DNA from: a bacterium
GTDB taxonomy: Bacteria > Sysuimicrobiota > Sysuimicrobiia > Sysuimicrobiales > Humicultoraceae
DNA length: 41,588 nucleotides
NCBI GenBank assembly: GCA_041497675.1
Contig: JBGQGY010000015.1
Coordinates: 1-41,588 of the forward strand
Direction of reading: 5' to 3'
Shown: positions 1-41,588 of the stretch, piece by piece
Numbering within the stretch: the stretch's first letter is position 1
Layout of the letters: every line of letters starts with the position of its first letter
Notes under the pieces: generated by a model
What the model saw: only the letters and a program-made list of their open reading frames with translations
Database searches by the model: none
Told to the model about the DNA's origin: nothing
Position numbers and translations under genes: made by a program

Positions 1-851
1 AGCCGGTCTTCCTCGACATATCCCCACTTCTGCTCGAAGGGCATGTGAAAACAGTCGATGACTTCGACCTGTTCGCGCATCCCGGGGCTGAACGAGGCCC
101 GCTCGAGTTCCTCGGTGACGACCGTGCAGTGGGGGCCGTAGACTTCGACCCGCTCGTAGGGAAACATCCACGACGTGTGCGCCACGCTGGTCACCGAGGC
201 GACCACACCGCTCTTGAACGTGAAGAGCATCACAAACCCGTCGGGCTCGCGGTATACGCTCTGCCGTGCATGGCCCGCGACGGTCGCCACGTCGCCGAAG
301 AGAAACCGCCCCATGTCGAACAGGTGGATCGGTGTTTCGTACAGATAGCCGCCCGTGACCGATGGATCGCCGGTCCACGGCGGTTGCACGAGTTCGCCCC
401 GGTTGTGTTTCATCTGCGCCAGCCGCGGCTCCAGCCGGCCGTCGTCGATACGCTCCTTGGCGAACCGGTACACGTTGGCAAAACGCCTGTTAAAACCGAT
501 CTGGTAGATGCCGTTCGCCCGCCGTGCCGCCGCACGAATCGTCGCCGCGCCCTCAAGCGATGTGGCCATGGGCTTCTCGGAGAAGACGTGCACGCCCGCC
601 TCGAGCGCGGTGATAACAGGCTGCACGTGCTGTGCGTTGGGCGTACAGATGAAGACGGCCTTCGCCCCCGCGTCGATCAGCGCGCTCAGCCCGTCCACGG
701 GCTTGGCCCCAACTTCACCCGCGAGGCGCGCGGCGGCCGCGGGCACCGTATCCGCGATCCCGGCGATCTCGACCCGCGGATCCCGTTTCAGGTCCAGCGC
801 GTGAATGCGTCCGATGAATCCCGCGCCCAAGACACCAACTTTGACCGTCAC
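1..851 (-). CDS. Gfo/Idh/MocA family NAD(P)-dependent oxidoreductase (inositol 2-dehydrogenase-like), 3' end truncated by the window edge
   Basis: Absent from the ORF track and translated by hand from GTG at 851: MTVKVGVLGAGFIGRIH (Rossmann GxGxxG) ... ICTPNAQH ... VFSEKPMA ... IGFNRRF ... GGYLYETPIH. GGAGG RBS lies upstream; the start is 1 nt past the stop of the upstream isomerase. Confidence 0.9.
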   Translation of the reverse strand, partial: MTVKVGVLGAGFIGRIHALDLKRDPRVEIAGIADTVPAAAARLAGEVGAKPVDGLSALIDAGAKAVFICTPNAQHVQPVITALEAGVHVFSEKPMATSLEGAATIRAAARRANGIYQIGFNRRFANVYRFAKERIDDGRLEPRLAQMKHNRGELVQPPWTGDPSVTGGYLYETPIHLFDMGRFLFGDVATVAGHARQSVYREPDGFVMLFTFKSGVVASVTSVAHTSWMFPYERVEVYGPHCTVVTEELERASFSPGMREQVEVIDCFHMPFEQKWGYVEEDR

Positions 852-852
852 G

Positions 853-1692
853 TCATGCCTCCGTGTGCGCGAACAACCGCCGCATGCTGTCCAGACCGCG
901 GGTCGCGACGACCGCGGGATCCTGGGCCCAGTACTCGGGTCGGAAGAGTTCGAGCGAGTAGGCGCCGCGGTACCCGATAGCCTGCAGACGCGTCACGAGT
1001 GGCGTGAGCGGGATCACGCCATCGCCGGGCATCAGACGCTGCGCGTCGGTCAGCGACGAGGGCTCGCCGGGTTCCGCGTCGTCTAGGTGCACCACAAAGA
1101 CCTGCGCGCCATCCAGCCCATCCAGATCTTCTATGCGGGACCCGCCCGCGTAGAAGTGAAACGCGTCGATCACCAGCCCCACCCGTGGATCGCCCGTCTC
1201 CTCGACGATCCCGCGGGCGGCGCGCAGCGTGTTGACCGCGCACCTGGGGAATCCGAGAAACTCAAACCCGACCTCGACCCCGTAGGGCCCCGCCACCGAT
1301 GCCAGGGCGCGGAGCGCGACCGTTGCCCGCATCCGCACGTGGCTGTCGGGGGTGCCTTCGGGAGGCAGGAAGCTCGGGACCGCGACGACATACGGCGCAC
1401 GCAGAGCCCGCGCCCACTCGCACAGGGTGCGCATGCGCGCCAACCGCGGTTCGAGATCGCGGGGCACGAGCGGCGTGGCGCCTTCCAGCGCATTGACACT
1501 CAGCGGCAGCACGTTCGCCGCGCGCAGGCGGCTACGAAGCGTCGCCATCGACCCGCCGGCCGCCAGGTAGTGCTCGATCTTGGTATCGCGCAACTCGAGG
1601 AACTGATACCCGGCCCCGGCGGCGACCCGGATGTCGGTCTCGAGGTCGGCCCCCTCACCCGTCGTAGCCCCGTTCAATCCAAAGCCCGGCAT
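853..1692 (-). CDS. Sugar phosphate isomerase/epimerase (AP endonuclease-2 TIM barrel; IolI inosose-isomerase-like)
   Basis: Probable start MPGFGLNGATT at 1692. Metal-binding motifs FEFLGF, IDAFHF, VHLDD, QRLMPGDG and SLELF. Coupled to a Gfo/Idh/MocA gene. Confidence 0.85.
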   Translation of the reverse strand: MPGFGLNGATTGEGADLETDIRVAAGAGYQFLELRDTKIEHYLAAGGSMATLRSRLRAANVLPLSVNALEGATPLVPRDLEPRLARMRTLCEWARALRAPYVVAVPSFLPPEGTPDSHVRMRATVALRALASVAGPYGVEVGFEFLGFPRCAVNTLRAARGIVEETGDPRVGLVIDAFHFYAGGSRIEDLDGLDGAQVFVVHLDDAEPGEPSSLTDAQRLMPGDGVIPLTPLVTRLQAIGYRGAYSLELFRPEYWAQDPAVVATRGLDSMRRLFAHTEA

Positions 1693-1701
1693 GAAGTCTG
1701 C

Positions 1702-1729
1702 CTTCTCCCGCGCCACACCCACCCCCTCC
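1702..1729 (-). promoter_or_regulatory. Putative sigmaH-like promoter GGAGGG-N18-GAAG, 9 nt before the isomerase ATG
   Basis: Fits the recurrent AGG-N18-GAA motif seen before many genes in this window. Confidence 0.4.
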
Positions 1730-1783
1730 TCAATCTCACGGCGTTCCCATAGAATCAAGAGGACACACGTTGGGAGGGCCATC

Positions 1784-2962
1784 GTGAAAGAGCTGGCCGC
1801 GAAACCGACCGACTACTACCAACTGGAAGAGTTGCTGACCGAAGACGAGCGCCTGGTCCGCGATACGGTCCGCCGCTTCGTGGACCGCGAAGTCCTGCCG
1901 CACATCGGCGGGTGGTGGCTGCGCGGCGAGTTTCCGAAGGCGTTGATCCCCGCGTTGGGCAACCTCGGGGTGCTCGGCGCCAACCTGCCAACGGAGTACG
2001 GCGCCGCCGGCGTGAACAGCATCGCCTACGGGTTGATCATGCAGGAACTCGATCGCGGCGATTCGGGGCTGCGGTCGTTTGCGTCGGTCCAGGGCGCGCT
2101 GGTCATGTACCCCATCTATTCGTACGGCAGCGAGGAGCAAAAACGGCGCTGGCTGCCGCGGCTCGCCCGTGGCGAGGCGGTTGGATGTTTTGGCCTGACG
2201 GAGCCGAGCGCCGGGTCCGATCCTGGCGCGATGCAGACCCGGGCGCGGCGGCGCGGCGACGGGTGGGAACTGTCGGGGACGAAGATGTGGATCACCAACG
2301 GTTCGATGGCCGACGTGGCGGTGATCTGGGCCAAGGACGACAAGGACGAGATCTGGGGCTTTCTGGTCGAGCGCGGCACGCCCGGGTTTTCGGCCAACAT
2401 TCTGCACACCAAGGCCAGCATGCGGGCCTCGGACACCACCGAGCTCGTGCTCGACGGCGTGAAGATCGACGGCGAGGCGCGGCTGCCGGGTGCGCAGGGG
2501 CTGCGCGCGGCGCTTGCGTGTCTCACGCAGGCCCGCTACGGCATCGCCTGGGGCGCGGTCGGCGCGGCCACGGCGTGTTTCGAAGAAGCGCTCGCCTACG
2601 CCCGCGAACGCATCTCGTTCGGCCGGCCGATCGCCGCCCGGCAGTTGATCCAGGAGCGTCTCGTCGACATGCTCAGCGAAATCACCAAGGCGCAACTGCT
2701 CGCCTACCGGCTCGGCCAGCTGAAAGACCAGGGAAAGATGCGGTACACGCACGTCTCGTTGGCCAAACGCAACAACGTGCGGGCGGCCCTGCAGATCGCG
2801 CGGTCCGCGCGGACGATCCTTGGCGGCGCGGGCATCACGCTGGAGCATCACGCCATGCGCCACGCCGCTAATCTCGAAACCGTGGACACCTATGAAGGCA
2901 CGTACGACATCCACACGCTGATTCTTGGACGAGACCTCACGGGTTTCGACGCGTTCAGTTAG
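1784..2962 (+). CDS. Acyl-CoA dehydrogenase, glutaryl-CoA dehydrogenase-like
   Basis: GTG start after GGGAGG. Motifs DSGLRSFASVQGALVMYPI, CFGLTEPSAGSDP, KMWITNG and TYEGT are typical of the GCDH clade. Confidence 0.9.
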   Translation: MKELAAKPTDYYQLEELLTEDERLVRDTVRRFVDREVLPHIGGWWLRGEFPKALIPALGNLGVLGANLPTEYGAAGVNSIAYGLIMQELDRGDSGLRSFASVQGALVMYPIYSYGSEEQKRRWLPRLARGEAVGCFGLTEPSAGSDPGAMQTRARRRGDGWELSGTKMWITNGSMADVAVIWAKDDKDEIWGFLVERGTPGFSANILHTKASMRASDTTELVLDGVKIDGEARLPGAQGLRAALACLTQARYGIAWGAVGAATACFEEALAYARERISFGRPIAARQLIQERLVDMLSEITKAQLLAYRLGQLKDQGKMRYTHVSLAKRNNVRAALQIARSARTILGGAGITLEHHAMRHAANLETVDTYEGTYDIHTLILGRDLTGFDAFS

Positions 2963-3588
2963 TCGGCGAGGAGCCGGTGTCGGCCGCTCGGCGCCCTGCT
3001 CGGCAGCGACAGTCCCGCATCCGGAATACAGTCGCGCGCGCTGAAGGCACCGACGCCGGTGATCGCGTTCACCTGCATGCGACCGGTCGCCGTCCCCAGC
3101 GCGCCAAAGGATGTCGTGAAGATCACCCGGGGACCATCGAGAGCGACCGTCGCGGTCCCCTGAAGGACGAGCGACGCGTCGAGGACGCTGTATGTACCAT
3201 CGATGTTGCGCACCGTGAGATCGATGAATCGATCGAGCCCCTGCCCGCCGCCGCAGGGAGCGATGAACCCTGTCCCCGTGGCGGCGTTCAAATCGGTATT
3301 GAAGCCGATGCCGCCGCTCAACTGGGACAGTGACGGCAAGAATCCCGGAGGCGGTAATGTCGGGTCGGGAACCGTCCAGAGCCGCACTTGAATGCTGGAC
3401 GTGCCGCGATCGGTCCGCAGCTCAACGGCGTCGAACGTCGGCGCAAAACCGGCGTCGCCCGTCGGATCAGTCGTCGTGCTGACGCCGGGGGCCGGCGGCG
3501 GCTCGCTCGTACCCGGTGGCAGCATCTGCCCGCAGGCAGCGGCGAGGACGGCGAACATGATTGTCCAGATGATGCGTCTGATCTCCAT
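2959..3588 (-). CDS. Hypothetical lipoprotein
   Basis: MEIRRIIWTIMFAVLAAA-C lipobox, Pro-rich linker, then a beta-rich body with two further Cys. The stop overlaps the acyl-CoA dehydrogenase stop. Confidence 0.7.
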   Translation of the reverse strand: MEIRRIIWTIMFAVLAAACGQMLPPGTSEPPPAPGVSTTTDPTGDAGFAPTFDAVELRTDRGTSSIQVRLWTVPDPTLPPPGFLPSLSQLSGGIGFNTDLNAATGTGFIAPCGGGQGLDRFIDLTVRNIDGTYSVLDASLVLQGTATVALDGPRVIFTTSFGALGTATGRMQVNAITGVGAFSARDCIPDAGLSLPSRAPSGRHRLLAD

Positions 3589-3630
3589 CGCGATGTCACC
3601 CACCAGCCTTCGAATTCGGCGCTGGATGAA

Positions 3631-3657
3631 TTACGAAGGGATCAATAAGGAGGTTCC
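3631..3657 (-). promoter_or_regulatory. Putative ECF-sigma promoter GGAACC-N16-CGTAA for the lipoprotein gene
   Basis: Minus strand reads GGAACC tccttattgatccctt CGTAAT, the classic ECF AAC/CGT arrangement. Confidence 0.5.
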
Positions 3658-3699
3658 GTGGGCGCGACGGTTTGCGGCAGAGCGGGATATCCCCAGAAA

Positions 3700-3731
3700 C
3701 AGAGGAACGGCGGTAGCCCGCCGCTCCTCTG
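3700..3731 (-). terminator. Intrinsic terminator hairpin of the microprotein unit
   Basis: CAGAGGAGCGGCGG-GCTA-CCGCCGTTCCTCTG followed by TTTCT. The 14-bp stem has one G-U pair that exists only on the minus strand (A-C mismatch on plus). Confidence 0.7.
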
Positions 3732-3749
3732 GGGGCAAGCGCAGGGCGG

Positions 3750-3785
3750 TTACTTGCCCTTCTTTTTCTTTGCCTTTTTCGCCAA
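3750..3785 (-). CDS. Lysine-rich 11-aa microprotein MAKKAKKKKGK
   Basis: TTG GCG AAA AAG GCA AAG AAA AAG AAG GGC AAG TAA. RBS AAGGAGG (3794-3800) lies 8 nt upstream. The ORF has its own promoter-like and terminator sequences. Confidence 0.6.
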   Translation of the reverse strand: MAKKAKKKKGK

Positions 3786-3846
3786 CGTCCTCGCCTCCTT
3801 CTCCTGGAAGATGGACGGCAGTGCAGAACTTGCCGTCCGTTTGTGT

Positions 3847-3874
3847 GTTCGCCACTACATATAGATTTTCCTTC
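3847..3874 (-). promoter_or_regulatory. sigmaH-like promoter GAAGGA-N18-GAAC of the microprotein unit
   Basis: GAAGGAAAATCTATATGTAGTGGCGAAC is the closest match in the window to the Bacillus sigmaH consensus (AGGAWW...GAAT). Confidence 0.6.
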
Positions 3875-3952
3875 TTTCCTAAACACAATTCCTAGCGGGT
3901 ACCGAACATGCGGGCAGGCCAGCGGGCAAAAACGTCAAATAGCTCCCTCAAG

Positions 3953-5860
3953 ATGACGCGCCTCATCCTGCTGGCGTGTGCCATTCTGCTGGCGGCGTCC
4001 GTTGCCGTGGCTCCGGCCCAACCGGCGGTCGCCGACATCCGGGGACACTGGGCCGAGGCTCGGATCGCCGATCTGGTGCAGCGTGGCATCATCGGGCTTG
4101 GGGCCGGCCGGCAGTTCCATCCGCGCGACTCGGTCGCTCGCGGACAGTTCATCGCATGGCTCCTCGCGGCGCGGGGGCTTCCCGTCGTTCGCATGGACCG
4201 CGCTCCCTTCACCGACCTCCCGCTCTCGAGCGAGTTCGCGGCCCCGGTCGAATCCGCCGTCATCTACGGCATCCTCCAGCCGGGCGGCGCGTTTCGCCCC
4301 GGCGCGCCGATCACGCGCGTCGACGCGCTCGTCTACACCGTGCGCGCCCTGGGGCACACGTTCGAGTCAGCGTACATGGCCAATGCCCGCGTCCCGTTCA
4401 GCGACGTCGAAGGATTGCCGCCGCTGGTACGCGGTGCGATCGCCGTCGCCGCGCTGAGCAATCCACCGCTGCTGCGGGAGCCGGCCTCCGACCGCCTACG
4501 CGCATCCGATCCGCTGTCGCGGGCGTCGGCGGCCAGCCTGCTCTGGGCCTACCTGCAGGGTGTCGAACACGGCATCACCCTGCGATTTGCGATCTCGCTG
4601 GGCACGGGGGAGACGTTGATCCTCGAGAAGCGCGGCACGCTGCGCCCACTCCCCGTGTGGCGGGTCCAGGTGGGCGTGTTCCAAGACGAAGACCGTGCCC
4701 GGCGCGCCGGCGACGGGATGCGCAGCCGCGGTCAACCGGTGTTCATCGAACAGGTCGATGATCTCTTCAAGGTCCGCCTCGGCAACTTTGCAACGCGCGA
4801 CGAAGCCGTCGCCTTCCAGCAGCAGCTGTCCGGCGAGGGCGTGTCCTCGATTCTCATCGTCACGCTGCGCGAGTACGAGTCGCTCAGCGGCCCGTTTTGG
4901 ATGGGCATGCTGCTCCTCGAACCGACGGCCGGGGTGCGGCTGCGTCCCGCGCTGGCGCGGGACAACGCCATCGGCCGCGAGCGGACCAGCGAGGCCGCCC
5001 GCCGCGCCGGGGCGGTGGCCGCGATCAACGGCGGGTTCTTCTCGAGCGCAGGCGACCCGCTGGGCTGCCTAATGATCGACGGCGAGCTCATCAGCGAACC
5101 GCTGCCAGGGCGCACCTGCGCAGGTCTGACCGATGACGGGAGCCTGCTCTTCGACACGCTCAAACTGGAGGCCACGGCATCGACCGAAAACGGGTCGCTG
5201 AGCATCGATGGGGTCAACCGGGACCGCAGCGCCAACGAGATCCTCCTCTACCGCCCGGTCTTCGGCCCGACCACACGGACGAACGTCTTTGGTCTGGAGG
5301 TCGTCGTCGCGGGGGACGTGGTGCAGCAGGTCACCGATGGACGAGGGAACAATGCGATTCCCCCGGGTGGCTACGTGCTCTCCGGACACGGGCGGGGACG
5401 CGAGGCGCTGCGGGCGGTGTTCAGACAGGGCGATCGCGTGACGCTTCGCGTGCGCCTGGTTCCTGAATCGGGCGACGCACGATGGGACACGGTGCGCCAC
5501 GTCATGGGCGGCGGACCACGACTGCTCACGAACGGGATCTACGTTGGTGGGGAAGGATTCCAGCCGCTGTTCGTAGACCGGCGCCACCCTCGAACCGCCA
5601 TCGGGAGGCTGGCGGACGGACGGATCATCCTGGTCGTGGTCGGTGGACGCCAGCCCTATCACAGCCTCGGGATGACCTTGCCCGAACTGGCGTTTACGCT
5701 GCGGCGGCTCGGTGTGACCGATGCGATGAACCTGGACGGCGGCGGGTCGTCCACGCTCGTCGTGCGCGGGGTGGTAATCAATCTGCCTTCGGATGAACTC
5801 GGCGAGCGGACGGTCAGCGATGTGGTCCTCGTGATCCCGCCGTCGAACGGAAACCCCTAA
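3953..5860 (+). CDS. Secreted S-layer-homology (SLH) + SPOR + phosphodiester glycosidase (NAGPA/DUF2233) protein
   Basis: Signal peptide MTRLILLACAILLAASVAVAPA. SLH repeats (DIRGHWA...FHPRDSVARGQF; FRPGAPITR). SPOR-like WRVQVGVFQDEDRA...FKVRLGNF. NAGPA motifs AINGGFF, GGGPRLL, RHPRTAIG and NLDGGGS. Confidence 0.85.
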   Translation: MTRLILLACAILLAASVAVAPAQPAVADIRGHWAEARIADLVQRGIIGLGAGRQFHPRDSVARGQFIAWLLAARGLPVVRMDRAPFTDLPLSSEFAAPVESAVIYGILQPGGAFRPGAPITRVDALVYTVRALGHTFESAYMANARVPFSDVEGLPPLVRGAIAVAALSNPPLLREPASDRLRASDPLSRASAASLLWAYLQGVEHGITLRFAISLGTGETLILEKRGTLRPLPVWRVQVGVFQDEDRARRAGDGMRSRGQPVFIEQVDDLFKVRLGNFATRDEAVAFQQQLSGEGVSSILIVTLREYESLSGPFWMGMLLLEPTAGVRLRPALARDNAIGRERTSEAARRAGAVAAINGGFFSSAGDPLGCLMIDGELISEPLPGRTCAGLTDDGSLLFDTLKLEATASTENGSLSIDGVNRDRSANEILLYRPVFGPTTRTNVFGLEVVVAGDVVQQVTDGRGNNAIPPGGYVLSGHGRGREALRAVFRQGDRVTLRVRLVPESGDARWDTVRHVMGGGPRLLTNGIYVGGEGFQPLFVDRRHPRTAIGRLADGRIILVVVGGRQPYHSLGMTLPELAFTLRRLGVTDAMNLDGGGSSTLVVRGVVINLPSDELGERTVSDVVLVIPPSNGNP

Positions 5861-5872
5861 AGACGCCGCGGC

Positions 5873-6472
5873 CTAGGCGCCTCGATCGAACGAGGCGAGA
5901 TCCTCCACCGTATCGATATCCGCCGAAATGCCCTCGGGAAGCGAGAGCGCCACGCCTTCCTTTGGATAGGTCTCGATCACGCTTCGAGCACCGCGGTCAC
6001 CCTCCAGCGTCAGCAGATCGAGAAACAGCGCCCGGTGAAAATACACCGGCGGACCCACGGTGTTGTGATAGGCCGACGCGACGATCCGCTTCCGATCGGC
6101 CGCCGCCACCTCGAGCAGGTGATCGATCACCTCAGGCGTGACGAAGGGCTGGTCGGCGAGCAGGATGACCACGCCGTCGGCGTCCGGTGGCACCGCCTCG
6201 ACACCGACCCGGATGCTCGAGCCCATGCCTTCTGCGGGGTCGGGGTTGTGGAGGATGCGGATGGGCAGCCCGTCGAGCAGCGGCTCGTACACGTCCGCGT
6301 TGGCGCCCAGCACCACGATGACGTCCCGGCACCGGGATGCCAACGCGGTCTGCACGGCACGCCGGACCATGGGGGTCCCGCGGATGGGCAGGGCCAGTTT
6401 CGGGCGTCCCATGCGCGTGCTGCCGCCGGCGGCAAGGACCACGGCGGCGACCTTCGGCTGGTCGCCCGTCAT
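5873..6472 (-). CDS. mocA: Molybdenum cofactor cytidylyltransferase (MocA family nucleotidyltransferase)
   Basis: VLAAGGSTRMGRPKL, GMGSSI, LADQP, GDRGAR and DIDT motifs. Last gene of the cox cluster. Confidence 0.85.
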   Translation of the reverse strand: MTGDQPKVAAVVLAAGGSTRMGRPKLALPIRGTPMVRRAVQTALASRCRDVIVVLGANADVYEPLLDGLPIRILHNPDPAEGMGSSIRVGVEAVPPDADGVVILLADQPFVTPEVIDHLLEVAAADRKRIVASAYHNTVGPPVYFHRALFLDLLTLEGDRGARSVIETYPKEGVALSLPEGISADIDTVEDLASFDRGA

Positions 6473-7593
6473 CCACCCTGCGCCTGGGTGTGGATTGGTC
6501 CGCCGCGAGCGCGCAGAAAGCCGCCCGCCCGGCCACGCGCCGTGGCCAGGATCTCGCCCAGGGCGGCCAGCGCGATCTCATCGGGGTCTTCACTGCCGAT
6601 ATCCAGACCCACCGGGCCAAAGATCTGCGCGCGGCGCTCGGGGGAGATCGCCACGCCTTCGCCGTCGAGCTCGCGCAAGATCTTCTCGGTGCGCGCGCGG
6701 GGGCCCAGCATCCCCAGATAGGCCGCCGGGGTCGGGAGGAACGCGCGCAGCAGGTCGCGGTCGTGGATGTAATTGTGGGTCATGATCAGCACGAACGTGT
6801 GCGGGTCGGTGGGTGCGGTCCGGCCGGCCTCGGGAAAGTCGGTTTTGACAAACCCCGCCGCACCCGGGAATCGCTCGTGATTCAGAAACGCCTCACGCCG
6901 GTCGACCACGAGCACACGCCAGCCCAACTGCGAGGCGAACCGTACCACGGGGATCGCATCGTGCCCCGCCCCGCACACCACCAGCCGCATCGGCGGGTGC
7001 ACGACTTCCGCGAACACGCGCACCTGGCCGCCCGGCGCCTTCACATCGTGGATCGCCGACCGGCGCTCACGCAGCGCCGCCTCGGCCAGACGCAGCAACT
7101 CGGCATCGACCGCCGCATCGCCGAGGCTGCCCTGGCGGCGACCGTCCGGCCAGATCACGGCCCGCCGCCCGGCAGGCACGCGGTCCGTCCCCTCGATCAC
7201 GGTGGCGATCACGACCGATTCGTCGCTGTCCAGCGCCACCCGCACCGCGCGCCAGATCAGGTCATCGGCGGAGGTGGGCTCGACGAAGACCTCGATCGCG
7301 CCGTTGCACCCGAGCCCCAGTCCCCAGACGGCATCGTCATCGGCGGTCAGGTCGTACATCATCAGCCGCGGGGCGCGCCGCTCCATGACCTCGCCCGCCA
7401 CGACGGCGACGTCGCCTTCCAGACACCCGCCGCTGATGTTCCCGGTCATTTGATCGGCCCTCGTGATCAGCAGCCGGGCGCCCGCGCGCCGGTACGTCGA
7501 CCCACGCACCCCGACAATGGTCGCCAACGCGGCGGCTTCGCCGCGCGCACCGGCGTCATCGACCGCCTTGAGGATGTCGCGGAGTTCCTTCAT
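6469..7593 (-). CDS. XdhC/CoxI family molybdoenzyme maturation factor
   Basis: LATIVGVRGSTYRRAGA, GNISGGCLE, GLGCNG, GAGHDA, MTHNY, GMLGPRAR and PVGLDIG motifs. Confidence 0.9.
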   Translation of the reverse strand: MKELRDILKAVDDAGARGEAAALATIVGVRGSTYRRAGARLLITRADQMTGNISGGCLEGDVAVVAGEVMERRAPRLMMYDLTADDDAVWGLGLGCNGAIEVFVEPTSADDLIWRAVRVALDSDESVVIATVIEGTDRVPAGRRAVIWPDGRRQGSLGDAAVDAELLRLAEAALRERRSAIHDVKAPGGQVRVFAEVVHPPMRLVVCGAGHDAIPVVRFASQLGWRVLVVDRREAFLNHERFPGAAGFVKTDFPEAGRTAPTDPHTFVLIMTHNYIHDRDLLRAFLPTPAAYLGMLGPRARTEKILRELDGEGVAISPERRAQIFGPVGLDIGSEDPDEIALAALGEILATARGRAGGFLRARGGPIHTQAQGG

Positions 7594-8786
7594 CGTGCGC
7601 GGCTCAGATACCGTTCGAGCCGCCGCAGGCTCTCGAGGTTGTGAGCCGGCGCAAAGACGTCGACGTAGGGCAGCGCGACCCGCATCCCCTGACAGATCGG
7701 TTCATAGCCCGGGCTGGCCAGCAACGGGTTCAACCAGATGACTTTGGCCGCGCGCCGATGCAGTTCGGCCATCGCCGTCTCGAGCAGGTCGACGTCGCCC
7801 GTGTCCCACCCGTCGCTGATGACGATGACCACGGTGCGGCCGTCGAGCACCTGCGTGCCGAACTCATCCAGAAACCGGCGCAGGCTGCGGCCGATCTTCG
7901 TCCCACCCGACCAGTCGGGGACGCGCTTGGCGACTTCGTCCAATGCGGCGCGGAGGTCATCGTGCGCCAGCGACCCGGTGATGCGCGACAACCCGGTGCT
8001 GAAGACGAACGTTTCGACGCGCGCCACCGCGTGCTGCAGCGCGTAAACAAACTGGATGAGAAAGCGGCTGTACAGGTCCATCGACCCGCTGACGTCGCAC
8101 AGGAGCACCACGCGGGTCTTTTGCAGCCTGCGCTCACGTTTGAGAATCTCGAGGATTTCGCCGCCACGGCGAAGGCTGTGGCGCATGGTGCGGCGCAGAT
8201 CGACGTAGTGACCGCGACGCGCCTGCCGCGTCCGCCGCGACAACCGTGTCGCGACCCGCCGCGCAATGGCTTGGACCAGCCGGGTGATCTCGTTCAGCTC
8301 GTCCGCGGTGAACGCGCTGAAGTCCTTGCGCGTCAGCGCCTCGGCCGGGCTGTAGGCCGGGACGCGCTCACCCTCGTCGGCGGATTCGCCCTCGTCCTGC
8401 CATTCGAGCAGGACTTTCTCCAGCGCCTGCTGGCCGTCGAGCGGTTCCTGACCGGGGCCCTGCGGCGGGCCGGCCTGCTGCCGCTCCTCTTCCTCCGGCC
8501 GCGCGCCCCAATACTCCCAGAACGCGGCGTCGAAGACACGCTGTGCGTCTTGACCCGACGCCAGCACCGCGCGCAGCGCGACGTACATGTCACGGCGGTC
8601 GGTCAGGTCGACGGCCTCAAGCGCACGCAGTCCGTCCGTCGCTTCTTGTGGGCCCAGCGAGAGACCCCGCCGGCGCAACAAACGGCAGAACCCGACGACG
8701 TTGGCGACGAGGTTCCCGTGACTGGGGCGGTCTACCGACGGGCCTGCAGCCGATCGGCGGCCCGCGCGATAGCGTCCTGGTTCCAT
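7590..8786 (-). CDS. coxE: VWA domain protein CoxE
   Basis: MIDAS motif CDVSGSM, plus FVFST, WSGGTKIG, ISDGWD and WLNPL. Follows the MoxR AAA+ gene. The exact start is uncertain (55-nt overlap with coxD). Confidence 0.88.
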   Translation of the reverse strand: MEPGRYRAGRRSAAGPSVDRPSHGNLVANVVGFCRLLRRRGLSLGPQEATDGLRALEAVDLTDRRDMYVALRAVLASGQDAQRVFDAAFWEYWGARPEEEERQQAGPPQGPGQEPLDGQQALEKVLLEWQDEGESADEGERVPAYSPAEALTRKDFSAFTADELNEITRLVQAIARRVATRLSRRTRQARRGHYVDLRRTMRHSLRRGGEILEILKRERRLQKTRVVLLCDVSGSMDLYSRFLIQFVYALQHAVARVETFVFSTGLSRITGSLAHDDLRAALDEVAKRVPDWSGGTKIGRSLRRFLDEFGTQVLDGRTVVIVISDGWDTGDVDLLETAMAELHRRAAKVIWLNPLLASPGYEPICQGMRVALPYVDVFAPAHNLESLRRLERYLSRAR

Positions 8787-9682
8787 GGCCGTCCTTCCCG
8801 TTCGAGCGCGGCGATGCTTTCAACGAGCTGGTCGAGCCACTGCGTGCGAATCGCTGTGGCGTCGTCCTGGTGTTTGAACAGTACGCCCAGCGTCTCTTCG
8901 ATGGCCTCGCGGTCGAGGTGATCGCGGTGGAGCGCCATCAACGCCGCGCTCCAGTCGAGCGTCTCGGCCACACCCGGCGTCTTCTCCAACCGCAACCGGC
9001 GGACGATCTGCATGAACGCTCCGATCTGTTCAGCCAGCCGCCCGTTCAGCCCGGGGACCTTACGGTGGACGATCTCCAATTCCTTGTCAAACGTCGGGTA
9101 GTCGATCCACAGATACAGACACCGGCGGCGCAGCGCGTCCCCGAGCTCGCGGGTGCGGTTGCTGGTCAGCACGACGTATGGCGTCGTCTTCGCCTTGATC
9201 GTCCCGATCTCGGGGATCGACACCTGAAAATCCGACAGCACTTCGAGCAGGAACGCTTCGAACTCAGCGTCGGCGCGGTCGATCTCGTCGACCAAGAGCA
9301 CCGGCGCCTGATCGCGCGTGATCGCGTAGAGCAGCGGCCGCTTCAGCAGGAAGGCGTCGCCGAAGATTTCGGCCTCACGCTCGGTCACCGATCGCTGACC
9401 GCCCTCCGACAGCCGGATGTGCAACAGTTGCTTCTGATAGTTCCACTCGTAGAGCGCGGTGGTGGCGTCGAGCCCCTCATAGCACTGCAGCCGGATCAAC
9501 TCCGTGTCCAGCGCCCGGGACATCACTTTGGCGACCTCGGTCTTCCCGACGCCGGCCGCGCCCTCGATCAGCAGTGGCTTGCGCAGCGTCACAGACAGGT
9601 AGACGCTCGTCGCGATGGCTCGGTCGGCGACGTAGCCTTGTCCGGCAAGCAACTGCTGGATGCGGACAATCTCAGGGTGCAT
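8732..9682 (-). CDS. coxD: MoxR-family AAA+ ATPase CoxD
   Basis: Walker A EGAAGVGKT, RLQCYEGLD, YEWNY, Walker B LLVDEID, LTSNRTREL and ALRRRC. Confidence 0.92.
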   Translation of the reverse strand: MHPEIVRIQQLLAGQGYVADRAIATSVYLSVTLRKPLLIEGAAGVGKTEVAKVMSRALDTELIRLQCYEGLDATTALYEWNYQKQLLHIRLSEGGQRSVTEREAEIFGDAFLLKRPLLYAITRDQAPVLLVDEIDRADAEFEAFLLEVLSDFQVSIPEIGTIKAKTTPYVVLTSNRTRELGDALRRRCLYLWIDYPTFDKELEIVHRKVPGLNGRLAEQIGAFMQIVRRLRLEKTPGVAETLDWSAALMALHRDHLDREAIEETLGVLFKHQDDATAIRTQWLDQLVESIAALEREGRPWNQDAIARAADRLQARR

Positions 9683-9710
9683 GCATCACTCCGTTGGTTC
9701 GGCGTGGAAA

Positions 9711-9735
9711 CGGGGGATGGCGCGGCCATCCCCCG
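9711..9735 (-). terminator. 11-bp GC hairpin in the coxG-coxD intergenic region (terminator or attenuator-like)
   Basis: CGGGGGATGGC-CGC-GCCATCCCCCG followed by TTTCC on the minus strand. Confidence 0.5.
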
Positions 9736-9755
9736 CCGGTCCCTCTATCCCTCTT

Positions 9756-9784
9756 AGTGTAAACGAAATGGCGCCGGACGGTAA
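9756..9784 (-). promoter_or_regulatory. Putative sigma70-type internal promoter for coxD (TTACCG-N17-TACACT)
   Basis: Good -10 hexamer, 17-bp spacer, weak -35. Confidence 0.4.
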
Positions 9785-9794
9785 TCCGGCAGGA

Positions 9795-10241
9795 TCAGGC
9801 CTCGACCTGGGCCTTTAGGCACTCGAACAGCTCACCGGCCTTCTTCTCGACCGTGCTGTTGAGCACCCTCCCACCAATGCTGGCGATGGGCCCGCTGACG
9901 ACCACGTCGGCCTTCCACTCGAGCCAGGTCTTCCCGTCTGCCCCGTCGACCAGATCGACGACGCTGCTGACGTCGACCGCGCTTCCCAACCCGCCGCCCC
10001 GGCCGGTGAGGACGGCGTGGGTCGGGGGTCGTAGATCGGACATCGTGACGTCGAACGCGAAGTTGCCCTTGATGAACCCCACACCCACGCGAACGACGGC
10101 CCTGAACTTCCCCTCTTCCAGGATGTCGAGCTTCTGGACGTCCGGGAGGCACTTGCTGACGGCCTGCGGATCAATGAGCACCCCCCACACCTTCTCTTTG
10201 GACGCCCGGACTTCCATGCGTCCTTCGAAGCGGAGGGCCAT
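9795..10241 (-). CDS. coxG: Carbon monoxide dehydrogenase subunit G (SRPBCC family)
   Basis: 148 aa with KVWGVLIDPQAVSKCLP, VGVGFIKG and VSGPIASIGGR. Located inside the cox cluster. Confidence 0.85.
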   Translation of the reverse strand: MALRFEGRMEVRASKEKVWGVLIDPQAVSKCLPDVQKLDILEEGKFRAVVRVGVGFIKGNFAFDVTMSDLRPPTHAVLTGRGGGLGSAVDVSSVVDLVDGADGKTWLEWKADVVVSGPIASIGGRVLNSTVEKKAGELFECLKAQVEA

Positions 10242-10242
10242 G

Positions 10243-11226
10243 CTATGCGCCGACCTTGAGGTATTGGGCGGGTTCGCGCTCGAATGCCTGCCGGCAGTGC
10301 GCGCAGCAGAAGTAGAACGTCCTACCCTGATACACGAACGTGTGGCGGGCCGTGGCGATCTCGACGGTCATCCCACACACCGGATCGATCGCGCCGACCG
10401 CGACGGGTGACGCCGCGAGCGACTCGGCCTGAGCCGACACCACGGCGCCGGTCGCCGTCTGGCTCCGGCGCACCTGCACGATCTCGGCCATGATGCTGAG
10501 GGCGATCTCCTCAGGCGTGATCGCGCCGATATCGAGTCCCGCCGGCGCCTTGACCCGCCGGAGCTGCGCGGGATCGATCCCGCGACCGCTCAAGAAGGTC
10601 AACACGGACTCGGCCCGTTTGCGGCTGGCGACGAGACCGACGTAGCCGGCACCGGCGCCGGCGATCTGCTCGAGCGCCTCTTCGTCGTAGTTGCCCATCG
10701 TCGCCACGACCACGTAGGTTGTCAGGGTAACCTGCCGCGCGAGTTGCGCGAGCGGCAGACGCAGGTCGAAGTCGATATCCGGCGACGCAGCGCCTGTGGC
10801 GGCGACCCAGACAGCGAATCCCTGAAGCCGCCCCAACCGCGCCAGGGCCGGCACGAGCGGGGCTTCCCCGACGAGGAGCAGCTGCGGTTTGGGCAACATG
10901 GGCTCGACGTAGATCTCCAGGGTCCCGCCGCTGTGACAGGTCATGGGGTGGTGGATCACTCCCTCCCGGTCGGTCCGCGCGTCGCGCTCGGGGCTCAAAC
11001 TAATCAGACGAGGGCTCCCTTGGCGTAAGGCGTTCTGGGCCTCGCGAACAATTATGGGATGAGCGCAGGAACCCCCGACCCACCCCTCCAGCGTGCCGTC
11101 GGCCAGAATAATCGCCTTCATCCCCGGCCTGGCCGAGGCCGGCCGCTCGACCCTGATCACCGTCGCCAGGACGAACGGTTCGCCCCTCGCCTTCAGGGCA
11201 TGTGCGCGGTCCAGCAGGTCATTCAT
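10243..11226 (-). CDS. XdhC/CoxF-like maturation protein with C-terminal YHS (TRASH-like metal-binding) domain
   Basis: Start MNDLL at 11226. [31 protein letters not shown] and PAGLDIGA motifs. The C-terminus reads DPVCGM...[14 protein letters not shown]. Confidence 0.88.
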
Positions 11227-11246
11227 GACGCGTCGTCCATGGCTCG

Positions 11247-13595
11247 CTACTCGGTCACGCCCTTTGCCCGCAGCGCCTTCCACACCTTCCACGGCGTGAT
11301 CGGGATATCGATATGCCGGACACCGAGGTGCCACAAGGCATCAACCACGGCATTGGCGATCGCCGCGGGCGCGCCCACGGTGGCCGACTCCCCGACACCC
11401 TTGGCCCCCAGCGGATGATGTGGGGACGGCGTCGTGGTCTTGTCCAGTTCCCAGCGCGGCGTTTCCATCGCCGTCGGCAGCAGATAGTCCATGAAACTGC
11501 CACCGCGGATGTTGCCGTCTTCGTCGTAGGTGATCTCTTCGTAAAGCGCGGGCGCCAACCCCATCGTGAGACCACCGTGGATCTGCCCGTCGACGATCAT
11601 GGGATTGATGATGTTGCCGCAGTCGTCGACGGCCACGAACCGGCGGATCTTCACCTCACCGGTGCCCTTGTCGATATCGACGACGCAGATGTAGCTGCCG
11701 AAGGGGAAGGTCAGGTTCGGTGGATCGTAGTACGAGACCGCCTCGAGTCCGGCCTCCAGCCCCTGCGGGTGGTTGGTGTACGCGGCGAAGGCGATTTCCT
11801 GGATCGTCTTGACGCGTTGCGGGGACCCTTTTACGAAGAACTTCCCGCGCTCCCATTCGAGGTCGGTTTCGCTGGCTTCCAGTAGGTGGGCCGCGATCTT
11901 TCGCGCCTTGTCCCGGATCTTGCGCGCGGCCATGGCGCCGGCCGCCCCCGCGACAGGGGTGCTGCGGCTCGCATAGGTACCGAGCCCGTATGGCGCGGTG
12001 TCGGTGTCGCCTTCCTCGACGGCGATATCGTCTTCAGGGATTCCGAGTTCGTGCGCGATGATCTGCGCGTACGTCGTCTCGTGACCCTGTCCCTGGGATT
12101 TGGTGCCAAACCGGGCGATCACTTTGCCCGTCGGGTGCACGCGGATCTCGGCGCTGTCAAACATCTTCAACCCGAGGATGTCGAACGTGTGCGACGGGCC
12201 GGCCCCGACGATCTCGGTAAAGCTCGAAATGCCGATGCCCATCAACTCGCCGCGCTTGCGCTTCTCAGCCTGCTCCTTGCGCAGCGCCGCGTAGCCGATC
12301 TTGTCCATCGCCTTCTTGAGCGCCGCCTGGTAGTTGCCGCTGTCGTAGGTCCACCCCAGAGCCGACTTGTACGGAAAGGCCTCGGGCCGGATGAAGTTTT
12401 TCATCCGGAAATCGGCCGGATCCACGCCGAGCTCGTGCGCCAGGATGTCGGCCATCCGCTCGATCATGTACGAGGCCTCGGTCACCCGGAATGAGCAGCG
12501 GTACGCGATGCCTCCCGGCGGCTTGTTGGTGTAGACGCCGTCCACTTCGGCAAACGCCGACTGGAAATCATACGAGCCGGTGCAGATCGAAAAGAGCCCG
12601 GCGGGGAACTTGGACGGGTTGGCGGCCGCATCGAACGCCCCGTGGTCGGCGAGCGTCTTCACGCGGAGGGCCGTCATGGTCCCATCCTTCTTGGCCGCCA
12701 GTTCGGCGGTGATATGGTAGTCGCGGGCAAACGAATCGGCCTGCATGTTCTCCATGCGGTCCTCGATCCACTTGACCGGTTTGCCGGTGAGGACCGATGC
12801 CGCCACCGCGAGCACATAGCCCGGGTAGACGGGGACTTTCCCGCCGAACCCCCCGCCGATGTCCGGTGAGATCACGCGGATCTTGTGTTCGGCCAGACCC
12901 AAATGCCCGGCGACCAGAGCGATGACGGTGCGGATCGCGTGCGGAGCCTGTGTCGTCATCCAGAGGGTCAGTTTGCCGTCCACGGGATCCCACTGGGCGA
13001 TGCAGCCGCACGTCTCGATCGACGAGACGTGGATGCGAGGAATGTACATATCCTGCTTGATCGTGACATCCGCGCCTTGGAACGCTTTATCTGTGGCCGC
13101 CTGGTCCCCCACCTGCCAGTGCCAGATGTGGTTGTTCTTTTGTTCGCGATCCTGGCGCAGGACCGGCGCGCCGGGCTCGAGCGCCTTCTTCGGATCGACC
13201 ACCACGGGCAACGGTTCGTACTCCACTTCGACTGCTGCCATGCCATCGGCGGCAAGATACCGCTCGGTCGCCAGCACCGCGGCCACTTCTTGCGATTGAT
13301 ACAGGACGGTGTCGATCGGCAGCACCATCTGCTTGTCGGACATGAGCGTGGGCATCCAGGCGAGGCCGTACTTCTCCAGATCCTTACCCGTGATCACCGC
13401 CAGGACGCCGGGGATGGCCAACGCCTTCTCGGCGCGGATCGCCTTGATCGTCGCGTGCGCATACGGGCTGCGCACGATGTCGAGGTAGAGCATCCCGGAC
13501 AGCTTGATGTCGTCGATATAGGTCCCCTTGCCCCGAATGAATCGCGCGTCTTCTTTGCGCTTGACCGAGTGCCCCATCCCATACGCAATCGCCAT
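11247..13595 (-). CDS. coxL: Aerobic carbon monoxide dehydrogenase large subunit, form I (Mo-Cu)
   Basis: Start [10 protein letters not shown] after a GGAG RBS. Form I active-site loop AYRCSFR at 12486-12506. Also [24 protein letters not shown] and GAKGVGE. Confidence 0.96.
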
Positions 13596-13600
13596 CGCGA

Positions 13601-14098
13601 TCAGCTCCTTCCCCCGGCTGCCGCCGGCTGGCTGCGCAACTTCTCCGCGGCATACTTGACCGCCTCGACGATGTTCACATACCCGGTGCACCGGCAGAGG
13701 TTGCCGGAGATCGCCCAGCGGATCTCCTCTTCCGACGGGTTGGGGTTCCGCGCGAGGAGGGCGCAGCTGGTTATCATCATGCCCGGCGTGCAGAACCCGC
13801 ACTGCAGGCCGTGCTTTTCATGAAAGCCTTCCTGGATAGGGTGGAGCTGCCCGTCCTTCGCCAGCCCCTCGACCGTCATCAGGGTCCGGCCGTCCGCCTG
13901 CACGGCGAAGATCGTGCAGGATTTCACGGGCCGGCCATCCATGAGCACGGTGCAGGCGCCGCAGTTTGTGGTGTCGCACCCGATGTGGGTGCCGGTCAGA
14001 TTGAGGACCTCCCTGAGGAGATGCACCAGGAGGAGGCGCGCCTCGACGTCAGCCTCGTGGACGGTGCCGTTGATCGTCACGCGAATCTTGTGCGCCAT
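13601..14098 (-). CDS. coxS: CO dehydrogenase small (2x[2Fe-2S]) subunit
   Basis: [10 protein letters not shown]...[10 protein letters not shown] and NLCRCTGY motifs. Confidence 0.95.
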
Positions 14099-14103
14099 GT
14101 CCC

Positions 14104-14973
14104 TCACCCCCTGGCCCGCTGGAGGGCCCGCTTGAGTGCCCGAGCGGTGAGCACCCTCACGATGTCACGTTTGTAATCCGCCGGACCGCGCAGATCGCTC
14201 ACCGGGTCGCACTCCTCAGACGCGGCTTTGGAGGCCTCGGCGATGGCCGCGTCGTCCGGCACCTTCCCACGAAGACGCGTCTCGGCGCGCTTCGCCCGCA
14301 GCGACGTCGCCCCGACGTTGCAGAGGCCGATGCCGACCTGTTCGCACTTGCCGCCGCCATCCAGGGTGACCTGGACGCCCACGGCTGCGATCGCAAAATC
14401 GCCGACCTTTCGCTCGAGTTTGAGATAGGCGCCGCTGCTCCGGGCAGCCGGCTGGGGCACGCGCACTTCGGTGAGGATCTCGTCGGCCTCCAACGCCGAC
14501 TGGAACGTGTCGACGACAAAGTCGTCGATGGCGATCACACGCTCTCCGCGAGGCCCGGTGGCCACGACGCTCGCCCGCGCCGCCAGCATGGCGGCTCCCC
14601 AATCACCTGCGGGATCAGCGTGCGCCAGCGAACCGCCCACCGTCCCCATGTTTCGCACGAGGGGGTCGGCGATGACCCTGGCCGCATCGGCCAGCAGCGG
14701 GTAGCGGCTATGGATGACGTCCGAGGTTTCGAGGTCGCTGTGTCGCGTCATCGCCCCGATCCGAAGGGCTCCATCCGCCTCCCGGATGTAGGCCAATCCC
14801 TGGATCCGGTTCAGATCGATCAGATAGCGCGGAGCGGCCAGCCTGAGTTTCATCAACGGGACCAGGCTGTGGCCGCCGGCCAGGGGTTTCGCCTCGGGTC
14901 CGTGGGTCTTGAGCAGGCCCACCGCCTCGGCGATGGTCTTGGGCGACAAATACTCAAACCCCGCTGGTATCAT
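14104..14973 (-). CDS. coxM: CO dehydrogenase medium (FAD) subunit
   Basis: Start [37 protein letters not shown] and KVGDFA motifs. Canonical M-S-L order. Confidence 0.93.
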
Positions 14974-15099
14974 CCCACCCCACCCCCTGTGCTTCAGTCT
15001 TCGTGGGGAAACGCGCACGCCAGTGTGAACCGCCTCGACAGCGGAGCGTAATCCACGAAGCCAAATAGCTCAAGCGTCTTGAGAAAGGAATGCTGGGTT

Positions 15100-15127
15100 G
15101 TTCTGTGGGGAGAACGGGCCTTCCTGC
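15100..15127 (-). promoter_or_regulatory. sigmaH-like promoter GCAGGA-N18-GAAC upstream of coxMSL
   Basis: Recurrent motif. It is followed by the palindrome CTCAAG-N3-CTTGAG (15069-15083) and a ~115-nt structured leader. Confidence 0.55.
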
Positions 15128-15150
15128 CCTGCTAGGTTCGCCCGGGTATG

Positions 15151-16029
15151 TCAGCGTCTCCGGGATTGCGCGCGTTCCCGGGCCGCCGCCACCGCGCGCA
15201 CTGTGAGCACGCGCGCCAGATGGCGCCGGTAGTCCGCGCTCGCGAAAATGTCGTCGTTCGGCTCGACCCCATCGGCCGCGGCGCCGGCGGCGCCGGCGAT
15301 GACATCGTCGGTCAGTTCGCGCCCCGTCAAGGCCTGCTCGACCTTCTTGCTGCGATACGGAACGGCGGCGACGCCTGTGATGCCGATTCGGGCATGCGTA
15401 CAGCGACCGTCAGCGTCGAGCGTGACGGCCGCTGCGACGCCGGCCAGCGCAAACCCCGACGCGGGGTTGGCCATCTTCATGTACGCGCACCCGCTACGCG
15501 GGGGCGCGGCCGGCACGATCACTTCCGTCAGCACCTCATCCGCCGCGGCGGCGGTGCTCATCAGACCCCGGAAAAACCCATCGATGGGAACGATGCGGCT
15601 GCCGCCGGGTTTCTGCAAGGACACCTCGGCGGCCAACGCCAGGAGCACCGCGGGATAATCTGCGGCGGGGTCCGCGTGCATCACGCTCCCACCAATGGTC
15701 CCGAGGTTGCGGACCTGGAGATCACCGATCACACCCGCCGTCTCCACGAGGACCGGCGCCGCACGCCGCACCGCCGGAGTCGATTCGATCATCCAGTACG
15801 TGGCGAGCGCGCCGATGTGCAGCCGCCCTTCGCGGAGACGGATCCGGCGCAGCGCGGCGATTCGCGTGATGTCGATGACGTGCGGCGGTGTCGCCACGCG
15901 TAACTTCATCATGGGCAGCAGGCTTTGCCCGCCGGCGATGATCTTCGCCTCGGCGCCGAGCGTGTGGAGTTGACGCAGCGCCGCCTGGAGCGTCTTCGGG
16001 CGATGATAGGTGAACGCGGCCGGGATCAT
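15151..16029 (-). CDS. Second CoxM-like FAD-binding molybdo-hydroxylase subunit
   Basis: MIPAAFTYHRP, AGGQSLLPMMKLR, VRNLGTIGGSVMHADP and DIFASADYR motifs. Confidence 0.9.
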   Translation of the reverse strand: MIPAAFTYHRPKTLQAALRQLHTLGAEAKIIAGGQSLLPMMKLRVATPPHVIDITRIAALRRIRLREGRLHIGALATYWMIESTPAVRRAAPVLVETAGVIGDLQVRNLGTIGGSVMHADPAADYPAVLLALAAEVSLQKPGGSRIVPIDGFFRGLMSTAAAADEVLTEVIVPAAPPRSGCAYMKMANPASGFALAGVAAAVTLDADGRCTHARIGITGVAAVPYRSKKVEQALTGRELTDDVIAGAAGAAADGVEPNDDIFASADYRRHLARVLTVRAVAAARERAQSRRR

Positions 16030-16469
16030 GTACGCTGACTCACCTCACGCTCGATGGCTTTGAAGAACTCACCCGCCAACTGCTTCGCCACGCCGCCGAA
16101 GAGCCGGTGACCGACGCTCATCAGCACGCCGGTGACCTGCGCATCGCCGACGTAAGACACTGTTGTCGAATCGCCGCCCGCGGCAAGCGTCAAGGCGCCG
16201 GTGGCCTTGATGGTTCCAGCGCGCCCGGTGCCCTCGATGATCAAGGTCATTTTTTCCGGCGGGGTCTGCTCCGTGATGCGCACCTTGCCCTGATATGATC
16301 CCTTCACGGGGCCGACGGCCAGCTCGATCAGGGCGTCAAAGGTGTTTGGACCCGTGGGCGTCAGCGACTTCAGACCCGGCGTGGCCCTGGCGAGCACGTC
16401 CGGGTCGTTGAGCGTGGCCCACACTTTCTCTCGCGGTGCGGGAATCACGTACTCGCCTTCGATTTTCAT
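16026..16469 (-). CDS. Second CoxG-like SRPBCC protein
   Basis: APREKVWATLNDPDVL, VGPVKG and GVLMSVGHRL motifs. AGGAGG RBS. ATGA overlap with the coxM-like gene. Confidence 0.85.
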   Translation of the reverse strand: MKIEGEYVIPAPREKVWATLNDPDVLARATPGLKSLTPTGPNTFDALIELAVGPVKGSYQGKVRITEQTPPEKMTLIIEGTGRAGTIKATGALTLAAGGDSTTVSYVGDAQVTGVLMSVGHRLFGGVAKQLAGEFFKAIEREVSQRT

Positions 16470-16504
16470 GCGGGGACCTCCTGGCGACTGTAACCACCGC
16501 AGCC

Positions 16505-16534
16505 ATTATCATGAAACGGTCGGGCGGGTGTCAA
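16505..16534 (-). promoter_or_regulatory. sigma70-type promoter TTGACA-N18-GATAAT for coxG2-coxM2
   Basis: Perfect -35 and a 5/6 -10 match, about 35 nt upstream of the start codon. Confidence 0.65.
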
Positions 16535-16579
16535 ATGCCACGACCGCGACTCTTGACCGTGAGGGTGGAGGACCAGTCA

Positions 16580-17173
16580 ATGACCTCGAGAGTGATGACC
16601 ATCGTGTGCGTGGGCGTACTCCTGGTGAGCCTGGCCGCGGGTGTCGGACCGTCGGCGGCGGCGCCGGGCGAGGGCGGGCCCGCCGAACCACGGCCGGGAA
16701 GCCAGCCGCTGGGCGACGGGTTGATCGTCCCAGGCCAGCGCGTCGGTCCCGCCAAGCTGTCGATGACCGTCGACCAGATCGTCGAGGCCGTCGGGCCGCG
16801 CTTCAAACGTGACGAGTTTCCCAAAGAGGGGATCATCCTCTACGAGTGGCGGACCGAGGGCCTGTGGGTCTCGCAGGTCCTGGCCACGAAGGCCATCAGG
16901 CTGATCAGCGCCTTTGGCACGACGGACAAGTACCACACCGACAAGGGGGTGGCGCTGATGCATCCACGATCGAGGGTGGAGCAGACCTACGGGAAAGGGT
17001 ACAAACAATACGCCTATCCCGAAGACCGCATCACCCTGCTTCGGTATCATGATCTTGGATTGCAGTTTGGCATCGTCAACCAGCCGTCCAACCCGGCGAT
17101 CAACGGTCGCATCTTCCAGATTGGGGTCTTCAAGCCCGGCGATCTCCCGCCGACTAAGACACCCGCGCAGTAG
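16580..17173 (+). CDS. Hypothetical secreted protein
   Basis: GGAGG RBS. Signal peptide MTSRVMTIVCVGVLLVSLAAG. IVPGQRVG...YHTDKGV...VEQTYG pattern suggests an internally duplicated small domain. Confidence 0.7.
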   Translation: MTSRVMTIVCVGVLLVSLAAGVGPSAAAPGEGGPAEPRPGSQPLGDGLIVPGQRVGPAKLSMTVDQIVEAVGPRFKRDEFPKEGIILYEWRTEGLWVSQVLATKAIRLISAFGTTDKYHTDKGVALMHPRSRVEQTYGKGYKQYAYPEDRITLLRYHDLGLQFGIVNQPSNPAINGRIFQIGVFKPGDLPPTKTPAQ

Positions 17174-17184
17174 GGACGCAACAT

Positions 17185-17213
17185 CGAAGGGCGGGAAGCC
17201 TTCCCGCCCTTCG
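17185..17213. terminator. Hairpin between convergent genes (probable bidirectional terminator)
   Basis: Perfect 13-bp stem CGAAGGGCGGGAA-GCC-TTCCCGCCCTTCG, without a U-tract. Confidence 0.65.
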
Positions 17214-17237
17214 CCTGCGAATCGGAGCGCGTCAGCG

Positions 17238-18248
17238 CTACTTCTTCGTCGCCATCTCGTAGATCTCGGTCGTGTAGGCTTTCTCATCGGCCGCCTTCTT
17301 GATGACCCCAAACTTCAGCGCGATCTCGGCCGTCCGCTTGAACGAGTCGGCGTCCATCTTGCCGATGGTGGTCTTTGGCGCCGGCGGACCCCAGATGAGC
17401 TTGTTGATCTCGGCCATCATCCATTCCTGATGAGCCTTGGGTAGGGTCGGGCTCTGCTTGACGACGATGTCAACGCACTCACCCGGTTTGTCCTTGCAGA
17501 ACTCCCAGCCCTTCATGGTCGCGCGTAGGAATCGCGCGGCGATGTCCTTGTTCTTCGCGTCCTTCAGAAAGTCTTCTTTGACGAAGATACCGTCCTCAAG
17601 CATCGCGGTGCCTTCCTGGTTGAAGTCGATCACCACGATGTCCTCGGCCTTCCACCCGCCGTCCAGCACCTGCTTGTACTCGTTGTAGGTCATGGCCGCC
17701 GCCGCGTCGACTTGTTTCTTCAGCAGCAGGTTCATGTCGAAAGGCTGCTTGATGATTTGGACGTCCTTTTCCCTGTCGAGCTTGTACTTCTCGAGGGTGG
17801 CGTACAGCGCGAACTCGTTGCCGCCAAGCCAGACCGCGACCTTCTTGCCCTTCCAGTCGGCCGGCGTCTTGATGCCGCTGTCCCTATGTGACAGCTCGCG
17901 CATCCCGCTGTACTGGAAGATCTGCGCGATGTTGACCAACGGGACGCCCTGGTCGCGGGAGGCCAGCAGGCTGGGCAACCAGTCGAGACCGAACTCGGCC
18001 CCGCCTCCGGCCACGACTTGCTCGGGGACGATGTCCGGACCGCCGGGAACGATGGTGACCTCGAGACTCTCCTTGTCGTAGTAACCTTTCTCCTTGGCCG
18101 CGTAGTATCCGGCAAACTGGGCTTGGGTGACCCACTTGAGCTGCACCCGGACCTTGGCCTTCTCCACCGCCGACTGACGCTGCCCGCACCCCGCGCCGAT
18201 CAGCGCGATGATCGCGACGAGCGTCATCCATCCCCACCGTCTGGGCAT
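17238..18248 (-). CDS. ABC transporter substrate-binding lipoprotein, NMT1/THI5 family (pyrimidine-type)
   Basis: True start MPRRWG after a GGGAGG RBS. Lipobox IGAG-C. QLKWVTQAQFAGYYAA and AAAMTYNE motifs. Confidence 0.9.
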   Translation of the reverse strand: MPRRWGWMTLVAIIALIGAGCGQRQSAVEKAKVRVQLKWVTQAQFAGYYAAKEKGYYDKESLEVTIVPGGPDIVPEQVVAGGGAEFGLDWLPSLLASRDQGVPLVNIAQIFQYSGMRELSHRDSGIKTPADWKGKKVAVWLGGNEFALYATLEKYKLDREKDVQIIKQPFDMNLLLKKQVDAAAAMTYNEYKQVLDGGWKAEDIVVIDFNQEGTAMLEDGIFVKEDFLKDAKNKDIAARFLRATMKGWEFCKDKPGECVDIVVKQSPTLPKAHQEWMMAEINKLIWGPPAPKTTIGKMDADSFKRTAEIALKFGVIKKAADEKAYTTEIYEMATKK

Positions 18249-18295
18249 GCGAACCGTCCCTCCCTTGTCTATAGGCTCTGCTGGATGTATCGGGC

Positions 18296-18323
18296 CTTCG
18301 GTTGCGGTGTCCTTCTCTCCTGC
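18296..18323 (-). promoter_or_regulatory. Internal sigmaH-like promoter GCAGGA-N18-GAAG for the binding-protein gene
   Basis: Recurrent motif inside the 86-nt permease-to-binding-protein gap. Confidence 0.5.
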
Positions 18324-18334
18324 CCGGCCGCGGT

Positions 18335-19090
18335 TCACCCCTCGCGCGTCGACACGTGCCAGGGCATGACCAGCCGTTCCACCAGCACCACGGCAAAGTA
18401 GAAGGCGATCCCCAACGCGCACGCCACGAGGATCGCCGACCAGGCTTCGCGAGTCTTGAAGATGGCGTTGTTGCTGACGATGTAGACACCCAGCGACTTT
18501 TGCGGGCCGCCGAAGTACTCGCTCACCACCGCGCCGATCATGGCCAGGTTCGTGCTGACTTTGAACGCGTTGAACATGTAGGGCAGGCTCGCCGGCAGGC
18601 GAAGCCTGGTGAACGTCTCCCATTCGCCGGCGGCGTACGAGCGCATGAGCTCGAGGCTCTGCGGTGAGACGCTGAGCAGACCCCGGAGCGTGCTGATAAA
18701 GGTCGGGAAGAAGGTCATCATCGTGACGATGGCGATCTTCGAGCCCTGCGCGATGCCAAACCAGACGATGGCGAGCGGGGCCAGCGCGATGATGGGCACC
18801 GACGACGAGGCCACGGCGTAGGGCAGGATCAGCCCGGCGGCCTGTGGAGACCGGCTGGCCAGCATGGCGGCCAGCACGCCCGCGCCACACCCGATCGCGA
18901 AGCCCGCGAGCGCCTCGCGAAACGTGTACAGGCCGATCTCGACCAACACGGGCATGTTGCTCCAAAACGTCTGCACGATCACCCGCGGCGCCGGCAGCAG
19001 GTAGAACGGGATGTGGAAGACCGCCACAAACCCCTCCCACGCGGCGATCGCCGCGACGAACACGAGCGCGGCAGGCAGATACCGGCGCAT
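18335..19090 (-). CDS. ABC transporter permease (NitT/TauT family)
   Basis: LLPAP, VPIIALAPL and FFP motifs, EAA-like loop LRLPASLPY and AVVSEY. Confidence 0.92.
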   Translation of the reverse strand: MRRYLPAALVFVAAIAAWEGFVAVFHIPFYLLPAPRVIVQTFWSNMPVLVEIGLYTFREALAGFAIGCGAGVLAAMLASRSPQAAGLILPYAVASSSVPIIALAPLAIVWFGIAQGSKIAIVTMMTFFPTFISTLRGLLSVSPQSLELMRSYAAGEWETFTRLRLPASLPYMFNAFKVSTNLAMIGAVVSEYFGGPQKSLGVYIVSNNAIFKTREAWSAILVACALGIAFYFAVVLVERLVMPWHVSTREG

Positions 19091-19884
19091 CAGGGGCCGG
19101 TCACGGCCGGGTCTTCGCGCAGCCCCTCGCGGACCTGCGTGAGCAGCTCGAAGAACCGCGGCGTCGCGCGGGTGTGGGCGGTACGCGGTCGAGGCAGGTC
19201 GATCGTCACGACGCGATCGATGCGCCCCGGTCGAGGGCTCATCACCATCACCCGGCTCGAGAGGAAGACGGCCTCGGGGATGCTGTGCGTGATGAACAGC
19301 ACGGTCGCCGACGTCTGGATCCAGATGTTCATCAGCTCGGTGTTCAGACGCTCTCGCGTCATCTCATCGAGCGCGCCAAACGGCTCATCCATCAACAGGA
19401 TCGAGGGGTTGAAAACCAGCGCCCGCGCGATGGCGACGCGCTGTTGCATCCCGCCGGACAGCTGCCACGGATAGTGGTCCGCAAACGCCTTGAGCCCGAC
19501 CATGTGCAGCATCGCGTCGGCGCGTGAGTGCCATTCAGCGCGCGGCGTGCCCATGACGTCGAGCGGCAACTCGACATTGCGCCGCACCGTGCGCCACTCG
19601 TAGAGCACCGGGGTCTGGAACACGATCCCGTAGTCGCGGTCCAGCCGGGCCTGGTGCGGGGTTTTCCCCTTGACCGTCACGGTGCCGCTCGAGGGATCGA
19701 CCAGATCGCCTACGATGCGCAGCAACGTCGACTTGCCGCAGCCCGACGGACCGATGATCGAGGTGAACTCGCCGGATTCGATGTCCAGGGACACCCCGTC
19801 AAGCGCGTGGGTGCGCTGCGCGCCGGCGCCAAAGACCTTGCTGACGCCCTGCGCCGAGATGATCGGCCCGCGCCCTACTGCCAC
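19090..19884 (-). CDS. ABC transporter ATP-binding protein (NitT/TauT family)
   Basis: GPSGCGKST, LSGGMQQR, LLMDEPFGALD and ITHS motifs. Confidence 0.95.
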   Translation of the reverse strand: MAVGRGPIISAQGVSKVFGAGAQRTHALDGVSLDIESGEFTSIIGPSGCGKSTLLRIVGDLVDPSSGTVTVKGKTPHQARLDRDYGIVFQTPVLYEWRTVRRNVELPLDVMGTPRAEWHSRADAMLHMVGLKAFADHYPWQLSGGMQQRVAIARALVFNPSILLMDEPFGALDEMTRERLNTELMNIWIQTSATVLFITHSIPEAVFLSSRVMVMSPRPGRIDRVVTIDLPRPRTAHTRATPRFFELLTQVREGLREDPAVTGP

Positions 19885-20714
19885 TGGTCACCCGCGCCGG
19901 CGGGGCGCCACCGGACGACGCGCCGCTCCACGGCCGCGACGAGATGGTAGAAACCGATGCCGATCGACGCGGCGACGATGTCGACGGCCCACAGCCGCGC
20001 CGGCCAGGTATTGTAGTACTGCGCCGCGTTGATGATCTCGACGCCCATCCCAAACCGGCTGCCCACGGGCAGCTCGCCGACGATGGCGCCGATGACGCTG
20101 GCCGTGGCCGAGATGCGCAGCGCCGTGAACAGATACGGCAGCGCCGCGGGAAACTGCAGCTTCAGGAAGACCTGGCGCGGCGCGGCCGCCAGTGACCGCA
20201 TCAGCGCGACGGCATCGGGGTCGACGGACTTGAACCCGCGTAGCATGTTGATGGTGACTGGGAAGAAGGTCAGGTAGGCGGCGATCATGGCCTTCGACAG
20301 CCACGACGCCGGTCCCAGCCAGACGACGATCATCGGGGCGATGGCCAGGATCGGCACGGTCTGCGACGCCACGACGTACGGCAAGAGACCGCGCTCGAGC
20401 AAACGTGAGTAGGCGAACGCGACGGCGAGCGCCAATCCCGCGGCGCCACCGAGCACAAAACCCATCAGGGCTTCCCAGGCCGTGTAGGCGACGCTCCGGG
20501 CGATCAGCAGGATCCAGTAGTGGCCCGACCCGCCGCGGCTGATGAAAACGCTGAGGATATCGTGCATATGCGGCAGCTGGTACGTGGGGATGGCGAAGAG
20601 CGCCTTCGCCCCCTCCCAGACCACGATGATGGTCAGCAGCAGGGACGCTGACGGCAGACGCCGCAGGAGGCGGCCGCGTGCGCCCGTGGGGAGGCTCTCA
20701 GCGGTGGCGCCCAT
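19875..20714 (-). CDS. ABC transporter permease (NitT/TauT family)
   Basis: SQTVPILAIAP, FFPV, KLQFPAALPYLF and AIVGE motifs. Confidence 0.92.
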   Translation of the reverse strand: MGATAESLPTGARGRLLRRLPSASLLLTIIVVWEGAKALFAIPTYQLPHMHDILSVFISRGGSGHYWILLIARSVAYTAWEALMGFVLGGAAGLALAVAFAYSRLLERGLLPYVVASQTVPILAIAPMIVVWLGPASWLSKAMIAAYLTFFPVTINMLRGFKSVDPDAVALMRSLAAAPRQVFLKLQFPAALPYLFTALRISATASVIGAIVGELPVGSRFGMGVEIINAAQYYNTWPARLWAVDIVAASIGIGFYHLVAAVERRVVRWRPAGAGDQWQ

Positions 20715-20726
20715 CGGCGGCGTGCG

Positions 20727-22220
20727 CTAGAAGAAGCTGCCCGACCGCTGCGTGCCTGTGTAGTCCAGGTAGACGACCTTCAGCTCGCTGTAGAAGTCGA
20801 TCGCCACGCTGCCCTGCTCGCGCGGGCCGACGCCGGTCGCCTTCGAGCCCCCAAAGGGCAGGTGCGCTTCTCCACCGACCGTCGGGTTGTTGACGTGGGC
20901 GATGCCGACCTCGCTGCGATCGACGAACGTCATCGCCTTCGTCAGATCCTGTGTGTAGATCGACGACGCGAGCCCAAACGGGACGTCGTTGGCGGCCTCG
21001 ACCGCCTCGTCGAAGTCCCGCACGCGGCAGACGCTGAGCACCGGTCCGAAGATCTCCTCTTGAAAGATGCGCATCGTCGGCGTGACGTGGTCGAAGATTG
21101 TGGGTGCGACAAAGTACCCGCGGCCGAGCGCGCCGTCGGTCAGGCGCCGTCCGCCGCACAGCACCTTCGCACCCTCTTCCTGCCCGATGTTCAAATAGCG
21201 CAGGACGGTCTTCATCTGCGACTCATCGACGGACGGCCCGACATTGGTCTTCGGATCCATCCCATCGCCGGTGACCAGGCGCGACACCCGTACGACGAGC
21301 TCGTTCACGAATCGGTCGGCAACGTCATCGGTCACGATCACGCGGCTGGTGGCGGTGCAGCGCTGACCGGTCGATCCGTACGCACCGGAGATCGTGCCGC
21401 TGAGGGCCAGCTCGAGGTCGGCGTCGCCCAGCACGACCACGGGGTTCTTGCCGCCCATCTCGGCCTGGACGCGCCGCCCGCCGGCCGCGGCGCGCTCATA
21501 CAGTTTGATGCCCACTTCGTTCGAGCCGGTAAACGACACGGCACGGACGGCCGGATGCGCGATCAATTCGTCGCCGACAGTGGCGCCCGGGCCGATCACC
21601 ATGTTCAGCACGCCGTCCGGCAGTCCGGCTTCTTGAAAGATCTCCATCAACATCGACGCGGTCCACGGCGTCAGCGTCGCGGGCTTGAACACGACCGTAT
21701 TGCCGCAGATCAGTGCCGGCGCCATCTTCCAGATCGGGATCGCCGCAGGAAAATTCCACGGCGTGACCAGCACGACGACACCCAGCGGTTCGCGCTTCGT
21801 GTAGGTGAAAGTGCTGGCCAGCTCGCTCTGCAGGGTCTCGCCGCGCATGCGGCGCCCCTCACCGGCGATGTACTCGAGGATGTTGCGGCTGCGGATCAGC
21901 TCGCCCTTGGACTCGCTGAAGGTCTTACCCTCTTCGCGCGTGAGGACCTCGGCCAGGCGGTCGATCTGCCGCTCGAAGACGTCGAGCACCTTGAATAAGA
22001 TGCGACCCCTCACCGGACCGGGTGTATCGCGCCACTTTGGAAAGGCCACCTGGGCGGCCTGGATCGCGGCTTGGGCTTCCTCCCGCGTCGACAGTGGTAC
22101 GCGTCCTAGAATCTCGCCGGTGGCCGGGTTGGTATTGACGGCGGTGCGACCCGACGCCGATTCCTGCCAGCGTCCCCCGATAAAGTTCTTGTAGAGCTGC
22201 TCGCCTGCGGCAATGGCCAT
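20727..22220 (-). CDS. NAD(P)-dependent aldehyde dehydrogenase
   Basis: PWNFP, FTGS, EMGGKNP, catalytic GQRCTA, EEIFGPV and PFGGSK motifs. Confidence 0.95.
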
Positions 22221-22265
22221 GACAAATCCCCCTACGGTCAGGCCTGTGACCTGTGATCAATGTAG

Positions 22266-22320
22266 GTTCGCCCGTACAATCGGCCTGCCCTGCGCAGGTA
22301 GACTGTCCGGTTTGGGGAAC
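22266..22320. promoter_or_regulatory. Back-to-back sigmaH-like promoters: GCAGGG-N18-GAAC (minus, 22266-22293) and GCAGGT-N17-GAAC (plus, 22294-22320)
   Basis: The two -35 elements abut as the palindrome CCTGCGCAGG. Confidence 0.55.
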
Positions 22321-22331
22321 ATCTCGGCGAT

Positions 22332-25300
22332 ATGACGACGCGACCTGACGCTGATACCGCCCTGAAGCGGATCAGCGCGTTCATTGCGGCGATCGGGCTC
22401 TACGTCGTCCTGGCGGTAGCCTTCGGAGGGGCGTGGATGTCGCGATCGCCCATTCGTTGGCCGCTCAGTGCCGTCCTCATCACCTACGCAGGCTTCACCG
22501 CACTGTTGTGGCGGCGGATTGGTTACCCGGCCAAAGCGCGCATCTCCGTGCTCGTGCTGTTGTCACTCATCGCGCTCTCCGCCTGGTGGCTGGGCTCGGT
22601 GGACGCCTCCGGCGGCGTCGCCGTGATGAGCCTGTCGGCGCCGAGGCTGGCGGGCCTCGCCCTCGTCGCGGGCTTCGGGTTGGCAGCATGGATGCTCGCG
22701 AGCATTCCTTGGCTGACCCGCCCCGGACGCGTTGCCGTCGCTGTCCTCGCGCTCTACGGCGCTCTGCCTTTCTTGGCGGGATTCGTCAACAGCGCGCCGT
22801 TCAACACAGTGGCCACAGGCGCCACGATGCCGGCGTGGCTCCCGAGGTGGTTGAACGGGCCCCTGCTCGGTATCTACGTCCTATTGCCCGTCGGCGTGTT
22901 CACAGGAATCTATCATCTCGCCCGCTTTCGACATACGAGCCCCTCGACCCAGCTCAGGCGCTGGGGCTTCGCGGGCGCTGCGGTCGCGCTGTGCTTTCTC
23001 CTCGTGGTCCCCGACGGCGTCAGGCGAGCAGGCCCCGCGCACACCTCGACGTTGGGGATACGCACCGCCGGCCCGAATGTGCTGAGCATTCCATCGGCCA
23101 CAGAACTGCGGGGAGCCAGGGCACTTCGCCTGTCACAGGTCACCCCTGTGACGCTCCCGCCGGAAGACCTGATCAGGAATGCCGAAGCAATTTTCGACCG
23201 CCTGCCGGTTGTTCGATACGATCTCGAGGCGCGCACCGCGTCGCTGGGGGCCGGCATCGGGCCATCGTTGGCGTTCGTTCGAGACCACATCCGGTACGAG
23301 GCCTATCCTGGCACGCTCCGCGGCGCCGAGGGCACACTCACAGCCGGTGCCGGGAATGCGGCCGACCGGTCGCTGTTGCTGGCCGCGCTGCTGAAGGCCA
23401 AAGGATTCCAGACGCGCTTTGCCATGGGCCGGCTGACCCGAGACCGTGCCGAAGCGCTCATGGCCAGGATCTTCGCGCCTGAACGACCCGAGGTCGACGC
23501 CACGGGCGCGCCGCCGCCCGCCGTCGATGAGCTCATCCTGCGCCTGCGCGCCCGCGCCCTGCGAGACTTCGCGGTCATCCGCCAGGTGCTGGGAACGGCA
23601 CTGCCCCCGCGCGCAAACCTGACGAGGGAGCGGGTGCTCACGGAGATCGAGCCACACGTGTGGGTGCAGGTCGACGACGGCGGGACCTGGCGTGATGTGG
23701 ATTCGGCGTTTGCCGACGCCGCCCCCGGTAAGGCCTACGCCAGCGCCGAGCGCGTGAGCGACACCCTGCCCCACGAACTGGCGCAACGGGTCACGATCCG
23801 ACTTCTGACCGAGTCCCTCGCCGGTGACGCGCTTCAGACGCATACCGCGCTGGAATTCACAGCGCCGGCACCCGACGTGCTGGACCGGCAGATCTTCTTG
23901 CTCTTCGGACGGGACCCAAGCCTCGCCGGCGGCGTCGCCGGGGGCATCTCCGGCGGCGAGATGTGGACGCCGATTCTCTGGGTTGATGGGGACGTGCACG
24001 AAGGCCGGGAGATTTCGTTCGCCTACGCGGACCGGCCGGGAGAGAGCCCCCGGCGCGGCGGTCCACCCCGGGGAGGACTGGGCGATGTTCTCGGCCCGGG
24101 TGGCGCCTTGTCGTCAGGGTCCCAGTTCGTGGCGGTGTGGTTAGAGTTCGAGATCGCGTTCCCAGACGGCACGCGCGACACCACGCGCCGCGCGATCGTC
24201 GATCGCGCTGGGCCGGCGTGGCGAGCCGCGGCGAAGGCAGATCCCGCGGCCCTCAAGGCCGTGCCACTTGACGCCGAAGGTCTGCTGGCCCCTCGGACCG
24301 TGCACAACATCTGGCTGAGCGCCGGGCGGCACAATCTGGCGGCGCTCGCCACCGCGGCCCGTGTGCTGGCGGAGCTGGCGGCGATGCGACTGCCCGACCC
24401 GCCGCCGCCCGACCTACTTTTCGGCGAGCTCTTGTGGCCCTTCGCCATGCAGAACCTTGCCATGCTGGTCTATTCCGATCACGTGATCGTGCCCGGCCTG
24501 AACGATGGCCCAGGGCACCGCTTCTACGCGGATTCGCCGCGCATCAGCACTATCAGCGTCGGGCCCGACACCCGCGCGGGGGACGACGGCGTCTCTCTCC
24601 GGATCGATCTCCTTCGGGACCATGTGCGTGGTCTGGCGAGGGAGCCCGGCGCCGAGACAGGCGTCCTGGAGCGTCGCCTCTGGTTCGGCGCGCTCGAAGG
24701 CGCACTCGAGCATGAGATCGCGGCACGGTATGCCGTCAGCCTGGGTGGAGACCCGGCCGCAGTGCGGAGCACGAGCGGCGTGCTCGAAGACGGCGACGCG
24801 GTCGTGCTGCGCCCGGGCGATGCGCCTCCGGCGACGTCCGCGGATACCGCGGCCGGCATCGCGCGTGCCCTGGCGGCGGGTTCGGTCCTCGTCATCCCCC
24901 GCCGCGCGCTGCAGGCGGGCCCGCCGGCCTGGTGGGAGATCTTGCCCGGCAGCGGCGATGTGCGCGCCGTCTACGACGACGCCAATGCCGCGGGATCGTT
25001 CGGCAACGGCAGCAAGATACGGGTCAACCAGATCTCCCAAGAGGCGTTCGACAAGATGCCGGGGATCGAAGATCTCCAAAAGGCGATGGACCGAGCGAAC
25101 GCGATCAAGCCGAAACCCAGTCCGGGCCCGTTGAAGCCGAATGGCGCGAAGGGCACCAAGGCAAAGCGGGCGCGCGGTGTCCCCGAATACTTAGCCATGA
25201 TCGGGCTTGGCACCGTGCTGGCCTTCGTCGTGCACAAGATCCTCGTGAAGTGGGTCCGCCACGGCACAACGCAGGCCGCCAACGATACCCGAGAAGCAGT

Positions 25301-25337
25301 GCAGTCCGGCCAAACTGCCGACCGTGCTCGTCGCTGA
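22332..25337 (+). CDS. Large membrane protein with transglutaminase-like domain (catalytic Cys replaced)
   Basis: About 7 hydrophobic N-terminal segments. FVRDHIRYEAYPGTLRGAEGTL..GAGNAADRSLLLAALL, then PHVWVQV and WRDVD. Hydrophobic helix near the C-terminus. Confidence 0.7.
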   Translation: MTTRPDADTALKRISAFIAAIGLYVVLAVAFGGAWMSRSPIRWPLSAVLITYAGFTALLWRRIGYPAKARISVLVLLSLIALSAWWLGSVDASGGVAVMSLSAPRLAGLALVAGFGLAAWMLASIPWLTRPGRVAVAVLALYGALPFLAGFVNSAPFNTVATGATMPAWLPRWLNGPLLGIYVLLPVGVFTGIYHLARFRHTSPSTQLRRWGFAGAAVALCFLLVVPDGVRRAGPAHTSTLGIRTAGPNVLSIPSATELRGARALRLSQVTPVTLPPEDLIRNAEAIFDRLPVVRYDLEARTASLGAGIGPSLAFVRDHIRYEAYPGTLRGAEGTLTAGAGNAADRSLLLAALLKAKGFQTRFAMGRLTRDRAEALMARIFAPERPEVDATGAPPPAVDELILRLRARALRDFAVIRQVLGTALPPRANLTRERVLTEIEPHVWVQVDDGGTWRDVDSAFADAAPGKAYASAERVSDTLPHELAQRVTIRLLTESLAGDALQTHTALEFTAPAPDVLDRQIFLLFGRDPSLAGGVAGGISGGEMWTPILWVDGDVHEGREISFAYADRPGESPRRGGPPRGGLGDVLGPGGALSSGSQFVAVWLEFEIAFPDGTRDTTRRAIVDRAGPAWRAAAKADPAALKAVPLDAEGLLAPRTVHNIWLSAGRHNLAALATAARVLAELAAMRLPDPPPPDLLFGELLWPFAMQNLAMLVYSDHVIVPGLNDGPGHRFYADSPRISTISVGPDTRAGDDGVSLRIDLLRDHVRGLAREPGAETGVLERRLWFGALEGALEHEIAARYAVSLGGDPAAVRSTSGVLEDGDAVVLRPGDAPPATSADTAAGIARALAAGSVLVIPRRALQAGPPAWWEILPGSGDVRAVYDDANAAGSFGNGSKIRVNQISQEAFDKMPGIEDLQKAMDRANAIKPKPSPGPLKPNGAKGTKAKRARGVPEYLAMIGLGTVLAFVVHKILVKWVRHGTTQAANDTREAVQSGQTADRARR

Positions 25338-25373
25338 CGAGGCGCGCCGTCTCCGGTGTCGTGGTAGACACGT

Positions 25374-26753
25374 TTACAGGGTGAAGCGGTCCCTTCGGAG
25401 GAACTGCCCGGAGCCCTGTTCACCTACGAACCGGTCTCCGTCGATCACCTGCCGGCCGCGGATCCAGACGGCTTCGGGCGCCCCGCGGACCCGCATTCCT
25501 TCGAACAGATTGTAGTCGATGCGCATGTGGTGGGTCTTGGCGCTGATCGTCTGCTCGGTGGTCGGATTGAAGAGCACGAGATCGGCGTCGGCGCCGACGG
25601 CGATGGTCCCCTTGCGCGGGTAGAGCCCAAACAGTTTCGCCGGATTGGTCGCGGTCAGTTCGACGAAGCGATTCAGCGAGATCCGGCCCCCGCGCACGCC
25701 GGCTTCGTGCAGGACTTTGAGCCGGTCTTCGATCGCCGGGATCCCGTTGGGAATTTGGGCGAAGTTGTCTCGACCCAGCGACTTCTGCGTGGCGAAGTTG
25801 AACGGGCAATGGTCGGTGGCCACCACGGCAAGCGAGCCGTCGCGCACACCGCCCCAGAGCGCCTCGTGATCGCGCGGCGTGCGGAACGGCGGCGAGCAGA
25901 CGTACTTGGCGCCCTCGAATCCCGGCCGCGCCAGGTCGTCGACCGTGAAGAAGAAGTACTGCACGCAGGTCTCGGCCCACACCCGATTGCCGCGCTGCTG
26001 CGCTGCCCGCACGTGCTGCAGTGCGAGATCGCACGACAGGTGCACGACGTACAGCGGCGCGCCGGCCACCGCCGCCAGCGCGATCGCCCGGTTCGTCGCC
26101 TCGGCTTCGAGTTCCGGCGGCCGGGTGAGCGCATGACACTTGGGCGAGAGGTTGCCCGCCGCGACGGCCTCTTTGATCAAGATGTCGATGGCGTCACCAT
26201 TTTCGGCATGCACCAACAGCAGGATGCCGGCCGGCCCGGTGCGCTTCAACACGTTGAAGAGTGTGGTATCGTCGACCTGCAGGGTGCCCTTGTACGCCAT
26301 GAAGACTTTGGCCGACGTCACGCCCCACTCAGGCAATTGGGCGATCTCGTGCATGACCGCCGGGGTCAGATCGGTGATCGCCAGATGAAACCCGTAGTCG
26401 ATGACCGCTTTGCCCCTGGCCTTCGCGTGCCAGGTGTCCAGCGCGTCGCGCAGGCCGCCGCCCTTGGCCTGGATCGCGAAGTCAATATGCGTGGTCGTGC
26501 CGCCAAACGCCGCGGCGACATGGCCGGTGTAGAAGTCGTCGGCCGACGTGGTCCCGCCAAAGGGCATGTCCAGATGGGTGTGGTTGTCGACGCCGCCCGG
26601 GAGCAGATAGCGCCCCGCCGCGTCCACGATCCGGGCGCCGTCGCGTGGGAGATTGCGGCCGACGGCGGCGATCTGCTCGCCTTTGACCAGGACGTCGGCC
26701 CGATAGGTGTCAGACGCGGTGACGACGGTCCCGTTTGTGAAGAGCGTGCTCAT
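25374..26753 (-). CDS. hydA: Dihydropyrimidinase / D-hydantoinase
   Basis: PGGVDNHTHLDMPFGGT, SAKVFMAYK (carbamylated Lys), VHAENG, VVHLS and ATDHCPF motifs. Confidence 0.93.
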   Translation of the reverse strand: MSTLFTNGTVVTASDTYRADVLVKGEQIAAVGRNLPRDGARIVDAAGRYLLPGGVDNHTHLDMPFGGTTSADDFYTGHVAAAFGGTTTHIDFAIQAKGGGLRDALDTWHAKARGKAVIDYGFHLAITDLTPAVMHEIAQLPEWGVTSAKVFMAYKGTLQVDDTTLFNVLKRTGPAGILLLVHAENGDAIDILIKEAVAAGNLSPKCHALTRPPELEAEATNRAIALAAVAGAPLYVVHLSCDLALQHVRAAQQRGNRVWAETCVQYFFFTVDDLARPGFEGAKYVCSPPFRTPRDHEALWGGVRDGSLAVVATDHCPFNFATQKSLGRDNFAQIPNGIPAIEDRLKVLHEAGVRGGRISLNRFVELTATNPAKLFGLYPRKGTIAVGADADLVLFNPTTEQTISAKTHHMRIDYNLFEGMRVRGAPEAVWIRGRQVIDGDRFVGEQGSGQFLRRDRFTL

Positions 26754-26780
26754 CGATCGGAGTCACCTCGCCCGAAAGGG

Positions 26781-26808
26781 GTTCTGTGTGATAGGGCGGC
26801 GGTCCTCG
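26781..26808 (-). promoter_or_regulatory. sigmaH-like promoter CGAGGA-N18-GAAC upstream of hydA
   Basis: Recurrent motif in the 64-nt gap between the PiT gene and hydA. Confidence 0.5.
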
Positions 26809-26817
26809 CGAGCAGCG

Positions 26818-27753
26818 CTATCGAAACGCCGCGTATCCGAAAAGCAGCAGGTAGGTGACAGCCGCGGCGCTCAGCACGCTGATCACCCACATCGCCGGGA
26901 TCCACACGAACATGCGGCGGTTCACGGCCACGATACCCTTCGTCAGACCGACGCCGACGACCGCGCCAACAGTCGCCTGCGACGTCGACACCGGTATGCG
27001 CAGCTGTGTGAACAGGTGGACCGTGATCGCCGTGGCCAGGGCGGCCACAAGCGCCGAGATGGGGTCGAGGGCGGTGATGCGCTTGCCGACCATCATGATG
27101 AGGTTGCGGCCGTAGGTGAGCACCCCCGCGGCCATCGCCACCCCACCCAAAGCCGCTCCGGTCGCGGGCCCCACCAGGCCGACGGCCACGGCAGGCGCCA
27201 TGGCGTTGCCCATGTTGTTGGACCCGAGCGCGTACGCCGCGTAGCAGCCGACGAGGACCGCCGCGTAACGAACGATGCGCTGGAAACGTATGACACTGTC
27301 GAGCCGTCCCGCGGCCGCCACGGTGATGCCCTGATATAGCAGGTAGGCGATCATCCCGGCGCCGATCGGTGCGGTCATCATCGACGTGCCGATTCGCAAG
27401 ACGATCGGCACGTTGAGCCCCGTCCCCTCGAACAGCCCCACGCCGACGAGCGCGCCGACGATCGTATGCGACGTGGAAATCGGCAGCCCAAAAGCCGTCA
27501 TCACGTTGACCGTGAGACCCGCCGCCAGCGTGGCCGCGATGGCGGTCGCGACCGTCAGGGGGGTGATGCTACCCAGCGTCGAGAAGACCTTCTGCCCCTC
27601 GACCACCGCGCCGATCACGGCGAAGACCGCGGCCAGGATCACGGCGCGGCGGTACGAGATGATGTTCGCGCCAATCTGCGGACCGAAGGCATTGGCGGCG
27701 TCATGGGCGCCAATACCCCACCCCATGTAGAGCGCCGGCAGCAGGCCGAACAT
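26818..27753 (-). CDS. PiT-family inorganic phosphate transporter
   Basis: GAHDAAN, PISTSH, GSNNMGN and PVSTSQ signature repeats. Confidence 0.92.
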   Translation of the reverse strand: MFGLLPALYMGWGIGAHDAANAFGPQIGANIISYRRAVILAAVFAVIGAVVEGQKVFSTLGSITPLTVATAIAATLAAGLTVNVMTAFGLPISTSHTIVGALVGVGLFEGTGLNVPIVLRIGTSMMTAPIGAGMIAYLLYQGITVAAAGRLDSVIRFQRIVRYAAVLVGCYAAYALGSNNMGNAMAPAVAVGLVGPATGAALGGVAMAAGVLTYGRNLIMMVGKRITALDPISALVAALATAITVHLFTQLRIPVSTSQATVGAVVGVGLTKGIVAVNRRMFVWIPAMWVISVLSAAAVTYLLLFGYAAFR

Positions 27754-27755
27754 GC

Positions 27756-28424
27756 CTACAGGTTGGCGCCGAAGTGGAGGATCTCGAGCCGGTCCCCCGT
27801 GTCCTCGATCTGGTCCGAGATTTCAGTGAGCGTTTCGATGAACTGGTTGAGGTGGATCTTGTTCGCCAGGGACAGGTTCGACGTAAAGATCTGCCGCGTG
27901 AGCTTCCACTCGACGTCGTCGATCGTGGACTCGGTAATGCCCACCGTGGTCAGCCGCTCGCGAATGATCTTCTCGTCGGGCGACGAGAAGAACGTCGTCA
28001 CCGCGTCGTGCAGCGCCGCGTAGGCATCCTGTGTCAGCGCGAGGATCTGCTTCAGCGAGTCGCCGTACTCCCCCGGAATCTCCGGACGCTGGCCGAGGAG
28101 GAAGTCGCACGTCGTCTCAGCCATGTCTGCGATCATGTCCATCCGCTCGACGAAGTCGTGGATATCCGAGCGAAAGATGGGCAGGAACGCGCCCCGGTAC
28201 AGCAGGTCGTTGACCGAGCGCCGCATCTGGTCGGCCTCGGTCTCCAGGTGGTCGACGTTGATCGCGCCGGCTTTGGCTCCGTCCAGGCGACCGGCCAGGT
28301 AGTCGTGGAGCACGTCGCAGGTGCGCGCCACGCACTCGCCGACCTTGTCGAGATGCTGGAGGAGCAGCGCCCGGACTTCCTTCTCCCGCCCCTGGCCGAA
28401 CAGGAACTGCACCGCACGCGCCAT
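27756..28424 (-). CDS. DUF47 (TIGR00153) PhoU-like phosphate transport regulator
   Basis: LETEADQMRR...FLPIFRSDI...DMIADMAE, ESTIDDVE and ISDQIEDTGD motifs. ATG at 28424 follows GGAGGT; alternative start at 28433. Directly upstream of PiT. Confidence 0.9.
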   Translation of the reverse strand: MARAVQFLFGQGREKEVRALLLQHLDKVGECVARTCDVLHDYLAGRLDGAKAGAINVDHLETEADQMRRSVNDLLYRGAFLPIFRSDIHDFVERMDMIADMAETTCDFLLGQRPEIPGEYGDSLKQILALTQDAYAALHDAVTTFFSSPDEKIIRERLTTVGITESTIDDVEWKLTRQIFTSNLSLANKIHLNQFIETLTEISDQIEDTGDRLEILHFGANL

Positions 28425-28455
28425 CGAAGACACCTCCGAAAGGCCTCAAGGCCGT

Positions 28456-28515
28456 CTTCGTCGGCGGAGGCGTCCGGCCCTACCGGGGCAGGAGCGGATG
28501 CCGGGTCATTCGAAT
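28456..28515. promoter_or_regulatory. Divergent sigmaH-like promoters: GTAGGG-N18-GAAG (minus, 28456-28483) and GCAGGA-N18-GAAT (plus, 28488-28515)
   Basis: Recurrent motif. The plus-strand copy ends 12 nt before the SD-less ATG at 28528. Confidence 0.55.
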
Positions 28516-28527
28516 TCATGTTTCCTC

Positions 28528-30906
28528 ATGGCGACGCGATGGTTCGGTGAGCGCGTGCCGCGCAACGAAGACCCGCGCCTGCTGACAGGACGCGGGACCT
28601 ACATCGACGACATCCAGCGGCCGGCGATGCTGCACGCGGCCTTTTATCGCAGCCCCCATGGGCATGCGCGCATCGTCCGAGTTGACACCGCCGCGGCGAA
28701 GACCCACCCGGGCGTCGTCGCCGTTTTTGTCGCCGACGATCTGCCCCCGTTGATCCGCGGGCCGCTGCCAAAACTGATCCCTCATCCGACGCTGATCCAC
28801 CACAAGACCCAGGTGGCGCTGGCGCGCGATCATGTGCACCACGTCGGCGAACCGGTGGTCATGATCGTCGCGCAGAACCGCTATGTCGCCGAGGATGCGG
28901 TGGACCTCATCGAGGTCGAGTTCGACCCGCTACCGGCCGTCGTCGATCTGGAAGACGCCGCCCGGCCCGGGGGTCCGACGGTGCACGAAGATCTCGACAC
29001 CAACATCGCCGCGCAGTACACGCAGCGGGTCGGCGACGTCGACGCCGCGTTCGCGCAGGCCACGCACGTCTTTCGCGAGCGCCTCACCATGGATCGCGGC
29101 TCGTCGTCACCCATCGAGACGCGTGGGGTCGTGGCCGAGTGGGACGCCCGCGCCCGGCACTTGATGGTCTGGGATACGACCCAGGCCCCGATCCGGATCC
29201 GTAACTTCCTCAGCCAGTTGTTTGGGCTCCCGCAAAACAACATCCGGGTCGTCGCCCCCGATATCGGCGGTGGCTTCGGTCCCAAGATCATGATGTGCTA
29301 CCCGGAAGAGATCATGATCACGCACGCTGCCATCGCGCTCGGCCGTCCGGTCAAGTGGATCGAGGATCGCCGCGAGCATTTCGTGGCGACGAATCACGAA
29401 CGGCTGCAAATTCACGACGCCGAGATCGCCGTCGATGGCGACGGCCGCATCCTGGGAGTCCGCACGGTCTTTCTCCACGACGCGGGCGCCTATATCGCCT
29501 ACGGTCTGATCGTCCCTATCGTCGCCAGCACGACGCTGCCGGGGCCGTACAAGGTTCCCAACTATCACGCCGAGTTCAAGGCGGTCTTCACCAACAAGAC
29601 GCAGGTCAGTCCGTATCGTGGGGCGGGCCGGCCGCACGGCGTCTTCGTGATGGAGCGGCTGATGGACCGGGTGGCGAAAGAACTGCGCCTCGATCGCGCG
29701 GAGGTTCGACGCCGCAACCTGATCCAGCCCGACGAGTTTCCTCATGATGTCGGGGTGATCTACCAGGACGGCGCGCCGCTGATCTATGACAGCGGCAACT
29801 ATCCCGCAGTCCTCGAGCGGACGCTCGATGCCATCGGCTACGCGGGGTGGCCCGCGCGGCAGGCCGCGGCCCGGCGGGAAGGACGCACGCTTGGGCTTGG
29901 CCTGGCCCTCTACGTCGAGGGCACCGGTATCGGGCCGTACGAGGGTTGCCGCGTCACGGTGGAGCCGTCGGGCAAGGTGTTCGCCGCCACGAGCGTGGGC
30001 ACGCAGGGGCAGGGACACTACACGTCGTTCGCCCAGATCATCGCCGATGCGCTCGGCGTGGACGTCCGGGACGTGAGCCTCACAACCGGTGACACGGGGG
30101 CGTTCGGTTGGGGCACCGGCACGTTCGCCAGCCGCGCCGCCGTCGTCGCAGGTAATGCCGTCGCGCTTGCGGCACAGGCCGTCAGGGAAAAGACCCTGAC
30201 CGTCGCGGCCACGATGCTGGAGGCCCGGCCGGACGATCTGGAGCTGGCCGGCGCGAAAGTCTTCGTGAAGGGATCGCCATCGAGGATGGTGGGGCTCGGC
30301 GAGGTGGCCGCCGCGGCCAACCCGCTGCGCGGCACGATCCCGGAGGCATGGGAAGGCCCGGGGCTCGAGGCCTCGCGGTACTTCGCCCCACCGCGCGGAT
30401 CGTTCGCCGCGGGCGCGCACGCGGCCATTCTGGAGATCGACCGGGACACTGGCGCGATCCACGTGCACCAGTACGTCGTCGTGCACGACTGCGGGCGGAT
30501 CATCAACCCTTTGATTCTGGAAGGTCAGATCCGCGGCGGCGTGGCGCAGGGGATTGGGGGCGCCTTCTACGAAAGATTGGTATACGACGAGAGCGGGCAG
30601 TTGCTGACGCAGACGTTCATGGACTATCTCCTGCCGACGATGTCGGAGGTTCCGTCGATCGAGATCGGGCACATTGAAACGCCGTCACCCCTGAACCCGC
30701 TGGGCGTCAAAGGCGCCGGTGAGGCCGGTGTGATCCCGGTGCCCGCCGTCTTCGCGTCGGCGATCGATGATGCCCTGGGGACGCGGATCACGGAGATGCC
30801 GCTGGCACACGCGCGTCTGGCCGAGCTGATCGACCAGACGCGCGCGGCCGCCGCCGCGCCGGGCGCCGTGCCGGCAAGGGGTGACGCGGGGATGGGCGGG
30901 AGATGA
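28528..30906 (+). CDS. Xanthine dehydrogenase-family molybdopterin-binding large subunit (form II CoxL-like, not a true CODH)
   Basis: Start MATRWFG. RNEDPRLLTGRG and GGGFGPK motifs. Active-site loop PYRGAGR (29611-29631) lacks the Cu-binding Cys. Also QGQGH, GTFASR and GVKGAGE. Confidence 0.92.
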   Translation: MATRWFGERVPRNEDPRLLTGRGTYIDDIQRPAMLHAAFYRSPHGHARIVRVDTAAAKTHPGVVAVFVADDLPPLIRGPLPKLIPHPTLIHHKTQVALARDHVHHVGEPVVMIVAQNRYVAEDAVDLIEVEFDPLPAVVDLEDAARPGGPTVHEDLDTNIAAQYTQRVGDVDAAFAQATHVFRERLTMDRGSSSPIETRGVVAEWDARARHLMVWDTTQAPIRIRNFLSQLFGLPQNNIRVVAPDIGGGFGPKIMMCYPEEIMITHAAIALGRPVKWIEDRREHFVATNHERLQIHDAEIAVDGDGRILGVRTVFLHDAGAYIAYGLIVPIVASTTLPGPYKVPNYHAEFKAVFTNKTQVSPYRGAGRPHGVFVMERLMDRVAKELRLDRAEVRRRNLIQPDEFPHDVGVIYQDGAPLIYDSGNYPAVLERTLDAIGYAGWPARQAAARREGRTLGLGLALYVEGTGIGPYEGCRVTVEPSGKVFAATSVGTQGQGHYTSFAQIIADALGVDVRDVSLTTGDTGAFGWGTGTFASRAAVVAGNAVALAAQAVREKTLTVAATMLEARPDDLELAGAKVFVKGSPSRMVGLGEVAAAANPLRGTIPEAWEGPGLEASRYFAPPRGSFAAGAHAAILEIDRDTGAIHVHQYVVVHDCGRIINPLILEGQIRGGVAQGIGGAFYERLVYDESGQLLTQTFMDYLLPTMSEVPSIEIGHIETPSPLNPLGVKGAGEAGVIPVPAVFASAIDDALGTRITEMPLAHARLAELIDQTRAAAAAPGAVPARGDAGMGGR

Positions 30907-31778
30907 AGCCGGCTGTCTTCCAGTACGTCGCGCCGCGCACCCGTGAGGAAGCGCTGGAGGCGGTACGCCGCTTTGGATCGGACGGGAAGATCCTGGCCGG
31001 CGGACAGAGTCTCGTGCCGCTGATGGCCATGCGTCTGGCCCGGCCCGCGACCATCATCGACCTCAACCGCATCCCAGACCTGGCCTACATCAGGGCCGCG
31101 CGGGGCGGGCTGTCTATCGGCGCCATGACGCGGCAGCGGACCGCGGAGATGCATCGCCTCGTCATCGAGCGGCTGCCGCTGCTCGCCGAAGCGCTCCGGT
31201 TGGTCGGACACGCGCAAATCCGCACGCGGGGGACGATCGGCGGCAGCCTAGCGCACGCCGATCCGTCGGCGGAACTCCCGGCCGTCGCGGCCGTGCTCGG
31301 CGGACGGTTCGTGGTCGCCAGCACCCGCGGGGAGCGGATCGTGGATGTGTCACAGTTCTTCACGGGGTATCTGACCACCGCGCTCCAACCGCACGAGATC
31401 CTCGTCGAGGTGCAGTTGCCCGCGCCGCCTGCCGGCGCGGGGTGGGCATTCCAGGAGATTTCGCGGCGTCACGGCGACTTTGCCATTGCCGGTGTGGCCG
31501 CGCTCGTACGGCTCGATGGGGATCGCCGGTGCACGGAAGCCCGGCTGGCCTTCACAGGCGTCGGTCCCGGTCCGGTGCGGGCGTCTGATGCAGAAGCGTA
31601 TCTTGCGGGGAAGCGCCTGGGCAACGCGACCGTCGACGAAGCCGGCCGCATCGCCCAGGCGGCGCTCGATCCCGACAGCGACATCCACGCGTCCGCCGCG
31701 TACCGCAAGCACGTCGCGGGTGTGCTGGCCGCTCGAGCGCTGCGGCAGGCGGCGGAGAGAGCGAAGAGTCAAGGATGA
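30903..31778 (+). CDS. Molybdo-hydroxylase FAD-binding medium subunit
   Basis: [32 protein letters not shown] and RRHGDFA motifs. ATGA overlap with the upstream gene. Confidence 0.92.
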   Translation: MKPAVFQYVAPRTREEALEAVRRFGSDGKILAGGQSLVPLMAMRLARPATIIDLNRIPDLAYIRAARGGLSIGAMTRQRTAEMHRLVIERLPLLAEALRLVGHAQIRTRGTIGGSLAHADPSAELPAVAAVLGGRFVVASTRGERIVDVSQFFTGYLTTALQPHEILVEVQLPAPPAGAGWAFQEISRRHGDFAIAGVAALVRLDGDRRCTEARLAFTGVGPGPVRASDAEAYLAGKRLGNATVDEAGRIAQAALDPDSDIHASAAYRKHVAGVLAARALRQAAERAKSQG

Positions 31779-32362
31779 AGCGAGCCACGAAACCAGCGAA
31801 GCCAAAGATCAAAGCCACGCGCCGGCGATCTACGCGCAAGGCTCCGCCGCGGGCGATGAGCCCAGTGGAACAGGCTCAGGTGCACCTGCGGGTCAACGGT
31901 GTGGAGTACGTCCGCACGGCTGAGGTCCGCAAGACGCTTGCCGACTTCATCCGAGAGGACATCGGGCTGACCGGGACGCACCTGGGATGCGAGCACGGCG
32001 TGTGCGGCGCCTGCACGATCTTACTGGGCGATCAGCCGGTGCGCTCGTGTCTGATGTTTGCGGTGCAGGCCGAGGGCGCGGAGATCACGACCGTCGAAGC
32101 GCTGGGCACGCCCGAAGCGCTCAACCCGCTCCAACAGGCCTTCATGGACCACCACGCGCTGCAGTGCGGCTTCTGCACACCGGGCTTCCTCATGAGCGCG
32201 ACGGTCCTGCTCCGCGAGAACCCACGTCCCACCGAGGCACAAATCCGCGAGTACCTGAGCGGGCACCTCTGCCGGTGCACCGGATATCAGAACATCGTCG
32301 AAGCCGTCCTCGCCGCGGCAGGCGCCGCACCGGACACCGGCGGTCGCCGCCGGGAGACGTGA
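31775..32362 (+). CDS. Molybdo-hydroxylase [2Fe-2S] small subunit
   Basis: [18 protein letters not shown] and HLCRCTGY motifs. ATGA-coupled start gives a basic N-terminal extension; alternative start at 31856. Confidence 0.92.
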   Translation: MKRATKPAKPKIKATRRRSTRKAPPRAMSPVEQAQVHLRVNGVEYVRTAEVRKTLADFIREDIGLTGTHLGCEHGVCGACTILLGDQPVRSCLMFAVQAEGAEITTVEALGTPEALNPLQQAFMDHHALQCGFCTPGFLMSATVLLRENPRPTEAQIREYLSGHLCRCTGYQNIVEAVLAAAGAAPDTGGRRRET

Positions 32363-33246
32363 ACCCGGCGCCGCAGACGACCACCCTCCGAGCCGAGACA
32401 CTCCCCTCGCCGCTTGCAGGCCTCGCCGGGGCCGCCGGGCGCGGGATCGTACTCGCGGCGTTCGACCGCAGCCTCTATCTCGATCTGGACGGTCAGATCG
32501 TCGCGCTGGCGTCTTCCGAACTATCCCGTGGGCCGATCGTCATCACGCTGCGCCACCCTGGGGCGATCCCGGCTGTGAACACCGGGGCGCCGGTGCGCCT
32601 CCACGGCGGCCGCCTGCACGTGGGACCCGTCGAGGTCGATCTGCGCGACGCGACGGTGTGGGATCCGACGCTGCTGCCGCCCGCAGGTGCCACAGCACGA
32701 TCAGCGGCACGATCGGTCGTGATCGACGAACTCCTGGCCGCGGCGCCCGACGAAAGCATTGCCGATCTGCTGGGAACGCGGCGCGACGGCGGCGCCCCCC
32801 ACTCCCTGCTCCTGGCGTCACTGTCGAAGGGTCTTGGGGCGATCGATGCGTGGCTCTCCGGCCGCCTCGATGCCGCGTCGGCGTCGGCAATTGTCGGGCG
32901 CGAGGTCGCGGGCCGAGGGCCCGGGCTCACGCCGTCGGGCGACGATCTGCTCGTTGGGATCATGCTGGGCGTCGGCGTCCTGCCGGGCGCCGCCGGAGTG
33001 TGTAGCGTGCAAGACGTCCGCGACGTGCTCGCCTCCGCGGCGATGCCGCGCACGACCCGGATCAGCGGAGCCTACCTGGACGCCGCCAGACATGGCTGGG
33101 CAAGCGAACCGTGGCACGCGCTGGTGCGCGCCCTGGTGGGTCAACCAGAGCATGTCCGCGGCGCGGCACGCCGCCTGCTCGGGATCGGTGAGACGTCCGG
33201 TGCCGATACGCTGACCGGTTTCTGCTGGGTGTGGCGTGACCGCTGA
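32359..33246 (+). CDS. DUF2877 (YlbF/AllH-like) protein
   Basis: GTGA overlap start. GRGPGLTPSGDDLLVG, TTRIS and IGETSGADTLTG motifs. Confidence 0.82.
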   Translation: MNPAPQTTTLRAETLPSPLAGLAGAAGRGIVLAAFDRSLYLDLDGQIVALASSELSRGPIVITLRHPGAIPAVNTGAPVRLHGGRLHVGPVEVDLRDATVWDPTLLPPAGATARSAARSVVIDELLAAAPDESIADLLGTRRDGGAPHSLLLASLSKGLGAIDAWLSGRLDAASASAIVGREVAGRGPGLTPSGDDLLVGIMLGVGVLPGAAGVCSVQDVRDVLASAAMPRTTRISGAYLDAARHGWASEPWHALVRALVGQPEHVRGAARRLLGIGETSGADTLTGFCWVWRDR

Positions 33247-34492
33247 CACCTGGCTCGGGCGGATGGGGGTGTCGCGGGCCTTCATGACGCTGATTTTCAT
33301 GACGTACCCGGCCACGCTGTCTGTCCTGCGCTCCGAATGGCACATGAGCGCGACCGCGGCGGGGTCGATCTCCACCGGTTTTCAAGCCGGATTCGCCGTG
33401 TCGCTTTTTGGCTGCTCGTGGTTGGCGGATCGCGTCGGCGCCCGGCGGGTGTTTCTGGTATCGAGCACGCTGGCCGCCGTCACCGCACTCGCCTTCGCGG
33501 CGTTCGCGCGCTCGTATCTTTCGGGGCTGGTCTTCTACACGCTCGCGGCGATCTCGCAGGGTGGAACGTACACCACGGCGATCATGCTGATCGCCGATCG
33601 ATTTGGCCCCGAGCGCCGCGGCGGCGCACTCGGGTGGCTCATCGCCAGTTCGTCGCTAGGTTCGGCCCTCTCGTTGGCGATCGCTGGGGTGACGTTGCCC
33701 CACGGCGGGTACCCGCTGACGTTTCTCGTGACCGGATGCGGACCGCTGGTCGGACTGATTGTCGCCTGGACCGCCCTGAGGTCAGAGCCCACCGTCATCC
33801 ACCAGCGCCGCGCCGACCTGCGATTTGGGACCGAGGTGCTGAAGAATCGAAGCGCGATACGGTTGATCGTCGGCTATATCTTCCACAGTTGGGAGTTGCT
33901 TGCCATGTGGGCCTGGACGCCGGCGTTTCTGGCCGCGAGTCTGACGCTGTCCGGAGCCTCCCGTGGCGGGGTCGCCGCGTCTGCCGCGTATCTCGCCGCG
34001 TCGTTCCACGTGATGGGTCTGCTGGCCTCATCGACGATGGGGCGGCTCTCCGACCAACTGGGTCGCCGTACGGTTCTTGTGGGATTGGCGGCGATCAGTA
34101 CGGTCTGCTCGTTTGCGCTCGGCTGGCTCGTGGGGTGGCCGGCCGCGGTGGTGGTCGCGGTCGGTGCGGTCTATGGGTTTGCCGCGCTCGGCGATTCGCC
34201 GGTGCTGTCGACCGCGTTGACCGAGTCGGTGCAACCGGCGTACCTGGGATCGGCGCTGGGGCTTCGCTCGATTCTCGGGTTTGGCGCGGGCGCCGTGGCG
34301 CCGCTGGTCTTCGGCGCAGTGCTGGACGCCACCAATCCGCCGGGCGCCACACCGGCGATCTGGGGATGGGCGTACGTGCTGTTGGGATGCGGCGGACTGA
34401 TCGCCACCATCTGCGCCTATGGCCTGAAACCCGCGTCCGGGGCACGACAGGCGGGGAGCCGACGTCGCGACGGTGAAATGAATCCGGCATGA
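33236..34492 (+). CDS. MFS transporter
   Basis: About 12 hydrophobic helices. Motif A copies WLADRVGARR and GRLSDQLGRR, plus HSWEL and GDSPVLS. Confidence 0.9.
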   Translation: MTADTWLGRMGVSRAFMTLIFMTYPATLSVLRSEWHMSATAAGSISTGFQAGFAVSLFGCSWLADRVGARRVFLVSSTLAAVTALAFAAFARSYLSGLVFYTLAAISQGGTYTTAIMLIADRFGPERRGGALGWLIASSSLGSALSLAIAGVTLPHGGYPLTFLVTGCGPLVGLIVAWTALRSEPTVIHQRRADLRFGTEVLKNRSAIRLIVGYIFHSWELLAMWAWTPAFLAASLTLSGASRGGVAASAAYLAASFHVMGLLASSTMGRLSDQLGRRTVLVGLAAISTVCSFALGWLVGWPAAVVVAVGAVYGFAALGDSPVLSTALTESVQPAYLGSALGLRSILGFGAGAVAPLVFGAVLDATNPPGATPAIWGWAYVLLGCGGLIATICAYGLKPASGARQAGSRRRDGEMNPA

Positions 34493-34989
34493 CCGGCATC
34501 GACATCGTGGTGCGGCCCGCAGCGCCTGGCGACGCCGAAGCCATTTGTACGATCTACAACCAGGGCATCGAGGACCGAATCGCGACGTTGGAGACGCAAC
34601 GGCGGACGCCGTCCGAGCAGCGGCAATGGCTGGCCTCGCGCGGGCCTCGGCATCCCGTGATCGTGGCAGAGATGGGCGGACACGTCATCGGCTGGGGTAG
34701 TCTCAACCTGTTCAATCCGCGCGACGCGTACCGGCATGTGGCGGATCTATCGGTCTATGTCGAGCGCGGCGTGCGCGGCAAAGGCGTGGGGCAGCGACTC
34801 TTGGGCCGGATCATCGAACTCGCGCGCGACATCGGGTATCACAAGATGGTGCTGTCGGCGTTTCCGTTCAACGAGACCGGTATGGCGCTGTACACGAAGA
34901 TGGGCTTCACCCGTGTCGGCATCTACCGTGAGCAGGGATTGCTGGACGGTGCGTGGGTCGATACGGTGATCATGGAGCGGTTGCTGTGA
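34489..34989 (+). CDS. GNAT N-acetyltransferase, phosphinothricin/arsinothricin (YncA/ArsN1)-like
   Basis: IYNQGIEDRIATLE, SVYV..RGKGVG, LY.KMGF and WVDTVIME motifs. Confidence 0.85.
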   Translation: MTGIDIVVRPAAPGDAEAICTIYNQGIEDRIATLETQRRTPSEQRQWLASRGPRHPVIVAEMGGHVIGWGSLNLFNPRDAYRHVADLSVYVERGVRGKGVGQRLLGRIIELARDIGYHKMVLSAFPFNETGMALYTKMGFTRVGIYREQGLLDGAWVDTVIMERLL

Positions 34990-36017
34990 TCACGCACGGC
35001 TTCGAGACCGCAAGACTCGAACAATTCTTGACGGAACGCATTCGCGGCTTCCGCGGCCCGCTGCGAGTACGGCAGTATGAAGGGGGCCAGTCGAATCCCA
35101 CGTACTACGTCGGCGCAGGCGGCGCCGAATACGTGCTGCGGCGAAAGCCCCCGGGCAAACTGCTGCCCTCAGCCCACCTGGTCGAACGTGAATATCGCAT
35201 CCTGACGGCCCTGGCGCAGACCGACGTCCCGGTGCCGCGGCCTCTGCTGCTCTGCGAAGACCCGTCGGTCATCGGCACCGCCTTCTACGTCATGGAGCAC
35301 CTGCCCGGGCGGGTCTTTACGGAGCCACGCCTGCCGGGGCTGGAGCCGCACGAACGGACCGCGATCTACGCCTCGATGGTCGATGTCCTCGCACGTCTGC
35401 ATCGCGTCGACTGGCAAAAGCTCGGCCTGTCGGACTATGGCCGGCCGGGCAACTATTTCAGCCGGCAGATCCACCGCTGGACCGAACAGTACCGGGCGTC
35501 CGAGACAGAGACCATCCCGTCGATGGAACGGCTGATCGAGTGGCTGCCGCGTCACATACCCGAGGACGATCACACGACGATTGCGCACGGTGATTACCGG
35601 CTGGCGAATCTGTTAGTGCACCCCACGGAACCGCGGGTCGTCGCGGTACTCGATTGGGAACTCTCGACGCTCGGCCACCCGCTGGCCGATCTCGCATACA
35701 GCGCCATGGCCTATCGCCTGCCGCGGGCGCTCTTCGACGGTCTGGCCGACGACGATCTCGAGCCGTTGGGCATTCCCTCAGAGAACACTTACGTCGCGGA
35801 GTATTGCCGGCGGACGGGACAGGCAGGCATCCCCGACTGGGATTTCTGTTTGGCGTTTGGGATGTTTCGTCTGGCCGCGATCGTGCAGGGGATCATGGGG
35901 CGCGTGCTGACGGGCACAGCGGCCGCGGCAAACGCGCGCGAGCGCGGAGCCATGGCCCGACCGCTTGCCGACATCGCACTGGCGGTCGCTACGTCACGCG
36001 CGGGACCTGAGTCTTAG
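34986..36017 (+). CDS. Aminoglycoside-phosphotransferase-family kinase (ACAD10/11 N-terminal domain-like)
   Basis: GTGA overlap start. [31 protein letters not shown] and [14 protein letters not shown] motifs. Confidence 0.9.
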
Positions 36018-37227
36018 GATCCCCGTACTTGCGCAACTCCAACCGCCCGATCTGCCGGCGGTGCACCTCATCGGGACCGTCGGCAAAGCGCAGGGATCGG
36101 GCACCCGCCCACGCCGCGGCCAGCCAGGAGTCCTGACTCACGCCCGCGCCGCCAAACACCTGAATGGCGCGCTCGAGCACCCGCAGGGTCATGTTTGGCA
36201 CGGCGACCTTGATCTGGGCGATCTCCGAGCGCGCCGCCTTGTTGCCGGCCGTGTCCATCATATAGGCGGCCTTGAGCACCAGCAGGCGCGCCTGCTCGAT
36301 CTCGATGCGCGACTGCGCGATGCGCTCGACCGTCACATCGTGTTGGGCGATCGGCTTGCCAAACGCCACGCGCGCCTGCGCGCGGCGGCACATCGCCTCG
36401 AGGGCGCGCTCGGCCACCCCAATCAGACGCATGCAGTGGTGGATGCGGCCCGGACCGAGCCGACCCTGCGCGATCTCGAAGCCACGGCCCTCGCCCAGCA
36501 GCATGTTGGATACCGGCACGCGGACGTTCTCGAAGACGACGTCCCCATGACCGTGGGGGGCCTCATCGTAGCCAAATACGGAGAGCATGCGAACTACGCG
36601 GACCCCGGGCGCATCGCGCGGCACGAGGATCATCGACTGGCGCCGGTACGGGTCGGCGTGCTGTGGATCGGTCAGGCCCATGAAGATGAGAATCTTGCAT
36701 CGCGGGTCGCCCATGCCCGACGTCCACCACTTGTGCCCGTTGATGACGTAGGCGTCGCCGTCGCGGACGATGCGGGCCTCGATGTTCCTCGCGTCCGATG
36801 ACGCGACGTCCGGCTCGGTCATCGCAAACGCCGAGCGGATCTCCCCGTCGAGCAGCGGCCGAAGCCATTGTCGCTTCTGGTCCTCAGTGCCGTACCGCAC
36901 CAGGACCTCCATGTTGCCGGTGTCGGGCGCCGAGCAGTTGAAGATCTCCGGCGCAATCGGTGAGCGCCCCATCACCTCGCACAACGGTGCGTATTCGAGA
37001 TTCGTGAGCCCCGCGCCGTGCTCGCTGTCGGGGAGAAACAGGTTCCACAGGCCCTGCGCCCGCGCTTTCCGCTTCAACGCTTCCATGATCGGCGGGATCT
37101 GCCACCGCGTGGGCTGGGCGTTCAGCTGGTCGGCGACGGTGCGCTCGTTCGGATACACGTGCTCGTCCATGAACGCGCCCAGCCGCTCGAGGTATGCCTT
37201 TGTCTGCGCAGAGTACTGGAAATCCAA
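35989..37227 (-). CDS. Acyl-CoA dehydrogenase (ACAD10/11-like clade)
   Basis: TTG start (MDFQYS) after [54 protein letters not shown] and [10 protein letters not shown] motifs. Confidence 0.92.
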
Positions 37228-37305
37228 TGCCGTCGCCCCCTCCAAATTACGGCGCCACTCCTCTGACTACATTGAGCCACGGATCGGAGCAATCCCTCTT
37301 CGAGA

Positions 37306-37333
37306 ACAGGACTGCACCATCTCTCCGCAGAAT
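37306..37333 (+). promoter_or_regulatory. sigmaH-like promoter ACAGGA-N18-GAAT upstream of the serine hydrolase
   Basis: Recurrent motif, 17 nt before the ATG at 37351. Confidence 0.55.
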
Positions 37334-37350
37334 CCGTCCGCCGCCAATCC

Positions 37351-38886
37351 ATGAATCATCATTCGCCATCATACCGTGGGTCGCTCCGCCTGCGGGTCTT
37401 CCGACTCGCCATCGCCATGCTCGCGTGCCACACAGCCGCGGCGGGCGTTCCCGCGCCCGCGGCGGCAGCGAGCGCTAATCTTACGACGATCGACCGATAC
37501 GTTGAGACACACATGCGCGCCCTGCGACTGCCTGGGATCGCCGTGAGCATCGTACAAGGCGAACGCGTCATCCACATCCGGGGGCTTGGGGCGGCCGATC
37601 CGACCGGACGTCCTGTGACCGGGCAGACGCCGTTTATCCTGGGGTCGACGACGAAATCGTTCACCGCCCTCGCCATCATGCAACTAGCCGAGACCGGTAC
37701 GATCGACCTCGAGGCGCCCGCGCAACGCTACATCCCCTGGTTTCGTGTCGCCGATCCATCGCTGTCGTCCATGATCACCGTACGGCATCTTCTCCACCAG
37801 ACCAGTGGCCTGTCGGAACTGGCGGGACGCGAGCATTGGGCGGACGGTGACTTGAGCGACACGGCCATAGAGCGCGGCGTGCGTGGACTCGCGACCGTCC
37901 GGCTCAGCCGCCGGCCCGGAGCGGCCTGGGAATACAGCAACGCCAACTACTGGACGCTCGGCATGATCGTGCAGCAGGTATCCGGGCAGTCGTATGAGTC
38001 GTACATGCGGGAGCACATCTTGGCTCCCCTGCGAATGCGTCAGTCGTTCACGTCGCAGGACGACGCGCGCACGCACGGGATGGCGGTGGGCCATCGGTAC
38101 TGGTTCGGCCGGCCCGTCGCCGCCGAGCTTCCCTATAATCGCGTCACCCTGCCCTCTGGCTACCTCATCTCCAGCGCGGAGGACCTGACGCACTATCTGA
38201 TCGCCCAGGTCAACGGGGGTACCTATGCCGGCACGCCGGTGGTGTCGCCTGCGGGAGTCGCGGAGATGCATCGCCCCGCTGTGCGGCAAGGCGACGGCGC
38301 GACGTCGTATGCGATGGGCTGGCGCGTCGGCTCGATCGGCACCATCCAGACGGTGTGGCACGATGGATCGACCCCAAATTTCCACTCCGGCTTCATGCTG
38401 GCACCAGGCCCGGGATGGGGTATCGCGGTGCTGGCAAACGCGGAGGGTCTCTCGCAAGACGAGCGCATCACTGGAATCGCGCGCGGCGTGATGGCGTTGC
38501 TCACCGGACAGGATCCCCCGACCGCTGATAGTTTTCCTCAGATACTCTATACGGCGGTGCTCGCGCTGGCAGGGCTTCAGATGCTTTGGGCGCTCGCCTG
38601 GACGCGGGGTGTCCGGCGCCGACGGGCCGGTGCTGAGCAACGGTCGCGTGGACCACGGCGCTTCATCTGGCCGTTGGTCGCCTCATGGGTTGGGCATCTG
38701 AGTGTGGCGGCTCTCTTTCTCATCGTTGTGCCGCGCCTGTTCAGAGCCCCGCTGGCCGGGCTCCTCTATGTCTTTCCGGACTTCGGCTCTACGCTGCTCT
38801 TTGGCGGCGTATTGGCGATTGGATGGGGGATCGTCCGGACAATAGCGATCATTTCCGGGATCCGAAGAAACGTGACGCGCTCCTAG
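37351..38886 (+). CDS. Serine hydrolase (beta-lactamase/AmpC-like family) with signal peptide and C-terminal membrane helices
   Basis: SxxK (GSTTKSF), LLHQTSG, YSN and WHDG motifs. Three hydrophobic C-terminal segments. Confidence 0.88.
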   Translation: MNHHSPSYRGSLRLRVFRLAIAMLACHTAAAGVPAPAAAASANLTTIDRYVETHMRALRLPGIAVSIVQGERVIHIRGLGAADPTGRPVTGQTPFILGSTTKSFTALAIMQLAETGTIDLEAPAQRYIPWFRVADPSLSSMITVRHLLHQTSGLSELAGREHWADGDLSDTAIERGVRGLATVRLSRRPGAAWEYSNANYWTLGMIVQQVSGQSYESYMREHILAPLRMRQSFTSQDDARTHGMAVGHRYWFGRPVAAELPYNRVTLPSGYLISSAEDLTHYLIAQVNGGTYAGTPVVSPAGVAEMHRPAVRQGDGATSYAMGWRVGSIGTIQTVWHDGSTPNFHSGFMLAPGPGWGIAVLANAEGLSQDERITGIARGVMALLTGQDPPTADSFPQILYTAVLALAGLQMLWALAWTRGVRRRRAGAEQRSRGPRRFIWPLVASWVGHLSVAALFLIVVPRLFRAPLAGLLYVFPDFGSTLLFGGVLAIGWGIVRTIAIISGIRRNVTRS

Positions 38887-39932
38887 CCGCCGGTGTCCGG
38901 CAACGGCCGGTAGTACCGGTGTCCGGCGGCGGCCCACTCCCTGGACATCTGCCGGAACTCCGGGCCCATGGGATCGATCCCCCGCATCGGCATGCTGCCG
39001 CGGCGGATCGTAAAGTCGTGTGGCGCCAGTTCGCCGGCCCGGATGAAGTGCCGGTTGGCGGCTTCCGCGCGACCGTGTTCGAACAACCACCTCGCCAGTC
39101 CGAACTCGGCGCGGGCCTGCTGCTCTGTCGCCGTGGGCAGACGTTGCCAGGCGCGCACCTGCGTCTCCTCGAGCGCCGGCCGGTCTCCCCGCACCCACGC
39201 CCGCAGCATCTCGAGGTATCGCGCCGAGTCCAACCCCGTGATGCGACGGAATCGATCATCGCCAAATGCGACGTCGTTGGGGCGGACGATGCGACCGCGC
39301 TCATCGATCCATATGACCGTTGGCACGTTGACGATGTGGTAGAGATCGGGTAGGCGAAACCCGGTATCGATTAATGATGGGTGGGTCGGGTGGGCGGCTT
39401 CGATCCACGGCCGCGCATCCTCGGGACTCTTGTCCAGCGCGACGGTGATGACCACGAAGCCGAGGTCTTTGAGTTCCTCATAGACCGCCTGCCAGACCGG
39501 CAGGTCGACGCGGCATCCTCACCACGAGGCGTAGGCGACCAGCATGACCTTTCGGCCTCGCTGGTCGCGTAACGTGTGGAGCCGGCCGCCGAGATCTGGG
39601 AGCGTGAAGTCCGGGGCCTCGAGCGACGCCAGCGCGAGGCACCGCTCCTCGACGGGGGCGCCGAGGTACGCCGCGCCCTCTTCGACGTCCAGAGCCAACG
39701 GGCGGCACAACATCTCCGCGATGTCGGCCAGGTCGAGACCGAGGGGATCGCGCGAAGCACCGTGCCTCAGCGGGACGCACACGTCGCCCCGGCACAACCC
39801 TTCTGCCTTGAGCTCCCAACCGAGCGCCGCCTGAACGGCGCCGTCGGGAAGCCGAACCTCGACCCCATCGACCTGCGCCGGCACGGCGACCGGGCGCCCG
39901 TCGTCGATGATCACAAACGGTTGTTCTGGCAC
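38883..39932 (-). CDS. Selenoprotein, thioredoxin-fold TlpA/ResA-like redoxin (YASW-Sec-GC)
   Basis: ORFs 39519..39983 and 38883..39455 are in frame and joined by TGA at 39519-39521: APDFTLPDL...KVMLVAYASW*GCRVDLPVWQAVYEELKDLGFVVITVALD...NVPTVIWIDERG. A SECIS-like hairpin follows. GTG start at 39932 is inferred from promoter position; 39983 is the alternative. Confidence 0.85.
39488..39504 (-). other. Bacterial SECIS-like hairpin
   Basis: CCTGCC-GGTCT-GGCAGG begins 14 nt after the UGA. The apical loop GGUCU is 20 nt downstream of the UGA and resembles the E. coli fdhF SECIS loop. Confidence 0.7.
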
Positions 39933-39941
39933 ACTGGGATA

Positions 39942-39969
39942 ATTCGGTGGCGCGATGCCGGCCGCCTCT
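39942..39969 (-). promoter_or_regulatory. sigmaH-like promoter AGAGGC-N18-GAAT upstream of the selenoprotein
   Basis: Recurrent motif, 9 nt before the SD-less GTG at 39932. Confidence 0.4.
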
Positions 39970-39995
39970 GCGCCGCGGCGCACGGCGGCCGCGGG

Positions 39996-41588
39996 CTATG
40001 GTCCGGGCTGCCCGGGCGTTGAAGACGCCGGCGTGTGCCGGCCCCCTGCATCGCGGCGGGGGAGCCGCTGTTCGACCGCTTCGAGCACCTCTTGCACTTC
40101 GCGGACCACGTCGCGCCACGCGCCGCCGACCTGACCCATCTGCCGGAACTTCCGATATCGTGCATCGAGCAGCCGCTCGGGCCGCAGCCGGCTCAGATCG
40201 GCCAGCGCCGCCGAGACGTACCGTTTCACCTGGTCGGCCGCCTCGTTGTGGTTGGAGTGCGCGCCGCCAAACGGTTCTGGGATGATCCCATCGATCACGC
40301 CGAGACGCAGCAGGTCGGCCGCCGTCAGTTTGAGCGCCGCCGCGACTTCGGGCGCGTGTGACGCGTCACCATACAGGATGACCGAGGCCGCCTCGGGTGA
40401 GATCACCGAATAGAACGCGTATTCCTGCATGATGATGCGATCGCCGGCGGCCAGCGCCAGCGCGCCGCCGCTGCCGCCCTCGCCGATCACCACCGAAACG
40501 ATCGGTGTCTCGAGCAGCGCCATCCCCATCAGGTTTTGCGCGAGCGCCTGCGCAATGCCGCGCCGCTCGGCCTCATAGCCCGGATACGCGCCGGGCGTAT
40601 CGACGAACGTGATCAGCGGGAGACGAAACTTCGAGGCCAGCTGCATCAACCGTAGGGCCTCCCGGTAGCCCTCCGGATAGGCCATCCCGCGATGCTTCGC
40701 CGACGACGGATCCTTCGTCCCCGTGCGGTCTTGCCCAATGACCACCACGGTTTGTCCTTCGATCTCGCCAAGGCCGCCGACGATCACCGGGTCGTCGCCA
40801 AACAGCCGGTCACCATGTAGTTCGACGAAGGACATCACGATCCGCCGGATGTAGTCGCGCAGCGCCGGCCGCTGCGGGTGGCGCGCGATCTGGACGACGT
40901 CCCAGGCTGACGGTGGAGGGCCATCGGCCCGTGGGGTGGCGGGCAGACGCGTCGTTCGCCGTTGGCGCAACGGGCGACGCCGCAGGTGACGGACCAGGTA
41001 CCCCAGGGTCTTGCGCAACTGCTGCCGGTGCGTCAACAAATCGACCATGCCACGTTCGAAGAGCCGCTCGGCAAGATGGGAATCGTCCGGCAGGACCTCC
41101 CCCATGGTCACCTCGATCACCCGCCGCCCGACAAAACCGATTTGCGCCCCGGGCTCGGCGATGAGCACGTCGCCCAGCGACCCAAAGCTGGCCGTCACGC
41201 CGCCGAAGCTCGGATGGCTGAAGACGGTGATCTGCGCGAGACCGGCGGCATGATGTCGCGCCCGCGCCGCCGCGGTCTTCGCCATCTGTACCAGCGAGAG
41301 CATGCCCTCTTGCATGCGCGCGCCGCCCGTGCTGGTAATCGCGATCACGGGAAGGCGCCGGCGAGTCGCGACTTCAAAGGCGTTGGCGATCTTCTCGCCG
41401 ACGACCGATCCCATCGTCCCGCCGAGAAACCTGAACTCGAAGACCGCGAGCACCACCGGCAGGCCGTCGATCTTGGCCTGCCCGACGACCACCGCCTCCC
41501 GCAGGCCCGTGCGCTTTCGCGCCTCCATCAGCCGCGTGCGGTAGGTACGTTGGTCGGCGAAGTGCAGCGGGTCGACCGAGATCAGGCG
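39996..41588 (-). CDS. accDA: Fused acetyl-CoA carboxylase carboxyltransferase beta/alpha (AccD-AccA), 5' end outside the window
   Basis: The frame stays open to the window edge (RLISVDPLHFADQRTY). Beta motifs FLGGTMGSVVGEK, GGARMQEG and GGVTASF, a basic/Pro linker, then alpha motifs ARHPQRP, ELHGDR, DTPGAYPG, GEGGSGGAL and YSVISPE. Confidence 0.92.
   Translation of the reverse strand, partial: RLISVDPLHFADQRTYRTRLMEARKRTGLREAVVVGQAKIDGLPVVLAVFEFRFLGGTMGSVVGEKIANAFEVATRRRLPVIAITSTGGARMQEGMLSLVQMAKTAAARARHHAAGLAQITVFSHPSFGGVTASFGSLGDVLIAEPGAQIGFVGRRVIEVTMGEVLPDDSHLAERLFERGMVDLLTHRQQLRKTLGYLVRHLRRRPLRQRRTTRLPATPRADGPPPSAWDVVQIARHPQRPALRDYIRRIVMSFVELHGDRLFGDDPVIVGGLGEIEGQTVVVIGQDRTGTKDPSSAKHRGMAYPEGYREALRLMQLASKFRLPLITFVDTPGAYPGYEAERRGIAQALAQNLMGMALLETPIVSVVIGEGGSGGALALAAGDRIIMQEYAFYSVISPEAASVILYGDASHAPEVAAALKLTAADLLRLGVIDGIIPEPFGGAHSNHNEAADQVKRYVSAALADLSRLRPERLLDARYRKFRQMGQVGGAWRDVVREVQEVLEAVEQRLPRRDAGGRHTPASSTPGQPGP

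Follow-up and report, generated by a model that had tools for sequence, protein, structure and literature searches.

A self-contained micro-gene of an uncultivated Sysuimicrobiota/CSP1-3 lineage is predicted to encode a lysine-rich peptide of 11–14 residues, and in the reading that we prefer (probability about 0.5) this product would be a polycation that binds a polyanion, with ribosomal RNA (rRNA) as the preferred target and DNA as the second choice. The unit occupies the minus strand at about 3890-3695 of the window (the whole stretch of DNA that was analysed, 41,588 nucleotides), between the divergent plus-strand SLH-SPOR-NAGPA gene and a minus-strand, lineage-specific lipoprotein gene, and has its own promoter-like block, Shine–Dalgarno sequence (SD) and terminator. 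Judged from sequence, the unit is very probably a real, independently transcribed and translated micro-gene; its transcript ends, translation, binding partner and autoregulation are what we infer from the following features (8/8 denotes the window and seven related loci).

3883..3890, minus strand: upstream box AATTGTGT, in which TTGT is invariant (8/8) and at which conservation starts.
3847..3874, minus strand: promoter-like block GAAGGAAAATCTATATGTAGTGGCGAAC, in which AGGA and CGAAC are invariant and flank a near-palindromic CTATAT(R)T box.
3813..3838, minus strand: predicted 5' hairpin GGACGGCA / TGCCGTCC, whose 6-bp core GACGGC/GCCGUC is invariant (8/8).
3806..3810, minus strand: anti-SD-like pentamer CUUCC, which can pair with GGAGG of the SD.
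3794..3800, minus strand: SD AAGGAGG, invariant in 7/7 columns, 8 nt before the start codon.
3750..3785, minus strand: micro-ORF (open reading frame) from TTG to TAA, 12 codons, MAKKAKKKKGK, found once per source in 8 sources.
3733..3759, minus strand: stop hairpin GGGCAAG / CTTGCCC, which encloses the stop codon in a 13-nt loop.
3695..3731, minus strand: intrinsic terminator with a 14-bp stem, loop GCUA and tail UUUCU.
3588..2959, minus strand: lipoprotein gene, with an LAAAC-G lipobox and no Pfam family.
3953 (ATG, by reading) to 5860, plus strand: SLH-SPOR-NAGPA gene, with SLH, SPOR and NAGPA domains and a signal peptide.

The minus-strand elements claimed by an earlier, sequence-only reading (the promoter-like block, 5' hairpin, AAGGAGG, TTG, ORF, stop hairpin and 14-bp stem) were all recovered where it had placed them, and its description of the unit as an AT-rich island agrees with a trough in GC content (0.545–0.59, vs 0.65–0.73 in the flanks). 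Only two occurrences of AAGGAGG were found on both strands of the 41.6-kb window; the second (plus strand, 3647-3653, ahead of a 68-aa antisense ORF) is not retained even in L001 and was rejected. The promoter-like pattern occurs a single time in the window, even allowing up to 3 mismatches, and had 0 matches in 100 shuffles. Folding of the unit RNA strand gave −78.6 kcal/mol (z = −4.77), with z = −3.24 for the opposite strand. The rarity of AAGGAGG, the unique promoter pattern, the fold z-score and the retention of the block in 7/7 related loci argue that the unit is not a chance assembly. Sequence conservation begins at the upstream box and ends past the T-run, and the alignment collapses beyond both limits. 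A search of Rfam 15 with positions 3300-4300 yielded 8 matches, all sub-threshold (best 18.6 bits, vs gathering scores of 42.5–100), and a literature search on the peptide strings, lysine-rich bacterial microproteins and the smallest ribosomal proteins returned nothing resembling the unit.

Comparative evidence came from the unit's relatives. Database relatives of the lipoprotein number 29, and those with names are labelled as Armatimonadota metagenome-assembled genomes (MAGs), and the genome-scan query consisted of the window lipoprotein and 22 of these 29 (omitting the identical P0001, as well as P0014, P0015, P0020, P0024, P0025 and P0029). The scan gave 22 pattern matches, 7 of which were confirmed, yielding 7 loci; all of the DNA evidence accordingly derives from 8 related sequences (the window and these loci) of one lineage, aligned over 179 columns (alignment A3). 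The loci belong to MAGs labelled Armatimonadota or Ca. Fervidifonticultor (Sysuimicrobiota/CSP1-3). NCBI taxonomy places Candidatus Fervidifonticultor within Ca. Sysuimicrobiota, formerly CSP1-3, which the accessible portion of the source describes as an uncultivated phylum reported to be abundant in soils and hot springs (PMC11604079); an enrichment described there contains Humicultoraceae MAGs. Nucleotide identity of the unit to the window was 86–93%; among the five distant loci, the corresponding values were 78–80% for the acyl-CoA dehydrogenase gene and 66–68% for the lipoprotein gene. A regular expression specifying an SD, a start codon, Ala/Lys/Gly codons and a stop codon matched exactly once in each of the 8 sources, and an nhmmer profile of the unit detected no second copy across 111 kb of sequence.

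The micro-ORF bears the marks of a translated frame. The SD, start and stop are kept in 8/8 sequences, as the sequence-only reading had proposed to check, with an SD-to-start spacing of 8–9 nt throughout, TAA or TAG as the stop codon, and GTG as the start codon in 7 sequences and TTG (3785-3783) in the window; in L003 there is, in addition, an ATG one codon before the start. Eight ORF columns vary, of which 7 are third positions with exclusively synonymous changes, so that the predicted silent exchange was seen in 7/7 variable columns outside the start codon, and the eighth is the T/G of the start codon itself; among the 8 DNA sequences there are zero amino-acid substitutions. By codon position, the variable columns number 1/15, 0/15 and 7/15 (hypergeometric P = 9 × 10−4), a test that alone fixes neither strand nor frame because the antisense frame YLPFFLAAFFAFFA shares these third positions and tolerates most of the changes. 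ORF lengths are 36, 42 and 45 nt, with indels of 6 or 9 nt inside the ORF, and flanking indels do not keep to whole codons (1, 2, 4 and 6 nt just upstream; 1 nt just downstream). The low-complexity window peptide contains 7 Lys in 11 residues (64% Lys), and five forms of 11–14 residues exist (MAKKAKKKKGK, MAKKKAKKKGK, MAKKAKKAKKKGK, MAKKAKKAAKKKGK and MAKKAKKSSKKKGK), with fixed ends (MAKK...KKKGK), a variable middle and 7–8 Lys codons per 11–14. Neither a loss of the frame or ribosome-binding site with the stems retained nor a lack of conservation was encountered at any of the 7 related loci. Sequence comparison thus supports purifying selection on the reading frame and, from the gene orders described below, the independence of the unit. 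Two recoding schemes were also rejected: a programmed −1 frameshift on G AAA AAG (L004, L005 and L007 have no AAA codon) and stop-codon read-through (in L002 a 1-nt deletion straight after the stop breaks the frame).

Protein databases hold longer ORFs over the same DNA. Miscalled ORFs in these databases carry the same C-terminal peptide (13 further clusters, P0035–P0047), and a profile search of 1.84 billion representatives gave 8 matches, of which 6 were true members and two (P0048 and P0049, E about 3 × 10−4) were rejected as unrelated repeat proteins. In one NCBI MAG, a 46-aa in-frame ORF that starts at a GTG inside the TTGTGT box carries the annotation 'hypothetical protein' (P0036, from a contig equal in length to that of L005). 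The claim that the ORF lies far below gene-caller cut-offs holds for the window; in some relatives the spurious 46-aa in-frame extension was called.

Upstream, a sigma-70 consensus scan of the window, L006 and L004 gave no match. The sigmaH consensus is RNAGGAWWW, 11–12 nt, RNNGAAT; compared with it by eye, the block GAAGGAAAAT...GGCGAAC (read at 3874-3847, minus strand) offers GAAGGAAAA, 12 nt and GGCGAAC, with the final T replaced by C. The AGGA and CGAAC that are invariant in 8/8 sequences fit this sigmaH-like pattern, and the invariant TTGT and the largely conserved CTATAT box are unexplained by a sigmaH model; for the box AATTGTGT, the candidate roles are a −35-like element (TTGTGT), an UP element and an operator.

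Among the predicted RNA structures, compensatory change was confined to the terminator. In the window its stem (3731-3700) contains one G-U pair and is followed by TTTCT; across the 8 sequences all 14 pairs are 100% paired and 6 of them show compensatory changes. The 8 G-U cells fix the strand of the terminator, because the opposite strand would have A-C mismatches in their place. The T-run, likewise, was found on the ORF strand only. A terminator scan called the full 14–15-bp stem with a CTTTTT tail in L006 and L004 and only the inner 5 pairs in the window, because the T-run there is short. A terminator-like match on the opposite strand (AGGGCGGTTACTTGCCCT and TCTTTTTC) is the antisense of the Lys codons, with a stem that by reading is lost in L001 and L007, and was rejected. 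The 5' hairpin, which probably stands at or near the RNA 5' end, has a loop whose length differs by 4 or 6 nt among the 8 sequences. In the stop hairpin (arms GGGCAAG, 3759-3753, and CTTGCCC, 3739-3733, around TAA), all pairs are 100% paired where letters are present, 6 never vary and 1 has a G-U change in L003; its loop differs in L001, L002 and L007. Both hairpins lack covariation because their cores are invariant, so that covariation neither supports nor contradicts the 5' hairpin core (6 bp) or the stop hairpin (7 bp). All three checks that the sequence-only reading had named (kept ribosome-binding site, start and stop; synonymous exchange; and stem covariation, here in the terminator with its 6 compensatory pairs) gave a positive outcome in 8/8 sequences.

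Folding predictions place the SD mostly in paired regions (probability of being unpaired 0.01–0.23, or 0.01–0.47 for the SD with the start codon). The five CUUCC:GGAGG pairs are 100% paired in 8/8 sequences, four of them without any variation, and alongside them a pairing is available between GGACGGUGG and the 3' arm of the 5' hairpin. In the RNAalifold model, the SD and start region instead pair with the post-stop CCGCCCUGCGCUUGCCCC, and the CUUGCCCC of the stop hairpin has an alternative pairing with the SD region. These two SD-covering alternatives, which compete with the hairpins of the sequence-only reading, are 87–100% paired across the sequences and show no compensatory change, for which reason neither is proven. 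On these models, the invariant 5' untranslated region (UTR) would probably limit translation or feed back on it, via the CUUCC or the post-stop CUUGCCCC covering the SD. In parts of the UTRs, invariance is comparable to that of the ORF (H1 arms, 12/12 columns; SD, 7/7; CUUGCCC(C), 6/8), so that selection also acts on a function at the RNA level.

Gene order separates the unit from its neighbours. The SLH-SPOR-NAGPA gene is a constant neighbour (6 of the 7 loci over 95–100% of its length; the L003 contig ends there), with its start 122–185 nt from that of the micro-ORF in the five loci where this is readable. The lipoprotein gene lies downstream of the unit in 7 of the 8 sequences; in L004 the genes after the unit are a convergent methyltransferase gene and one for an acyl-CoA dehydrogenase, an order that bears out the earlier claim of independence, and 2.1 kb separate the unit from the lipoprotein gene. 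A GAAC-N17-CGTA motif upstream of the lipoprotein gene in 8/8 sequences (background 0.03 per 260 nt) backs the ECF-type promoter that had been assigned to that gene. The wider window holds mostly Mo-hydroxylase/CO-dehydrogenase-type clusters, transporters and acyl-CoA enzymes, and the local context (a cell-envelope protein, a lipoprotein and an acyl-CoA dehydrogenase) has no tie to translation.

These observations bear on several other accounts of the unit. Attenuation of lipoprotein-gene transcription by a lysine-sensing leader peptide, the Lys-tRNA-sensing option of the sequence-only reading, would suit a short ORF with many codons from a single family that stands right before an intrinsic terminator, with a same-strand gene downstream in 7/8 sequences. 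However, in L004 that gene sits behind two opposite-strand genes, the nearer of them convergent, and in all 8 sequences it retains its own promoter-like motif past the terminator; this rules the unit out as a leader peptide and contradicts the option. The lipoprotein gene, moreover, has neither a Pfam family nor a link to lysine, and no conserved antiterminator or competing helix involves the arms of the 14-bp terminator stem, leaving attenuation with next to no credibility. The same constant neighbourhood could be taken to mean that the peptide is a modified or exported precursor or substrate, whether of a RiPP-like kind or one that acts, with the SLH-SPOR-NAGPA protein and the lipoprotein, on the anionic cell wall, and the accessible account of mccA shows that a 7-residue gene product can serve as a substrate. 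Yet the peptide has no signal peptide, no modifying enzyme or transporter occurs in the conserved neighbourhood, and the synteny includes an unrelated acyl-CoA dehydrogenase gene and so may be inherited gene order; we regard a precursor role as improbable.

It is more improbable still that the true gene is longer (the 46-aa in-frame ORF) or antisense (...GGYLPFFLAAFFAFFATVLASF...). The protein collection does contain 9 in-frame and 5 antisense clusters of such miscalled ORFs, and in the antisense frame, which shares the third positions of the micro-ORF, most changes are silent or F/L. The 46-aa start, however, is in frame in only 3 of the 8 sequences (L004, L005 and L007), in-frame stops occur 39–108 nt upstream in the window, L001, L002 and L003, and the GTG of the L006 box is out of frame; the extension varies at every codon position, with the frame conserved in the last 11–14 codons only. 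As for the antisense ORF, frameshifts disrupt it in L002, L003 and L006, a stop codon interrupts it in L001, and none of its start, stop and SD is conserved. Both ORFs were rejected on these broken frames among the 8 sequences. A different case can be made for the RNA as the main effector, a dual-function or regulatory small RNA (sRNA) whose CAUCUUCC / GGA-rich 5' part or structured 3' part acts on mRNAs or proteins, and in which the main effect of ribosomes loading onto the mini-ORF would be to make the RNA more stable or to enforce termination, as with the mccA transcript. UTR segments conserved to the level of the ORF and mutually exclusive SD pairings (CCGCCCUGCGCUUGCCCC vs the 5' hairpin 3' arm with GGACGGUGG) would accord with such a role, as would the precedent of mccA (microcin C), which the accessible account describes as a 7-codon translated gene with a short, abundant, ribosome-stabilised transcript and a terminator right past the ORF. 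Against it, the amino acids are kept while third positions drift and indels comprise whole codons, which would be unexpected if ribosome occupancy alone mattered, and compensatory changes are limited to the terminator helix, with no Rfam match; we consider both the RNA-effector role and a mainly stabilising or terminating role for ribosome loading rather unlikely.

In the preferred reading of a micro-gene for a polycation, the conserved promoter-like block would drive an RNA of about 130–150 nt that opens with the GC-rich 5' hairpin, presents a consensus SD and a GTG/TTG start, and ends at the strong intrinsic terminator. Translation would yield the 11–14-residue peptide with its fixed ends, a free polycation with a net charge of about +7 to +8 that would most probably act by binding a polyanion, preferably rRNA in the manner of bS22/eL41, bL37 and Thx, or else DNA. 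Binding to a nucleic-acid polyanion has roughly an even chance of being correct, and attachment to the ribosome in particular is a tentative proposal that we hold with a good deal less confidence. The boldest form of the idea is doubtful: that this is the smallest known stand-alone conserved bacterial protein gene with a product that functions in its own right, a ribosome- or nucleoid-bound oligolysine counter-ion (as a micro ribosomal protein, half the size of eL41/bL37) whose mRNA senses the free peptide through the SD-covering 5' UTR.

The comparative signal is unusually clean for an ORF of this length, combining whole-codon indels, silent drift, a fixed SD, start and stop, and a covarying terminator. 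Gene callers ignore ORFs this small, and their miscalls here took the form of the 46-aa extension or the antisense ORF. The sequence evidence makes the unit a well-founded candidate for a place among the shortest protein genes that stand alone, leader peptides and the 7-codon mccA aside. Should the peptide prove to be ribosome-bound, it would extend the recent series of tiny basic ribosomal proteins known only through cryo-EM and hint at where to seek unassigned densities such as bL38; if it acts as a free counter-ion to nucleic acids, it would amount to a polyamine analogue encoded by a gene.

Known systems resemble the unit in part. Accessible portions of the published accounts describe bS22, bL37 (24 aa) and eL41 (24 residues) as tiny, very basic, often unannotated and near-invariant proteins that can use a GUG start, give bS22 as 61% K/R, report that tiny basic ribosomal proteins fill rRNA pockets, put the shortest known ribosomal protein at 24–25 aa and state that the gene for the Borrelia bL38 density was not found. 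Thx (bTHX) is another tiny basic ribosomal protein. Like these, the micro-ORF is 64% Lys, has a GTG/TTG start, lacks an annotation in the window and is free of amino-acid changes in the 8 DNA sequences; unlike them (known members are at least 24 aa and helical), its peptide has 11–14 aa, about half the length, and the micro-gene is not near translation genes. With mccA it shares a few-codon gene and a closely following intrinsic terminator, whereas mccA heads an operon encoding a modifying enzyme; the micro-gene has no MccB-like neighbour, its peptide ends in Lys rather than Asn, and past its terminator comes an independently promoted or convergent gene.

In attenuators of the trpL, hisL and pheL type, the leader peptide comes from an ORF of 11–16 codons in which codons for one amino acid follow one another, behind a strong SD and shortly ahead of a terminator. 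The micro-ORF is similar in its 7–8 Lys codons in 11–14, its strong SD and its nearby terminator, and differs in having no conserved antiterminator, in the L004 unit with no dependent downstream gene, and in a lipoprotein gene with its own motif and no lysine tie. SgrS/SgrT, RNAIII/hld and SR1/SR1P are dual-function small RNAs with a small ORF, comparable to the unit as short, structured RNAs with their own promoter and terminator, a small ORF and conserved non-coding parts, although the micro-ORF is much shorter. Finally, mycobacterial HupB and chlamydial Hc1 carry Lys/Ala-rich 'AKKA' DNA-binding tails, which belong to larger folded, histone-H1-like proteins and match the peptide in composition and in the AKKAKKAAKK pattern; here, by contrast, the motif is not the tail of a folded protein but the entire gene product.

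The lipoprotein gene directly follows the micro-gene, the minus-strand unit encoding the peptide MAKKAKKKKGK, in the window and in six of the seven related loci (L001-L007), with L004 as the exception. The gene order in L004 is a local rearrangement; in that locus, two opposite-strand genes, one for a methyltransferase and one for the acyl-CoA dehydrogenase, separate the micro-gene from the lipoprotein gene (L004 3991-5813). The lipoprotein gene is preceded by GAAC-N17-CGTA in all eight sequences (the window and L001-L007), with a spacing of exactly 17 nt, and in L004 this motif has relocated along with the gene.

Features of the window, by position and strand
1631-2962, plus strand: acyl-CoA dehydrogenase gene, 443 aa when read from its first ATG
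3632-3656, minus strand: promoter-like motif of the ECF-sigma type, GAAC-N17-CGTA, ahead of the lipoprotein gene
3658-3864, plus strand: hydrophobic antisense ORF (...GGYLPFFFFAFFANVLASF...), open across the micro-gene unit
3855-3864, minus strand: near-palindromic box, CTATATGTAG, between the invariant AGGA and CGAAC
3883-3890, minus strand: AATTGTGT, containing an invariant TTGT, farther upstream than the near-palindromic box

The near-palindromic box (which reads CTATATATAG in L007) and the TTGT box upstream of the micro-gene could serve as an operator, or could belong to divergent promoters that the micro-gene shares with the neighbouring SLH-SPOR-NAGPA gene. At the start of the micro-ORF in L003 (426-470), an ATG lies one codon 5' of the GTG, 5 nt past the Shine–Dalgarno sequence (SD), and the peptide of this locus may therefore be MVAKKAKKAKKKGK.

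Gene callers place a 46-aa hypothetical protein over the unit (L005 ~4034-4174; database clusters P0035-P0047), as does NCBI's annotation of one metagenome-assembled genome, and one JGI entry of this type bears the name 'uncharacterized protein YuzE'. The 46-aa ORF is the micro-ORF prolonged upstream so that it takes in the SD, the 5' hairpin and the promoter-like block of the micro-gene itself, and such entries, the 'YuzE' one included, look like mis-annotations. The antisense ORF, called as a protein in five database clusters (P0030-P0034), owes its open frame over the unit to the purine-rich sense strand; an AAGGAGG precedes it in the window (3647-3653) and is absent from L001.

Orthologous acyl-CoA dehydrogenase ORFs are 392 aa long in several loci, compared with 443 aa in the first-ATG reading of the window, and the true start in the window therefore probably lies ~50 codons farther in. 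The window also carries two molybdenum-hydroxylase gene sets (5873-16469 and 28321-32362), with duplicated accessories: CoxG and XdhC/CoxI are each present twice and the FAD-binding subunit three times, alongside CoxE-like VWA and AAA proteins; both sets are of the CO-dehydrogenase/xanthine-dehydrogenase type.
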